Shown here: piece after piece, positions 1 through 34,603 of the stretch | How the letters are laid out: each line of letters begins with the position of its first letter | How positions within the stretch are numbered: position 1 is the stretch's first letter | Source: a virus | Taxonomy: Duplodnaviria; Heunggongvirae; Uroviricota; Caudoviricetes | Reading direction: 5' to 3' (one strand) | DNA: 34,603 nt | Virus record (IMG/VR): IMGVR_UViG_2541047739_000006 | Program-made: the position numbers and the translations under genes | Notes under the pieces: generated by a model | The model's database searches: none | What the model was told of the DNA's origin: nothing | What the model saw: only the letters and a program-made list of their open reading frames with translations

Positions 1-1254
1 ATGCTGGAACAAATGGGCATTGCCGCGAAGCAAGCCTCTTATAAATTAGCGCAACTCTCCAGCCGCGAAAAAAATCGTGTGCTGGAAAAAATCGCCGATG
101 AACTGGAAGCACAAAGCGAAATCATCCTCAACGCTAACGCCCAGGATGTTGCTGACGCGCGTGCCAATGGCCTTAGCGAAGCGATGCTTGACCGTCTGGC
201 ACTGACGCCCGCACGGCTGAAAGGCATTGCCGACGATGTGCGCCAGGTGTGCAATCTCGCCGATCCGGTGGGGCGGGTAATCGATGGCGGCGTACTGGAC
301 AGTGGCCTGCGTCTGGAGCGTCGTCGCGTACCGCTGGGGGTTATTGGCGTGATTTATGAAGCGCGCCCGAACGTGACGGTTGATGTCGCTTCGCTGTGCC
401 TGAAAACAGGTAACGCAGTGATCCTGCGCGGCGGCAAAGAAACCTGTCGCACTAACGCTGCAACGGTAGCGGTGATTCAGGACGCCCTGAAATCCTGCGA
501 TTTACCGGCAGGCGCAGTACAGGCGATTGATAATCCTGACCGCGCGCTGGTCAGTGAAATGCTGCGTATGGATAAATACATCGACATGCTGATCCCGCGC
601 GGCGGGGCTGGTTTGCATAAACTGTGCCGCGAACAGTCGACAATCCCGGTGATCACTGGTGGTATAGGCGTATGCCATATTTACGTTGATGAAAGCGCAG
701 AGATCGCTGAAGCATTAAAAGTGATCGTCAACGCGAAAACTCAGCGACCGAGCACATGTAATACGGTAGAAACCTTGCTGGTAAATAAAAACATCGCCGA
801 TAGCTTCCTGTCCGCATTAAGCAAGCAAATGGCGGAAAGCGGCGTGACGTTACACGCAGATGCTGCTGCGCTGGCGCAGTTGCAGACAGGCCCCGCGAAG
901 GTGGTGGCGGTTAAAGCCGAAGAGTATGACGATGAGTTTCTGTCATTAGATTTGAACGTCAAAATCGTCAGCGATCTTGACGATGCCATCGCCCATATTC
1001 GTGAACACGGCACGCAACACTCCGATGCGATCCTGACCCGCGATATGCGCAACGCCCAGCGTTTTGTTAACGAAGTGGATTCGTCCGCTGTTTACGTTAA
1101 CGCCTCTACGCGTTTTACCGACGGCGGCCAGTTTGGTCTGGGAGCGGAAGTGGCGGTAAGCACACAAAAACTCCACGCGCGTGGCCCGATGGGCCTGGAA
1201 GCACTGACCACTTACAAGTGGATCGGCATCGGTGATTACACCATTCGTGCGTAA
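1..1254 (+). CDS. proA: gamma-glutamyl phosphate reductase (glutamate-5-semialdehyde dehydrogenase)
   Basis: 417-aa ORF recognised as full-length E. coli ProA ([21 protein letters not shown]... ends ...[12 protein letters not shown]); ATG at position 1. Confidence 0.96.
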
Positions 1255-1368
1255 ATAAAACCGGGTGATGCAAAAGTAGCCATTTGATTCACAAGGCCAT
1301 TGACGCATCGCCCGGTTAGTTTTAACCTTGTCCACCGTGATTCACGTTCGTGAACATGTCCTTTCAGG

Positions 1369-1444
1369 GCCGATATAGCTCAGTTGGTAGAGCAGCGCAT
1401 TCGTAATGCGAAGGTCGTAGGTTCGACTCCTATTATCGGCACCA
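1369..1444 (+). tRNA. thrW: tRNA-Thr, anticodon CGT
   Basis: 76-nt GCCGATATAGCTCAGTTGGTAGAGCAGCGCATTCGTAATGCGAAGGTCGTAGGTTCGACTCCTATTATCGGCACCA; cloverleaf with anticodon loop TTCGTAA and 3' CCA; sits immediately downstream of proA as thrW does in E. coli. Confidence 0.96.
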
Positions 1445-1578
1445 TTCAAACATCTCCCCAAGTCTACTAAAGTCTTTCAAAACCCCTTATAATCCGCGTA
1501 TTAAAGCCCCGTTCGTCTTTTGACGTCTACTAAAGTCCCTCAAAATCTACGGTCAGATGGGGGTACTTATGGGGGTAT
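1428..1578 (+). other. attL of P4-like element: core in thrW 3' end plus arm-type repeats (GTCTACTAAAGTC x2 at 1462 and 1525; ATGGGGGTACTTATGGGGGTAT at 1557)
   Basis: tRNA 3' end directly followed by direct repeats and then the integrase start. The 22-bp ATGGGGGTAC motif recurs at 21280 and an 11-bp piece of the tRNA 3' end recurs at 21363. Confidence 0.5.
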
Positions 1579-1609
1579 TTGCTGTTCGGTTTAGTGGAGG
1601 TACCCCCAA

Positions 1610-2824
1610 GTGAAACTCAATGCCCGTCAAATAGACACAGCCAAGCCAAAAGAGAAGGCTTACAAGCTGGCCGATGGTGGCGGTTTGTATCTCTTGGTAA
1701 AACCTAATGGAGGTAAATACTGGCGACTTAAATATCGTGTAGCTGGTAAAGAGAAGCTATTGGCACTAGGTGTTTATCCTGAGGTTACTCTAGCCGATGC
1801 TCGGGCAAAACGTGAAGATGCGAAAAGAGGTATCGCTGGTGGTATCGATCCGATGGAAGCGAAACGAGAGGAAAAGATTGCCCGGGAAACGCAGTTAAAC
1901 AACACCTTCAAAGATATTGCCCTTGAGTGGCACAGCAGCAAATTAAAAAAATGGTCTGCTGGTTATGCTTCAGACATCCTCGAAGCCTTCAACAAAGATG
2001 TGTTCCCTTACATTGGCAAAAAACCCATCGCCGAAATCAAACCACTTGAACTTCTGAATGTGCTGCGTCGCATCGAGGGGCGCGGTGCTACAGAAAAAGC
2101 CAAAAAAGTGAGGCAACGGTGCGGGGAAGTTTTCCGCTATGCAATAGTCACTGGTCGCGCAGAGTATAACCCTGCACCAGACCTTACTAGCGCGATGCAA
2201 GGCCATGAATCTAATCATTACCCTTTCCTTACAGCCAAAGAATTACCTGATTTTTTCAAGGCATTGTCCAGTTACTCAGGAAGCGCATTGGTTGTTATGG
2301 CGGCTCGTCTACTGATTATCACCGGCTTGCGGACTGGCGAACTACGTGGCGCATTATGGGATGAAATTGATTTCAACAAGGCTATCTGGGAGATACCCGC
2401 TTCACGTATGAAAATGCGGCGGCCTCATATTGTGCCATTGTCTGAGCAGGCTCTTTCGCTTATTGGGAAGATTAGAGAAATAACAGGCAATTACCCTCTT
2501 ATGTTTCCCGGGCGCAATGATCCAAGGAAAACAATGAGCGAGGCCAGCATAAACCAAGTGTTTAAGCGCATTGGCTACGCTGGACGTGTAACTGGTCATG
2601 GGTTCCGGCACACTATGAGTACGATTTTGCATGAGCAGGGCTATAACACTGCGTGGATAGAAACGCAGCTCGCTCACGTTGATAAGAACTCAATTCGTGG
2701 CACATACAACCATGCGCAATATCTGGATGGAAGGCGGGAGATGCTTCAATGGTATGCCGACTATATGGATTCTCTCGAGCATGGCGGAAATGTGGTGCAT
2801 ATGGTGTTTGAAAAACACGCATGA
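1610..2824 (+). CDS. P4-family tyrosine integrase (site-specific recombinase)
   Basis: 404-aa ORF with GTG start next to the tRNA; N-terminus MKLNARQIDTAKPKEKAYKLADGGGLYLLVKPNGGKYWRLKYR is typical of P4/CP4-57-type integrase arm-binding domains; C-terminal catalytic region with HGFRHT and LAHV motifs. Confidence 0.92.
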   Translation: MKLNARQIDTAKPKEKAYKLADGGGLYLLVKPNGGKYWRLKYRVAGKEKLLALGVYPEVTLADARAKREDAKRGIAGGIDPMEAKREEKIARETQLNNTFKDIALEWHSSKLKKWSAGYASDILEAFNKDVFPYIGKKPIAEIKPLELLNVLRRIEGRGATEKAKKVRQRCGEVFRYAIVTGRAEYNPAPDLTSAMQGHESNHYPFLTAKELPDFFKALSSYSGSALVVMAARLLIITGLRTGELRGALWDEIDFNKAIWEIPASRMKMRRPHIVPLSEQALSLIGKIREITGNYPLMFPGRNDPRKTMSEASINQVFKRIGYAGRVTGHGFRHTMSTILHEQGYNTAWIETQLAHVDKNSIRGTYNHAQYLDGRREMLQWYADYMDSLEHGGNVVHMVFEKHA

Positions 2825-3076
2825 AACAACTGGACAAGTATACAGAGGTTTACTAAAGTATAAGGGAGTAGATTGATAAAAACTCACAGAGGATTGCTAT
2901 TTAACAGTTAGCCATGGAGAAGGGCAATCGCTCTTTTAACAACGAAGATGGAATCTTCTACGCAGCTGAAAAGCTGGATGCTCTTTAACAGCCTTTGGTG
3001 CTTTTCTGATGCAGGAAAGAATAGGGATACATGCACCTTTACAATGCATGTAATGATTCATCCATGAGGCTGCGGA

Positions 3077-3213
3077 GCGCTGACAAAGCGCAATTGCTCT
3101 TTAACATTGATGTGGGCGGGATGGTTCGTCCCGCAGTGACCGATAGATTTCTATCGGGAAACATACAATGATTCAAATATGAATCTACGGCGCTGACAAA
3201 GCGCAATTGCTCT
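3077..3213. repeat. 24-bp perfect direct repeat GCGCTGACAAAGCGCAATTGCTCT (3077..3100 and 3190..3213) with shorter GCTCTTTAACA copies upstream (about 2930, 2980, 3095)
   Basis: Read directly in the int-alpA intergenic region; each copy contains the hairpin GCGC-TGACAAA-GCGC. Confidence 0.6.
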
Positions 3214-3475
3214 CTTGCCTGCCCACCATGCCCTGAAAAAGGGCGTTCTTTAAAACTACTGGATGTCACGCCTAATAGCGTGATCCTGCCGAAATGCAGG
3301 GTAGCTCTACCCTTGTGGAGCAAACAAACCAAAACAATCTGACTATCTTTTATAAAAGACCGCAATATGTTTTTCATATTGTGGTCTTTGGCGTATTCGA
3401 CATTTGACGCAAATAAAACTCTCGCCATTCGTTGCAGGAGGGGGTTATTGCGTCATTAGTACAGGATATTAATAA

Positions 3476-3679
3476 ATGGCTAATTACAATTCATTAATTC
3501 GTCTCTCTGAAGTTCAAAGGCGAACTGGTTATAGCAAAGCATGGATTTATCGTCTTATTAGTCAGGGGAGGTTCCCTAAACAGGTAAAAATTGGAAGTCG
3601 GGCAATTGCTTTTGTTGAGTCTGAAATAGATGAATGGATTGAGAAGTGTATATTAGAATCTAGAGACGAGGTGGCCTGA
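3476..3679 (+). CDS. alpA: AlpA-family phage transcriptional regulator / excisionase-like protein
   Basis: 67-aa ORF with the ...AFVESEIDEWIEKC... motif characteristic of AlpA/Vis-family HTH proteins of P4-like elements. Confidence 0.8.
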   Translation: MANYNSLIRLSEVQRRTGYSKAWIYRLISQGRFPKQVKIGSRAIAFVESEIDEWIEKCILESRDEVA

Positions 3680-4110
3680 TGGAAAAGAAAAACCGCCCAT
3701 TACAGGCGGCTAATTCAGATATTCGTGTATCTGATGTTACGCCCCTTACAAAATCCCTTCAAGCACCAAAGCGCACACCGAAAAAGCATCGTGCCAGAGT
3801 CTATATGCTGCGTACTGGTATAGAGGGATGGACAGAAAATGACATTCTTCGCTACTGCCGTCTGTCTTCTGGTCGTAACTATGCAACAGAGTTAGAACGC
3901 CAGCTTGGAATCACTCTGGAGCGTATCGACGAAAAGAATCCTGATGGTATCGGAACACACCTTCGCTACCGTTTCTCCTGCCGTGGTGATGTTCTGAAAG
4001 TGATCACTCATGTTAACCATCTTGCGAACATAAATGATCACAACGGACTTTCTCAGCAGGAAATTGCCGACATTCTGAAACTCTACCCGGACGCGTTTAA
4101 CGCCGCCTAA
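3679..4110 (+). CDS. hypothetical protein (P4-like element)
   Basis: 143-aa ORF; start overlaps the alpA stop (ATGA-type coupling); basic N-terminus. Confidence 0.6.
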   Translation: MEKKNRPLQAANSDIRVSDVTPLTKSLQAPKRTPKKHRARVYMLRTGIEGWTENDILRYCRLSSGRNYATELERQLGITLERIDEKNPDGIGTHLRYRFSCRGDVLKVITHVNHLANINDHNGLSQQEIADILKLYPDAFNAA

Positions 4111-4122
4111 CGGAGACTGAAA

Positions 4123-4956
4123 ATGAACATCGAAAAAAGCAGATTAATTTCTGAGGCCGCCCCTCATCTGAACGCCTCTCTGGGCACAATTAACGGTAAT
4201 GAATTTGCCGCAATTGTCCCGGTTATTCCTGGTCATATCGGTGGGCGTGAAACCAATATTGTTAGCGCAAAAGCGTTACACAAAGCGTTGGGCGTGGGAA
4301 AAGACTTCTCTACATGGATCACTGATCGCATCTCTGAATATGACTTCACCATTGGGCACGATTACTCAGTCCATAAAACAATTTCCCCAAATTTGGGGAA
4401 AAGCCCGAATGGCGCGGCTTACAGCAAGATAAAGCACTCTGGCAGACCCGGCAAAGACTATCTGTTAAGTGTCGGAATGGCGAAAGAACTGGCAATGATC
4501 GAACGCAATGATCAGGGTCGCGCTATCCGCCGTTATTTCATCCAGTGCGAGGAAGAATTACAGCGTAGCGTTCCTGAAATCGCCGCCCGCTATCGTCGCC
4601 AGCTAAAAGCCCGTCTCAGTGCCGCAAACAACTTTAAGCCAATGTGCGATGCGCTGAATATGGCCCGTGCCGAGATGGGTAAAACGACGCAGCAACACCA
4701 CTACACAAACGAGAGCAATATGATTTCTCGTATCGTTCTTGGTGGGCTAACTGCTAAGCAGTGGGCGCGGATAAATGGCTATTCTGGCGAACCTCGCGAC
4801 CATATGAACGCAGAACAGCTTGAGCACCTCTCATATCTCGAAAGCACCAATATCACGTTAATTGATATGGGCATGGAATATGAGCAGCGCAAAGGAGAAC
4901 TCACCCGCCTGTCGCAACGCTGGCTCGCCAAGCGTCTGGAGGCGGTCCATGTTTAA
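4123..4956 (+). CDS. phage antirepressor-like protein (AntA/AntB-type N-terminal domain)
   Basis: 277-aa ORF; segment ALHKALGVGKDFSTWITDRISEYDFTIGHDYS resembles the AntA/AntB antirepressor domain; family assignment by motif only. Confidence 0.7.
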   Translation: MNIEKSRLISEAAPHLNASLGTINGNEFAAIVPVIPGHIGGRETNIVSAKALHKALGVGKDFSTWITDRISEYDFTIGHDYSVHKTISPNLGKSPNGAAYSKIKHSGRPGKDYLLSVGMAKELAMIERNDQGRAIRRYFIQCEEELQRSVPEIAARYRRQLKARLSAANNFKPMCDALNMARAEMGKTTQQHHYTNESNMISRIVLGGLTAKQWARINGYSGEPRDHMNAEQLEHLSYLESTNITLIDMGMEYEQRKGELTRLSQRWLAKRLEAVHV

Positions 4957-5131
4957 GCCGACAGGAACACCACAACCTCAAAAACGCTACAAAGATGCCC
5001 ACGGAGCACTCGTTACTGTCGAAAGCGTGTCTCACAACCGAGTGACGTTTTATCGCGACGGGTATCAATCGCCATGCGTACAACCGCTGGCGCGCTTCAT
5101 GAAGGAGTTCGCGGAGGTTAACAAATGCTAA
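4949..5131 (+). CDS. hypothetical small protein (60 aa)
   Basis: ATG at 4949 overlaps the upstream stop (ATGTTTAA), GGAGG 8 nt upstream; the listed ORF 4862..5131 is probably an N-terminal over-extension. Confidence 0.45.
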   Translation: MFKPTGTPQPQKRYKDAHGALVTVESVSHNRVTFYRDGYQSPCVQPLARFMKEFAEVNKC

Positions 5132-5626
5132 CCGTCCAGAAGAAGATATTTTCACTGGCTGGTATGTCACCAAAATCCAGCAATATGACAGCAAAGTCTG
5201 GCATTAATACAGCAGATACAAGCAAAGTTTATCATTTTCTGGTGGTAGGAGCGGATGCCTTAACTATGTCAGAAATTACGGTCGATGGTGTTAGCGTTGA
5301 GAAGGTCAGCGGCTGCGCCAGAGAATTTCTGGTCGTAGATGGCTTTCTCTGCTCGCGTAGTGACTCCACAAAAACCTTCGTCCATACGCGCGACGTTAAC
5401 GAAATGAGCGCGATGTATTGTGCATCTGGTGCTTCCAATACTGAGTTTTCGGAGTCCATAAAAAAGAGCTTGCCGTTATGCGGCAACACGGTTTATGGTT
5501 ATAAGGCACCTCATAAAACGGGTGCCGGGATTGGCGTCCTGAAAATTCTGAAGGCGACATATGACGCGCCGGGTGATGCTGCCAACTTACTGATTTAGTG
5601 TATGATGGTGTTTTTGAGGTGCTCCA

Positions 5627-5902
5627 GTGGCTTCTGTTTCTATCAGCTGTCCCTCCTGTTCAGCTACTGACGGGGTGGTGCGTAACGGCAAAAGCACCGC
5701 CGGACATCAGCGCTATCTCTGCTCTCACTGCCGTAAAACATGGCAACTGCAGTTCACTTACACCGCTTCTCAACCCGGTACGCACCAGAAAATCATTGAT
5801 ATGGCCATGAATGGCGTTGGATGCCGGGCAACAGCCCGCATTATGGGCGTTGGCCTCAACACGATTTTACGTCACTTAAAAAACTCAGGCCGCAGTCGGT
5901 AA
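5627..5902 (+). CDS. insA: IS1 InsA
   Basis: 91-aa [43 protein letters not shown]...; recognised IS1 InsA. Confidence 0.95.
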
Positions 5903-6324
5903 CCTCGCGCATACAGCCGGGCAGTGACGTCATCGTCTGCGCGGAAATGGACGAACAGTGGGGCTATGTCGGGGCTAAATCGCGCCAGCGCTGGCTGTTT
6001 TACGCGTATGACAGGCTCCGGAAGACGGTTGTTGCGCACGTATTCGGTGAACGCACTATGGCGACGCTGGGGCGTCTTATGAGCCTGCTGTCACCCTTTG
6101 ACGTGGTGATATGGATGACGGATGGCTGGCCGCTGTATGAATCCCGCCTGAAGGGAAAGCTGCACGTAATCAGCAAGCGATATACGCAGCGAATTGAGCG
6201 GCATAACCTGAATCTGAGGCAGCACCTGGCACGGCTGGGACGGAAGTCGCTGTCGTTCTCAAAATCGGTGGAGCTGCATGACAAAGTCATCGGGCATTAT
6301 CTGAACATAAAACACTATCAATAA
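5821..6324 (+). CDS. insB: IS1 InsB (expressed as InsAB' by -1 frameshift)
   Basis: 167-aa ...[47 protein letters not shown]...; recognised IS1 InsB. Confidence 0.95.
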
Positions 6325-6961
6325 GTTGGAGTCATTACCGACGCGCCGAGCGTCTTTTTTTATGTCGTAGGTCTGACTCACCCATTTTTTGGGCGTTGGT
6401 GTATAATCCAGCGCCTTTGTCAATCAATGGTGGCTCAGGCGGGGGCTTCTTCGGAAGCGCCGGTATCCTTCAGAGCCGGTTACGCCAACCCTGTCTGGGC
6501 TACCACCAGCGAAATTGGCGTTTCCGGTGGTAGCGTAACCTGCTATCTGAAGGAGGCTGCCACATGCTGGCTACTACCCCTACCCAAAAACCGCAATTTA
6601 TCTGGATTATCGCCGCAGTTCGCCGCGATTGCCCGACAATTACCGCCAAAATTCATCATATTGCTGCCGAGTCTGAACGCGATGCTCGCCGTTCTCTGGT
6701 GCGCGATCACGTCTGCTTTTTTGCTGGTCGTATCCGCATGGAGGTGGCACATGATTAAAACCTACGATGTGCATATGGATCCCCTCGAACGCACAAGCCA
6801 GATCATCACACTGACAGAAGTGATTAACGACATTCTGGTGAGCAACTCTCCCTCACGAGACGAAAGGCTGAAGGCGTTACTCGCGATATTGGATCTCGCC
6901 GTTCGTGACGTTCATTTCCTGCTGGAAGGTGGCGAAATGCCAGGAAAAACGGGGGCAACCA

Positions 6962-7156
6962 ATGAATAACTCAATTAATACCCCTCGCCTTACGTCCGCA
7001 CTTCAATTAATCGAGCAAGCAGCGGCTGTCCTGGTTGCTGTCAGTCTTTCGGCTGAAGAAATGGACGCTGCTGATGTCGTGGATGCGATTAAAGCGTGCT
7101 CATCTTTGGTTAACGATGCCCGTGCCGAGCTGGTAATTCTTGGGGGTGAAAAATGA
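6962..7156 (+). CDS. hypothetical small protein
   Basis: ATG 6962 overlaps the upstream stop; first gene of a chain of translationally coupled ORFs leading to the primase. Confidence 0.5.
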   Translation: MNNSINTPRLTSALQLIEQAAAVLVAVSLSAEEMDAADVVDAIKACSSLVNDARAELVILGGEK

Positions 7157-7416
7157 ATATCAACTTAATTTATCGTCATCCGTGTGAGCTGGAAATTGAA
7201 TCATTGCTGGGGCGTGAAGAGCCATATCCAGACTCATTCACTCCCGCAGATTGCGCGACTGAACGGCTTACCAGAGCGCGCACAGGTCTGGTTCATGTGA
7301 TGAATGAGATTGTTCCCTCGGTGGGAGGGGAACAGGCGACAGTAATCAATAGCTGGCTACAAAAAGTTACCTCCCTGATAGATATCGGTTTAATCGATGT
7401 GGAGAGTGCGAAATGA
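7153..7416 (+). CDS. hypothetical protein
   Basis: 87-aa ORF; start overlaps the preceding stop (ATGA). Confidence 0.55.
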   Translation: MNINLIYRHPCELEIESLLGREEPYPDSFTPADCATERLTRARTGLVHVMNEIVPSVGGEQATVINSWLQKVTSLIDIGLIDVESAK

Positions 7417-7634
7417 CCAACATCCAGCTCATTGAAGCGCAATGTCGCATCGAACAGGTTCAGACTGTTTTAGGGTTCTGGCTTGAAGGGGCCAGCCCCA
7501 GCAACAGAGACAAGTTAATGATTGGCGCGGTTATGTCACTGCTCAATGGCGTACCAGAAGCTATTCAGGAAGCGGACGAATTGTTGGGCAAATATGAGTT
7601 ACAGAATCATTCAGGCGAGGCGAAACATGAATAA
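7413..7634 (+). CDS. hypothetical protein
   Basis: 73-aa ORF; ATGA overlap with the upstream gene. Confidence 0.55.
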   Translation: MTNIQLIEAQCRIEQVQTVLGFWLEGASPSNRDKLMIGAVMSLLNGVPEAIQEADELLGKYELQNHSGEAKHE

Positions 7635-8229
7635 TTTCTTAACTTTCCATGCAGAAGCAACGCCTGACGGCGTAAACATCATGTACCGCAGCAACGATGG
7701 CATGACAGAACGCGTTGAGGCCGTCTCATATATTGATGCCGTAAATCGTCTGGATGCCGGGGATTATGACGATAAACCAGATGAAGGTATGTCAATACAT
7801 CTCGCTATTGCCGATGGCGGCAACCAGGGATATTTCGATTACACATCACAGCATAACGTCATTATGTGGAGATGGCTGATCGCAACAGTATTCATGCTGG
7901 AAATGAGAGAGGAAAACGGCACTGTCAGCATCATTGATGATACTGGCAATCCTTCCGAAGTGGCTGTTTATTCCAACGGCATCGTCGCCATGCCGCTGTA
8001 TCCAGTAGCAGAGCGCCTCGCTATGGCAAACAACATTGAGGGCGCGATGATAGAACGTTTTGGCATCGAGTCTGGCACAGAACGCGCCATCATTTTCTAC
8101 AGAGCCATGATGGATGTGGAACAAGGAGCACTGACTCCATTTGGTCGTGAAACGCTTGCTGAACTTCACAACAGCTTTATAGCTGAACTGAATGAAAACG
8201 GCATGCCAGCGGAACCAGTGACGCACTGA
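7627..8229 (+). CDS. hypothetical protein (200 aa)
   Basis: ATG 7627 overlaps the upstream stop; the listed 7522 start looks like an over-extension. Confidence 0.6.
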   Translation: MNNFLTFHAEATPDGVNIMYRSNDGMTERVEAVSYIDAVNRLDAGDYDDKPDEGMSIHLAIADGGNQGYFDYTSQHNVIMWRWLIATVFMLEMREENGTVSIIDDTGNPSEVAVYSNGIVAMPLYPVAERLAMANNIEGAMIERFGIESGTERAIIFYRAMMDVEQGALTPFGRETLAELHNSFIAELNENGMPAEPVTH

Positions 8230-8239
8230 GGATGGAGCC

Positions 8240-8581
8240 ATGATTACTAAAAATTTCCGACTGAATGCGCTGGCAAATAAGTATGCGTCGGCACTGTATA
8301 ACCACATTACCTCCACCAGCGGCGGGGACTATTTCATGGTTGATGCGGACGGCGAGGCCGTACGTGTGGAAATCGTCAATGGAGTAAAAGGCGTTCGCAG
8401 CCTGATCGATAGCTACACACTGGCAGCCATGAAAGTGTTCTACCCGCAGTGGGAAACCGTGGGGATCGAGCTTCTTGAGCGTTGCGTCACTAAGGACGGA
8501 TTGACTGACGTCGGGCGTGAGATATGGCAAAGCATGGTTAATGACATGGGCGCAACTGTAGCGGGAGGTTCTCATGCGTGA
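8240..8581 (+). CDS. hypothetical protein
   Basis: 113-aa ORF; GGAG before the ATG; same operon. Confidence 0.6.
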   Translation: MITKNFRLNALANKYASALYNHITSTSGGDYFMVDADGEAVRVEIVNGVKGVRSLIDSYTLAAMKVFYPQWETVGIELLERCVTKDGLTDVGREIWQSMVNDMGATVAGGSHA

Positions 8582-8945
8582 AAATGCAGAAATGGCGCTT
8601 AGCTCCGCAATCGGAGAGCAGGTGGCAAAGATTGCTGGTGCTGTGTGGATTCATAACCTTCATTCTACTGGTGAAGAGAAAATGGCAATTCAGACGCCAG
8701 AGGGACGCACCATTACTACATCTCTGAAGCCGTCAGATGTTTGTGATCTGATTTGCGCATTCATGTACCCAGCAATGAGGACTGTCCACGGCGATAAGTG
8801 GAAACTTGCGACAACCGCTGAATTTGATATGTGGCTAAACAATGATGGCATGCTGACTGATTACGGAATAACCAAGTGGCAGATGCTGGTTAGCCATATC
8901 GCAAACGCTATAGACCACGTGGGGTACGGTGATGCGAAACATTGA
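8574..8945 (+). CDS. hypothetical protein
   Basis: 123-aa ORF overlapping both neighbours by a few bases. Confidence 0.6.
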   Translation: MRENAEMALSSAIGEQVAKIAGAVWIHNLHSTGEEKMAIQTPEGRTITTSLKPSDVCDLICAFMYPAMRTVHGDKWKLATTAEFDMWLNNDGMLTDYGITKWQMLVSHIANAIDHVGYGDAKH

Positions 8946-11688
8946 TCTTATCCGTCAGGTTATCAGTGCGTCTGAAAACAACTGGCCTCATGTGCTGGGC
9001 TGCCTGAACATAAATGTCCCTGACTCTCCGCGCCGTCATGCTCCCTGCCCTGCATGTGGGGGCAAAGATCGATTCCGGTTCGATGACAACGGGCGCGGTA
9101 GCTTCATCTGTAATCAGTGCGGCGCTGGTGATGGGCTGGATTTAATTAAACGCGTAAATAACTGCGACACAACAGAGGCGGCGCTTCTTGCCGCTGATGT
9201 TCTGGGTATTGATTACCGGACAACGGAAACACCAGAAGCCACCAGCCAGAAACGGGAACAACTGGAAACCGAGCGCCAGCGACGCGAACAGGAGCGCCTG
9301 AAAAGGGCAGAGAAGGACGAACAACAAAGACGGGATACGTTTTCCCGTCAGTTTGATGACATGCGCAGAAAGGCTGTAAACGGCAAATCTGATTATCTGG
9401 TTGCGAAAGGGGTAGGTGATTTTACATTCCCCGTGTTGCCCGATGGATCTCTGTTGCTGGCGCTGGTGGATAAATCCGGCGCAGTCACAGCAGCACAGAC
9501 TATTACATCACATGGTGAAAAAAGACTCCTGACAGGTTCAGCAAAGCGGGGGGCATATCACGCCATAAACGCGCCAGAAACAACACAGAGCATCTTAATC
9601 GCAGAAGGGCTGGCAACGGCATTATCTGCCCATTTAATTCGTCCAGAGGCGCTGACAGTGGCGGCGATTGATGCCGGGAACCTGTTATATGTCGCCCAGG
9701 TACTGCGGGATAAATTTCCTTCAGCACAAATCATCATTGCTGCGGATAACGACCACAGCGAAGGAAGACAAAACACGGGGAGAATAGCAGCAGAAAAAGC
9801 AGCTTTATCTGTTTCTGGATGGGTGGCATTACCCCCGACAGATCACAAAGCAGACTGGAATGATTACCACCAAAAACACGGCATTAAATGCGCCACAGAA
9901 GCGTTCAATAAGTCAATGTACCAACCACAGGGTAATGGCGTGAAACATGAGCCACAGACCATTGAGGGAAGCGATTTTAAGGTTATGGATACCGACCCAC
10001 TGAAACCAAGAATAGAAAGCCGCGAGGATGGTATTTATTGGGTATCTCCGAGAGCTGACAGCCAGAGTGGAGAAATCATCAATAACGAAAGCTGGTTATG
10101 TTCTCCGTTAAGCGTTATCGGTACTGGCAGAGACGATAAAGACCAGTATCTCATTCTTCGCTGGCTGTCGTTTGGTTCTGAAACGCCGACAACCGCTGCC
10201 ATTCCACTGGCTGATATTGGTGAACGTGAAGGATGGCGCACACTTAAAGCTGGTGGGGTAAATGTCACGACCAAAAGCAGCCTCAGAGCAATACTGGCAG
10301 ACTGGCTACAACGCAGTGGCTCTCGTGAATTGTGGCGTGTTGCTCATGCCACTGGCTGGCAATGCGGAGCGTACATCATGCCTGATGGGGAAATCATCGG
10401 AACACCTGAAAATCCTGTGCTGTTCAGCGGGAGAAGCTCAGCCGCAGCCGGATATACCGTCTCAGGGAGCGCGAAAAGCTGGCGTGATAACGTGGCGCGT
10501 CTGGCCTTTGGTAACTATTCAATGATGACCGGGATCGGCGCAGCACTGGCAGCGCCATTGATTGGGCTGGTGGGCGCTGACGGGTTCGGCATTCATTTCT
10601 ATGAGCAGTCGAGCGCAGGTAAGACCACCACGGCAAACGTGGCGAGCAGCTTATACGGCAACCCTGATTTACTGCGGCTGACGTGGTACGGAACCGCGCT
10701 GGGGCTGGCAAATGAGGCCGCCGCCCACAATGACGGACTAATGCCGCTTGATGAAGTTGGTCAGGGCGCTGATCCTGTCAGCGTTTCACAGTCTGCCTAT
10801 GCGTTATTTAACGGTGTAGGGAAACTGCAAGGCGCTAAAGATGGTGGAAACCGGGATCTAAAACGCTGGCGTACAGTGGCAATCAGCACCGGAGAAATGG
10901 ATTTAGAAACATTTATCGCTACTTCCGGGCGAAAAACCAAAGCCGGGCAACTGGTGCGACTGCTGAATATTCCGTTGAGTAAAGCAGTACGCTTTCACGA
11001 TTACCAGAACGGAAAACAGCACGCAGACGCACTGAAAGACGCTTACCAGCATCACCACGGCGCGTCCGGGCGTGAGTGGATTAAATGGCTGGCAGACCAC
11101 CAGCAACAGGCTATTAAAACCGTTCGTGACTGCGAAAGCAGATGGAGAAGCCTGATCCCATCCGATTATGGTGAGCAGGTTCACCGTGTAGCCGCGCGAT
11201 TTGCCATTCTGGAGGCCGCATTGTTGTTAGGCGAGGTTGTAACAGGCTGGGATGCTCAGACATGCCGTGATGCGATACAGCACAGCTATAACGCATGGTT
11301 GCGCGAGTTCGGCACAGGTAACAAAGAGCATCAGCAGATTATTGAACAAACGGAGGCATTTCTTAATGCCTATGGGCTTAGCCGTTTTGCACCATTTCCA
11401 TACAGCCCGGCAGATTTGCCCATCAAAGATTTAGCCGGATACCGTCAGCGTGGAGAACATGACGAAAGCCCAATGATTTTCTACACATTCCCGGCCACAT
11501 TTGAAAAGGAGATCGCATGTGGTTTCAACGCAAAACAGTTTGCTGAAGTGTTGAAAAAAGCCGGGATGCTAACCCCACCAAACAGCGGTCGTGGATACCA
11601 AAGAAAATCACCACGTATTCAGGGACGACAAATAAACGTTTATGTACTCAATTACCAGCCAGGAGATTATAACTCATCTGAAGAATGA
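8929..11688 (+). CDS. P4 alpha-like primase-helicase (Zn-ribbon + TOPRIM primase + P-loop NTPase)
   Basis: 919-aa ORF; CPACGG...CNQCG zinc ribbon; TOPRIM-like ILIAEGLATALSA ... AADNDHSEG; Walker A SSAGKTT and Walker B LMPLDEVG; immediately followed by iterons. Confidence 0.88.
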   Translation: MMRNIDLIRQVISASENNWPHVLGCLNINVPDSPRRHAPCPACGGKDRFRFDDNGRGSFICNQCGAGDGLDLIKRVNNCDTTEAALLAADVLGIDYRTTETPEATSQKREQLETERQRREQERLKRAEKDEQQRRDTFSRQFDDMRRKAVNGKSDYLVAKGVGDFTFPVLPDGSLLLALVDKSGAVTAAQTITSHGEKRLLTGSAKRGAYHAINAPETTQSILIAEGLATALSAHLIRPEALTVAAIDAGNLLYVAQVLRDKFPSAQIIIAADNDHSEGRQNTGRIAAEKAALSVSGWVALPPTDHKADWNDYHQKHGIKCATEAFNKSMYQPQGNGVKHEPQTIEGSDFKVMDTDPLKPRIESREDGIYWVSPRADSQSGEIINNESWLCSPLSVIGTGRDDKDQYLILRWLSFGSETPTTAAIPLADIGEREGWRTLKAGGVNVTTKSSLRAILADWLQRSGSRELWRVAHATGWQCGAYIMPDGEIIGTPENPVLFSGRSSAAAGYTVSGSAKSWRDNVARLAFGNYSMMTGIGAALAAPLIGLVGADGFGIHFYEQSSAGKTTTANVASSLYGNPDLLRLTWYGTALGLANEAAAHNDGLMPLDEVGQGADPVSVSQSAYALFNGVGKLQGAKDGGNRDLKRWRTVAISTGEMDLETFIATSGRKTKAGQLVRLLNIPLSKAVRFHDYQNGKQHADALKDAYQHHHGASGREWIKWLADHQQQAIKTVRDCESRWRSLIPSDYGEQVHRVAARFAILEAALLLGEVVTGWDAQTCRDAIQHSYNAWLREFGTGNKEHQQIIEQTEAFLNAYGLSRFAPFPYSPADLPIKDLAGYRQRGEHDESPMIFYTFPATFEKEIACGFNAKQFAEVLKKAGMLTPPNSGRGYQRKSPRIQGRQINVYVLNYQPGDYNSSEE

Positions 11689-11706
11689 GCTTCTTCATGT
11701 GCGTAG

Positions 11707-11828
11707 AAAAGGTGTTGGTTCAGTTGGTTCAGTTGGTTCAATTTGTAAAGAGTATTGTTTTATAAGGATTTTATTCTTTTTATTGAACCAACACTGAACC
11801 AACAACACGGTATTTTGAACCAACACAA
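11707..11828. repeat. ori-like iteron module: 3 direct GTTGGTTCA, AT-rich spacer, 3 inverted TGAACCAAC
   Basis: Read directly: AAAAGGTGTTGGTTCAGTTGGTTCAGTTGGTTCAATTTGTAAAGA ... TTGAACCAACACTGAACCAACAACAC ... TTGAACCAACAC, directly 3' of the primase gene; same architecture as the P4 ori with type I iterons. Confidence 0.6.
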
Positions 11829-12143
11829 TGTGACTGAATTGATGCGCACAACACCTGGCTGGCATCAGAGAGTGTTTTACGAGACTTTCGTAAAATCCTG
11901 TGTACAAGGGCGTGACGTTTTTGAAAGTGAGCACTACGAAATTTTCGTAGTTCAGAAAACAGCCTCTGAGAAGTTGTTATGCCTGTTCAGCAAACCATCC
12001 GCATAGCTGATCGCGAATCAAATTACCAATGGAGCCAGAAGCAAGGGCAGAACTGAAAAGCGCCTGCCGTGAAGAGTAATGCGACACCATAAATATAGTT
12101 TTTAGAGTCCATAAAAAACCTGTCAAAACCTGACACACAGAAC

Positions 12144-12178
12144 GATGCCACCAGCTACTGAGCGGTGGCATTTTTTTG
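12144..12178 (+). terminator. intrinsic terminator
   Basis: GATGCCACC-AGCTACTGAGC-GGTGGCATC stem-loop followed by TTTTTTT. Confidence 0.6.
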
Positions 12179-12272
12179 TGCTATTTGTTTCATATTTTGC
12201 AATTACGATGATGAATATTGCGATTTGTGAAACTATAATAACTGTTGTTTTATACAGTTCTAAGGGGGCGTT

Positions 12273-12434
12273 ATGGCTATTTCAGTAAAGCCGGTATTGA
12301 TAAGTGAGAAGCAAATGGAAGCGATAAAGAAAATTCAGGAAGAGCAGCGTAAAAAATCAGGAATTGGAGTAGCGCCAACTCTGCATGAAATTGCACGAGG
12401 GTTAATAGATAAGGCGCTGGCAGGCTGTATGTGA
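12273..12434 (+). CDS. small ribbon-helix-helix-like protein (53 aa)
   Basis: AGGGGG Shine-Dalgarno 6 nt before ATG; beta-strand/helix/G-turn/helix pattern (VKPVLISEKQMEAIKKI...G...TLHEIARGLIDKAL); below the ORF-track length cutoff. Confidence 0.45.
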   Translation: MAISVKPVLISEKQMEAIKKIQEEQRKKSGIGVAPTLHEIARGLIDKALAGCM

Positions 12435-12450
12435 AAATGGATGGCATCGC

Positions 12451-12912
12451 ATGGAACTAAAATTTATTGATAACCCTGTGCGATTACAGGCCTTTCTTAA
12501 CGAGCCAGGCAATACCGAAAATATTGTTGAGCCGGGGCACACGTACTACATCAAGCCTGATGCGGTATATCTCGGCATCTACGAAGGATTAGTGCTGGCT
12601 GGCGTTCATGAAGTGCGTAACTTCTGGCATAGCGTTGTTGAATGCCATGCGGTGTACGACCCCGGATTCCGTGGTGAATATGCACTGCAAGGACATCGAT
12701 TATTCTGCAAATGGCTTCTCGAAAACTCACCATTCCTTAACAGCATTACCATGGTTCCTGACACCACGAAATACGGACGGGCAATTATCCGTTTGCTTGG
12801 CGCTACCCGTGTTGGTCATCTTGATGATGCTTATATCAGATGTGGTAAACCCGTCGGCGTAACGCTTTATCAGTTAACTCGGCAACAATATAAGGAATTC
12901 AGCGAATGTTAA
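12451..12912 (+). CDS. hypothetical protein (possible P22 gp14-like; low confidence)
   Basis: 153-aa ORF, first of a same-strand run of four genes whose sizes (153/225/249+/701 aa) parallel P22 genes 14-7-20-16 as I recall them; similarity not verified. Confidence 0.65.
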   Translation: MELKFIDNPVRLQAFLNEPGNTENIVEPGHTYYIKPDAVYLGIYEGLVLAGVHEVRNFWHSVVECHAVYDPGFRGEYALQGHRLFCKWLLENSPFLNSITMVPDTTKYGRAIIRLLGATRVGHLDDAYIRCGKPVGVTLYQLTRQQYKEFSEC

Positions 12913-13583
12913 TTACCCATATAGCTTATAAACATCTCAATCGTGCCGTATACGAAAAAGGCGGTGATGGTGGTGCCTCTAAAGCTCAGGCGAAGGCCCA
13001 GCAGCAGGCAATTGATTTGCAGCGCGAGCAGTGGAATACGGTGATGAATAATCTCAAGCCGTATGCAGAAGTCGGATTGCCTGCTTTACAACAACTACAA
13101 GGACTGATGACTCTGGAAGGGCAGAATAAAGCCGCGAATGATTTCTTTGGTTCTGGTTTATATAAAACACAGGCAGATCAGGCCCGTTATCAGAACCTTG
13201 TCTCAGCAGAAGCTACCGGGGGGCTTGGCTCAACAGCTACCAGTAACCAGTTATCTTCCATTGCGCCCATGCTTTATAACAATTGGCTCAGTGGGCAAAT
13301 GCAAAATTATGGAAACCTGCTAAATGTCGGGATGAATGCGGCATCAGGGCAGGCAACAGCAGGGCAAAACTACGCCAATAATACCGGACAACTCTTGCAG
13401 GGGCTTGGCGCTATTCGTGCAGGTCAGGCGCAGCAGCCATCCAGTCTTGCGCGTGGTATTGGTGGGGCGGCATCAGGCGCTTTAGCGGGTGCGCAACTTG
13501 GTTCCGTTGTTCCGGGTATAGGTAATGTCGCCGGGGCTATTGGTGGTGGGCTTATTGGTCTTGTTGGGGGGCTTGGATTCTAA
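12906..13583 (+). CDS. Q/G-rich hypothetical protein with glycine-zipper C-terminus (possible phage ejection/internal protein)
   Basis: 225-aa ORF overlapping the upstream stop; C-terminus GGAASGALAGAQLGSVVPGIGNVAGAIGGGLIGLVGGLGF. Confidence 0.65.
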   Translation: MLITHIAYKHLNRAVYEKGGDGGASKAQAKAQQQAIDLQREQWNTVMNNLKPYAEVGLPALQQLQGLMTLEGQNKAANDFFGSGLYKTQADQARYQNLVSAEATGGLGSTATSNQLSSIAPMLYNNWLSGQMQNYGNLLNVGMNAASGQATAGQNYANNTGQLLQGLGAIRAGQAQQPSSLARGIGGAASGALAGAQLGSVVPGIGNVAGAIGGGLIGLVGGLGF

Positions 13584-14327
13584 TGGCGACATGGCAACTT
13601 GGCGGGCTGCCTAGCATGGCACCGCAAAATGATAATGCTCCTCGTTCTTCCGTTCCTCAGCCTGTGCAGTATCAGCAGCAGCCAAACGTAGGTTTAATGG
13701 CGCTACAGGGGCTAAGAGGCGTTGCTGAGATTAATCAGCAGGCACGTCAACAACAGCGTAAAGCAGAGTTTCAGAAAGCATATGCCGGGGCTTTTGAGTC
13801 TGGAGACAGAAACAAAATGCGCAGTCTTATTTCTGAGTATCCAGAAGAATTTGAAAGCGTTCAGAAAGGGATGGGCTTTATTGATGACGACCAGAGAAAT
13901 TCTATTGGTCATCTTGCGACTAGTGCTCAAATCGCATCTTCGCTCGGAACTGGGGCATTTGGAAAATTCATAGCAGATAACGAAGATGAAATGCGTCGTT
14001 TGGGAATTTCTCCTGAGTCTGTTGCCGAAATGCATGTTAATGATCCACAGGGATTCCAGCGGCTTGCTGGTAGTATGGCACTGTTTTCTCTCGGTCATGA
14101 GAAGTACTTCGATATCAAAGATCGAATGGAAGGTCGGGATATTGAGCGTGGCAAGTTGGCAGAGACGATCCGCAGCAATCAAGCCGGAGAAGCACTTCAG
14201 GCGAGAGGGCAGGATATTAGCCGAGCAAATGCGTTAACGTCAGCATATGCACCAACAGCCGCAATGCAGAATTACAATCAATACGCGCAAATGTTAAAGG
14301 CGGATCCAGAGGGGGCTGCGGCATTTG
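13583..14327 (+). pseudogene. hypothetical phage-like protein, 3'-truncated by IS1
   Basis: ORF starts at the upstream stop (ATGG overlap) and runs into the IS1 end at 14328; the apparent stop lies inside IS1. Confidence 0.6.
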
Positions 14328-14342
14328 GGTAATGACTCCAAC

Positions 14343-14846
14343 TTATTGATAGTGTTTTATGTTCAGATAATGCCCGATGACTTTGTCATGCAGCTCCACC
14401 GATTTTGAGAACGACAGCGACTTCCGTCCCAGCCGTGCCAGGTGCTGCCTCAGATTCAGGTTATGCCGCTCAATTCGCTGCGTATATCGCTTGCTGATTA
14501 CGTGCAGCTTTCCCTTCAGGCGGGATTCATACAGCGGCCAGCCATCCGTCATCCATATCACCACGTCAAAGGGTGACAGCAGGCTCATAAGACGCCCCAG
14601 CGTCGCCATAGTGCGTTCACCGAATACGTGCGCAACAACCGTCTTCCGGAGCCTGTCATACGCGTAAAACAGCCAGCGCTGGCGCGATTTAGCCCCGACA
14701 TAGCCCCACTGTTCGTCCATTTCCGCGCAGACGATGACGTCACTGCCCGGCTGTATGCGCGAGGTTACCGACTGCGGCCTGAGTTTTTTAAGTGACGTAA
14801 AATCGTGTTGAGGCCAACGCCCATAATGCGGGCTGTTGCCCGGCAT
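14343..14846 (-). CDS. insB: IS1 InsB
   Basis: Identical 167-aa InsB as at 5821..6324. Confidence 0.95.
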
Positions 14847-15040
14847 CCAACGCCATTCATGGCCATATCAATGATTTTCTGGTGCGTACCGGGTTGAGAA
14901 GCGGTGTAAGTGAACTGCAGTTGCCATGTTTTACGGCAGTGAGAGCAGAGATAGCGCTGATGTCCGGCGGTGCTTTTGCCGTTACGCACCACCCCGTCAG
15001 TAGCTGAACAGGAGGGACAGCTGATAGAAACAGAAGCCAC
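14765..15040 (-). CDS. insA: IS1 InsA
   Basis: Identical 91-aa InsA as at 5627..5902. Confidence 0.95.
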
Positions 15041-15104
15041 TGGAGCACCTCAAAAACACCATCATACACTAAATCAGTAAGTTGGCAGCATCACCGGGTG
15101 ATTA

Positions 15105-17210
15105 ATGGCTAAAGCATGGAAAGATGTTATCGCCTCTCCACAGTATCAGGCGTTAGCACCAGAACAAAAAGCGCAGGCTCAGGAGCAATACTTCAATGAA
15201 GTCGTGGCCCCGCAAGCCGGAGAAAGTGTAGCGCAGGCTAAGCAGGCTTTTTATGCTGCCTATCCACTACCATCAACGAATGAAATAGACCGATCCCAAT
15301 CAGCAACTCAAAATATTCAACATACATCATCTGATAATTCTCTTGCGTCAGGGTATGCAAAGTTAGCTACTCAGCAAAGAGAGGGGCTTGAGCGTTCAGC
15401 AGAACAGGGAGCCAGTCTTGGGGCTGCGATGCGCGATGCTATAACAGGCGAAAGCCGAATGACTCCAGAGATGGAGAGACTGCAAAATGTCGACCTTGCC
15501 CCAGAGTTAACCTCACTCAGCATGGGTGCTCTAAAAGCTCGATGGTCTCAACTTTTCGGCTCTGACGCATCTCAGGAAAAGATTCTTCAGAGCATGGGAG
15601 CGAAATTAAGGCAGGATGAGAAGGGTAACACTATCGTTTCCCTGCCATCCGGTGATTATGCTCTGAACAAGCCGGGTTTATCGCCGCAAGACGTGGCATC
15701 GTTTCTGGCTAATGCGCTGGCGTTTACACCAGCGGGCAGGGCTGGAACGGTGCTTGGTGCCATAGGAAAATCAGCAGCTACAGATTTAGCACTACAGGGA
15801 GCCACCAGCCTTGCTGGTGGAGAAGATATTGATCCGTTACAAACGGTAATTTCTGCTGGCATTGGTGGTATTGGTAAGGGGCTGGAAAATACAGCGAGTG
15901 CGGTTTCGAGGGCTGTTCGTGGTGATATGTCGCCTGAAGCAAAGGCTGCTGTCAACTTTGCATCGGAAAGAAATCTGCCGTTAATGACCAGTGACATGCT
16001 GAAAGATAAAACCTTTATGCAGAGTCAGGCTCAGACATTAGGCGAAAGAGTTCCTTTTTTTGGAACCGGTAAGAATCGGCTGAATCAACAACAAGCACGA
16101 GAAAATTTAGTCAGAACATTTAGCGATGGTCTGGGTGGCATTTCTGATAAACAGCTTTATGAATCTGCGACTAAAGGGCAACAAAAATTCATTGAGGCAG
16201 CAGGAAAGCGATATAACCGCATAATTGACGCTATGGGGGATACCCCTGTCGATCTCTCAAACACGGTAAAAGCTATCGACAATCAGATTGCCGTGTTAAG
16301 CCGCCCGGGCAAATCTCAGGATAGAGCCGCGGTAAAAGTCTTGCAGCAATTTAAAGACGATATCACCAGCGGACCAAATGACCTGCGTCTGGCGAGGGAA
16401 AACAGAACCGATCTTCGAAAGCGATTTATGGCGTCATCTGACACTGTTGATAAAGATACGCTCCAGAAAGCCAGCGATATTATCTACAAGGCATATACGG
16501 CGGATATGAAAAAAGCCGTAGCCAAAAATCTTGGAGCAGACGAAGCCATTAATATGGCAAGGGTTGATCGGTCATGGTCTAAATTCAATGACATGATGGG
16601 AAGAACGCGCGTTCAAAAGGCAATAGCCAGCGGTAAGGCCACGCCTGAGGATGTAACAAAACTCGTTTTTAGCCAAAGCCCATCAGAACGTTCTCAGCTT
16701 TACAGGCTTCTGGATGACAATGGTAGGCAAAACGCACGAGCAGCCATAGTTCAGAATGCTGTAGATAAGGCGACTGATCCGTCTGGAAATATCAGTGTTG
16801 AGAAGTTTATTAATGCGTTACACCGGAACAGGAAGCAATCAGCAACTTTCTTTAAAGGCGTACATGGAAAGGAACTGGACGGCGTTATTAAATACCTCAA
16901 CGATACAAGACACGCGGCAAAAGCGAACGTTCAAAACTTAAATGGTCAGCAGCTTTATGGATTGTTAGTTGGTGGTGGCATCATAAACGCAGCAGTATTA
17001 GCGGGGATGCTAAAAACGGCTGCGTTTGTTGTTCCTGCTGCTGGTGCCGTAGGCGGAGCAGCGAAGGCATACGAAAGCCCTGTTATACGAAATGCCTTGT
17101 TACGTCTGGCAAATACGCCAAAAGGTAGCACAGCATATGACAGAGCGATCAGTACGGTCACACAATCGCTCACCAGAGTCGCACAGGCATCACAAAAAGA
17201 AGCTCAATAA
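15105..17210 (+). CDS. large A/Q/G-rich hypothetical protein (possible phage ejection / DNA-transfer protein)
   Basis: 701-aa ORF starting 10 nt after the IS1 end (in-frame TGA 2 codons upstream); low-complexity coiled-coil-like N-terminus and hydrophobic glycine-rich C-terminal segment. Confidence 0.65.
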   Translation: MAKAWKDVIASPQYQALAPEQKAQAQEQYFNEVVAPQAGESVAQAKQAFYAAYPLPSTNEIDRSQSATQNIQHTSSDNSLASGYAKLATQQREGLERSAEQGASLGAAMRDAITGESRMTPEMERLQNVDLAPELTSLSMGALKARWSQLFGSDASQEKILQSMGAKLRQDEKGNTIVSLPSGDYALNKPGLSPQDVASFLANALAFTPAGRAGTVLGAIGKSAATDLALQGATSLAGGEDIDPLQTVISAGIGGIGKGLENTASAVSRAVRGDMSPEAKAAVNFASERNLPLMTSDMLKDKTFMQSQAQTLGERVPFFGTGKNRLNQQQARENLVRTFSDGLGGISDKQLYESATKGQQKFIEAAGKRYNRIIDAMGDTPVDLSNTVKAIDNQIAVLSRPGKSQDRAAVKVLQQFKDDITSGPNDLRLARENRTDLRKRFMASSDTVDKDTLQKASDIIYKAYTADMKKAVAKNLGADEAINMARVDRSWSKFNDMMGRTRVQKAIASGKATPEDVTKLVFSQSPSERSQLYRLLDDNGRQNARAAIVQNAVDKATDPSGNISVEKFINALHRNRKQSATFFKGVHGKELDGVIKYLNDTRHAAKANVQNLNGQQLYGLLVGGGIINAAVLAGMLKTAAFVVPAAGAVGGAAKAYESPVIRNALLRLANTPKGSTAYDRAISTVTQSLTRVAQASQKEAQ

Positions 17211-17229
17211 CTGGTTAGCCATGGATGGC

Positions 17230-17844
17230 TTAGATATCTCTGCTGTCTCCATTAGGAAATAAAAGATAATATGGATTTGCCTTTCTTGCTCTCCTTGCTT
17301 CACCCGGATACCTGTTAGTCAGTAGCTTGCATAATGAGCAGAGAACAACACTCAAGAAAATTCCGAATGAGAAGATCAATATCTCACCAAAAATCAATGG
17401 CGATATTAAATTTTCAGGATTTAATGATAAGTCAATGTTAAAAACATATTGAGCAATACCAGTAAGTATCAATAATATAATCCCTATGGAATACATTGCT
17501 GTTTCCCAAACATCAGACAGTCTATTTTTGAATTGTTCGCTGGAGTAGTAGTTTGTTATAAAGTCAGAAAAATCACTCTCATATGCATCATCTTTAGGTG
17601 ATGTTAGAAATCCTCTGTCTCTCCATACCTTCTCCCAATTAGTCGATTCTTTTTTTAAGGAAAAATAAATATGTATTCCCAAAAGGATAGCCAAAATTGG
17701 TGTTAGCTCTAAAAAATAGAATGTTATGGAATAAATAATACTGCCATGTTCAAACTCATCTGGGACTATCATGTATGCACAAAAATAAATTGAAAAGTAC
17801 ACCATGCAGATAGTTAGCAATTCTTTAGTATCTTTTCTGCTCAC
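17230..17844 (-). CDS. multi-pass membrane protein, AT-rich, unknown function
   Basis: 204-aa ORF with several hydrophobic segments (ICMVYFSIYFCAYMIV, LTPILAILLGIHIYF, IGIILLILTGIAQYVF, IFGEILIFSFGIFLSVVLC); composition sharply more AT-rich than its neighbours. Confidence 0.6.
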   Translation of the reverse strand: MSRKDTKELLTICMVYFSIYFCAYMIVPDEFEHGSIIYSITFYFLELTPILAILLGIHIYFSLKKESTNWEKVWRDRGFLTSPKDDAYESDFSDFITNYYSSEQFKNRLSDVWETAMYSIGIILLILTGIAQYVFNIDLSLNPENLISPLIFGEILIFSFGIFLSVVLCSLCKLLTNRYPGEARRARKANPYYLLFPNGDSRDI

Positions 17845-17957
17845 ACCAACCCCCTTTAGCGTTGTTTAGAATGGCAATCATCATATATCCAAGACATGGC
17901 ATTTGGTACATAGCTTGGGTCGGGATTTCAAGTCCGCTCCCAGTTGATGGGGCCGTT

Positions 17958-18342
17958 ACAGTACGCGCATATCCGCTTTATGTGAAACAGGAAGATTTTT
18001 CTGATATCACTGCCACAGCAAAACACCAATTTCGTGACCAGTACGCGCGCGAGGGGTATCAGTTGCAAAATTTTTTGCAACTGCGTCCGACCAGTACGCA
18101 CACGATGGCGGGGGATACCATAAAACTGTTCTCTACATGAGACAGAGTGGTGGTGATGTGTTGATTATCGGCGTATATGCGCACAGGACGCGCTATGACG
18201 ATGTTTTATGCGGGTACACCAATCACATGTATCTGGTGTGATAAATCGCGTTACATGACCTCTCATGTTGTGCTGGTGGTTATCACGACTTTCTGAATCT
18301 GGCCTTTGCCTGATATTTTGCGACAAGTACGCGCGCGTAGCA
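17958..18342. repeat. repeat family with alternating-CG palindromic core (CAGTACGCGC at 17958; GACCAGTACGCGCGCGA at 18036; GACCAGTACGCACACGA at 18089; GACAAGTACGCGCGCGTAGCA at 18322) plus an 11-bp inverted repeat CAGTTGCAAAA-tt-TTTTGCAACTG at 18060..18083
   Basis: Read directly; a fifth copy lies at 19712..19734. Confidence 0.6.
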
Positions 18343-18365
18343 TCGACAGCATACACATTGGATAT

Positions 18366-18587
18366 TCATTTTGTGACCAATGCGATAAGTAGCGGGATAA
18401 GAATTGATAAAATCAACAGGCCGATGATCCACTTTTGATTTTCACTGGCCTTATCTCTATTTTCATCAATCTTATCAATAATTCGACGCTCCAATCCGTG
18501 CATATCACCGCGAATGGCAATCATCTCATTGCGAACATCAGGGAAGTGGTTGGCTTGATGTTCAATGTGTGGCGTTCTGCCTTTCAT
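18366..18587 (-). CDS. small tail-anchored membrane protein (coiled-coil N-terminus + C-terminal TM)
   Basis: 73-aa ORF; charged N-terminal region then WIIGLLILSILIPLLIALV; resembles XhlA/holin-like small proteins, not verified. Confidence 0.5.
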   Translation of the reverse strand: MKGRTPHIEHQANHFPDVRNEMIAIRGDMHGLERRIIDKIDENRDKASENQKWIIGLLILSILIPLLIALVTK

Positions 18588-18666
18588 ATCTGATCCTCAC
18601 CTATCGTCACTACCTGCTGGTGTATAAAGGTATTGGCCCAAGCAACTTTCCAATGGGCACTCATGT

Positions 18667-19122
18667 TTATACGCTGACCTTACAATCAATCACTGCTTTT
18701 AGCTTTTCAGCATTGCTTCCCTGACGCTTCCACGCGCTGTAAATATCTTTATCCCACGCTTTACCAGCTTTTGTTTGATAGCCTGCTTCATTGATCCGTT
18801 CAGCTATCACACGCCCATTATCAAATCCCTGTTGGATGGTATCGGCAATGATCTTTATAACTGCCGTTTCGTTATATGGTTTTGGTGGGATGTTCGGCTT
18901 TCCGGCAATAAGCGACGCAGCGGCTTTTTCCATGCGCTCCACCAGCCCAAGCATTCGTGAATCAATAGACTTTTCCGGCTGCCCCAGCTTCATGCGAATC
19001 GCATCAACAAGCCAGGAGGTTTTATCTCCTCCAGAAGCGAGAACAGACCGATTAAACTCATCCTGCAATTCAGATGGGATGCGGAACGCGACCAGATTAG
19101 ATTTGCTCATTGCAAAGACCAT
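18667..19122 (-). CDS. ribbon-helix-helix (Arc/MetJ-type) domain protein with C-terminal extension
   Basis: 151-aa ORF; N-terminus NLVAFRIPSELQDEFNRSVLASGGDKTSWLVDAIRMKL fits the beta-strand/helix/G-turn/helix RHH pattern (compare P22 Arc/Mnt). Confidence 0.6.
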   Translation of the reverse strand: MVFAMSKSNLVAFRIPSELQDEFNRSVLASGGDKTSWLVDAIRMKLGQPEKSIDSRMLGLVERMEKAAASLIAGKPNIPPKPYNETAVIKIIADTIQQGFDNGRVIAERINEAGYQTKAGKAWDKDIYSAWKRQGSNAEKLKAVIDCKVSV

Positions 19123-19220
19123 ATCAGTGAGTAATATCCATACAGTATACCACTGTATAACACTGTTATACGCTCAAATATCAGCCAGAAAATAACGGAC
19201 CAATCACAAATCTATCGCTG

Positions 19221-19352
19221 TGTTGTTGGTTCAGAGCTGGGCTGTGTTGGTTCAAAATGAGTTGATGTTGGTTCAATATTTCAGAAAAAACACAATAAAA
19301 ACAACAATCTTTACAAATTGAACCAACTGAACCAACTGAACCAACACCTTTT
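19221..19352. repeat. crr-like second iteron module; inverted copy of the ori module
   Basis: The reverse complement begins with the same 43 nt as the ori module (AAAAGGTGTTGGTTCAGTTGGTTCAGTTGGTTCAATTTGTAAAGA), followed by an AT-rich spacer and three TGAACCAAC copies. Confidence 0.55.
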
Positions 19353-19381
19353 TGCTTATCTATATAATCTGAGAGGCAGAA

Positions 19382-19663
19382 ATGATAAGGGACAGGAAAG
19401 CTGAAGAGCTGGAGTCAAAAGGGCTATACCGGAGAGCTGCCGCACGATGGATGGAAGTCATGCTGTTATGCACCGAGGACGATGATCGGGAATGGATAAA
19501 GCGCCGCCGTGAAACGTGTCTGGAGAACGTGAAGCGCCCGCCCGTGAAGGTTGAGGAATTTGGCGACCTGCATAAAGCTGTTACCGAAACGCAACACCGC
19601 ATGGGGATAGCGCAACCGAACGGTAACGCCTTCCGGTTAAATGGCGGCAAGAGGCAAAGGTAG
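19382..19663 (+). CDS. PerC-family transcriptional activator homolog
   Basis: 93-aa ORF; N-terminus MIRDRKAEELESKGLYRRAAARWMEVML matches the PerC/Pch family signature as I recall it. Confidence 0.6.
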   Translation: MIRDRKAEELESKGLYRRAAARWMEVMLLCTEDDDREWIKRRRETCLENVKRPPVKVEEFGDLHKAVTETQHRMGIAQPNGNAFRLNGGKRQR

Positions 19664-19960
19664 ACCACCAGAGGGAAATCATCCTCTGGCTGGCGGTTTC
19701 TGGTATTTCGGGACAAGTACGCGCGCGCGTAGCACCCAATCGGTGAGGAAATAGCGGCGACCTGAATGGTCAAAATCACAACGCAGCTATCCCCGTAAGC
19801 AGCGCTTAACGGAATAGCAGTAACCTGAATCCAGTGGGGAGGGGGTAGTCAAATCTCTACAGCCCTGACTATCCGGGACTGCCCGCCCCATCGTTTTTTT
19901 ATACCCGCGAAAAATGAAATTTAATCCGGGCGTGTTTCATTCTTCCAGAGGGTATGACGT

Positions 19961-20146
19961 ATGACACCACGCGAAATAGCCTTATTGACCATCGCCAAAC
20001 TTGAGCACGGAGGCCACCAGCTTACACAGGCAGATCAACGGGAGATAGAACGATCAGTTAATGCCGATATAGCCCGGCGCGACAGGTTCCGCGAAATGAT
20101 GCGAGCACCTGCCTACCAGTGGAAGAAGCCAGCGCCGCGCAGGTAG
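19961..20146 (+). CDS. hypothetical small protein
   Basis: 61-aa ORF with a GAGGG Shine-Dalgarno-like sequence upstream; no recognisable domain. Confidence 0.35.
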   Translation: MTPREIALLTIAKLEHGGHQLTQADQREIERSVNADIARRDRFREMMRAPAYQWKKPAPRR

Positions 20147-20266
20147 ATATGGGATTATTCCACATGTAACTTATGCGTATTAAGCAAATTTCCTTTATTC
20201 ACCTTTACAGAATTGTGAGTACGTCAGTATCGTTATCCTTCCGATTCGCATTTATTCAGGATTTGC

Positions 20267-20809
20267 ATGTACCAGCTAAAGATAACCATCCGAGACAGCA
20301 AACCACCTATATGGCGGCGTGTGCTGGTTCCAGAGCAAATCCCCTTTAGTAAACTTCATGCCGTGATCCAGTTAGCTTTTGGCTGGAATGACGAACACCT
20401 GTATATGTTCGAGAAAGGGCGTAAAGGTGATCCAGGTAGCGAGTATCGCGTATGGGGTGAGGATGAAAGCATGGGTAACGCGGCAATCACGCCACTATGG
20501 GCGGCGCTCCAGAATGAGGGTGACAAGCTGGTTTACACGTATGACTTTGGCGACTGGTGGGATTGCGTCATTGTGCTGGAGAAGCAAACACACGATACGA
20601 GTAATCAGCCCATTAGCTGCCTGCGTGGGAAAGGCACCACCCCGGCGGAAAACTCAGGCGGCTTGCATGGTTACAATGAATTGCTATTACAGGCCAGAGA
20701 GTCTGATAATCCTGAGCAGGCCGAGATCCACAATTTCCTGATGCTGGATATTGAACGCCGGGTTTACGACCTGAGCCGCATCAACGACAGATTGCAGGCT
20801 ATTAACTGA
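20267..20809 (+). CDS. plasmid pRiA4b ORF-3-like family protein
   Basis: 180-aa ORF; N-terminus LKITIRDSKPPIWRRVLVP...LHAVIQLAFGWNDEHLYMF is the hallmark of the pRiA4b ORF-3-like (PF07929) family. Confidence 0.75.
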   Translation: MYQLKITIRDSKPPIWRRVLVPEQIPFSKLHAVIQLAFGWNDEHLYMFEKGRKGDPGSEYRVWGEDESMGNAAITPLWAALQNEGDKLVYTYDFGDWWDCVIVLEKQTHDTSNQPISCLRGKGTTPAENSGGLHGYNELLLQARESDNPEQAEIHNFLMLDIERRVYDLSRINDRLQAIN

Positions 20810-21161
20810 CCCGCATGTATTCACCTGATATTGCGTTGTCAGCGCCGCCAGTATCGCGCATAACAGCGCACTGACCGGGTAAACCGTAGCGCACGACCGT
20901 TGCGTTAGTATCACCGCCGCGCCGTATCTGGCGCGATTCATACACTGTCACCCGCTCAAGCAGTCCACCAGCAACCATGCTTTCCAGTGTGCGCCGGGTT
21001 GATTCGAGCTGGTGACGCTTATCGAACGACACCATGCCATGAAGCAGGTAGGCCACACCCGACACATCGAACGGCGGCGCACCAATCTCACCAGTCACCC
21101 ATTCGAGGTTATCCGGTTCAAAGTAGCTAAGTATCTCTTTTTTGCGGCTGGTCATTCTCAT
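20802..21161 (-). CDS. hypothetical protein
   Basis: 119-aa ORF convergent with and overlapping the previous gene by 8 nt; AAGGA upstream. Confidence 0.5.
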   Translation of the reverse strand: MRMTSRKKEILSYFEPDNLEWVTGEIGAPPFDVSGVAYLLHGMVSFDKRHQLESTRRTLESMVAGGLLERVTVYESRQIRRGGDTNATVVRYGLPGQCAVMRDTGGADNAISGEYMRVS

Positions 21162-21279
21162 GGCTGGCTGATTCCTTATTGTGGGATAGCACTATCATAC
21201 AATAAGTGGGTTAAAGGGAGAGCGTTACCGCCTGATATGCTGTATGAATAACAACCAAATTTCAGGGGCGGAAAAAGAT

Positions 21280-21378
21280 ATGGGGGTACTTTTGGGGGTA
21301 TCTATAAAAAATGAACAATAAAAAAGGCAACAAAAACAAAGCTTATCGCCTATGTGTATTGTTCCTATTATCGCACAA
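21280..21378 (+). other. putative attR of the P4-like element (arm-type repeat ATGGGGGTACTTTTGGGGGTAT plus degenerate core TCCTATTATCG-CACAA)
   Basis: 21/22 match to the arm repeat at 1557; TCCTATTATCG at 21363..21373 matches the thrW 3' end at 1428..1438, then diverges. Confidence 0.4.
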
Positions 21379-21983
21379 TCAAGAAAATCAATAACTTAGC
21401 TTAACTTCTCTAAGAAATTGTATCTTCTGTTATCACTTACAAACGCCTATACGTTGTTATGGGCTTTGGTAGTGTAACACGTATGGGCGAGTAGTTCCCA
21501 GGCTCAACCTCGTAACAAGTTCCTTTGAAGCTGGAAGACGTGCCACCGTCTCTAAACCTTCTACCAAAACTCTTAGCAAGATGTTCCACACCTGGCGCGG
21601 TGTCCAATGATGCTACACGTCGTGAGACGTTGCAGAGGATAAACAGGCTAAATGATGGGAAGAGTTTTAAGTGCAATAGTGGATCAAAGCCCACCTCTTC
21701 AAAACCTAACTTGATCGGGAAAGAATCAAGCTCTAGCACGGTTTCGTCCACCGGAGTACAACGGGTGCCTGATAAGAGAAGAACTGCTAAGACTTCATAG
21801 CTTTTGTGAAAAAGCCCTTTTAGTGGATACGCCTACGGCGCTTATTTTTTGGGGTAGCCCATCAAAGGCGCTTTATGGCTCCTATTGTCTTGAAAATGTA
21901 TCTTTACTTGTATTGTGTTTTATGCGTAGTCTCCCTGTGTAGTATGTAACTTGTTAATTTTCATATGAATACAGAGGCACACG

Positions 21984-22142
21984 ATGAAAAACATTGCAGC
22001 TATCAAACGTAATAACCGCAAGATTCACGCTCGTAAGTTCCTGTCTACGCCAGAAGGAAAAGCCTGGCTAGAGCGTAAACAGAGAGAGAACGAAGAAAGA
22101 AAACTCCTTAATGAGTTGAAATGGCTTAGAGAGGATTTCTGA
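21984..22142 (+). CDS. hypothetical small basic protein (52 aa)
   Basis: ATG with GAGG 8 nt upstream; K/R-rich helical-looking sequence; below ORF-track cutoff. Confidence 0.3.
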   Translation: MKNIAAIKRNNRKIHARKFLSTPEGKAWLERKQRENEERKLLNELKWLREDF

Positions 22143-22310
22143 AAATCTCCAGAACGCAACAGGACGCATTCTAACGCTATTTTCATTGCTTGGTATAGGG
22201 ATGTATAGGTGATGTGTGTTTAATGCGTCTGTGCGCTTGTTTTGTGCCTTATTTTGCATTTTCATAATGCAGAAGAGAACACGGAAAACCTTAAAATTAA
22301 TTATTGGGGT

Positions 22311-22472
22311 ATTTAAGGGTATTTTCAGGTGATTTAAGGGTATTAAACTTGATTTAATTGATTAAAATATAAACAGATAGTTGTGTATCTTATTGATTTA
22401 TAAGGTTATTTTTAAATAAAGGTAAATAAAAAATAAATAGCCATAAATAGCTATAAATACATCTAAATACCT
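22311..22472. repeat. direct repeats ATTTAAGGGTATT x2 (22311, 22332) and four tandem ~10-bp units TAAATAsC (22434..22472)
   Basis: Read directly in AT-rich non-coding DNA; helical-turn periodicity. Confidence 0.55.
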
Positions 22473-22610
22473 ATATCCCTTCCCTTATGGCTAGATTGCG
22501 AGAGGTGCTTAACGCGATTTTCAGCGCCCCCCGATCTGGAAAATCCAGAATCCCCAAATATCAGCAAGGAATTTTCTTGCGTAATCAACATCGTTTTTAC
22601 CTATTAAATC

Positions 22611-23925
22611 ATTACACAGAAAGCCTTTCTGTAATGTCTCTCACTAAACTTTCACTAAACACGAGAATGATCGGTTTTATGTCGGATCAGATGCTAGAAA
22701 CAGCACCACGTCTCACAAGGACTGTAAGCGATGAAACCAGTGTTTATGCGGGTGCAGGTCAAAATATAGGCCAAAATCAATTTAACATAATAAACGTAAT
22801 ATGCACTAAGGAACACATAGAACGCCTTGAGTTGATGTATCAGGGGAAAAATGATGGATTTTTTACGTAGGAGCACGAGAGGGCTTCTGTTGACTTTTGT
22901 ATGCTATGAAACATAATTAAAGGTTTTTTTGTTTTTATTGTGTGATGTAGTGGATTACACAGGGGAATAGATTAAATGGTGTTCTGTTTATACAGGTTTA
23001 TTTGTTAGATCAACAATTTGGCATTTCTAAACAGATGTTTGAACGTTGCCAAATGTCTTGACAACACAAGAAAAGGGCTTGCTATGCCACGCATTACACG
23101 AAATAAGGCTGTAAAAACAAAATAAATTTTAAAATTTGCACAAACGAGAAAACTCGTTAAGAAACAAGCAGAACAATTTTTAGCCAACAATTTCTGATGG
23201 TGCTCTGTAGGCCGCACTACACAAGGATTTGCGAAAGTGATGTAAAAGTGAAGAAAGTAAGAATTGCACTTTTAAGCTACTTTTCATTGAATTTTTAGTA
23301 TGGAATTACACAGGAATAAGTTAGGGATATTCTATGATTTACACAGGGAATATAGGGGATTATGGCACACACATAGAAAGGCATTACACAGAGTGAGTGC
23401 TATGTGATGATTGGTAGTAACGGTAGGTCATAGTGAGCTAGGGGGTAGGTCACTGTGAACTACAATAAGACTATTAATAAAACTATATTAGATTATTAAT
23501 TAGATCATAATAATAATATTCTTTATATCTATATATATGATCTTTTGCCTTCCGGCGTTAGCTTCACTCTCTGGCAAGCAGCCTTACTCCGCTACCTTTC
23601 GGGCTTCGTGGCTGGCCCGTTCCGCTCACACCGAAAGCAAAGCGTTACTTTCTTCGTGTAACTTCGTTGGCGGTAACGCCCACGAAGAAATCTATTGCGC
23701 TGTGCGCAGTAAGAGTAATCACCTAACCAATCATACTGATTGCTTATGTGTTAACTCTCTCTAACTCTTAATTACCCTCCTACATTTAATAACTCTGTTA
23801 TTCTCTGTAGTTGTGTAATTACTCGAAGAGAGAGCGGCTAAAGCTCAATTACACTCTGCTTTCCTCGTGTAATTTCACTAAGCCTCAATACAATTTCACT
23901 TCCTACATTCTGTAGTCGTGTAATT
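22611..23925. repeat. dispersed iteron-like motif ATTACACAGG(G)AATA: about six forward copies (22611, 22954, 23093, 23305, 23337, 23383) then about four inverted copies (about 23655, 23813, 23866, 23916)
   Basis: Read directly; forward copies cluster upstream and inverted copies downstream of a GC-rich hairpin island. Confidence 0.55.
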
Positions 23926-24561
23926 GTTTTCGGTGGAAAAGCCAGAGGCGACACCGAAAGAGAATTCTGATCTTATTAATCTTATCTATCTTAGTTAATC
24001 TTCTTACTTATCTTACTTACTTTATCTACTTTATTATTAATAATAGCTTTATAAGCTCTCTGTGTAGCTCTCTGACGCAAGAAACAGCATTCAGGAAGGG
24101 AATCACCTTAGAAAAGGTGTTCTTTGCGTCATAATGTGTTTTATGAAGGATTCAGAGGTGTTTCATAACAGGAATGTATAGAGAATACTTTAGGTAATTA
24201 AAAATAAGGGGTCTAAATGCTTCTCTAACAGCATTAAGCAGGGTAGGGAATGGAAACGCATTGCCTACATATAATAAACTCACTACAGGGCTTTACAGGG
24301 CGTTTTATAAAGTGACTCTCTGTTTTATATCTACAATCACCTTTTCATATACCTAACAAATACAAAATAAGCCCCTTAAATAAGCCTCTGGCGAGCTAAA
24401 CAGACATTACATAAGAGAATGTATTGCTTTTATCAAAACTTCGTTAGAACGCGTTTTAGAGCGTTTTAGCGGATAATGAAGAATAGCACTACACAGAAGA
24501 GCACGAATTGCCAAGACAAATTATAACATGCTGAAAAAGATCGATTTTTTCGAAAAGGGTA

Positions 24562-24590
24562 TTGACAAATGTTTCTTTATATGTAATAAT
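24562..24590 (+). promoter_or_regulatory. sigma70-like promoter (TTGACA, about 17 bp, AATAAT) preceded by palindrome TTTTCGAAAA
   Basis: Consensus -35 at 24562..24567; AT-rich -10 at about 24585; about 115 nt upstream of the first gene of the operon. Confidence 0.35.
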
Positions 24591-24703
24591 AGGTATTAGA
24601 GGGACAGAAAAACATTCTTCTCTAAATAATCAAAATCAATGCACTTTGAAGCCGTCAGGCTTGCAAGGTGTTTTATTTCTTTTAACTGAATAAGGAGTTT
24701 TTT

Positions 24704-24892
24704 ATGAAATGGTTTACACCGGAGCACGTCGTAAAGGCATTTAAAAAAGGTGAGCTTACACGCCACCAAATAGTAATGAATCGTAATATGGCAAGGAGTC
24801 GAGGTTATCCAGAGCGAGCAGCTTGCTTCAATGAAGCACTCAAGATTATTGATGAACTAAGAAAAAATGAAAAAGAATCTGAAACAGAGTAA
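24704..24892 (+). CDS. hypothetical small protein
   Basis: 62-aa ORF with AAGGAG 7 nt upstream of ATG. Confidence 0.55.
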   Translation: MKWFTPEHVVKAFKKGELTRHQIVMNRNMARSRGYPERAACFNEALKIIDELRKNEKESETE

Positions 24893-24911
24893 AGAAGAGA
24901 AGGAGAAAACT

Positions 24912-25082
24912 ATGAGCGAAGCTACAGAAAAGAAAAGACAACCACGCACTTGCTTTCATATTCCTGATGAAGTATTTCAGGTGTTGTTTAAAGAAGCCAG
25001 AAGTAAACGTATCACTGTTACAGATTACATTCTTGATATGTTGAAAAGAGAGGCTGAAACACTCTCAAATAAAAGCAAGTGA
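24912..25082 (+). CDS. small putative DNA-binding protein (56 aa)
   Basis: AAGGAG 7 nt before ATG 24912; the listed 24867 start overlaps the upstream gene. Confidence 0.5.
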   Translation: MSEATEKKRQPRTCFHIPDEVFQVLFKEARSKRITVTDYILDMLKREAETLSNKSK

Positions 25083-25135
25083 TTTTTATCACCATAGTAG
25101 CGCCATAGAGCGTGATTACATCAAGGAGATTTTTA

Positions 25136-25828
25136 ATGATTAACCAACTAACTTTTACAAAACACTATGACACGTTTGATAATATATCAAAGATTTATTC
25201 TGATAAATTCCCTCAAGGAAAAGATTTAGATCTATTACATATTGTGCTTTATTTTCGATTCCTTAGTTATCAGGAAAACAACCTTAATTGTTATGAAAGT
25301 CACGAAACATTAGCTAAGATTTTTAAGTCTTCACCATCAACAATTAAACGTAAGATAAACGATCTTAAAGAGATGGGATTATTAGAAACATCCCCACATC
25401 CTGATCCGTATATTTCATCTTTGATTTACAATGCTCTCCCTCTCACAGATGCACATATTACTCCCCCAGGAGAATCATCACTCTCTGATCTTTCTGAGGC
25501 AGAAGAAGCACAGGAACAACCTAAAGGCCATAAACAGCCTTCTTTTGATGTTCTTGATGATGATTGGGATACGCCTTTACCCTGGGAGACGGAAGAAACA
25601 CCTGTTTCATCAAGTGAAAAGGTAGCTAATGATAATGAGGAGGATGTGTTAGAGAATTTTGCCTCTCTTATCATCCAGGAGAAACACAAAAGAACAGGAG
25701 GGGCATCATTTATAGAATTTGCAAATTCACTAGCTTGTAGATACGGGCTAAAACGACCAAATGGTATTGAGGCATATTTTTCTAAGCATTACCCAAATGT
25801 ATACGAAGACTTTGATATTCCCTTTTAA
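25136..25828 (+). CDS. replication-initiator-like protein (wHTH N-domain, acidic linker)
   Basis: AGGAG before ATG 25136; ETLAKIFKSSPSTIKRKINDLKEMGLLE helix-turn-helix; acidic stretch DLSEAEEAQEQ...DDDWDTPLPWETEE. Confidence 0.6.
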   Translation: MINQLTFTKHYDTFDNISKIYSDKFPQGKDLDLLHIVLYFRFLSYQENNLNCYESHETLAKIFKSSPSTIKRKINDLKEMGLLETSPHPDPYISSLIYNALPLTDAHITPPGESSLSDLSEAEEAQEQPKGHKQPSFDVLDDDWDTPLPWETEETPVSSSEKVANDNEEDVLENFASLIIQEKHKRTGGASFIEFANSLACRYGLKRPNGIEAYFSKHYPNVYEDFDIPF

Positions 25829-25844
25829 AAAGTAAGGAGGACTA

Positions 25845-26123
25845 TTGATACAGTATTTAATAAAAAGCAAAGTAGACAGAATTCAGTGTAACGACACAGG
25901 AAAACGCATCTACGAAACGCTTGCTTACCTCTATAAAGGAAAGCCAACACCGCTAAAATATAGCGATGTGTTACATCGAGCAGGTTGCTCTGAGTCAGGT
26001 TTAAAATTCTGGCTGAAACAGCTATCAAATTTCGGTGTTATTGAAATGAAAGAGCTGTCTTTCTCTACATTTAATCTCAAAAGACTAGATAAAGAAATAG
26101 AATTCATCTATTCCACTCTCTAA
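25845..26123 (+). CDS. hypothetical small wHTH-like protein
   Basis: 92-aa ORF with AGGAGG upstream. Confidence 0.55.
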   Translation: MIQYLIKSKVDRIQCNDTGKRIYETLAYLYKGKPTPLKYSDVLHRAGCSESGLKFWLKQLSNFGVIEMKELSFSTFNLKRLDKEIEFIYSTL

Positions 26124-26255
26124 AATCTCTCTATGTAATTAAAATATAAAAGGAAAACATTATTATGATAGTAGCTATGTATTGGTTATTGTTCTTTCTC
26201 ACGTTAGAAGCATATTTCGGGGTGTTTTCCTTTAAAAGAAAAGGAAAAGTAAATT

Positions 26256-26666
26256 ATGGCAAAAAGAAAAAACAACGTTGTTAAGAAAATCGGTGATTCA
26301 GCTTCTCTTCTAAGTAAACCTAAATCTATTCTAAAACGTAAAGACTTTAAAGAGCTAGTTACGCTCACCAAGCATAATAGCGCCCCTGGCGAATGGAAAA
26401 CAGAGATCATAGAACATTCTCCCTCTGTGCCTTGTGGAGATGAATATATCGCCTTACAAGAAATCTTATCTTCAACACCTGGCGTGTTCTGGAAACCTAA
26501 AAAAAGAAAAGAGTATATCGTTGATAGCTCTGATTTACGCAAATACCAGATTTTAGGATTTGAAGATTATAATCACTACGTTGGTTATCTCGCCACAAAT
26601 GGCCTAAATAATTTAGTTCCTGAATTCCAGATTTTAGATAATGCAGATCACTATGGAGACTTTTAA
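26256..26666 (+). CDS. hypothetical protein with basic N-terminus
   Basis: 136-aa ORF starting MAKRKNNVVKKIG. Confidence 0.6.
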   Translation: MAKRKNNVVKKIGDSASLLSKPKSILKRKDFKELVTLTKHNSAPGEWKTEIIEHSPSVPCGDEYIALQEILSSTPGVFWKPKKRKEYIVDSSDLRKYQILGFEDYNHYVGYLATNGLNNLVPEFQILDNADHYGDF

Positions 26667-26667
26667 T

Positions 26668-27006
26668 ATGAACAAAAACACGTATGACACAATTTACTCA
26701 CTAATTAATTATTATGAGGATGATTACCTCCTGCCTTTAAACCGCGCTGAACTTGAAGCATACAAAGAAAACACGCCAGCGGCACTAAATGAGGCGTTTA
26801 AACACTGGGATTTAGCTGTGAATGCCTTTGAGCACCTCTCTAAGCGTGTAGAGATGCTCTGTAAGCGCGAAAACGCATACCTGACAGCCGATCAGGTATG
26901 GGAATTATCAAACTGGATAGAAGATATTGAATCTGATGTTCGCTATGTGGGAGATGGACTTGTTGAACTAGCGCAACGCTTAGGCGCTACTATCACAGAA
27001 GAATAA
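26668..27006 (+). CDS. hypothetical protein (113 aa)
   Basis: ATG 26668 right after the upstream stop, GGAG upstream; the listed 26641 start overlaps. Confidence 0.55.
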   Translation: MNKNTYDTIYSLINYYEDDYLLPLNRAELEAYKENTPAALNEAFKHWDLAVNAFEHLSKRVEMLCKRENAYLTADQVWELSNWIEDIESDVRYVGDGLVELAQRLGATITEE

Positions 27007-27256
27007 AAAAAGCAACAAAAAAGTTGTAAAATATCTTGGCATTCCATCTATTGTATGTTAATATAATTATATAGGGGTGATTATTTTTCCTTTATTGGTT
27101 CGATATTAAAAATTCTTCCTGTCATTAAAGGGGAGTAAAATCTCCGCTCCCCGCTTCTTCTCCTCCTTAAGTAAATACTGTGCCATTATACCTCTTTGTT
27201 ATGCATACATCTTGGAGTATGCATAACATAGGGTAATTACATAGGTATGAGTTAAT

Positions 27257-27288
27257 AAAAGGCGGCTTTAAATGCTGCCTTTTATTTT
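27257..27288 (+). terminator. intrinsic terminator between the early and structural operons
   Basis: AAAGGCGGC-TTTAAAT-GCTGCCTTT stem-loop followed by TATTTTG. Confidence 0.45.
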
Positions 27289-27350
27289 GCCCGTTATACA
27301 ACTTAAAAGTTGTATTTCTTACTTTAAACAAGGTAACAAGGTTTATATAA

Positions 27351-27563
27351 ATGTTGCTCTTAAATGATAAAGAGCAAATCATCAAGTATAAAGATGAAAT
27401 GCTGAAAATTAATCCACAAATTACCGAAATGGTAGCTAAATACGCTGGGTGTTCTGTCGAGGAAGTAGAAAGATGTGTTGAAAAATATTTTTCTCCTTCT
27501 TCTCCGTCTACACCTTCCCTTAATGAATTAATCAAATTAAAAGCTAAGGAGATTACTAAATGA
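27351..27563 (+). CDS. hypothetical small protein
   Basis: 70-aa ORF; its stop overlaps the next start. Confidence 0.5.
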   Translation: MLLLNDKEQIIKYKDEMLKINPQITEMVAKYAGCSVEEVERCVEKYFSPSSPSTPSLNELIKLKAKEITK

Positions 27564-27922
27564 TTATTGATTTAGACACTCTGTTTCCAGTTCGAAAGAC
27601 TTTCACGGATATTGTAAGTTATTGTACTGATCCGTTTGCCTCTGTAGAAAGCAAGGTTTTTGCTTCTCTTCCTGCTGATGTTGAGTGCGGCGACTTGATC
27701 ACCAGCACTGGCGCTAAATATGAATCAGGAGATGATATTTATGTTGTTATGAGTGAATTTGTAACGGCTGGAGAAAACAAGCCTGTAGATGTGCTACGTA
27801 GCAATGCTGGGCTTGTATGCATCAAAGCTGATGCGCTGAATGCTGTAAGTGAAGCAGCAAAAACAGCATTAATTAAAAAAGGCTTTCAGCTTGAAGGGTT
27901 CCATTCTGTTTTCACTTCTTAA
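27560..27922 (+). CDS. hypothetical protein (possible scaffold/decoration-type partner of the next gene)
   Basis: 120-aa ORF, ATGA-coupled to the upstream gene, 18 nt before the 342-aa gene. Confidence 0.6.
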   Translation: MIIDLDTLFPVRKTFTDIVSYCTDPFASVESKVFASLPADVECGDLITSTGAKYESGDDIYVVMSEFVTAGENKPVDVLRSNAGLVCIKADALNAVSEAAKTALIKKGFQLEGFHSVFTS

Positions 27923-27940
27923 TAAAAGGAATAATAATAA

Positions 27941-28969
27941 ATGATTCTAGGTAATGATTACGTTGATTTAGCTCCTCTGTTCTCTGCGCATAGCACTAGA
28001 AATTATCTACTTTCTACTCTCGACTTCACTGATCCGGTGGGCGTTAGTTCTCATAAAGTAGCTGTTTCCCAGCTTGTCGAAAGCAACGAATCTCTCTTTA
28101 ACAAAGAGACAAGCCGTTTTAGTTCTGAACACAATGTTACTAAGCGAGAACAAGGTAAAGAATGGCTGATCGAAATCCCTTACTTCCTGCGTGAAGATGT
28201 GATCCGTCCTTCTGATGTTCAAGGCAAGCGTAAGCCTGGCACTGATTTTCAGGAAACACTCACTGATATTTATGCTGACTATGTTGCTAAACACCACGTA
28301 GCGTATCAGCGTACAAAAGAGAGCGTGCTGGCTGCATCTCTGTTTAGCGGTAAAACTTACACGCCTAAAACTGATGATGTTCTTATCGAGTGGAGCAAGC
28401 TGTTTAACGTATCAGCTATGAAAGCCACTGTGAACGCTTCCAGCACTGACACCACGAAGATTTTTAAAGAATTTGATCAGATTGCTACTGACATTATCGA
28501 AAAAGCACAGAGTCAGGCGGCGGCTGTAGAGCGAATTGTTGTTTTCTGTAAGCCGGAAGCCTTCTCTGCAATTCGATTCTCTGCTGGTATGGCAAACGCA
28601 TTCCAGTATGTAAGCCCACTGGAAGAGGGGAACGTTGTGTATCAGCGTCGTGACCTGCTGCCAGGGGTGACAGCGTTCACTATTCCAGGAACTAACATTG
28701 ATGTTGTTAAACTGGTAGATCCGCTACACCTGGCACATATGACCGCAGACGCTGTAGCTGTGCCTAAATTCTCTAAGGGTAGCGGAATTTATACCAACAT
28801 CTACGGGGCTGCTTCCAGCACCTTTGAACTGATTAATGCCGCTCCTGCTGAGGTGTATAGCTATAGCTATGAATCTTCTCGTGGTGATGCTGTTAACGTT
28901 GTTACAGAGAATAGCCAGATGGTGGTAAACCACGGTGTAGGCTTCTCCGTTCAAATCACTGTTAAATAA
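27941..28969 (+). CDS. major structural-like protein (342 aa), family unknown
   Basis: Long ORF followed directly by a strong intrinsic terminator, as for a highly expressed capsid or coat gene; beta-rich C-terminus. Confidence 0.75.
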   Translation: MILGNDYVDLAPLFSAHSTRNYLLSTLDFTDPVGVSSHKVAVSQLVESNESLFNKETSRFSSEHNVTKREQGKEWLIEIPYFLREDVIRPSDVQGKRKPGTDFQETLTDIYADYVAKHHVAYQRTKESVLAASLFSGKTYTPKTDDVLIEWSKLFNVSAMKATVNASSTDTTKIFKEFDQIATDIIEKAQSQAAAVERIVVFCKPEAFSAIRFSAGMANAFQYVSPLEEGNVVYQRRDLLPGVTAFTIPGTNIDVVKLVDPLHLAHMTADAVAVPKFSKGSGIYTNIYGAASSTFELINAAPAEVYSYSYESSRGDAVNVVTENSQMVVNHGVGFSVQITVK

Positions 28970-28987
28970 TATTTTAACGTGTAATAG

Positions 28988-29022
28988 AGGCGTGGCGTGA
29001 ATAACACGCTTCGCCTTTTTTT
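28988..29022 (+). terminator. intrinsic terminator
   Basis: AGGCG ... inner hairpin GCGTG-AATAA-CACGC ... CGCCT followed by TTTTTTT. Confidence 0.6.
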
Positions 29023-29055
29023 ATTTATTTTTAAATTTTGAGAGGTGATTAAAAT

Positions 29056-29259
29056 ATGGAAGTGATTTTGAAATCAAAAAATGGTGTACACGTACATTTA
29101 GATGCTAATGATTCTAGAGGATTGTTAAATCTGAAATATCTCTGTTCTCTTTTAGATGTTCCCTATGAAGGAGTAAAAGCCCGTATGTTCAGATTAAACG
29201 AGAGTATTGATCAGGCTCTACACCATTTCTTAAGCAAAGAAGGTGGTAAAAATGATTAA
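29056..29259 (+). CDS. hypothetical small protein
   Basis: 67-aa ORF with GAGAGG upstream. Confidence 0.5.
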   Translation: MEVILKSKNGVHVHLDANDSRGLLNLKYLCSLLDVPYEGVKARMFRLNESIDQALHHFLSKEGGKND

Positions 29260-30178
29260 TAAGGGGATTTTAAATGTTAGAAATTAACACTTCTAAAATT
29301 AAGAACACAGTAACATTTAGTGTAGATAAAGACAGCTTGAAAAAAGCGAAAGACTCTATTACAGGCTTAAAGGAATTTGCAGAGAATATCAAGCCAGCTA
29401 AGTTAAGGTTTGATAATGTCACTAAAGGCTATAAGAAAGCACAAAGTGAAGTAGACAAGATTGCTCAACAGAAAGCTAAAGCCGAAAAACAGAATCAAAG
29501 AGTACAAGCTGCCGCAGCAAGAGCACAGGCAAGGCAACAGCAACAAATAGCAGCACGTAAAGAGAAAGCAGAATTAAAACTCCTCGATGTGTCAAGCTCT
29601 ATCAGTGCAATGCACCGTCTCTCTGTAGCTGAACAATACAAAGCTATTGCACAGGCTAGAGAAATTGCCCTCCAATATGAAAGAGGCGCTATTAGTCTGG
29701 CACGTATGAATAGCCAGATGAAACGCTTACAACAGCAACAACGTAAGATTAATGGCAACAGAAAAGCACAATTAGCCCCCGTTAAGGGAGGATCAGGGAA
29801 TTCCGCCACTATGGGCGCTCTGTTATTTGGAGGCGCTACGGCTGCTGCTGGCGTGATGGCTGTTAGTAAAGCGTCGGAGTTTGTTAGTAGCAGTTTCGCT
29901 AACGCAGAGACCCAAGGGGAGCTAATCCAACGTGCAAGGCTTGGCGGTGTAGACGTTAACCAGATGTATAATATTACAGAATGGGCGTATAGAAACGGCG
30001 TTGACTCTATGATGGGTGATCAAGGGGCTAGGAAATACCTGGATCAGATGAAAGATGTTAGGGAACGTGCCGCAAAATCCTACAGTGAAGCTGAATTGGT
30101 GAAAGACAAGAAAACCGGAAAATCTGAATGGAAAGGCGGTGATAATGCTATTAATGAACTTCTAAACTGGATTTGCCC

Positions 30179-31084
30179 CTATATTTCCAGACATCTGTTA
30201 TCACTTAACCCATTACAAGCCCGCTGCCGCAGATATTCCCGTGGCGAGCGATAACCCAGCGCACTATGCGGATGCCATTCGTTATAATGCTCGAACGCCT
30301 CTGCAAGGTTCTTTGCTGCCGTTAACCCGTCTGGTTTGGGCATGATACTGATGTAGTCACGCTTTATCGTTTTCACGAAGCTCTCTGCTATTCCGTTACT
30401 CTCCGGACTCCGCACCGCCGTGTTCTTCGGTTCAAGTCCCAACATCCGGGCGAACTGGCGTGTTTCATTAGCCCGGTAGCATGAACCATTATCCGTCAGC
30501 CACTCCACTGGAGACGACGGAAGATCGTTGCCGAAGCGGCGTTCCACCGCTCCCAGCATGACGTCCTGTACTGTTTCACTGTTGAAGCCGCCGGTAGTGA
30601 CCGCCCAGTGCAGTGCCTCACGATCACTGCAGTCCAGCGCGAACGTGACACGCAGTCTCTCTCCGTTATCACAGCAGAACTCGAACCCGTCAGAGCACCA
30701 TCGCTGATTGCTTTCTTTCACGGCCACTCTGCCTGTATGTGCCCGTTTCGATGGCGGTACAGCAGGTTTTCGCTCAAGCAACAGCGCATTCTGGCGCATG
30801 ATCCGGTAAACACGTTTGGCATTGATCGCAGGCATACCATCAAGTTCTGCCTGTCTGCGAAGCAGCGCCCATACCCGACGATAACCATACGTGGGCAGCT
30901 CTCCGATAACATGGTGTATACGGAGAAGCACATCCGTATCATCAGTGTGACGACTGCGGCGGCCATCCATCCAGTCATCGGTTCGTCTGAGAATGACGTG
31001 CAACTGCGCACGCGACACCCGGAGACAACGGCTGACTAAGCTTACTCCCCATCCCCGGGCAATAAGGGCGCGTGCGCTATCCAC
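30179..31084 (-). CDS. insD: IS2 OrfB transposase (InsD)
   Basis: 301-aa [34 protein letters not shown]...; recognised IS2 InsD. Confidence 0.93.
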
Positions 31085-31407
31085 TTTTTTGCCCGTCCAT
31101 ATTCAACGGCTTCTTTGAGGAGTTCATTTTCCATCGTTTTCTTGCCGAGCAGGCGCTGGAGTTCTTTAATCTGCTTCATGGCGGCAGCAAGTTCAGAGGC
31201 AGGAACAACCTGTTCTCCGGCGGCGACAGCAGTAAGACTTCCTTCCTGGTATTGCTTACGCCAGAGAAATAACTGGCTGGCTGCTACACCATGTTGCCGG
31301 GCAACGAGGGAGACCGTCATCCCCGGTTCAAAGCTCTGCTGAACAATTGCGATCTTTTCCTGTGTGGTACGCCGTCTGCGTTTCTCCGGTCCTAAGACAT
31401 CAATCAT
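31042..31407 (-). CDS. insC: IS2 OrfA (InsC)
   Basis: [41 protein letters not shown]...; recognised IS2 InsC. Confidence 0.93.
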
Positions 31408-32473
31408 CTGCTCTCCAATGACTAGTCTAAAAACTAGTATTAAGACTATCACTTAAATAAGTGATACTGGTTGTCTGGAGATTCAGGGGGCCAGTCTATA
31501 AACATCGGTGTTATTAACAAAAGCGACCTTAAAAAATTTGCTGATAATCCGGCTGGATTAATTTCTAAGGCTGTTAATGGAATGATGAAAAAAGGGTTTT
31601 CAGACTCCCAAATTGGACAACGTTTAGAAGACCTGGGCGATGATTTGATGCTTACGTCAAAATATTGGCAACGTTCCGTTAAAGATGTACAAGAAAGTAT
31701 TAATCAGCAAAAAGCCTCTGGAAAATGGCTAACAGAAACACAGCAAGACTCTATTGTTAAATTCAGAGAACTAAACAGACAGCTTTCACAGCTTTCTGAT
31801 GCAAGACAAGTAGCATTCGTAGACGGCTTTATGAAATCTCTCGATCCAAAAGTAACGGAAGAGTTTATGAAAAACCTTTCTAATCTCACTCCGTATTTTA
31901 CGAAGCTGGGAGAAGCTACAGGAAGTCTCTTTGAAGCTATTATGAAGATTGTAAACTGGTTTAATCGTAATGATGATAAGACAGATGCTATTCAGAAAAA
32001 TATGGGTGATGCACCGCCATTAAGCAATGAAGGGATGAAACAGAATCTTTCTAATCTCGTTCCTAATCAATATAAAGGCGCTGGCACTGCAACAACTACA
32101 CCTGATAATAGTCATTCTCTCTTTAACACAATTAAGGGATTGCTTTTCGATGATAATTCTTCTGTGTCAGATGTAAAAATGTCAGTCAATGAAGCACCGA
32201 TAACCAATCTCAAACAGGGTGCTTTAAATAATCTTGCAATGACAACTCCAGCTTATAATTTATCTCCTGTGTTTAATCTGAATCCTACATTTGAAGTGGT
32301 AACAGAAGTGCCGCTAACTATCGAATCAGACACCGGACGATTGAGCGATTATGTGGATTTTACAGCGAGAGCAAGTCGGGATAGCTTCTTGAAATCATTA
32401 ACATTAACCAGCTTATCAGGACAATCCAACGGCGGGTAATTCCCGCCATAACATTACAAGGAAAATTATTATT

Positions 32474-33187
32474 ATGGCGACCGCCGGGATTTTAACCATA
32501 CGTGCAGCAAATACTCCAGAACAACACGTTCAGGCTGTTTACAAAGCAGAACAAGATATAAATTCTACAAAAAACGAAAATAGCAAAGCTAATAAAACAA
32601 AAGGAGAGAACGGATTTGCTATTGTTACCAGTGGCTTGGCATCTTCTGGTAATGACGTTTATGAAAATTATATGGCACTGGCCTTTGATAGTGTTGACGA
32701 TGTGAACGTGAGACGTTCGGCAGATGTCACAAGCTACCCCGTAGAAAATGGTGCTACTGTGTCTGATCACGTTCAAATTAAAAACAATAAGTTCTCTCTT
32801 AAAGGGCGTATCACTGAAACACCGATTAAAAGCGATCCTGGCTTGTTAAAGAGTGCAGGGGTGAACGGGAACAGAAGATCATTAGCTATAGACTACTTGA
32901 ATCAGATTATGGACAGTAGACAGCCTTTTCTTCTTGTTACAGAAAATAAAACTTTTGAGAACGTTGTTTTAACAGGCATCGAATACACAGAAGAGGCAAG
33001 CGAATCCCTGGTATTTGATCTTAGCTTTGAACAAATAAGATTAGTTTCTTATGGTACTGTAAACACTGTAGCTATCAAAACACAGCCATCTAAGAACATC
33101 GGGGCGAATATGAAAAAACGTGTTAACACTGAAAAATCAAGTAGTGAAGGTGAAGACACTATTACTCCTGCCTTTAAACAGGAATAG
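32474..33187 (+). CDS. hypothetical structural-like protein (237 aa)
   Basis: Follows the IS2-split gene on the same strand; no recognisable catalytic motif. Confidence 0.65.
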   Translation: MATAGILTIRAANTPEQHVQAVYKAEQDINSTKNENSKANKTKGENGFAIVTSGLASSGNDVYENYMALAFDSVDDVNVRRSADVTSYPVENGATVSDHVQIKNNKFSLKGRITETPIKSDPGLLKSAGVNGNRRSLAIDYLNQIMDSRQPFLLVTENKTFENVVLTGIEYTEEASESLVFDLSFEQIRLVSYGTVNTVAIKTQPSKNIGANMKKRVNTEKSSSEGEDTITPAFKQE

Positions 33188-33268
33188 CCGTAAATGCCTC
33201 TAAAACGCTCTGTAACGATGTAATTATAAAAGAGGCTACCAATCTATGTTGAAGCCTCTTTATTGCGT

Positions 33269-34603
33269 CTATGGCGTTGTTTTGCGCATTAAATTTGATT
33301 TTTTATTGATTGATAAGCCTTTCTCTATTTCAGGGTAGCGTAGAAGCTCAATATAGTTTTTAAGCTCTACTGGAGAAGCTGCATTCTTGCTATATGTGCG
33401 GAATGTCTCTGTATTGCCGCGTGTATGGCCCAGGAGAAGGGCGATCCTGTCTTCTGGAATTTGATTTCGATCAAGAAGCTGTGCTACTCCGTGTCTCAGA
33501 GAATGAAACACCTTCCTTTCTGTTCCCTTTTCCCCTAAAGCCTTTCGTTTAGCTCTTGTAAATCTCTGCGTGTGCCACGTGGAACGTTTACCATCAGCAC
33601 GCTCTGTAATGCTGGCGTGATAGAACAAAAAGCCATTATGAGGCTTTTCACGCAGCGACAACACCAACGGAGTGATAAGGCTATGCACAGGCACAAGACG
33701 TGCCGCAGCTTTCGTTTTTCCCTGTGTGATTTCAAAACACAGCACACCTTCGATCTCTTTCACATCGTCTATTGTGAGACTTGCTATCTCATTGATCCGC
33801 ATACCTGTATAAGCACCGATAAGACACAAAGCCATCATTTCTTTGTTTTCTGCTGAATCACCGGAAAATACTTGCAACACCTGCAATAGCTCTTTGTTAG
33901 AAAATGCCTCGTAGCTCTCTCTACTTTGTGCCACATCAAGCCTATGCCCTCGCCAGGGGGAGAGCGCCCTTTCTGGCGCATCGTGGTAACGTGATGAAGC
34001 TAACTCCCATAGCTGGGCCATTGGGCTGATATAATTTGCAATTGATTGTTGTGAAAGGGTTTTTTGCATGTGTTCTATCCAGCCTGTAACAGTGGTGCGG
34101 CTTACATCTTGCAATGCAATATCAGGCTTTTTACGGTAGGAGAGAAACATCTCTACCGCTTTTCTTGCCTTAGCTAAAGTGGCTGGCTTCTTCTTCGTGC
34201 TGTTAATTGTCAGGTAGATTTCAAGAATTTTAAGCAATGACGGACACGAAGACGCTGTATCTTGCATTCTGGTAGCTGTTTTGGCGTATTTAGCCTTACT
34301 GCGTAACAGTTCCAGCGTGTTCTCTATTGTGCTGTTTACAGGGGCGACACTCTCCCGTAGACAATGGTATTCATCTGCAATCTGATCACGCTTTCTACGT
34401 GCAACACGAAGACTACTTGTGTGCAGACTTCTGACAAACGTCCTTTTTCCTTCAAAAAAGGGCTGCATATACACAGGCAACGTGATCCTCAAATAGTAGT
34501 TACCGTAAGAATCACAGATTATGTATTGATTGGGCTTGTATCTCATAAACTCCCCGGCTAAAGTGTCGGAGCGTTTGTAATGTGAAAATTGATTGTAACG
34601 CAT
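33269..34603 (-). CDS. tyrosine site-specific integrase (second element); 5' end at window edge, possibly incomplete
   Basis: 444-aa ORF with tyrosine-recombinase motifs (YTGMRINE arginine, HSLRH, LLGHT, nucleophile Y in TFRTYSKN); the initiator ATG is the last three bases of the window. Confidence 0.85.
   Translation of the reverse strand: MRYNQFSHYKRSDTLAGEFMRYKPNQYIICDSYGNYYLRITLPVYMQPFFEGKRTFVRSLHTSSLRVARRKRDQIADEYHCLRESVAPVNSTIENTLELLRSKAKYAKTATRMQDTASSCPSLLKILEIYLTINSTKKKPATLAKARKAVEMFLSYRKKPDIALQDVSRTTVTGWIEHMQKTLSQQSIANYISPMAQLWELASSRYHDAPERALSPWRGHRLDVAQSRESYEAFSNKELLQVLQVFSGDSAENKEMMALCLIGAYTGMRINEIASLTIDDVKEIEGVLCFEITQGKTKAAARLVPVHSLITPLVLSLREKPHNGFLFYHASITERADGKRSTWHTQRFTRAKRKALGEKGTERKVFHSLRHGVAQLLDRNQIPEDRIALLLGHTRGNTETFRTYSKNAASPVELKNYIELLRYPEIEKGLSINKKSNLMRKTTP

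Follow-up and report, generated by a model that had tools for sequence, protein, structure and literature searches.

The origin of phage lambda consists of tandem, dyad-symmetric repeats of about 19 bp, placed at about two helical turns, followed by an AT-rich stretch and then by a palindrome. The oriV of the IncQ plasmid RSF1010 comprises iterons, an AT-rich region, and the hairpins ssiA and ssiB, which are used by the plasmid primase. The parS site of P1 contains a box A heptamer with the sequence ATTTCAC. Iteron origins are defined by iterons, a winged-helix Rep protein, and a DNA-unwinding element (DUE) (PMC4980987). In the PLE satellite of Vibrio cholerae, the non-coding region has four repeat families, and only one of them is the semi-palindromic RepA iteron (PMC7145576).

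The window analysed here is a stretch of 34,603 nucleotides from a Caudoviricetes record (IMGVR_UViG_2541047739_000006). Positions 22611-23925 are taken, with somewhat more confidence than doubt, to be a non-coding replication-control region of an uncharacterised Escherichia coli integrative element resembling a phage satellite. The element is about 13 kb long and is inserted at thrW, behind a P22-like prophage. An att-site core repeat at 21363..21373, the shared 11-mer TCCTATTATCG, is the same as the 3′ part of thrW at 1428-1438, and by this identity appears to mark the left end of a second integrative element, which holds the interval. In O104:H4, the same element sequence begins right at the 3′ end of thrW. 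No relevant description of such a thrW satellite emerged from literature searches. The genes of the element include those for capsid, tape-measure-like, and Dit-like proteins, with neither terminase nor portal. Pfam, PHROGs, and NCBIfam profiles found no recognisable helicase, loader, or primase among the element proteins, and no ParA/ParB-type or ParM/ParR-type genes.

The region is present in approximately 750 of 5426 complete E. coli genomes, or about one in seven, and is always unannotated. Carriers include the O26:H11 and O104:H4 outbreak lineages. An MCP scan of GTDB genomes returned a single Escherichia locus, and the matches in a plasmid collection are limited to mislabelled chromosomes and one IS-ridden copy of the element on an IncF plasmid. 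The interval lies within a 2.5-kb gene-free region (22143..24703, 64% AT), which serves as its non-coding control region; hundreds of RefSeq genomes have no annotation at the matching position. This leaves a fifth of a widespread E. coli element without annotation. The largest open reading frame of the region, at 22487-22870, differs in locus L005 mostly by non-synonymous changes. At the Rfam gathering level, only the thrW tRNA and the C4 RNA of the neighbouring prophage are detected, and 21300-25200 has no credible match at E values up to 5. The same 21300-25200 segment has no DnaA boxes or IHF sites apart from unrelated positions.

Two dyad-symmetric 19-mers, GGTAGGTCA(TA/CT)GTGA(G/A)CTA, occupy 23422..23462 on the plus strand. 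They start at 23422 and 23444, have the consensus GGTAGGTCAyrGTGArCTA, and are tandem and helically phased at a 22-bp pitch. Directly to their right, a 73-bp stretch at 23463..23535 is 87.7% AT and forms a candidate DUE; all relatives inspected have an equivalent AT-rich stretch after their repeats. The same 19-mer unit is found in O26:H11 in 5.3 copies with a 22-bp period and a 96% match, compared with two copies in the window. O104:H4, O157:H16, RM9131, 1410D004, APEC, and PEC389 have the layout of repeats and AT-rich stretch with other repeat sequences. The relatives contain four to six repeats at 22-25 bp, and different repeat families occupy the same position. In seven loci, the type of the Rep N-terminal domain matches the repeat type, and each of the four types has its own repeats. 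From this anatomy, 23422-23535 appears to be a lambda-ori-like iteron origin, and the repeats at 23422-23462, not the heptamer ATTACAC that is conspicuous around them, are its predicted iterons.

Like lambda ori and its O protein, the locus has dyad repeats of about 19 bp, an AT-rich stretch, and a palindromic flank in the same order, no DnaA boxes, and a candidate initiator whose N-terminal winged-helix-type domain matches O-like PHROG families. In contrast to lambda, whose origin is within the initiator gene, the putative origin here precedes that gene by 1.6 kb, a gene for a P-like helicase loader is missing, this copy has two repeats only, and the palindromic flank is 430 bp rather than 28 bp long. 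The locus shares a winged-helix Rep, helically phased tandem repeats, and an adjacent DUE with the iteron plasmids RK2, F, P1, pSC101, and R6K (PMC4980987). However, the plasmids mostly have asymmetric direct repeats that are bound by monomers and accompanied by DnaA boxes, whereas here the repeats are dyads, DnaA boxes are absent, and the element is integrative. PLE is likewise a satellite-type island with a long non-coding region, several repeat families, and the rest of the replisome missing (PMC7145576). It has no sequence similarity to this locus, and no hairpin domain of this size is reported for it (PMC7145576).

The operon to the right is read from the plus strand. Its strong sigma-70-type promoter at 24562..24590 (TTGACA-17-AATAAT with TG, 11 of 12 matches) is kept in L002 and L005, and its leader contains a terminator-like hairpin with a U-run (24641..24684), which has an equivalent in L002 and L011. 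The first gene (24704..24892) encodes a 62-aa protein that is kept in all relatives, belongs to no known family, and has homologues in Escherichia only. The 56-aa protein at 24912..25082 has a ribbon-helix-helix (RHH)-like sequence pattern without profile confirmation; Pfam gave nothing, and there was only a weak match to a PHROG of unknown function (E 0.0044). The 230-aa protein at 25136..25828 is a winged-helix (HTH_36) protein and a candidate replication initiator, and its N-terminal domain co-varies with the iterons. It matches HTH_36 in Pfam (1.1e-5), phrog_270 for replication initiation (9.7e-10), and O-like families, and HTH_36 and PHROG replication-initiation or O-like matches occur in all four Rep variants. 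Sequence comparison found no PDB relative, and an AlphaFold model of Rep alone, made without an alignment, was poor (pLDDT 54); the initiator call therefore rests on the profile matches, with E values of 1e-5 to 1e-10. The best 120 of 665 Rep matches are at least 95% identical. Dyad-symmetric repeats also suit a dimeric repressor, so the winged-helix protein could have a regulatory function instead of initiating replication.

The initial annotation described the interval as an array of about ten copies of a motif of about 15 bp, ATTACACAGG(G)AATA, forward and then inverted, with three near-identical copies. These three are recovered, and they are the only in-region matches at up to three mismatches (22954, 23305, and 23338). 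Moreover, the last two correspond to the repeat units of a 33-bp tandem duplication, which other element types lack. The most frequent 7-mer of the 2.5-kb non-coding region is ATTACAC, with 12 copies in the 34.6-kb window against 4.3 expected, nine of them within 22611-23924. In 2000 dinucleotide shuffles of the interval, 0.28 copies are expected, the maximum is four, and none reaches the observed nine, so that the frequency exceeds what the composition predicts. The orientation is also confirmed in large part. TT[AG]CAC is present in eight forward and no reverse copies to the left of the AT-rich core, and in one forward and four reverse copies to its right (Fisher p = 0.007), ATTACAC itself being forward left of 23500 and inverted right of it. 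Seven related loci show the same polarity, but the forward copy at 23848 stands among the inverted ones. An array is not what the spacing describes. Successive copies are 343, 139, 42, 82, 46, 42, 33, and 45 bp apart on the left (33-343 bp) and 157, 54, and 51 bp apart on the right (51-157 bp), and the copy nearest to the AT-rich stretch is 80 bp away. The regular tandem spacing beside the DUE that is typical of an iteron array is thus not a feature of the ATTACAC copies.

The conserved left block (23176..23445, plus strand) is 270 bp long and is the most widely kept non-coding piece of the element family in the seven-locus alignment. In the most diverged relatives, the matches cover only 23176-23317 of the window. 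It comprises the forward copies (A)CTACAC at 23216-23222, ATTGCAC at 23263-23269, ATTACAC at 23305-23311, TTTACAC at 23338-23344, and ATTACAC at 23383-23389, which make up five TTRCAC-type copies spaced by 33-46 bp. Those at 23217, 23263, 23305, and 23383 are retained in all seven aligned loci, and in one strain the equivalent of the 23217 copy is locally inverted. An invariant AT-rich hairpin with a variable loop lies at 23233-23284. A structured RNA in the block was considered and rejected, as neither the block (z -0.3/-0.8) nor this hairpin (z +0.1) folds exceptionally. Four further forward copies lie to the left of the block. Among them, the copy at 22611..22617 (plus strand) forms the 5′ arm of a short imperfect palindrome, CATTACACAGAAAG/CTTTCTGTAATG (z -2.3), in an accessory segment found in only some element types, with an equivalent in L003 and L005. 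The variable left segment contains the copies at 22954..22968 (ATTACACAGGGGAAT, one of the three 15-bp matches) and 23093..23099, both on the plus strand.

The hairpin-rich domain (23536..23965, minus strand) abuts the AT-rich stretch and contains about ten imperfect palindromes in 430 nt. Its RNA folding z is -9.6 on the minus strand and -6.1 on the plus strand, and with DNA parameters the values are -9.0/-6.5. The same domain has z values of -4.7/-4.9 in the L002 type and -5.7/-3.7 in the L011 type. The inverted ATTACAC copies at 23656-23661, 23813-23819, 23867-23873, and 23918-23924 each provide the 5′ side of a stem on the minus strand, and the forward copy at 23848-23854 supplies the 3′ arm of the 23867 hairpin (AATTACAC/GTGTAATT, 8 bp). 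The position of the four inverted copies in the stems of a strongly structured domain does not agree with free-standing protein sites. Local stems are nearly all Watson-Crick. In four L002-type sequences, five of 80 pairs show compensatory changes, a level reached by none of 500 shuffles, and slid controls show none. The window's own type, in which the sequences are nearly identical, has no compensatory pairs. The count of G-U pairs points to the minus strand in the window type (10 vs 2), whereas several are on the plus strand in the L002 type.

Strains differ by loss, gain, or exchange of hairpin modules; the paralogous hairpins H1 and H3 swap segments, and the number of right-side copies differs between strains through module loss. 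The part at 23536-23700 is 100% conserved among strains that differ elsewhere. In the L002 type, the orthologous right-arm copies are TTGCAC, amid sequence diverged beyond blastn detection. L011, a more distant relative, keeps the hairpin domain and lacks the exact TTRCAC. The domain matches no Rfam family at E values up to 5, and no scanner-level promoter or terminator bounds it, the terminator being absent on either strand. To its right is a pyrimidine-rich (plus strand) spacer at 23966..24060, which is 78% AT and contains short CTTA/CTTATCT repeats. The tandem, helically phased repeats of 22-bp pitch, the AT-rich element, and the hairpin-rich flank were not part of the initial annotation.

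The earlier proposal of a replication origin appears right in substance, given the iteron and AT-rich module at 23422-23535 and a Rep-like winged-helix protein encoded 1.6 kb downstream, but the ATTACAC motif that prompted it is not the iteron. Loci that differ in Rep N-terminus and iteron type, four types in all, share the same ATTRCAC, and a motif that stays unchanged while these change is not the Rep site. This speaks against the winged-helix protein as the binder, as had been proposed. The RHH protein, named as the other binder, fares no better, since L002 has an unrelated RHH and retains the motif. A partition centromere had also been suggested and is unsupported, as the element has no ParA/ParB-like gene. 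P1 parS box A is similar in being a 7-bp motif, one base different from ATTACAC, that is found in both orientations around a central site. Here, in contrast, no ParA/ParB-type genes are present, the copies extend over 1.3 kb, and many of them are hairpin stems.

In the best explanation, the 230-aa winged-helix protein would bind the 22-bp-pitch dyad iterons at 23422-23462 and open the 88%-AT stretch next to them (23463-23535). ATTACAC would be a separate element, independent of the Rep type carried, and its right-side copies would be the conserved base of a duplicated hairpin module in the 430-nt domain. After opening of the AT-rich stretch, this domain may fold as single-stranded nucleic acid, and the folded hairpins may act as a priming or primosome-loading signal like the ssi hairpins of RSF1010 oriV. 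The AATTACAC/GTGTAATT stem and the forward copies may be recognised by one factor that all element types share, and the candidates are the conserved 62-aa protein and a host or helper-phage protein. As a whole, a Rep/iteron origin with hairpin priming and a separate ATTRCAC factor is considered slightly on the probable side. Points against it are the lack of recognisable helicase, loader, or primase genes and of DnaA boxes, the conflict in strand evidence between element types, the loss of the exact TTRCAC in L011 despite its hairpin domain, and the local inversion of the 23217 equivalent in one strain, which is unexpected for a strictly polar double-stranded site. The locus is regarded as an origin of a familiar type in an element not described before, plus an unexplained hairpin domain.

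The likeness to RSF1010 oriV includes the order of iterons, AT-rich region, and hairpins, which in RSF1010 are active only when single-stranded, and a conserved stem sequence common to the hairpins. Folding as single-stranded DNA beside the origin, as in ssi hairpins, is indicated by the DNA z of -9.0/-6.5, the Watson-Crick stems, and the adjacency to the AT-rich stretch. RSF1010 differs in having two hairpins of about 40 nt and its own primase and helicase, whereas the domain described here has about ten over 430 nt with neither gene, and its role in priming is conjectural. A more specific proposal is that the 430-nt domain is a new origin accessory. In this case, a primase or primosome from the host or a helper phage would read paralogous hairpins with the AATTACAC/GTGTAATT stem base as ssDNA or RNA, and the forward ATTRCAC copies would be double-stranded loading sites of the same factor. 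This is speculative and rather unlikely. If true, a satellite that lacks its own replisome genes would capture foreign priming machinery.

The hairpin domain could also be the gene for a large structured ncRNA whose helices include the ATTACAC/GTGTAAT pairs, which is rather unlikely. Such an RNA would be either a minus-strand transcript from near 24530 toward the AT-rich core, serving as a pre-primer like ColE1 RNA II, or a regulatory RNA acting on the terminator-containing operon leader, where the conserved terminator would need a regulator. The very strong RNA folding, with the minus strand better in two of three types, the compensatory changes in the L002 type, and the complete conservation of 23536-23700 agree with it. 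On the minus strand, there is a candidate extended -10, TGTTATAAT, at about 24520-24533, which is back to back with the operon promoter and corresponds to TGTTATGAT in L002, but it was called by eye and falls below the scanner threshold. Against an RNA gene stand the absence of an Rfam match and of a terminator after the domain on either strand, the conflict in strand evidence between element types, and stems that are near-pure Watson-Crick, as in DNA palindromes, with an equally strong DNA-parameter z. On the reading that follows the initial annotation, the ATTACAC copies would be double-stranded iterons or operators for the winged-helix or RHH protein of the element and would act by titration or looping (handcuffing, P4 ori/crr). 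This is improbable. The enrichment, the conserved polarity around the AT-rich core, the 33-46 bp spacing of the five left-block copies, the dyads with variable spacers formed by several copies, and an RHH-like protein that is 96-98% identical in six of eight loci are consistent with it. On the other hand, the motif is constant when the winged-helix N-terminal domain changes, and L002 has the same motif and block with a different RHH type. The dyad spacers (8, 12, 18, and 37 bp) are too varied for a single rigid dimer, and the right-side copy number varies by module loss.

The left block and hairpin domain might instead form a pac/cos region for a helper-phage terminase, with ATTACAC as a small-terminase repeat flanking the cut site. 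Packaging must be borrowed by an element that has capsid, tape-measure-like, and Dit-like genes and no terminase or portal. In addition, no other non-coding piece of the family is as conserved as 23176-23317, and repeats on either side of a central site recall P1 pac or SPP1 pacL/pacR. A pac/cos function is nonetheless very unlikely. The centre of symmetry is the iteron and AT-rich module, which co-varies with a Rep-like protein and fits an origin better than a cut site. Furthermore, the block has no similarity to any of 50,697 phage records at blastn sensitivity, and a cos or pac site common to known phages was rejected on this basis. It is barely credible that the motif has no function of its own and reflects only duplication of the hairpin unit and the 33-bp unit, homogenisation by recombination, and a polarity inherited from one ancestral arrangement. 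The 23305 and 23338 duplication, the segment exchange between H1 and H3, and the absence of the exact motif in L011 would agree with this. However, four left-block copies are retained in seven of seven loci, the right-arm copies of the L002 type are kept as TTGCAC despite their diverged surroundings, and the unrelated left segments of L005 3701 and L008 also have forward copies.

The origin, its specificity determinant, and the unexplained but selected hairpin domain provide handles for testing whether the element represents a new satellite family that remodels capsids and tails, and for finding how a satellite without replisome genes begins DNA synthesis. The specificity determinant would be the pair of Rep N-terminus and iterons, and these pairs look like swappable incompatibility or immunity modules. 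For genome scanning, the locus illustrates that the iteron need not be the most conspicuous repeat of an origin region.

Several other assignments were examined and rejected. Integrase arm sites are excluded by distance, as the motif is 1.2-2.5 kb from the att core at 21363. CsrA-type GGA, Tus/Ter, marbox, LacI/GalR half-sites, the P1 C1 operator, and sigma-70/sigma-54 elements, compared by eye with consensus sequences, fit a subset of the copies at most. The ribosome-binding region at 24680-24701 could pair over a long distance with 22100-22121 (19/22), but this pairing is not kept in L002 and is taken as chance. An invertible segment of the Hin/Gin type does not agree with the left and right blocks, which are always on the same strand among the matches listed from 735 genomes. 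The window has no invertase, unlike relatives, which carry a DNA invertase gene (phrog_125, 7e-62).

The repeats and the AT-rich stretch at 23422-23535, in the second integrative element of the window, have, judged by their sequence, the anatomy of an iteron origin as reviewed (PMC4980987). A dyad-symmetric 19-mer, GGTAGGTCA(TA/CT)GTGA(G/A)CTA, occurs there in two copies 22 bp apart (23422-23462), in the middle of the interval described in the initial annotation, which overlooked it, and is directly followed by 73 bp at 87.7% AT (23463-23535). O26:H11 carries 5.3 repeats of this unit with a 22-bp period. The relatives have differing repeats at this position, in every case followed by an AT-rich stretch: O104:H4 contains four copies of CCTAGGAAATGAGTTCC, O157:H16, 1410D004, and APEC contain five or six copies of ACCCyAACAGAAwwCTGTTA, RM9131 contains GGGGTAGTTCACTATGAGCTA plus TACCCCTATCAAnnnTGATA, and PEC389 contains yet another set. 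DnaA boxes were not found in the region. The closest resemblance is to ori lambda, with which the module shares the dyad repeats and the absence of DnaA boxes, and iteron origins with winged-helix initiators are already known. O26:H11 11368 (L003 4590-4920) has, in tandem, two complete repeat-plus-AT-rich modules that differ in specificity, with the one of the other type lying just upstream of the 19-mer module; it also has extra TGTAAC-N5-GTTACA palindromes, and its non-coding region is lengthened to 3 kb.

The 230-aa protein (25136-25828, plus strand) and all its counterparts in the relatives match HTH_36, PHROG replication-initiation, and O-like families. The N-terminal domains of these proteins are of four types, each paired with one repeat family, while the C-terminal domains assort independently. 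On this co-variation, the best available evidence, the 230-aa protein is the predicted reader of the 22-bp repeats. Its binding would melt the AT-rich stretch.

The initial annotation described a 15-bp motif arrayed over 22611-23925, with forward copies followed by inverted ones. Its 7-bp core, ATTACAC, occurs 12 times in the window (expected, 4.3), with nine copies falling within 22611-23924, where local dinucleotide shuffles give a mean of 0.28 and a maximum of four; the motif is thus above chance. The orientation is also confirmed, since TT[AG]CAC lies on the plus strand in all eight cases left of the AT-rich core and on the minus strand in four of five to its right (Fisher p = 0.007 for left/right polarity). 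The 15-bp unit does not hold as a recurrent one, having only three matches in the region, two of which (23305 and 23338) are units of a 33-bp tandem duplication missing from the other element types. The spacings of the ATTACAC copies are irregular, and the copies therefore form a polar cluster and not an array.

The forward copies at 23217, 23263, 23305, and 23383 are kept in all seven aligned loci, and a fifth, at 23338, is found in the window's type only. These five are spaced 33-46 bp apart inside a 270-bp block, which is better conserved than any other non-coding part of the family. The 23383 copy forms one half of an imperfect dyad, and the copies at 22611, 22954, and 23093, together with a TTGCAC at 23136, lie within a variable accessory segment. 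In APEC E18055 (L010 6035-6050), the copy equivalent to 23217 has been inverted in situ, flanked by GCC/GGC arms (GCCGTGTGTAATGCGGC versus GCCGCATTACACAAGGC), the mark left by template switching within a hairpin.

Between the AT-rich stretch and a pyrimidine-rich spacer lie 430 nt (23536-23965) that fold far beyond shuffled controls, with z of -9.6 (minus strand) and -6.1 (plus strand) under RNA parameters, and -9.0 and -6.5, respectively, under DNA parameters. The conserved block across the iterons gives -0.3 and -0.8. The fold is a row of about 10 imperfect palindromes, with stems almost all Watson-Crick. The minus-strand ATTACAC copies at 23918, 23867, 23813, and 23656 are 5' stem halves, and the stray forward copy at 23848 pairs with that at 23867 in an 8-bp AATTACAC/GTGTAATT stem. 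Between strains, whole hairpin modules are lost, gained, or exchanged, which makes them paralogues. In the L002 and L011 types, the corresponding domains have diverged past blastn detection except for islands, and also fold well (z between -3.7 and -5.7), and the TTGCAC copies of the L002 type pair mutually in a 9-bp helix. Selection on the hairpins is suggested by compensatory pairs (5 of 80 in four L002-type sequences), a number reached by none of 500 shuffles, and there are none in slid controls. One 65-nt piece (23564-23628) is 95.5% identical to L011 6001-6066, which points to either strong constraint or recent exchange; L011 is a distant relative with proteins only about 27% identical, and it occupies another chromosomal site, adjoining a TIR-domain gene.

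Once the AT-rich stretch is melted, the adjoining hairpin domain may fold as single-stranded nucleic acid and act in priming. The analogy is with RSF1010 oriV, in which ssi hairpins lie next to the iterons. As the main alternative, the domain would be a structured RNA that serves as a primer or regulates the terminator-bearing operon leader; Rfam matched no family to it. That leader, 110 nt long, follows a strong promoter (24562-24590), the two lying within 24562-24703; it contains a terminator-like hairpin (24641-24671) and a U-run, and the hairpin is kept in two other element types with a different sequence, which suggests control by antitermination or attenuation. Known origins do not account for the hairpin domain's size, selection, and repeated stem, or for the polar heptamer.

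The heptamer ATTRCAC would be the recognition element of a factor common to all element types. The winged-helix and RHH proteins, proposed earlier as its binders, are unlikely, because ATTRCAC is constant across the Rep types, and L002, despite an unrelated RHH, retains both motif and conserved block. Six loci have a nearly identical 56-aa RHH-like protein. The 62-aa protein, conserved in all loci and with homologues in Escherichia only, remains a candidate, as do host and helper proteins. None of the consensuses of CsrA, Tus, marbox, LacI-type half-sites, P1 box A, and P1 C1 fits more than a subset of the copies. Several repeat families of which just one is the iteron have a precedent in the PLE satellite (PMC7145576).

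The window is E. coli chromosome, with proA (1-1254), the tRNA-Thr gene thrW (1369-1444), and a P22-like prophage (integrase at 1610-2824). This prophage contains a C4 antisense RNA of the P1/P7 immunity type (Rfam RF01695, 79.9 bits) at 6423-6510. The second element, of about 13 kb, starts at 21363, where 11 bp from the 3' end of thrW are repeated. In O104:H4, this element lies directly at thrW and precedes the P22-like prophage, the opposite order, so the two are independent tenants of one att site. The element comprises a few small ORFs, a 2.5-kb stretch without an annotated gene (22143-24703) that includes the promoter and leader, the genes for the 62-aa, 56-aa, and 230-aa proteins, several proteins of unknown family, a lambda-E-type major capsid protein, a 613-aa tape-measure-like protein, a Dit-like protein, and, on the opposite strand, a tyrosine integrase. 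Portal, terminase, protease, and tail tube were not found among its proteins (21363-34603), and it may be a satellite remodelling both head and tail. To our knowledge, it matches no described satellite family (P4-like, PICI, cfPICI, or PLE); a literature search found no account of it, and it appears undescribed. The non-coding region is present in about 750 of 5426 complete E. coli genomes, with no RefSeq annotation inside it in the carriers.

An IS2 copy (30179-31407) divides the tape-measure-like gene into 29274-30167 and 31498-32439, so the window's copy of the element has probably lost the ability to transfer. A conjugative IncF plasmid (L012, NZ_CP126938.1, 28000-48000) carries, adjoining sopAB, an IS3-riddled copy of the element with integrase, invertase, and conserved block. 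In many relatives (L002 13194-13745, L004 3429-3968, L009, L010, and L012), the non-coding region has a DNA invertase gene (phrog_125, 7e-62) at its left edge; the window has an unrelated accessory segment in its place. No inversion polymorphism was seen among the matches listed from 735 genomes.

A 46-bp stretch at 22490-22535 (TTGCGAGAGGTGCTTAACGCGATTTTCAGCGCCCCCCGAT...) is 94-96% identical to a non-coding stretch in 54 large E. coli/Klebsiella myovirus records (Justusliebigvirus, Stephanstirmvirinae, and relatives), and the rest of the region has no phage match. The element could have copied it from a helper phage, as a regulatory or recognition sequence. Four phased ATAAATA repeats, including a TATAAATA, precede it. 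Further upstream, AT-rich repeats phased at 10 bp form two runs at 22307-22470 (about 3.7 copies of GGGTATTTAA, and about 2.7 copies of ATAAATAGCC with variants), which suggests that the DNA there is intrinsically bent.

Follow-up and report, generated by a model that had tools for sequence, protein, structure and literature searches.

A conserved fold in non-coding DNA that probably forms part of the replication origin of a small integrative element of Escherichia coli

The structured, non-coding block located at 23553–23948 of the window, the 34,603-nucleotide stretch of viral DNA analyzed here, is probably a working part of the likely replication origin of the island that carries it, functioning as single-stranded DNA or as RNA, because compensating mutations have preserved its fold and an apparent origin adjoins it in every case. 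The island is a ~13-kb integrative element found in E. coli, which extends from ~21376 to beyond 34603 with an integrase at its far right and constitutes the second of two tandem islands at thrW. Our tentative preference, held at somewhat short of an even chance, is that the block is the constant, host-facing module of the element's origin and acts as a folded single-stranded DNA priming signal. RefSeq records give the block no annotation, and a literature search yielded no paper dealing with the element; as a conserved fold, the block marks the likely origin of a widespread, unstudied family of small integrative elements.

The original prediction for this region was a structured RNA or, failing that, a DNA structure recognized by protein, and all the hairpins on which it was based are present where they were placed. 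The GC content of 23550–23699 is 0.55, compared with 0.29–0.31 on each side. CGGGC (23600–23604) can pair with GCCCG (23615–23619) across a 10-nt loop, TTTCTTCGTG (23649–23658) and CACGAAGAAA (23681–23690) form a stem around GGCG-GTAA-CGCC (23669–23680), TCGGTG (23930–23935) pairs with CACCGA (23952–23957), and ACACCGAAAG occurs twice, at 23628–23637 and 23951–23960. The GNRA-type nature assigned to the GTAA loop did not hold in relatives, given that the loop reads ATAA in close variants and that a different hairpin occupies its place in other types; this detail and the motif ATTACAC are traits of the window's variant and not of the family. ATTACAC, copies of which lie inside the block, was also considered as an iteron and rejected, because these copies are stem sequences of the window's variant that are replaced by unrelated stems elsewhere.

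The fold as a whole consists of ~10 hairpins, with z-scores of −7 to −9, and is closed by a long-range helix in which CTCTGGC (23569–23575) pairs with GCCAGAG (23941–23947) over a span of ~370 nt. The block is 350–460 nt long, with ~10 hairpins, a three-way junction, and the end-closing helix. The elements below are given for the − strand, an assignment that is tentative. In the three-way junction (23649–23690), which the minimum free energy fold with DNA parameters predicts, a closing stem bears both hairpin 1 (GGCG-UUAC-CGCC) and mini-hairpin 2 (AAC-GAA-GUU). Next to it lies the hairpin GCGC-ACA-GCGC (23697–23707; GCGCTGTGCGC on the + strand), which is invariant, being found in all types without covariation. 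The long hairpin d (23755–23835), whose inner hairpin is AAC-loop-GUU, is a paralogue of hairpin b (23890–23927; ACAAUU/AAUUGU, CAC/GUG, and CUACA/UGUAG), and the two are linked by a 105-bp direct duplication (23804–23820/23909–23925), one copy of which is missing in locus L004. Between them, hairpin c (23836–23884) has GGCU/AGCC at its base, an internal loop of UGAA/UGAA that is conserved and can form tandem G.A pairs on the − strand only, and a stem that differs completely from type to type. The supported loops of the block are mostly 3–4 nt, C-GAA-G mini-hairpins among them.

Folding of 23540–23960 (421 nt) with RNA parameters gave z-scores of −7.6 for the + strand and −8.3 for the − strand, and folding of 23553–23948 with DNA parameters gave −7.0 and −8.65, respectively; none of 100 shuffled sequences was as stable. 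When the 2.6-kb unannotated region was scanned in sliding 150-nt segments, all those with z ≤ −4 on either strand started within 23350–23750, spanning 23350–23899. The − strand gained more stability over shuffled sequences than the + strand in all five types compared, and it is this larger gain, together with the G.A loop present only on the − strand, that led us to the tentative strand assignment.

Base-pairing covariation across divergent relatives, by which the original prediction could be checked, was indeed found, with compensating changes in many stems. Because MAFFT combined with RNAalifold puts the helices out of register, the sequences were aligned manually on the basis of the structure. 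Among 44 base pairs aligned in this way over the divergent types, 25 have changed on both sides while 97.6–98.7% of the cells remain paired, a result equaled by none of 500 shuffles; alignments slid out of place had only 22–46% of cells paired. In the three-way junction, compared over six types, 11 of 13 pairs have changed on both sides with 98.7% of the cells paired (again 0/500 shuffles equal), and three of the six pairs of the inner hairpin of hairpin d have changed on both sides. Comparison of these sequences supports the view that the fold is maintained by selection. Within the window's own type, represented by 21 distinct sequences, neither compensating pairs nor strand bias was observed.

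One alternative is that the block has no function and is a duplicated palindromic leftover hitch-hiking beside the origin. Such an interpretation might appeal to the 105-bp internal duplication/deletion, which is polymorphic among relatives, to the occurrence of copies truncated by IS elements, and to the substitutions in stems within the window's type, which mostly disrupt pairs. It is, however, difficult to reconcile with the retention of the same architecture, along with compensating changes, in types that share only short blocks of sequence, or with the distribution of variable columns in the window's type (22 of 134 unpaired columns versus 14 of 262 paired ones, i.e., ~3-fold more variation per unpaired column), and we regard it as very improbable. 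The possibility that the sequence is conserved as a coding region is weaker still. The 75-aa ORF at 23537–23764 (+ strand) has an open frame from an ATG, but the frame from the same ATG runs for 41–94 aa with frameshifts or truncations in relatives that are 91.7–99% identical, and the ORF is absent from the divergent types, which have no equivalent ATG. It lacks a Shine-Dalgarno sequence, and a search for its product on public contigs returned genome and metagenome contigs only, with no transcript evidence. Because it is frameshifted in near-identical relatives, the ORF is not a gene, as had been proposed, and the chance that it codes for a protein is close to nil.

The link with replication comes from the position of the block in an origin-like unit, in which iterons, an AT-rich GATC stretch, the block, a spacer, a promoter, two small ORFs, and a gene for a Rep-like HTH protein follow one another in an order kept in all types read. 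The iterons of the window (23422–23462) are two copies of the 19-bp, partly palindromic GGTAGGTCAYWGTGARCTA with 22-bp spacing, and the copy number in relatives is 2–6. The adjacent AT-rich stretch (23463–23545), a candidate DNA-unwinding element, contains GATC at 23503 and 23539 and ends in GATCTTTTGCC; the GC content of the 150-nt segments over it is 0.29–0.31, and an AT-rich GATC stretch separates iterons from block in every type read. To the right of the block lies a conserved spacer (23960–24561) with GCGTTTTA repeats at 24293, 24444, and 24454, the first part of which (23960–24055) is a pyrimidine-rich AT stretch specific to the window's type. A strong σ70-like promoter (24562–24590, + strand; TTGACA-17-AATAAT with TG upstream) then serves a rightward operon, and among the six other types scanned, five have an equivalent promoter (9–11 of 12 matches) ~200–270 bp rightward of the block, the remaining one (L003) having none of such strength. 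The operon comprises two small ORFs (24704–25082, + strand) of 62 and 71 aa, the second of which is Arc/ribbon-helix-helix-like, and the Rep-like protein (25112–25828, + strand). The latter has an N-terminal HTH_36 domain (PF13730; E = 1.1e-5, 25.5 bits at a cut-off of 25) and matches eight PHROG initiator/loader families, the best being phrog_270 (E = 1.1e-9); searches against PDB and NCBIfam gave no useful match.

The six iteron types pair with six clusters of the N-terminal, HTH-containing part of Rep in 13 loci; in one metagenome contig, L018, the matching iterons are placed further upstream. Among the four nearer clusters, the differences in Rep fall in the N-terminal 110 aa with the HTH, where identity is 23–30% as opposed to 69–94% in the C-terminal part, and across these Rep types the block is 91.7–100% identical. 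These findings suggest a modular origin design in which a swappable specificity pair, iterons and the HTH domain of Rep, is arranged around a constant structured module. The constancy of the block during such exchanges would be explained if it serves the host machinery and not Rep. None of the types has a DnaA box (TTATCCACA, ≤1 mismatch) inside the block or close to it; the sole matches, in three types, are ~380–490 bp leftward, and DnaA boxes are not required by every iteron-type origin. IHF-like sites were not consistent either: only two isolated matches turned up, in two types and well to the left.

If the block is a single-stranded DNA priming signal, the initiation of replication might proceed as follows. 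The Rep-like protein would bind the type-specific iterons at 23422–23462, as the covariation of the two suggests, and the adjacent AT-rich GATC stretch would then melt. A host helicase would open the block, whose purine-rich − strand would fold into compact, short-looped hairpins; the capacity for such folding and its conservation were demonstrated computationally. The fold might withstand SSB and become the start signal for priming or primosome assembly by DnaG, PriA, or RNA polymerase, and, by analogy with the ssi signals near plasmid origins, the outcome would be rightward leading-strand synthesis. Stable hairpins of one strand at an origin-like site, adjoining an AT-rich stretch in all types, are features of the ssi kind. 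Several observations count against this reading. The block is much larger and more elaborate than the known priming signals of ~40–150 nt and has an RNA-like look, the inverted purine skew of its − strand is what would be expected of a leftward transcript, and the window's type lacks compensating pairs and strand bias, as mentioned above. The absence of DnaA boxes, of similarity to plasmids and phages, and of a conserved unpaired CTG also speaks against a single-stranded priming origin: the sole CTG common to the six types in which the right half is preserved sits in CCTCTGGC, inside the closing helix, and the other CTGs of the block are lost in L031.

The main rival possibility is that the block is the template of an undescribed structured RNA of ~350–460 nt, transcribed from the − strand toward the AT-rich stretch and obligatory in cis for initiation as a primer or activator. 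We consider this unlikely, though by no means negligible, and grade in the same way its broader form, a leftward RNA, ~400 nt in length or longer, that would reach the AT-rich origin with its 3′ end and prime or activate replication or set the copy number. A large, end-closed, multi-branched domain with covarying stems, conserved junction sequences, and tandem G.A pairs is what such an RNA would look like; in addition, the − strand is purine-rich, with a skew opposite to that of all neighboring DNA, folds relatively better in each of the five types, and in all types would yield a transcript that points to the AT-rich stretch. The compensating changes, in the hand-fitted alignments, fit an RNA gene and single-stranded DNA equally. 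Promoter-like sequences for the transcript are equivocal. Three types (L027, L033, and L048) have weak leftward sites placed back-to-back with the promoter of rep, and an 8-of-12 match, TTAACT-17-TAAGAT (23998–23970), can be picked out by eye at the right edge of the block in the window; these leftward sites are, however, not conserved, all − strand candidates to the right of the block score below 9 of 12 in the window's type, and no terminator follows the block. In a scan of seven types, no convincing σ70 promoter or intrinsic terminator flanks the block on either strand. Triloops predominate, with no conservation of special RNA tetraloops, the curated pairs of the conserved helices are recovered less well by RNA than by DNA energy rules (80 of 151 versus 121 of 151), and Rfam 15 contains no family that matches the block, either at the gathering threshold or at E ≤ 10 for the window and E ≤ 5 for five divergent homologues. 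It is the lack of promoter and terminator at the edges, the 3–4-nt loops, the better performance of the DNA rules, and the absence of an Rfam match that make us favor DNA over RNA. What stands of the claim of a structured RNA or DNA is that the region is non-coding, that its fold is under selection, and that its fixed place beside iterons ties it to replication; a single-stranded form of the DNA structure offered as the fallback is at least as likely as RNA.

The block could also act as double-stranded DNA, providing palindromic protein sites or cruciforms for partition, multimer resolution, packaging, or regulation. Its short-looped palindromic hairpins, which can form on both strands, would suit such a role, and the element offers potential users: ~1 kb leftward, relatives have a small recombinase gene of the serine or tyrosine kind, and a capsid gene is annotated in the element with no annotated portal or terminase gene, a situation that would call for a packaging site. 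Nevertheless, at least eight palindromes of unrelated sequence would each require a protein of their own, duplex sites would have no use for nested and long-range helices, such as the junction and the closing helix, or for G.U pairs, the window retains the block without the recombinase gene, and neither a λ cosN nor a P2 cos site is found in the block. We therefore think a duplex role improbable. An invertible switch, an idea suggested by the nearby small recombinase and the inverted skew, was rejected because no inverted copy was seen in ~30 loci and the recombinase is absent from the window.

Comparison with characterized systems places the putative priming signal closest to known plasmid elements in layout, with differences in scale. 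Among single-strand initiation (ssi) signals, the ‘G-site’ of R1/R100 lies ~400 bp from oriR. In RSF1010, ssiA and ssiB are situated within oriV (PMC8567376), and in pIGRK and pHW126 the ssi adjoins the iterons (PMC6854812). Like these signals, the block is hairpin-forming non-coding DNA by the iterons and AT-rich region of a putative Rep-dependent origin and is independent of the iteron sequence; ssi are read in single-stranded form by priming enzymes, for which the block is a candidate. The known signals are, however, 40–150 nt long with one to three hairpins, whereas the block has 350–460 nt, ~10 hairpins, a junction, and a closing helix, and blastn against plasmid and phage collections revealed no sequence relation to ssi of the G4, φX, or RSF1010 type. 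If it is a priming signal, it would surpass all known ones in size and complexity. The iteron-type theta origins of RK2 and RSF1010 are laid out as iterons, an AT-rich region, and a GC-rich region. The order of parts is the same here and a Rep gene is likewise near, but DnaA boxes are lacking, the GC-richer part, whose fold is conserved, exceeds its counterpart several-fold in length, and the Rep gene is 1.2 kb away with its own promoter.

In rolling-circle plasmids and ICEBs1, host enzymes start complementary-strand synthesis at the sso (PMC4595007). Like such a single-strand origin, the block is a long stretch of structured non-coding DNA that shows strand specificity, stems that covary, and conserved motifs in loops, but sso replicons have HUH initiators or relaxases, while the present element has an HTH protein and iterons and no relaxase. 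With respect to RNA, replication of ColE1, through RNA II, and replication from pAMβ1-type Rep origins are primed by transcripts. A structured, origin-directed transcript of ~400–550 nt would fit the size and orientation of the block; in contrast to those systems, neither a clear promoter nor an antisense partner is present here, Rep and iterons are, and transcription of the rep operon leads away from the origin. The large phage- and plasmid-associated RNAs in Rfam are similar in size and covariation pattern, yet none of their models matches. Should the block prove to be RNA, it would define a class of replication RNA not described before, carried by integrative phage-like elements of E. coli and present even in the laboratory strains B/BL21 and C.

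Blastn searches (word size 11) returned no match over the block from either 72,556 plasmids or 50,697 phages, and the two partial matches in the plasmid collection both fell on the left flank. Pattern scans of IMG/VR, JGI metagenomes, and GTDB genomes gave Escherichia-level relatives and chance matches only, and a locus search based on the capsid gene found close relatives only. As a point against a replicating element, neither circularization nor replication of Sp1 and Sp2 was observed in O157 Sakai (PMC2669165), although the correspondence of those two to the present islands is uncertain. Homologous blocks lie, for example, at 2,085,693–2,086,174 of NC_012892.2 in BL21(DE3) and at 4,746,640–4,747,080 of NZ_OZ547117.1 in strain AF3. 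A 441-bp query over the block matched 439 of 5,426 complete E. coli genomes, O157-like strains included, and much more divergent versions of the block occur in other E. coli, among them B, BL21(DE3), and C, one of these versions having a Klebsiella-like appearance.

The four hairpins and repeats on which the original prediction of a structured non-coding RNA at 23540-23960 was built were all located where it had placed them, and the GC-richer island that it noted amid AT-rich DNA is real, with a GC content of 0.55 at 23550-23699 against approximately 0.30 in both flanks. Folding of 23540-23960 with RNA parameters gave z = -7.6 for the plus strand and -8.3 for the minus strand, and folding of the non-coding structured segment itself (23553-23948, about ten hairpins; hereafter the block) with DNA parameters gave -7.0 and -8.65, respectively; this folding capacity far exceeds chance. 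In a sliding scan of the entire 2.6-kb unannotated region, the 150-nt windows with z ≤ -4 all start at 23350-23750, and the signal covers 23350-23899. The 75-aa ORF over this span had been judged non-coding, with which the relatives agree: at 91.7-99% DNA identity, the length of the frame opened by the same ATG varies between 41 and 94 aa, several frame changes having occurred, and divergent relatives have no ATG equivalent to its start. On this comparison the ORF is not a gene, and the idea that it encodes a protein, which fits the data poorly, can be given next to no credence.

Far more divergent versions of the block were reached through weak BLAST hits (L027 and L048; L031/L035; L033; L034, which is the version in E. 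coli B, BL21(DE3), and C; and L062, which has a Klebsiella-like appearance and a different right half). Each version has its own iterons followed by an AT-rich GATC stretch and then a block of 330-465 nt, and a strong rightward promoter lies approximately 200-270 bp beyond the block. The sequence islands common to the window and these blocks are all short (GGCAAG, CCTTTSG, CCGCTCAY, GCGCTGTGCGC, GGCTWARG, CTGTAGTYGTG, and GCCAGAGG), and the divergent blocks fold less extremely than that of the window (z = -2.1 to -5.7 for the minus strand and -1.3 to -3.7 for the plus strand).

Automatic alignments mis-registered the helices and were set aside; helix arms were excised by hand and script-checked for order in each sequence, and pairs were counted on gap-free alignments. 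A three-way junction, composed of a closing stem, a hairpin, and a mini-hairpin (23649-23690 in the window), is present in all seven types, that is, sequence variants of the origin unit, with a constant UUC loop in the hairpin of five of the seven and a C-RAA-G loop in the mini-hairpin. In these hand alignments, which are fitted to the structure and bias the paired percentages toward it, the 13 pairs of the junction are formed in 98.7% of cells, 11 of them having changed on both sides (0 of 500 shuffles as good; slid controls 24-46% paired), and the 31 pairs of hairpins c (23836-23884) and b (23890-23927) and an AAC-loop-GUU hairpin are formed in 97.6%, with 14 changed on both sides (again none of 500 shuffles as good). 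Independent support comes from the same topology between the same sequence anchors in types that share no stem sequence. The base (GGCU/AGCC) and the internal loop (UGAA/UGAA) of hairpin c are retained, while the intervening stem reads AUUACAC/GUGUAAU in the window, CCGU/ACGG in L027, and CUGG/CCAG in L031, and the “ATTACAC” repeats inside the block are therefore stem sequences of the window's variant; a role for them as iterons was rejected because other types have unrelated stems. The base-pairing that the original prediction expected to persist across homologs is thus kept, with compensating changes between types and none within the window's own type, where, per column, variation is approximately three times as frequent at unpaired as at paired positions. 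That the block is junk fits these data poorly and is very improbable; that it is a set of duplex protein-binding sites, also a poor fit, is somewhat less so, but still improbable.

The minus strand gains more stability over shuffles than the plus strand in five of five types, the conserved UGAA/UGAA loop gives tandem G.A pairs on the minus strand only, a 12-bp helix of L033 has three G.U pairs on that strand, and the GC and AT skews of the block are inverted relative to every neighboring 500-bp window. Neither the curated helices nor the polymorphisms within types are clearly biased toward one strand, and the evidence for the minus strand is modest. Of the 151 curated pairs, DNA energy rules recover 121 when the minus strand is folded and 109 when the plus strand is, compared with 80 for either strand under RNA rules. 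The minimum-energy structure predicted with DNA parameters for the minus strand of the window also reproduces the three-way junction that the comparison revealed. The supported loops are mostly of 3-4 nt, those of the C-GAA-G mini-hairpins among them; GNRA and UNCG loops are not conserved. No promoter of at least 9/12 and no terminator was found at the block edges of any type, and the RNA proposed by the original prediction found no match in Rfam, so that as an RNA the block belongs to no family described there. These edges, the short loops, the recovery by DNA rules, and the Rfam result, together with the fixed position against the AT-rich stretch, favor single-stranded DNA, whereas RNA is favored by how large and multi-branched the block is, by the helix that closes its ends, and by its purine-rich strand. 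Such an RNA might be a leftward transcript that ends at the origin and, like ColE1 RNA II, primes or activates replication; this is the main alternative in our view, though a rather unlikely one.

On its left side the block adjoins an AT-rich stretch (23463-23545) that contains two GATC sites, and further left a 19-bp, partly palindromic repeat occurs twice (iterons, 23422-23462). The repeat region is the variable part among relatives, with two to six copies per locus and palindromic repeats of wholly different kinds (e.g., TAGGAAATGAGTTCC, ACAGAATTCTGTTA, GATACCCCTATCAA, and GTAACGATATGTTACAT). Each of the six repeat types seen in 13 loci goes with one, and only one, of six clusters of the Rep-like HTH protein (Rep), which matches eight PHROG replication initiator/loader families (best E 1.1e-9). 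The clusters differ mainly in the N-terminal 110 residues, which contain the HTH_36 match and are 23-30% identical from one cluster to another; C-terminal identity is 69-94% among the four nearer clusters and 30-44% where the two most distant are concerned. Repeat type thus tracks the N-terminal part of Rep, as expected of an initiator and its iterons. Rep is a two-part mosaic, with which the iterons change in step despite 1.6 kb of conserved DNA between them and the gene. In four loci (L002, L010, L014, and L025), two full “iterons plus AT-rich” cassettes of different types stand in tandem upstream of the block, the block-proximal one fitting the resident Rep; a metagenome contig (L018) has stacked cassettes in reverse order. 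The block, spacer, and small ORFs are 91.7-100% identical across Rep types in the window's group, and because the block is constant in this way, it probably does not interact with Rep; its partner is more likely something common to all hosts.

Our preferred reading, held tentatively and with slightly less than even confidence, is that the block is an origin module that folds as single-stranded minus strand and gives a start signal for host priming. In the course that we infer, Rep would bind the iterons and the AT-rich stretch would open; a host helicase would unwind into the block, and the minus strand would fold; right of the opening, this strand would be the template for rightward leading-strand synthesis, and the host priming machinery would use the fold as its start signal. 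Of this scheme, the order of the parts, the covariation of iterons with Rep, and the conserved fold are observed, and melting, unwinding, priming, and direction are inferred. There are precedents for such a signal, one being the G-site of R1, downstream of oriR. RSF1010 has ssiA and ssiB within oriV (PMC8567376), a single-strand initiation signal (ssi) adjoins the iterons in pIGRK/pHW126, where its loss alters copy number and multimer formation (PMC6854812), and ICEBs1 has a single-strand origin (PMC4595007). By analogy, the block would work as an origin-adjacent priming signal, but it is several times larger and more elaborate than characterized ssi elements, to which BLAST against plasmid and phage collections revealed no sequence relationship. 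The phage collection gave no match to the block, and the plasmid collection matched only the left flank of a longer query. We regard the block as an accessory structure of the origin, unusual in how large and how conserved it is, and the origin itself as modular, with an exchangeable specificity pair.

Left of the iterons, a conserved non-coding stretch holds six same-orientation plus-strand copies of (A/T)TTACAC(A/G), mostly ATTACACAG (22611, 22954, 23093, 23305, 23338, and 23383); TTACAC/GTGTAA occurs nine times in 23000-24000 and 0-2 times per kb elsewhere. These copies may be bound by another DNA-binding protein or may form the res site of the relatives' recombinase. Between the block and the remaining spacer is a pyrimidine-rich AT stretch (23960-24055) with CTTATCT/CTTACTT repeats and a weak leftward promoter-like match (TTAACT-17-TAAGAT, 23998-23970); this stretch was not found in the divergent types. 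A motif containing GCGTTTTA occurs three times upstream of the strong promoter (24293-24307, 24444-24458, and 24454-24468); every divergent type has it as well, and it resembles an operator, perhaps one bound by the Arc-like small protein.

The window is E. coli chromosome at thrW, the tRNA-Thr(CGU) gene (1369-1444), and the site holds two tandem islands. Island 2 begins at a tRNA 3′-end copy (TCCTATTATCG, 21363-73), extends beyond the window end, and contains a 52-aa ORF, 2.5 kb of unannotated DNA (22143-24703), two small ORFs, Rep (25112-25828), hypothetical genes, a lambda-E-type major capsid gene, a tape-measure-like gene (IS2-interrupted in strain AF3), a Dit-like gene, and a leftward integrase gene; the capsid, tape-measure-like, and Dit-like genes lie within 27941-33187. 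Portal, protease, and terminase were neither annotated nor detected in ten ORFs scanned against Pfam and PHROGs. Island 2 might represent a type of phage satellite that has yet to be described, and a literature search turned up no publication on this element or on related ones. Many genomes with the element have a small serine/tyrosine recombinase gene left of the non-coding region; in its place the window has unrelated AT-rich DNA (22143-22947) with a 127-aa ORF (22487-22870) without an NCBIfam match, and homology restarts at 22948. A 441-bp query over the block had matches in 439 of the 5,426 complete E. coli genomes searched, none of them on a plasmid. Island 2 stands alone at thrW in some genomes (L032 and L080), and the same element is found at the paoD/LysR-fragment end of the thrW region (L002 and L003), adjoining yggE (L026), and between yehC and thiM (L033). 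In laboratory B and C strains, the L034 remnant (NC_012892.2, ~2.086 Mb), which shares the site of L033 close to metG/apbC and lies upstream of the thiM-side locus, retains iterons, AT-rich stretch, structured block, promoter, and Rep-like gene, with no capsid or integrase gene annotated in the 7-kb stretch examined. The small thrW-region prophages of O157 Sakai, whose mapping to these islands is uncertain, showed no circularization or replication under the conditions tested (PMC2669165), and activity of the element may therefore need a helper or inducer.

Island 1 (approximately 1445 to 21373) ends at the same tRNA 3′-end copy and carries its integrase gene at 1610-2824. Its gene names, which follow RefSeq annotation of matching records, include a P4-alpha-like TOPRIM/DUF927 primase and P22 ejection homologs (a DUF2824 protein and a gp16-family protein) within 8929-17210; capsid and tail genes are absent from the annotation, and this complement is odd for a satellite-like island. 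A full-length C4 antisense RNA (RF01695; 6423-6510, plus strand; 79.9 bits against a cut-off of 45) sits at the beginning of a 180-aa ORF (6427-6969). Near each end of the island is a 22-bp repeat, ATGGGGGTACTTWTGGGGGTAT (1557-1578 and 21280-21301), which resembles integrase arm sites.

Follow-up and report, generated by a model that had tools for sequence, protein, structure and literature searches.

P4 and PLE are small islands of 11–18 kb with small capsids and helper-made tails, employing the external scaffold Sid and the decoration protein Psu (P4) or TcaP (PLE). P4 has a genome of 11.6 kb, and the core genes of P4-like elements include psu, sid, delta and the primase alpha, among others. 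Both remodel the capsid protein of the helper with an external scaffold, as the title of PDB entry 8g1r also indicates, and are not known to encode a capsid protein. A virulent myophage acts as helper in the well-studied case of ICP1 and PLE in Vibrio. The cfPICI are defined by a core of 11 components, among them portal, head-tail adaptor and connector, and terL, while their detection model treats tail genes as 'forbidden' (PMC10085698). In phage phi92 (Justusliebigvirus) the T=13 shell bears the cement protein as a beta-tulip trimer (PMC13450770).

Here we analyse a 34,603-nt stretch of DNA (the window; IMG/VR record IMGVR_UViG_2541047739_000006), whose second element (element 2) is a 12.4-kb att-flanked integrative island at tRNA-Thr (Table 1). 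It encodes a major capsid protein, but is without most virus genes, and therefore probably makes the shell itself, while a large virulent phage lends the remaining parts. We consider it probable (at about 60%) that the island is a satellite of phi92-like virulent myophages with its own shell and tail core.

Table 1. Features of element 2, by position in the window
Feature	Position	Strand	Remarks
Degenerate internal att copy, left end of element 2	21363..21383	+	
Two 22-nt iterons (GGTAGGTCAyrGTGArCTA)	23423..23463	+	gene-poor AT-rich stretch
HTH protein resembling phage replication initiators	25112..25828	+	Pfam HTH_36
Sigma-70 promoter-like site, extended -10	27036..27064	+	TTGGCA-17-TAATAT
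Non-coding leader or small RNA, promoter to T1	27071..27253	+	
Intrinsic terminator T1, upstream operon boundary	27254..27291	+	hairpin 27254-27286 and U-rich tail
Perfect palindrome ATACAACTT-AA-AAGTTGTAT, T1 to orf70	27296..27315		candidate regulator site
orf70, first operon gene	27351..27563	+	70 aa, ATGA overlap with start of 120-aa gene
120-aa probable cement/decoration protein, gpD-like	27560..27922	+	
342-aa HK97-fold major capsid protein	27941..28969	+	Pfam, PHROG, Foldseek, profile
Intrinsic terminator T2 after capsid gene	28986..29025	+	hairpin 28986-29018 and U7 run
orf67, small conserved gene before tape-measure gene	29056..29259	+	
Tape-measure homologue, N-terminal part	29274..30167	+	phrog_16051
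IS2 insertion, 1,331 bp	30168..31498	-	5-bp target duplication TAAAC
Tape-measure homologue, C-terminal part	31499..32439	+	
Tail tube initiator, Dit-like	32474..33187	+	Pfam Dit_like, E 3.4e-29
Tyrosine integrase of element 2	33269..34603	-	Pfam Phage_integrase, PGAP annotation

The capsid operon and the tail-core genes

An earlier note on this DNA had singled out the 120-aa and 342-aa genes as a terminator-bounded pair. The pair, whose proteins have the accessions WP_001570994.1 and WP_001570993.1, is real: both genes have ATG starts and lie on the same strand with a gap of 18 nt and no terminator between them, and the cement gene adjoins the capsid gene in every locus that has both. Both boundaries also stand, since T1 upstream (dG -17.8 kcal/mol, z -4.7) and T2 downstream (dG -20.0 kcal/mol, z -5.6; equalled by 0 of 200 shuffles) are strong hairpins, T2 following directly after the 342-aa gene as had been described. 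The gene count has to be corrected, as the operon comprises three genes, with orf70 in front. This gene is kept across genera at 45–49% identity; no family match was found in Pfam, PHROG or NCBIfam, and no similarity to the phi92 scaffold gp122 in a BLASTP comparison. Nor is the 342-aa ORF the longest intact one of the element, as had been claimed, the integrase having 425 aa (PGAP; maximal ORF, 444 aa). On the plus strand it is the longest intact gene, but only because IS2 interrupts the gene for the 611-aa tape measure.

The 342-aa protein is an HK97-fold major capsid protein, in agreement with the major capsid or coat component predicted in the note. It matches the Pfam family Phage_cap_E (PF03864) with 53.5 bits (cut-off 22.9, E 2.5e-14) over profile positions 14–329 of 329, and this domain is present in all full-length homologues among the matches listed. 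In PHROG it matches phrog_29 ('major head protein'). The best match of its family profile among solved structures is phi92 gp124 (E 4e-19, residues 2–341), and the next is the capsid of Pakpunavirus P7-1. Sequence identity to gp124 is only 21%, so that the protein may not assemble with a portal and scaffold of the phi92 type. The N-arm is the most phi92-like block, where 14 of 30 residues agree with the family consensus, versus 22% overall. The closest phage-encoded capsid protein is about 25% identical, and a close homologue is absent from sequenced phages.

Structure models of the 342-aa and 120-aa proteins are of modest confidence (pLDDT 60 and 59, respectively), that of the capsid protein having a confident core with a 34-residue helix at residues 103–136 (pTM 0.65). 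When this model was searched with Foldseek, the check suggested in the note, the best 26 PDB matches were all phage HK97-fold capsids. The top targets were the capsids of PhiTE, ICP1 (second-best), Bas63, Sf14, YSD1 and lambda (ranks 18–31), while the SaPIbov5 Ccm procapsid appeared at rank 45. At E <= 0.001 there were 36 PDB matches, the non-phage ones being two HK97-fold encapsulin shells. No match to an enzyme or other non-structural family appeared, the outcome that the note had named as refuting its reading, and the suggested surface structure unrelated to virions finds no support.

The 120-aa protein is probably a cement or decoration partner of the capsid, of the lambda gpD type, a call based on fold and gene position. 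Its model (modest confidence) resembles gpD-type cement proteins, and its top match in BFVD is a 'head decoration protein'; this resemblance would make the 'small coupled gene' of the note a particle component as well. No match was found in Pfam, PHROG or NCBIfam, and a link to phrog_2680 is transitive, via two distant profile matches. Sequence kinship with phi92 gp123 was considered and rejected, as BLASTP gave no match even at E <= 10 and hhalign a probability of 1.4%. A tblastn search of 50,697 phage genomes also returned nothing even at E <= 10.

The tape-measure and tube-initiator genes downstream of T2 are related to the tail core of phi92. The ribosome-binding site of orf67 comes right after T2, and a promoter would not fit between them; orf67 has the position of phi92 gp133, to which no similarity was found by BLASTP. 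Over its first 66 aa, the N-terminal part of the tape-measure homologue shares 53% identity with phi92 gp134, and the intact 611-aa tape measure in sequence L002 matches gp134 with E 2.8e-38. As IS2 disrupts the tape-measure gene in the window, this copy, from isolate AF3, may not be transferable. The tape measures of E. coli and Citrobacter elements have their best matches in tape measures of 145–155-kb myophages. The tube initiator is 60% identical to phi92 gp135 over 205 aa (solved chain, E 2.1e-78), and was not found in Kluyvera, Scandinavium and Citrobacter elements.

The island, its spread and its regulation

The window from position 21363 onward aligns to sequence L002 from 3690 onward, which is the 3' end of tRNA-Thr, and the right att repeat lies about 90 bp past the window end (L001, 16391–16410). 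In strain ST866 (NZ_CP077646.1), where it is intact, the element measures 12,374 bp between 28-nt att repeats at tRNA-Thr, and in Buttiauxella 44-nt perfect repeats are found 13,772 bp apart at tRNA-Leu. The stretch with the two iterons is a probable replication origin; L002 has at least six iteron copies at 5850–6196. The HTH protein matches phrog_270 ('replication initiation protein', E 1e-9). The adjoining element 1 is P4-like, with an Ash protein, a C4 RNA and a Toprim/DUF927 primase, and matches to P4-like core genes were not found in element 2. Identity with the thrW prophage Sp1 of O157 Sakai was rejected, as Sp1 is a lambda-like remnant.

Four virion parts could be recognised on the island, i.e. 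capsid, cement, tape measure and (in some clades) tube initiator. Among the scanned ORFs of element 2 no terminase, portal, protease, scaffold, sheath or tube was found, in line with the earlier remark, borne out among the annotated ORFs, that terminase and portal are absent. A packaging-specificity gene was not recognised on the island either. NCBIfam and PADLOC scans of ten element proteins gave nothing meaningful. For orf136, another widely conserved gene, all 276 homologues are unannotated, without a Pfam domain and restricted to Enterobacterales, and no phage match was found. An autonomous tailed prophage is thus not what is seen, terminase, portal, tail tube/sheath and lysis genes all being absent from these 12.4 kb. 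The gene content instead fits the satellite suggested in the note: a discrete integrative element with predicted replication functions, in which essential virion and packaging genes are missing.

Of 5,426 E. coli genomes, 314 carry the element, which makes about 6% of the complete genomes of this species, and the island is common in Klebsiella, Citrobacter and Enterobacter. At least six genera have this compact set of genes, the ORFs being intact and att repeats present, with capsid-protein identities of 37–64%. Conservation of the core was seen in loci of Escherichia, Citrobacter, Kluyvera, Buttiauxella, Scandinavium and Enterobacter, and every locus of sufficient length to span cement, capsid and tape measure has the three genes. 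Against copies from five genera, dN/dS values are 0.12–0.19 for the 342-aa gene and 0.03–0.19 for the 120-aa gene; the capsid and cement genes are real and under purifying selection. The matches in IMG/VR are mostly prophage calls within isolate genomes. Several metagenome contigs are about 12.5–13.4 kb long; two of the three inspected (~12.6–13.3 kb) start within the flanking tRNA, and therefore look like assembly breaks around integrated copies. Terminal overlaps were found in none of 20 tested metagenome contigs of about 12.6–18 kb, and no circular or virome-only contigs were found.

The layout of promoter, leader and terminator in front of the operon is kept across genera. In sibling copies the -35 of the promoter is TTGACA where the window has TTGGCA, and in other genera near-consensus equivalents (11/12) are located 850–940 nt upstream of the cement gene; a terminator at the position equivalent to T1 is also present in other genera. 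Leader and terminator together (27071–27292) have an MFE of -65.2 kcal/mol (z -4.2). An Rfam search of 21.8–29.3 kb at permissive settings gave one sub-threshold chance match, and none for the leader. The palindrome behind T1 is a possible regulator site, and in other genera a visibly dyad-symmetric sequence (by eye, unscored) occupies the same place. The palindrome (ACAACTT-NN-AAGTTGT) was not found in 24 kb of phi92 sequence, and therefore a shared operator gains no support. We propose that the promoter-leader-T1 unit would hold the operon silent until read-through of T1, which may be likened to lambda pR'-tR' with its Q antiterminator. T2 in turn would lower transcription of the tail-core genes, of which few copies are needed, relative to that of the capsid genes.

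A putative satellite of phi92-like myophages

The lead to a helper comes from the tube initiator with its 60% identity to gp135, from the tape measures and from the capsid N-arm. These suggest that the island may, as a satellite, depend on large virulent myophages of the phi92 kind (Stephanstirmvirinae and relatives). Upon infection by such a helper the island would excise and replicate, and the capsid operon would be expressed to give a small shell that holds about 12 kb and is, if P4 is a guide, probably T=4. The helper would provide portal, scaffold or protease, terminase, neck, sheath, tube and baseplate, and the tail would be assembled around the satellite's own tape measure. The data above establish what the proteins are, where the element ends, which functions it lacks, how widely it is conserved and that purifying selection acts on it; helper dependence, helper identity, capsid size and antitermination are inferred. 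Several points speak against the satellite reading: the metagenome contigs gave no sign of excision or packaging, the IMG/VR matches are mostly prophage calls, both structure models are of modest confidence, a scaffold or packaging-specificity gene was not recognised, the capsid protein is only 21% identical to gp124, and some of the elements have no tube initiator.

A more specific proposal, to which we give somewhat less than even odds, is that these islands form an undescribed Enterobacterales family of satellites that live on phi92-like myophages, replace only the shell and inner tail core, keep their virion genes behind a constitutive promoter-leader-terminator unit that antitermination opens, and give rise to chimeric particles with satellite parts in head and tail alike. 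The parts replaced by the satellite would tentatively be capsid and cement on the one hand, and the tape measure, with or without the tube initiator, on the other. Such a division of labour between head and tail parts, if it holds, would be one that is unseen in P4, PICI, cfPICI and PLE. A satellite of phi92-like phages or an island with such a gene set was not found in the part of the literature that the search reached, many subscription-journal papers lying outside it.

Alternatively, the capsid, cement, tape-measure and tube-initiator homologues might be decoys that poison phi92-like virions, the island itself being unpackaged and the population protected. Blocking of helper assembly has precedents among satellites and islands, an example indicated by PMC11364771 being tail assembly interference. 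The tail proteins are close enough to those of phi92 to plausibly enter phi92 assembly, and the lack of a recognised packaging-specificity gene would also suit such a role. However, the integrase, att sites, iterons and initiator-like protein point to excision and replication, the strong purifying selection that acts across genera on a matched pair of cement and capsid genes suggests that the shell works and is no poison, and no PADLOC family was matched, so that we regard a pure interference island as unlikely. Interference would in any case be compatible with satellite behaviour, and not exclusive of it. Less probable again is a capsid homologue that redirects size, in which the 342-aa protein would mix with the helper capsid protein to give small capsids, as Ccm does in SaPIbov5. 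Although homology to the capsid protein of the putative helper over the full length, the comparatively conserved N-arm and the Ccm procapsid among the Foldseek matches are consistent with it, the low identity to gp124 (21%) argues against mixing. So does the island's own cement protein, which has no detectable sequence similarity to gp123, and therefore implies a distinct lattice surface.

That the island is a decaying prophage remnant, in which the surviving structural genes are idle, is very unlikely and largely refuted. The IS2 element inside the tape-measure gene of the window copy and the neighbouring island at this hot-spot tRNA site would agree with decay, but the same compact intact set recurs in at least six genera at 37–64% capsid identity, and dN/dS is well below 1. 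Moreover, a close phage homologue is absent (best capsid about 25%; the 120-aa protein in 0 of 50,697 phage genomes), and the related phages are virulent and form no prophages. Hardly credible is a non-viral, encapsulin-like HK97-fold compartment or other cellular structure: encapsulins do occur among the weaker fold matches, but the best fold matches are all phage capsids and the Pfam family is phage-specific. In addition, its neighbours are genes for a cement-like protein, for a tape measure and for a tube initiator, and no adjacent gene for a cargo enzyme was found.

Taken gene by gene, the locus is ordinary, consisting of a capsid protein and its probable cement partner, the former already labelled 'major capsid protein' by RefSeq. 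Its interest lies in the context, as the island retains no more than a module for the shell and one for the tail core. If it is a satellite, enterobacterial satellite-helper biology extends to large virulent phages, and parasite and helper share out the virion parts in a new way. The phi92-like myophages include phage therapy candidates, for which a satellite would be relevant, since islands of this kind usually reduce the yield of the helper and mobilise host DNA. Standard detection models, judged from their definitions, would probably reject this family because tail genes are forbidden.

Comparison with known systems

Phage phi92 shares with the island the order of cement (gp123), capsid (gp124) and terminator, followed by a small ORF, tape measure (gp134) and tube initiator (gp135). 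The proteins are also of similar size (island versus phi92: 120 vs 130, 342 vs 333, 611 vs 659 and 237 vs 236 aa). The kinship of the capsid proteins is at the profile level only, whereas the tail-core genes are clearly related. In contrast to the 12-kb integrative island, the virulent phage phi92 has a genome of 148 kb, a T=13 head and the full set of other virion genes. The decoration protein and Phage_cap_E capsid protein of lambda (gpD/gpE) are distant, given the 120-aa protein without a Pfam match and the ranks of the lambda capsids (18–31).

Among the satellites, no sequence relationship of P4 or PLE to the island was found; the PLE helper ICP1 is, like phi92, a virulent myophage, and its capsid is the second-best fold match of the 342-aa protein. 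Ccm of SaPIbov5 is encoded by a satellite and homologous to the HK97-fold capsid protein of its helper, as the 342-aa protein would be to that of the putative helper, but the match is weak, Ccm co-assembles with the helper capsid protein, and its island is without a cement or tape-measure gene. The cfPICI are like this island in being chromosomal islands with an integrase, a replication module, their own capsid protein and helper dependence (putative in the present case). The island differs from them in that portal, head-tail adaptor and connector, terL, terS and protease were not found among the scanned ORFs, and in that it carries genes for the tail, i.e. those of the tape measure and the tube initiator.

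The shell genes and their operon

The 342-aa protein encoded in element 2, the att-flanked island downstream of element 1, is almost certainly a capsid protein. Its match to Pfam Phage_cap_E exceeds the curated threshold, it matches PHROG 29 ("major head protein"), and its RefSeq label is "major capsid protein". A profile built from 28 relatives aligns end to end with the solved capsid protein gp124 of the virulent myophage phi92 (E 4e-19), the second-best solved match being the capsid of Pakpunavirus P7-1. The AlphaFold prediction (pLDDT 60, pTM 0.65) shows a confident core and a 34-residue spine helix; its N-arm and E-loop are poorly defined, as is common for a monomer. The 26 best Foldseek matches of the model are all phage HK97-fold capsids, led by those of PhiTE, ICP1, Bas63, Sf14, YSD1 and lambda, and the only non-phage targets among the 36 matches with E <= 0.001 are two HK97-fold encapsulin shells. 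All 53 database relatives are from Enterobacterales, with about 342 residues when full length; no close relative was found among 50,697 genomes of sequenced phages (best about 25% identity). Identity to gp124 is 21% overall and is highest in the first 30 residues (14/30 identical to the family consensus), which at most hints at retained N-arm contacts.

The 120-aa protein encoded by the preceding gene is likely a cement protein. It has no match in Pfam, PHROG, NCBIfam or PADLOC, nor in any phage genome searched, and only 23 relatives emerged when 1.84 billion representatives were searched exhaustively with a profile. Two distant relatives match PHROG 2680 ("head decoration"), and a "head decoration protein" ranks first, albeit weakly (E 5e-3), in a Foldseek search against viral models. 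Wherever a locus has both genes, this one directly precedes the capsid gene, an arrangement shared with gp123-gp124 of phi92 and D-E of lambda. Comparison with copies from E. coli clades, Enterobacter, Buttiauxella, Kluyvera, Scandinavium and Citrobacter gave dN/dS values of 0.12-0.19 (capsid) and 0.03-0.19 (cement), so both genes are functional.

The earlier note had proposed these two ORFs as a terminator-bounded pair encoding a major capsid or coat component. Both ORFs are present, separated by 18 nt, and their role as the shell module of the element is supported. The bounds also hold, as strong hairpins lie downstream of the capsid gene (T2, followed by seven U; dG -20.0 kcal/mol, z -5.6) and upstream of the operon (T1; dG -17.8, z -4.7), and for each 0/200 shuffles fold as well. 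However, the unit comprises three genes rather than two, since it opens with a 70-aa ORF (orf70) overlapping the start of the cement gene in ATGA. Nor is the capsid gene the longest intact ORF of the element, as had been stated: the integrase ORF is longer (425-444 aa), and the tape-measure gene is longer still (611 aa in the related locus L002 and, intact, in strain ST866) but is split by IS2 in the window.

Transcription signals

A near-consensus sigma-70 extended -10 promoter is located 3' of orf121; it reads TTGACA-17-TAATAT in sibling copies and has one mismatch to this in the window. It is followed by a structured non-coding leader that extends to T1 over about 200 nt in the window and roughly 550 nt in other genera (overall range 200-600 nt). 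Buttiauxella, Kluyvera, Citrobacter and metagenomic relatives share this promoter-leader-terminator layout, which has no Rfam match. It resembles lambda's pR'-6S RNA-tR' unit, opened by Q antitermination, and by analogy could be a lambda-like antitermination unit; it could equally be a small-RNA gene. The position of Q in lambdoid phages, two genes 5' of the late promoter, is occupied by orf136, the other widely conserved gene; its 276 homologues, none of them annotated, all come from Enterobacterales, with Klebsiella especially well represented, and orf136 itself lacks both a Pfam domain and a phage homologue. Two dyad-symmetric sites sharing AAAAGTTGT may be regulator sites: the first lies just 5' of the -35 hexamer, the second, a perfect palindrome, between T1 and orf70. 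In other genera dyad symmetry is visible by eye (unscored) at the T1-orf70 position.

Between T2 and the ribosome-binding site of orf67 the interval is too short for a promoter, and transcription of the tail-core genes (tape measure and tube initiator) must therefore pass through T2, which would give many capsid and few tail-core transcripts.

The island and its setting

E. coli isolate AF3 carries the window at 100% identity on its chromosome (NZ_OZ547117.1). The window starts inside proA, next to which is a tRNA-Thr gene; 3' of the latter the two islands lie in tandem.

Features of the window
Feature	Position	Remarks
thrW (tRNA-Thr)	1369-1444	
Element 1	about 1.5-21.3 kb	P4-like; integrase, AntA, IS1, Ash protein, C4 antisense RNA, Toprim/DUF927 primase
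Ash-family gene/IS1 transposase region	5821-6324	
C4 antisense RNA	6423-6510	Rfam RF01695, 79.9 bits
P22 gp7 and gp20 homologues	12906-14332	Pfam P22_gp7 E 2e-72; Inj_translocase E 4e-59
Element 2, left boundary	21363-21383	degenerate att copy
Gene-poor AT-rich stretch	22150-24700	2.6 kb
127-aa ORF	22487-22870	no family match
Iterons	23423-23463	two copies, 21-22 nt
orf136	26256-26666	
Dyad-symmetric site	27012-27027	
Promoter-leader-T1 unit	27036-27291	equivalents: L006 8742-9321, L010 8752 to about 9320
T1 hairpin	27254-27286	
Dyad-symmetric site	27298-27313	
orf70	27351-27563	
Cement gene	27560-27922	120 aa
Capsid gene	27941-28969	342 aa
T2 hairpin	28986-29018	
IS2	30168-31498	1,331 bp; 5-bp target duplication TAAAC

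In element 1, the C4 RNA is located at the start of the Ash-family gene, with an IS1 transposase immediately 5'. P22 virion genes other than the gp7 and gp20 (ejection protein) homologues are absent. Both islands carry isolated DNA-delivery virion proteins: these homologues in element 1, and the tape measure in element 2.

Element 2 has a G+C content of 35-45%, versus about 50% upstream, and extends past the window, its right att repeat lying about 90 bp beyond the end. In strain ST866 it directly adjoins tRNA-Thr, between 28-nt repeats 12,374 bp apart; at tRNA-Leu, a Buttiauxella relative (L006) is flanked by perfect 44-nt repeats 13,772 bp apart, and another relative adjoins tRNA-Gly. The element is present in 314/5,426 complete E. 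coli genomes, always chromosomally. Its gene order is: small ORFs, the AT-rich stretch, an HTH protein similar to the replication initiators of phages, three genes without assigned function (orf92, orf136, orf121), the capsid operon, orf67, a tape-measure homologue (phrog_16051), a Dit-like tube initiator and the integrase. The AT-rich stretch, which contains further short repeats besides the iterons (at least six copies in L002, 5850-6196), is probably a replication origin. The window copy may be immobile because of the IS2 insertion in its tape-measure gene.

Among 30 related loci, all that are long enough to show the full core carry the cement, capsid and tape-measure genes together; in three the contig breaks off too early. 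Elements of Kluyvera, Scandinavium and Citrobacter lack the tube initiator, and the modules for replication, integration and cargo are mosaic. In L006 (2114-4328), a 485-aa helicase-like protein stands in place of the HTH initiator; the locus also has a second small recombinase and, as cargo, a GNAT acetyltransferase and a glyoxalase/bleomycin-resistance protein.

Nature of the element

The tail-core proteins link the element to phi92-like phages. Its tube initiator is 60% identical to gp135 over 205 residues (E 2.1e-78 against the solved chain), and its tape measure matches gp134 (E 2.8e-38), with 53% identity in the first 66 residues; for the tape measure of the Citrobacter element, too, the best matches are from 147-155-kb myophages of Escherichia, Klebsiella and Citrobacter. 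With cement-capsid-terminator followed by small ORF-tape measure-tube initiator, the island reproduces the gene order of two non-adjacent segments in the late region of phi92, where a terminator likewise directly follows the capsid gene. We put the chance that the helper is a phi92-like phage at about even.

No terminase, portal, protease, scaffold, neck, sheath, tube, baseplate or lysis genes are recognisable in the element, and the data examined gave no direct sign of excision or packaging. We favour a phage satellite (probability about 0.65), since the element is discrete, mobile, putatively replicating and conserved under selection across genera, and since it carries a minimal coherent set of virion parts but lacks all that it would need to build a particle unaided. 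It was not found described in the literature searched, and fits neither the PICI nor the P4 type. Nor does it fit the cfPICI type: it has no portal, connectors or terminase, and it carries tail genes, which the cfPICI model forbids.

Follow-up and report, generated by a model that had tools for sequence, protein, structure and literature searches.

The DNA stretch analyzed here (IMG/VR record IMGVR_UViG_2541047739_000006; 34,603 nucleotides, hereinafter “the window”) carries an IS2 element that has split a single gene for a phage-type tape measure protein (TMP). This gene belongs to a chromosomal island of ~12.5 kb with an integrase and att sites (element 2, from position 21363 to beyond position 34603), which is probably a satellite of virulent phi92-like myophages of the Stephanstirmvirinae (Justusliebigvirus and Phapecoctavirus). 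Such a satellite would build chimeric tails around its own TMP, and the copy in the window has lost that TMP to IS2.

IS2 insertion and the empty site

The interrupted locus includes the following features.

29274 to 30167, plus strand: 5′ part of the TMP gene, codons 1 to 298, including the first TAAAC copy
30163 to 30167: first copy of the 5-bp target-site duplication TAAAC
30168 to 31498: IS2 (IS3 family), 1,331 bp, inverted with respect to the TMP gene; assigned by identity to annotated copies and by the element ends
30179 to 31407, minus strand: IS2 transposase, with a programmed frameshift according to the RefSeq annotation of isolate AF3
31499 to 31503: second copy of TAAAC
31504 to 32439, plus strand: 3′ part of the TMP gene, codons 299 to 609 and the stop codon, with a C-terminal motif shared with phage TMPs

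The ends of IS2 in the window read TGGATTTGCCCC... and ...GGGGGCCAGTCTA, and all 1,331 bp are 100% identical to copies annotated as “IS3-like element IS2 family transposase.” The two overlapping transposase ORFs (31042 to 31452 and 30179 to 31084) both lie on the minus strand. Strain M19 carries the uninterrupted allele, an empty site with a single TAAAC: window positions 23422 to 30167 align with positions 8158 to 14894 of the M19 sequence (L002) and positions 31499 to 33310 with positions 14890 to 16704, the two alignments overlapping by 5 nt. When positions 29274 to 30167 are joined to positions 31504 to 32439, a continuous ORF of 609 amino acids with no internal stops is obtained, in which the insertion point falls between N298 and I299; as it stands, the interrupted 5′ ORF continues into IS2 sequence as far as a stop codon at 30254, for a length of 326 amino acids. 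The first-pass annotation had placed IS2 at these very positions, with TAAAC on each side, and had proposed that excision restores the frame; both the boundaries and the frame restoration were reproduced exactly. Because the exact IS ends, the 5-bp duplication, the restored frame, and the empty-site allele all agree, chance is excluded, and the split of one gene by IS2 is real.

IS2 is carried by 4,854 of the 5,426 complete Escherichia coli genomes, whereas its junction with the TMP gene is seen in a single one. Since the rejoined ORF, apart from IS2, shows no further lesion, the insertion is judged to be recent. Among IS2 insertions in E. coli it is canonical in its length, its 5-bp duplication, and its two-ORF frameshifted transposase; the element itself is ordinary and the insertion alone a routine knockout, so that the interest of this case lies only in the target gene. 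IS elements abound in the window, which has two IS1 copies in addition to IS2.

The split gene encodes a tape measure protein

The rejoined protein matches PHROG 16051, “tail length tape measure protein” (E value of 6.5e-52), and is homologous to chain V of PDB entry 21vq, Phi92_gp134 (E value of 1.2e-38). In the cryo-electron microscopy structure of the phi92 baseplate, gp134 is the trimeric TMP and gp135 is the hexameric tube initiator (PMC13450770). The island protein is 26 to 38% identical to its counterparts in phi92, phiWec188, and more than 100 related phages, with which it shares the N terminus, the Gly-rich hydrophobic segment, the central NGVDS...KDVRER...WKGGD motifs, and the C-terminal docking motif, SD..RLSDY.DF...SLTL..LSGQS. 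The N-terminal ~40 residues are nearly identical to those of phi92 gp134, and the gp134 residues that correspond to the C-terminal motif (631 to 656) lie inside the baseplate (PMC13450770). Searches of Pfam (E values up to 1) and NCBIfam gave no family match for the TMP. From these homologies, the split gene encodes a TMP of the contractile-tail phage type.

Composition and hydropathy agree with the layout described in the first-pass annotation, a long Q/A/K coiled coil followed by a hydrophobic Gly/Ala segment and a C-terminal domain: Q, A, K, R, and E make up 60% of residues 46 to 170, Gly and Ala account for 43% of residues 171 to 205, where the hydrophobicity maximum is found, and a distinct C-terminal part follows. 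An AlphaFold model of the intact homolog P0001 is helical over residues 19 to 465, at low confidence (pLDDT of 42; a single-sequence model, the homologs listed for modeling all being at least 95% identical). Of the two functions that had been considered, tape measure and DNA pilot protein, the former is borne out by both matches and by the position of the gene directly upstream of a gp135 homolog; no support was found for the latter.

That IS2 interrupts one gene, rather than lying near two naturally separate ones, is also evident from the homologs. The thousands of E. coli homologs are single ORFs of 608 to 614 amino acids, and the phage counterpart, phi92 gp134, is likewise one gene (659 amino acids); in a spread sample of 60 matches, nearly all those of high identity aligned in one piece and bore a single gene annotation. 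One other genome has an IS5-family insertion in the TMP gene.

Relative to phi92 gp134, the island TMP is ~30% identical overall, homologous along its whole length, and 50 residues shorter, with no counterpart of two phage segments, one rich in Gly and Pro and the other an Arg/Glu-rich coiled coil; it starts with ATG, whereas the phage gene starts with TTG. The order of the TMP and tube initiator genes is the same in both. However, gp134 belongs to a 148-kb lytic phage with sheath, tube, and chaperone genes, whereas the island TMP resides in a 12.5-kb chromosomal island beside an integrase gene, with no such genes adjoining it.

Organization and distribution of the island

The other features of element 2 are listed below.

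21363 to 21379: degenerate copy of the thrW 3′ end, TCCTATTATCGCACAA, marking where element 2 begins on the left and meets element 1
22490 to 22587, plus strand: noncoding mimic of a phage terminal-repeat boundary, with positions 22490 to 22535 identical to phi92 nucleotides 363 to 318 at 44 of 46 positions
25136 to 25828, plus strand: winged helix-turn-helix (wHTH)/replication-initiator-like protein, 230 amino acids, with 29% identity to a Phapecoctavirus Mt1B1_P17 protein
27941 to 28969, plus strand: major capsid protein, HK97 fold, lambda-E type, 342 amino acids (Pfam PF03864, Phage_cap_E; E value of 2.5e-14)
28994 to 29010: terminator-like hairpin after the capsid gene
29056 to 29259, plus strand: 67-amino-acid ORF directly upstream of the TMP gene, with an ORF at the same position in the island copies examined
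32474 to 33187, plus strand: tube initiator, Dit-like, 237 amino acids (Pfam PF21821; E value of 3.4e-29)
33269 to 34603, minus strand: tyrosine integrase at the right (attR) end, a 444-amino-acid ORF that reaches the window edge

Copies of the island are compact (12.2 to 12.9 kb, with att repeats and an integrase) and have a GC content of 32 to 40%. The same architecture is found at thrW and at a tRNA-Gly gene, with the same cargo joined to different integrases at the two tRNA loci, and in L009, L010, and L028 attR repeats were located beyond the integrase gene. In isolate AF3, RefSeq gives the integrase a shorter start. The contents comprise a divergent capsid protein, the TMP, the tube initiator, the wHTH protein, small ORFs, and the integrase; most of the ORFs have no family assignment in Pfam, PHROG, or NCBIfam. 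Of the 5,426 complete E. coli genomes, 486 (~9%) have the TMP gene, and the strains that bear the island include O104:H4, O103, O111, and APEC O1. A species-level genome set gave matches in E. coli and, outside Escherichia, in one metagenome-assembled genome only, whose TMP is 25% identical.

The tube initiator gene directly follows the TMP gene, just as gp135 follows gp134 in phi92, and its product shares 60% identity with gp135; its matches in structure databases include PDB 21vq_N (E value of 2e-78), 9cuy (“tube initiator”), and gp17 of Pam3. By comparison, the island capsid protein is only ~21% identical to phi92 gp124. The 67-amino-acid ORF sits where a tail assembly chaperone might be expected. 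It has no match in Pfam, PHROG, or NCBIfam and no similarity to phi92 gp133, a remote homolog still being possible, and the island of HUSEC2011 has in its place a 65-amino-acid ORF with no detectable similarity to it. The 120-residue protein encoded upstream of the capsid gene shows no similarity to phi92 gp123, and its AlphaFold model is of low confidence (pLDDT of 41; single sequence); neither this protein nor one of 136 residues had a tblastn match in 50,697 phage records. No RNA family from Rfam was found in element 2, and repeat analysis of the ORF-poor stretch from 21.4 to 25.2 kb revealed only short, weak repeats.

Family searches of the ten larger predicted products of the island (67 to 342 amino acids), beside which it has four small ORFs, detected no portal, terminase, protease, sheath, tube, baseplate wedge, fiber, or lysis proteins. 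Between alleles that are 64 to 98% identical at the protein level, the dN/dS ratios are 0.11 to 0.28 for the TMP, 0.04 to 0.10 for the tube initiator, and 0.11 to 0.13 for the capsid protein. The neighboring element 1 encodes a Toprim-DUF927 primase and the P22-type ejection proteins gp7, gp20, and gp16; the presence of the latter suggests that bringing along their own DNA-delivery proteins may be a general strategy of satellites.

Mimicry of a terminal-repeat boundary and exchange with lytic phages

The annotated inner boundary of the phi92 terminal repeat (343|344) maps to positions 22509/22510 of the window, GTGCT|TAACGCG. The 46-nt mimic is followed by a second conserved block, CCAAATATCA, and shuffled sequences gave no chance matches to the mimic. 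The segment, which is unannotated, is conserved in 427 of the 5,426 complete E. coli genomes, in 394 of them at 95% identity or more. A second, independent island variant, in HUSEC2011, matches Phapecoctavirus WPEC4 at the inner boundary of its 328-bp terminal repeat, and a third (47-1826; L010) shows only a weak match to the boundary. From these matches, positions 22490 to 22587 represent a candidate site of terminase recognition or cleavage. For the outer (left) boundary of the phi92 terminal repeat, no mimic was found apart from a marginal collinear match at positions 23006 to 23055 (E value of 0.025).

A small gene shared by the island and the phages was considered as another explanation for this segment and is unlikely: phi92 and WPEC4 are set out of frame by an indel, and the DNA of a 24-nt block is unchanged while the codons on either side vary.

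Short patches of 49 to 242 nt that are 96 to 99% identical to phages Mt1B1_P17, PaulScherrer, and muut indicate recent exchange between the islands and phages. Likewise, positions 25095 to 25143 (the 41 nt upstream of the wHTH gene and its first 8 nt) are ~96% identical to Mt1B1_P17.

Proposed satellite mechanism and alternative explanations

Element 2 is an integrative island, with an integrase and att repeats, from which most virion, lysis, and replication genes are absent, and its TMP and baseplate-core protein are homologous to those of one helper lineage (gp134 and gp135 of phi92 and phiWec188). On the reading that it is a satellite, the helper terminase would recognize the copy of the terminal-repeat boundary, itself observed, and package the island DNA, while the island would supply its own divergent capsid protein, TMP, and hexameric tube initiator. 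The tube initiator, like the TMP termini that dock in the tail, remains similar to its helper counterpart. By analogy with the PLEs of Vibrio cholerae, the island TMP and tube initiator could replace gp134 and gp135 on the baseplate hub made by the helper, and the helper tube and sheath would then polymerize around the island core to give chimeric tails; as the TMP has 609 residues instead of 659, these tails are predicted to be about two rings shorter. Induction, packaging, and transfer in this scheme are extrapolated from the sequence and from the same analogy. The IS2 transposition between codons 298 and 299, the observed step, destroyed the full-length TMP and may have a polar effect on the tube initiator gene as well. 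This copy would then transfer poorly or never; the rest of the island is intact. In Vibrio PLEs, deletion of tmp lowers transduction by 96 to 99.9% (PMC12987554), which makes it plausible, by analogy only, that IS2 impairs transfer of the island.

Several observations count against the assignment as a satellite: element 2 has no recognizable primase or helicase, only the wHTH protein; a homolog of the tail assembly chaperone was sought in the island and not found; only one boundary of the terminal repeat is mimicked, to which the variant of 47-1826 has no more than a weak match; the divergence of the capsid protein makes its fit with the portal and scaffold of the helper doubtful; outside Escherichia, the species-level genome set gave a single match; the AlphaFold models are of low confidence; and the search for particles, described below, returned chromosomal copies. 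Some of these also bear on an alternative that we regard as unlikely, namely, that the island serves defense only. The capsid protein, TMP, and tube initiator would then be dominant-negative decoys and the boundary mimic would titrate or misdirect the terminase, with no packaging or transfer, and IS2 would have removed one arm of the defense. Satellites and islands that block tail assembly are indeed known, as in the Tai systems (PMC11364771) and Rta of PLE11 (PMC12987554), a recognizable replication module is absent here, and the search for particles returned chromosomal copies: the IMG/VR matches had been called as prophages in isolate genomes, and the 12.2- to 12.5-kb contigs from metagenomes were linear, att-bounded chromosomal pieces, not circles. 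However, the integrase, the att sites, and the pairing of one cargo with different integrases at thrW and the tRNA-Gly gene point to a mobile element; the retention of both docking ends of the TMP and the low dN/dS of the tube initiator fit incorporation into a tail better than poisoning of it; and a PADLOC search of ten island products, the TMP excluded, detected no defense model beyond a weak CasR-like HTH match. Besides, interference and transfer can coexist.

It is quite improbable that the island is inert debris, left by an old, decaying prophage or by recombination, with a functionless TMP and a neutral IS2 insertion. The abundance of IS elements in the window, the IS5-family insertion in the TMP gene of a second genome, and the many ORFs without family assignment would suit such an origin. 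Yet the phi92-like phages (~148 kb) are lytic according to their records and published descriptions, and no integrase was found in the phage stretches examined (the structural module and both genome ends). Moreover, the compact architecture is fixed in hundreds of genomes, the TMP is one unbroken gene in nearly all high-identity matches of the 60-match sample, the dN/dS ratios are 0.1 to 0.3 across the divergent alleles, and even the noncoding mimic is highly conserved in the 394 genomes mentioned above.

The first-pass annotation had implied that element 2 makes particles of its own, so that IS2 would have killed a complete small phage. A capsid protein, a TMP, a tube initiator, and an integrase are present, but the genes for the terminase, portal, protease, tube, sheath, wedge, fibers, and lysis went undetected in this ~12.5-kb element, which contributes only two parts of the inner tail core, whereas a contractile tail needs more than 10 other proteins (PMC13450770). 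The element is not self-sufficient, and we consider this possibility very remote. The least credible explanation, a flotillin-like or other cellular membrane scaffold unrelated to phage tails, to which the coiled coil with one hydrophobic segment and the name “flotillin family protein” given to a few homologs in RefSeq might point, is already contradicted by the sequence evidence in hand: homology to a structurally resolved TMP at both ends and in the core, synteny with the tube initiator, and no match to any Pfam family, flotillin included, at E values up to 1.

Whether the proposed satellite represents a wider group is a more evenly balanced matter. The islands may form a widespread, so far undescribed family of E. 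coli satellites that live on the 150-kb Stephanstirmvirinae (phi92-like and phAPEC8-like phages), with boundary mimicry, a small capsid and a tail core of their own, and variants matched to helper genera. No description of this island family was found in the literature on satellites in combination with Stephanstirmvirinae, Phapecoctavirus, or phi92, in a library that is itself incomplete.

Implications

To our knowledge, all characterized satellites of E. coli (P4, PICIs, and cf-PICIs) exploit temperate helpers. A family aimed at virulent phi92- and phAPEC8-like myophages, if confirmed, would carry the PLE/ICP1 paradigm over to E. coli and would provide a second, independent system in which to ask why satellites replace the tail core, a question left open for the PLEs. 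Stephanstirmvirinae of both types are common in phage therapy collections and are used against encapsulated and pathogenic E. coli. With phi92-like sequences of the island present in ~9% of complete E. coli genomes, a satellite of this kind could cut the yield of therapeutic phages or spread via lysates. The natural IS2 and IS5-family knockouts offer ready mutant alleles beside the intact ones.

Comparison with known satellites

The island shows little likeness to the P4-like satellites, whose primase-helicase and sid/psu/delta-type genes were not found in element 2. The EPIPs, satellites of Mycolicibacterium phage HerbertWM described in a preprint (PMC12822802), resemble it, by description, in having a TMP and a capsid protein, and their tail lengths differ from that of the helper (PMC12822802). 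However, theirs is a Gram-positive-type siphophage system with a serine integrase, and they encode a small terminase, an adaptor, and a stopper and are found as extracellular particles.

The cf-PICIs of enterobacteria, like the island, are small integrative islands of E. coli with an HK97-fold capsid gene; they borrow helper tails, and putative tmp genes are reported for some of those sampled (PMC12987554, Extended Data Fig. 10). Unlike the island, for which virulent 150-kb myophages are the proposed helpers, they encode a portal, a protease, a small terminase, and head-tail connectors, none of which was detected among the island products scanned (67 to 342 amino acids).

Closest in its way of working is the system of the V. 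cholerae PLEs, which possess genes for a TMP, a baseplate hub protein, and a tail assembly chaperone; with ICP1 as the helper, they assemble tails that are chimeric and shorter (PMC12987554). This likeness is by description, the family searches having pointed to no PLE proteins, and whereas the chimeric tails of the PLEs have been demonstrated experimentally, the island is known from sequence alone. The host genus and the helper lineage also differ, as does the equipment: the tail assembly chaperone of the PLEs has no counterpart found in the island, the island has a capsid protein of its own where the PLEs use the ICP1 coat protein together with the scaffold TcaP, and its apparent packaging signal is the terminal-repeat boundary mimic. 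Nevertheless, both are integrative islands with a virulent myophage as the helper (a proposed one, in the case of the island), and both bring a TMP of their own, shorter than that of the helper, along with a baseplate-core protein related to the helper's.

Identity of the interrupted gene product

The island gene considered here is interrupted by a 1331-bp IS2 element at 30168-31498, delimited by reading the sequence from 29100 to 32700 and by script, with TAAAC on both flanks (30163-30167 and 31499-31503). Joining 29274-30167 to 31504-32439 yields a 609-aa ORF with zero internal stops. The IS2 boundaries, target duplication, and frame restoration proposed in the first-pass annotation are all borne out, the coordinates to the base.

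The rejoined protein has no Pfam or NCBIfam match; its residues 154 to 609 match the PHROGs family phrog_16051, “tail length tape measure protein” (E = 6.5e-52). A tblastn search of 50,697 phage records matched 134, nearly all of them ~145- to 150-kb Stephanstirmvirinae myophages of Escherichia coli and Klebsiella (phi92, VEcB, phiWec188, and others), at 31 to 38% identity. The counterparts are gp134 (659 aa) in phi92 and, in phiWec188, a 651-aa protein at the same position, which aligns end to end; Phi92_gp134 is also matched as chain V of PDB entry 21vq (E = 1.2e-38). In phi92, gp134 is a trimeric tape measure protein (TMP) with C-terminal residues 631 to 656 located in the baseplate interior, the hexameric tube initiator is gp135, and the tail has 24 tube/sheath rings (PMC13450770). 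In a five-sequence alignment, the island TMP shares with the phage TMPs the N-terminal ~40 residues (in DNA, ~88% identity across the initial ~70 nt), a hydrophobic segment rich in Gly, the motif series NGVDS...KDVRER...WKGGD...GDDLM in the center, and SD..RLSDY.DF...SLTL..LSGQS at the C terminus; it lacks their Gly/Pro-rich segment and Arg/Glu-rich coiled-coil segment. Of the two roles suggested earlier, tape measure or DNA pilot, nothing supports the second; PHROG 16051, the homology to gp134, and a gp135-like neighbor make the TMP assignment solid.

One gene, recently interrupted

Copies annotated “IS3-like element IS2 family transposase” match all 1331 bp at 100% identity; of 5,426 complete E. 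coli genomes, 4,854 contain IS2. The transposase lies on the minus strand, so that IS2 is inverted relative to the gene it interrupts. Strain M19 carries an uninterrupted allele, to which the two window segments align with a 5-nt overlap, so that its empty site has TAAAC only once. Since just one of the 5,426 genomes (isolate AF3) has the exact IS2-gene junction and the rejoined ORF has no further lesion, the insertion is recent. It truncates the TMP after residue 298, the 5' fragment continuing into IS2 for 28 extra codons. The IS2 event itself is ordinary, and the interest comes mostly from the island context, less from the insertion.

Two other genomes have rearrangements of their own. TW10690 (NZ_CP127034.1, 4091693-4094591) carries an independent IS5-family element (~1.07 kb) in the same TMP gene. 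AF3 (NZ_OZ547117.1) carries an IS1-adjacent deletion: ~10.8 kb of the neighboring island, element 1, present in the window (~3543-14343), is missing next to an IS1 copy. The window therefore derives from a close relative or a predeletion form.

The TMP gene is present in 486 of the complete E. coli genomes, 299 of which cover at least 80% of the query at one place. A 60-row spread sample of these genomes gave 38 hits with at least 91% query cover and at least 86% identity; 36 of these are single aligned pieces with one annotated “hypothetical protein,” the other two being those in AF3 (IS2) and APEC O1, where two genes are annotated. Clusters in the protein database comprise thousands of sequences, 608 to 614 aa long, from E. 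coli, E. fergusonii, and E. albertii. Given these hits and clusters, the search for homologs in the form of two naturally separate genes, the alternative to one split gene, came out negative.

The carrying island and its neighbor

The gene belongs to element 2, an island with the following features.

Features of element 2
21363 to beyond the window end: element 2, starting at a degenerate copy of the thrW 3' end
ORF-poor region of 2.5 kb
Two small ORFs
Winged helix-turn-helix (wHTH)/replication-initiator-like protein
Five small proteins with no Pfam or PHROG family match
27941-28969: capsid protein of the lambda-E/HK97 type, ~21% identical to phi92 gp124
67-aa ORF, followed by the TMP
32474-33187: tube initiator (Pfam Dit_like, E = 3.4e-29; 60% identity to gp135; PDB 21vq_N, E = 2e-78)
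Integrase

In other strains the same element sits right next to thrW or a tRNA-Gly gene; these copies are 12.2 to 12.9 kb long, with att repeats at the ends and differing integrases. Its GC content is 32 to 40%, and it falls outside the definitions of cf-PICI and P4. Family searches of the ten larger predicted products of element 2 detected neither a portal, terminase, or protease nor any sheath, tube, wedge, fiber, or lysis gene, and the two small proteins (of five) searched against phage records had no phage homolog. Element 2 is neither a phage nor a recent phage fragment.

About 2.5 kb of element 2 (22143-24703) contains no annotated gene, only short ORFs, yet is 89 to 97% conserved among island copies; it shows only weak repeats, matches no Rfam family, and may be an origin and packaging region. 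The mimic of a phage terminal-repeat boundary described below lies within it. The best sigma-70-like promoter of the element, TTGACA-17-AATAAT with TG, lies at 24562-24590 and precedes both the wHTH gene and the small ORFs. The extended -35 region of this promoter, GGTATTGACAAAT, recurs in a promoter-like sequence upstream of phi92 gp121 and, nearly identical, in phiWec188 (GGTATTGACAAAA). Between island variants (L009, 9310-10341, versus window 27941-28969), capsid alleles are just 21 to 25% identical in protein sequence, versus 64% for TMPs and 60% for tube initiators, so that the head gene seems swapped or far faster evolving than the tail-core genes. Among solved structures, the best match to the island capsid protein is PDB 9zbi (“Capsid protein,” 344 aa; E = 6.9e-11); phi92 gp124 reaches only E = 1.8e-5.

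Element 1 extends from thrW to ~21363.

Features of element 1
1610-2824: integrase
4123-4956: AntA antirepressor gene
6423-6510: C4 antisense RNA (Rfam RF01695, 79.9 bits), overlapping the start of an Ash-family ORF (6427-6969)
8929-11688: Toprim-DUF927 primase
12451-12912: DUF2824
12906-13583: P22_gp7 (E = 1.9e-72)
13583-14332: Inj_translocase/gp20-like ORF, apparently shortened by IS1 (~14330-15097)
15105-17210: 701-aa “P22-gp16 family DNA ejection protein”

The C4 RNA, Ash, and AntA look like a P1/P7/P4-style immunity module. Positions 12451-17210 form a run of P22-type virion ejection-protein homologs; with the tail-core genes of element 2, DNA-delivery proteins of a presumed helper are thus encoded in both tandem islands.

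DNA ties to phi92-like phages

In a blastn search of the left 7.7 kb of the island against phages, 22490-22535 (46 nt) matched phi92 nt 363-318 at 44 of 46 positions. As the left direct terminal repeat of phi92 is annotated in GenBank as 1-343, this match spans the inner boundary of the repeat, located between positions 22509 and 22510 of the window. Dinucleotide shuffles gave no chance matches. A variant in HUSEC2011 (O104:H4) lacks this sequence and has instead 83 nt that are 81% identical to nt 273-357 of Phapecoctavirus WPEC4; we determined the WPEC4 terminal repeat as exactly 328 bp, so this match, too, straddles the boundary. In both cases the boundary reads GTGCT(T)|AACGCGA. The phages differ here by a frame-shifting indel and share a 24-nt block invariant in DNA, which argues that the stretch is a site in the DNA rather than a gene; in the island the segment carries no annotation, and 394 genomes conserve it at 95% or more. 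In a concatemer, the right genome end is cut at the junction of terminal repeat and inner sequence, which makes this boundary mimic a good candidate for a terminase recognition site.

Many island copies have a ~179-aa serine recombinase of the resolvase family near the tRNA-proximal end (L010, 3562-4101; L027, 1355-1894; L028, 1225-1764). The window copy lacks it and differs in segment 22137-22948; mimic and resolvase seem to be independent modules.

Positions 25095-25143, which take in 41 nt before the wHTH gene and the initial 8 nt of the gene itself, are ~96% identical to the homologous gene start in Phapecoctavirus Mt1B1_P17, and other island variants have patches of 158 to 242 nt that are 98 to 99% identical to phages PaulScherrer and muut. 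Such near-identical patches point to recent exchange inside coinfected cells.

A satellite reading and its precedents

Pairwise dN/dS values among four island alleles (64 to 98% protein identity) were 0.11 to 0.28 for the TMP, 0.04 to 0.10 for the tube initiator, and 0.11 to 0.13 for the capsid protein, indicating that all three genes are maintained. A decoy island serving defense only is unlikely, albeit partly compatible with the satellite reading that we favor. That the island is inert debris is quite improbable, being contradicted by its conserved architecture, purifying selection, and conserved noncoding site, and an autonomous phage, contradicted by the gene content, is very improbable. 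A flotillin-like cellular protein, after the RefSeq name “flotillin family protein” of some ~74 to 78% identical TMP alleles (e.g., NZ_CM172040.1 and NZ_OZ501657.1), is contradicted by direct homology and scarcely credible, the name probably being a coiled-coil-driven misannotation.

For the satellite reading, we infer the whole mechanism from the precedent of the PLEs, Vibrio satellites of ICP1. The island TMP and tube initiator would nucleate on a hub made by the helper and serve as template for a chimeric tail, shorter by about two rings if scaled proportionally (609 versus 659 aa for 24 rings); the boundary mimic would direct packaging, and the island capsid protein would build a small head. 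With its TMP truncated and IS2 possibly also polar on the tube initiator gene, the window copy should transfer poorly. Against this mechanism, no chaperone homolog was found among the island products and no replication module was recognized in the island, the capsid protein has diverged very far, the mimic is no more than weak in one variant, and a search for particle evidence in IMG/VR and metagenome contigs found none. Our literature coverage, which was incomplete, included no paper tying E. coli islands to Stephanstirmvirinae phages.

TMPs encoded by satellites came to light in 2025-26; the PLE study (PMC12987554) and a Mycolicibacterium preprint (PMC12822802) both note that hardly any other satellites are known to have them. 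PLEs, whose helper ICP1 is a virulent Vibrio myophage, supply a TMP, a tail assembly chaperone, and a baseplate hub protein of their own; in PLE particles the TMP and hub are the PLE versions, those of ICP1 being excluded, the tails fall short by ~10 nm for a TMP difference of 95 aa, and deletion of the PLE tmp lowers transduction by 96 to 99.9% (PMC12987554). PLEs are a direct precedent for the mechanism proposed here.
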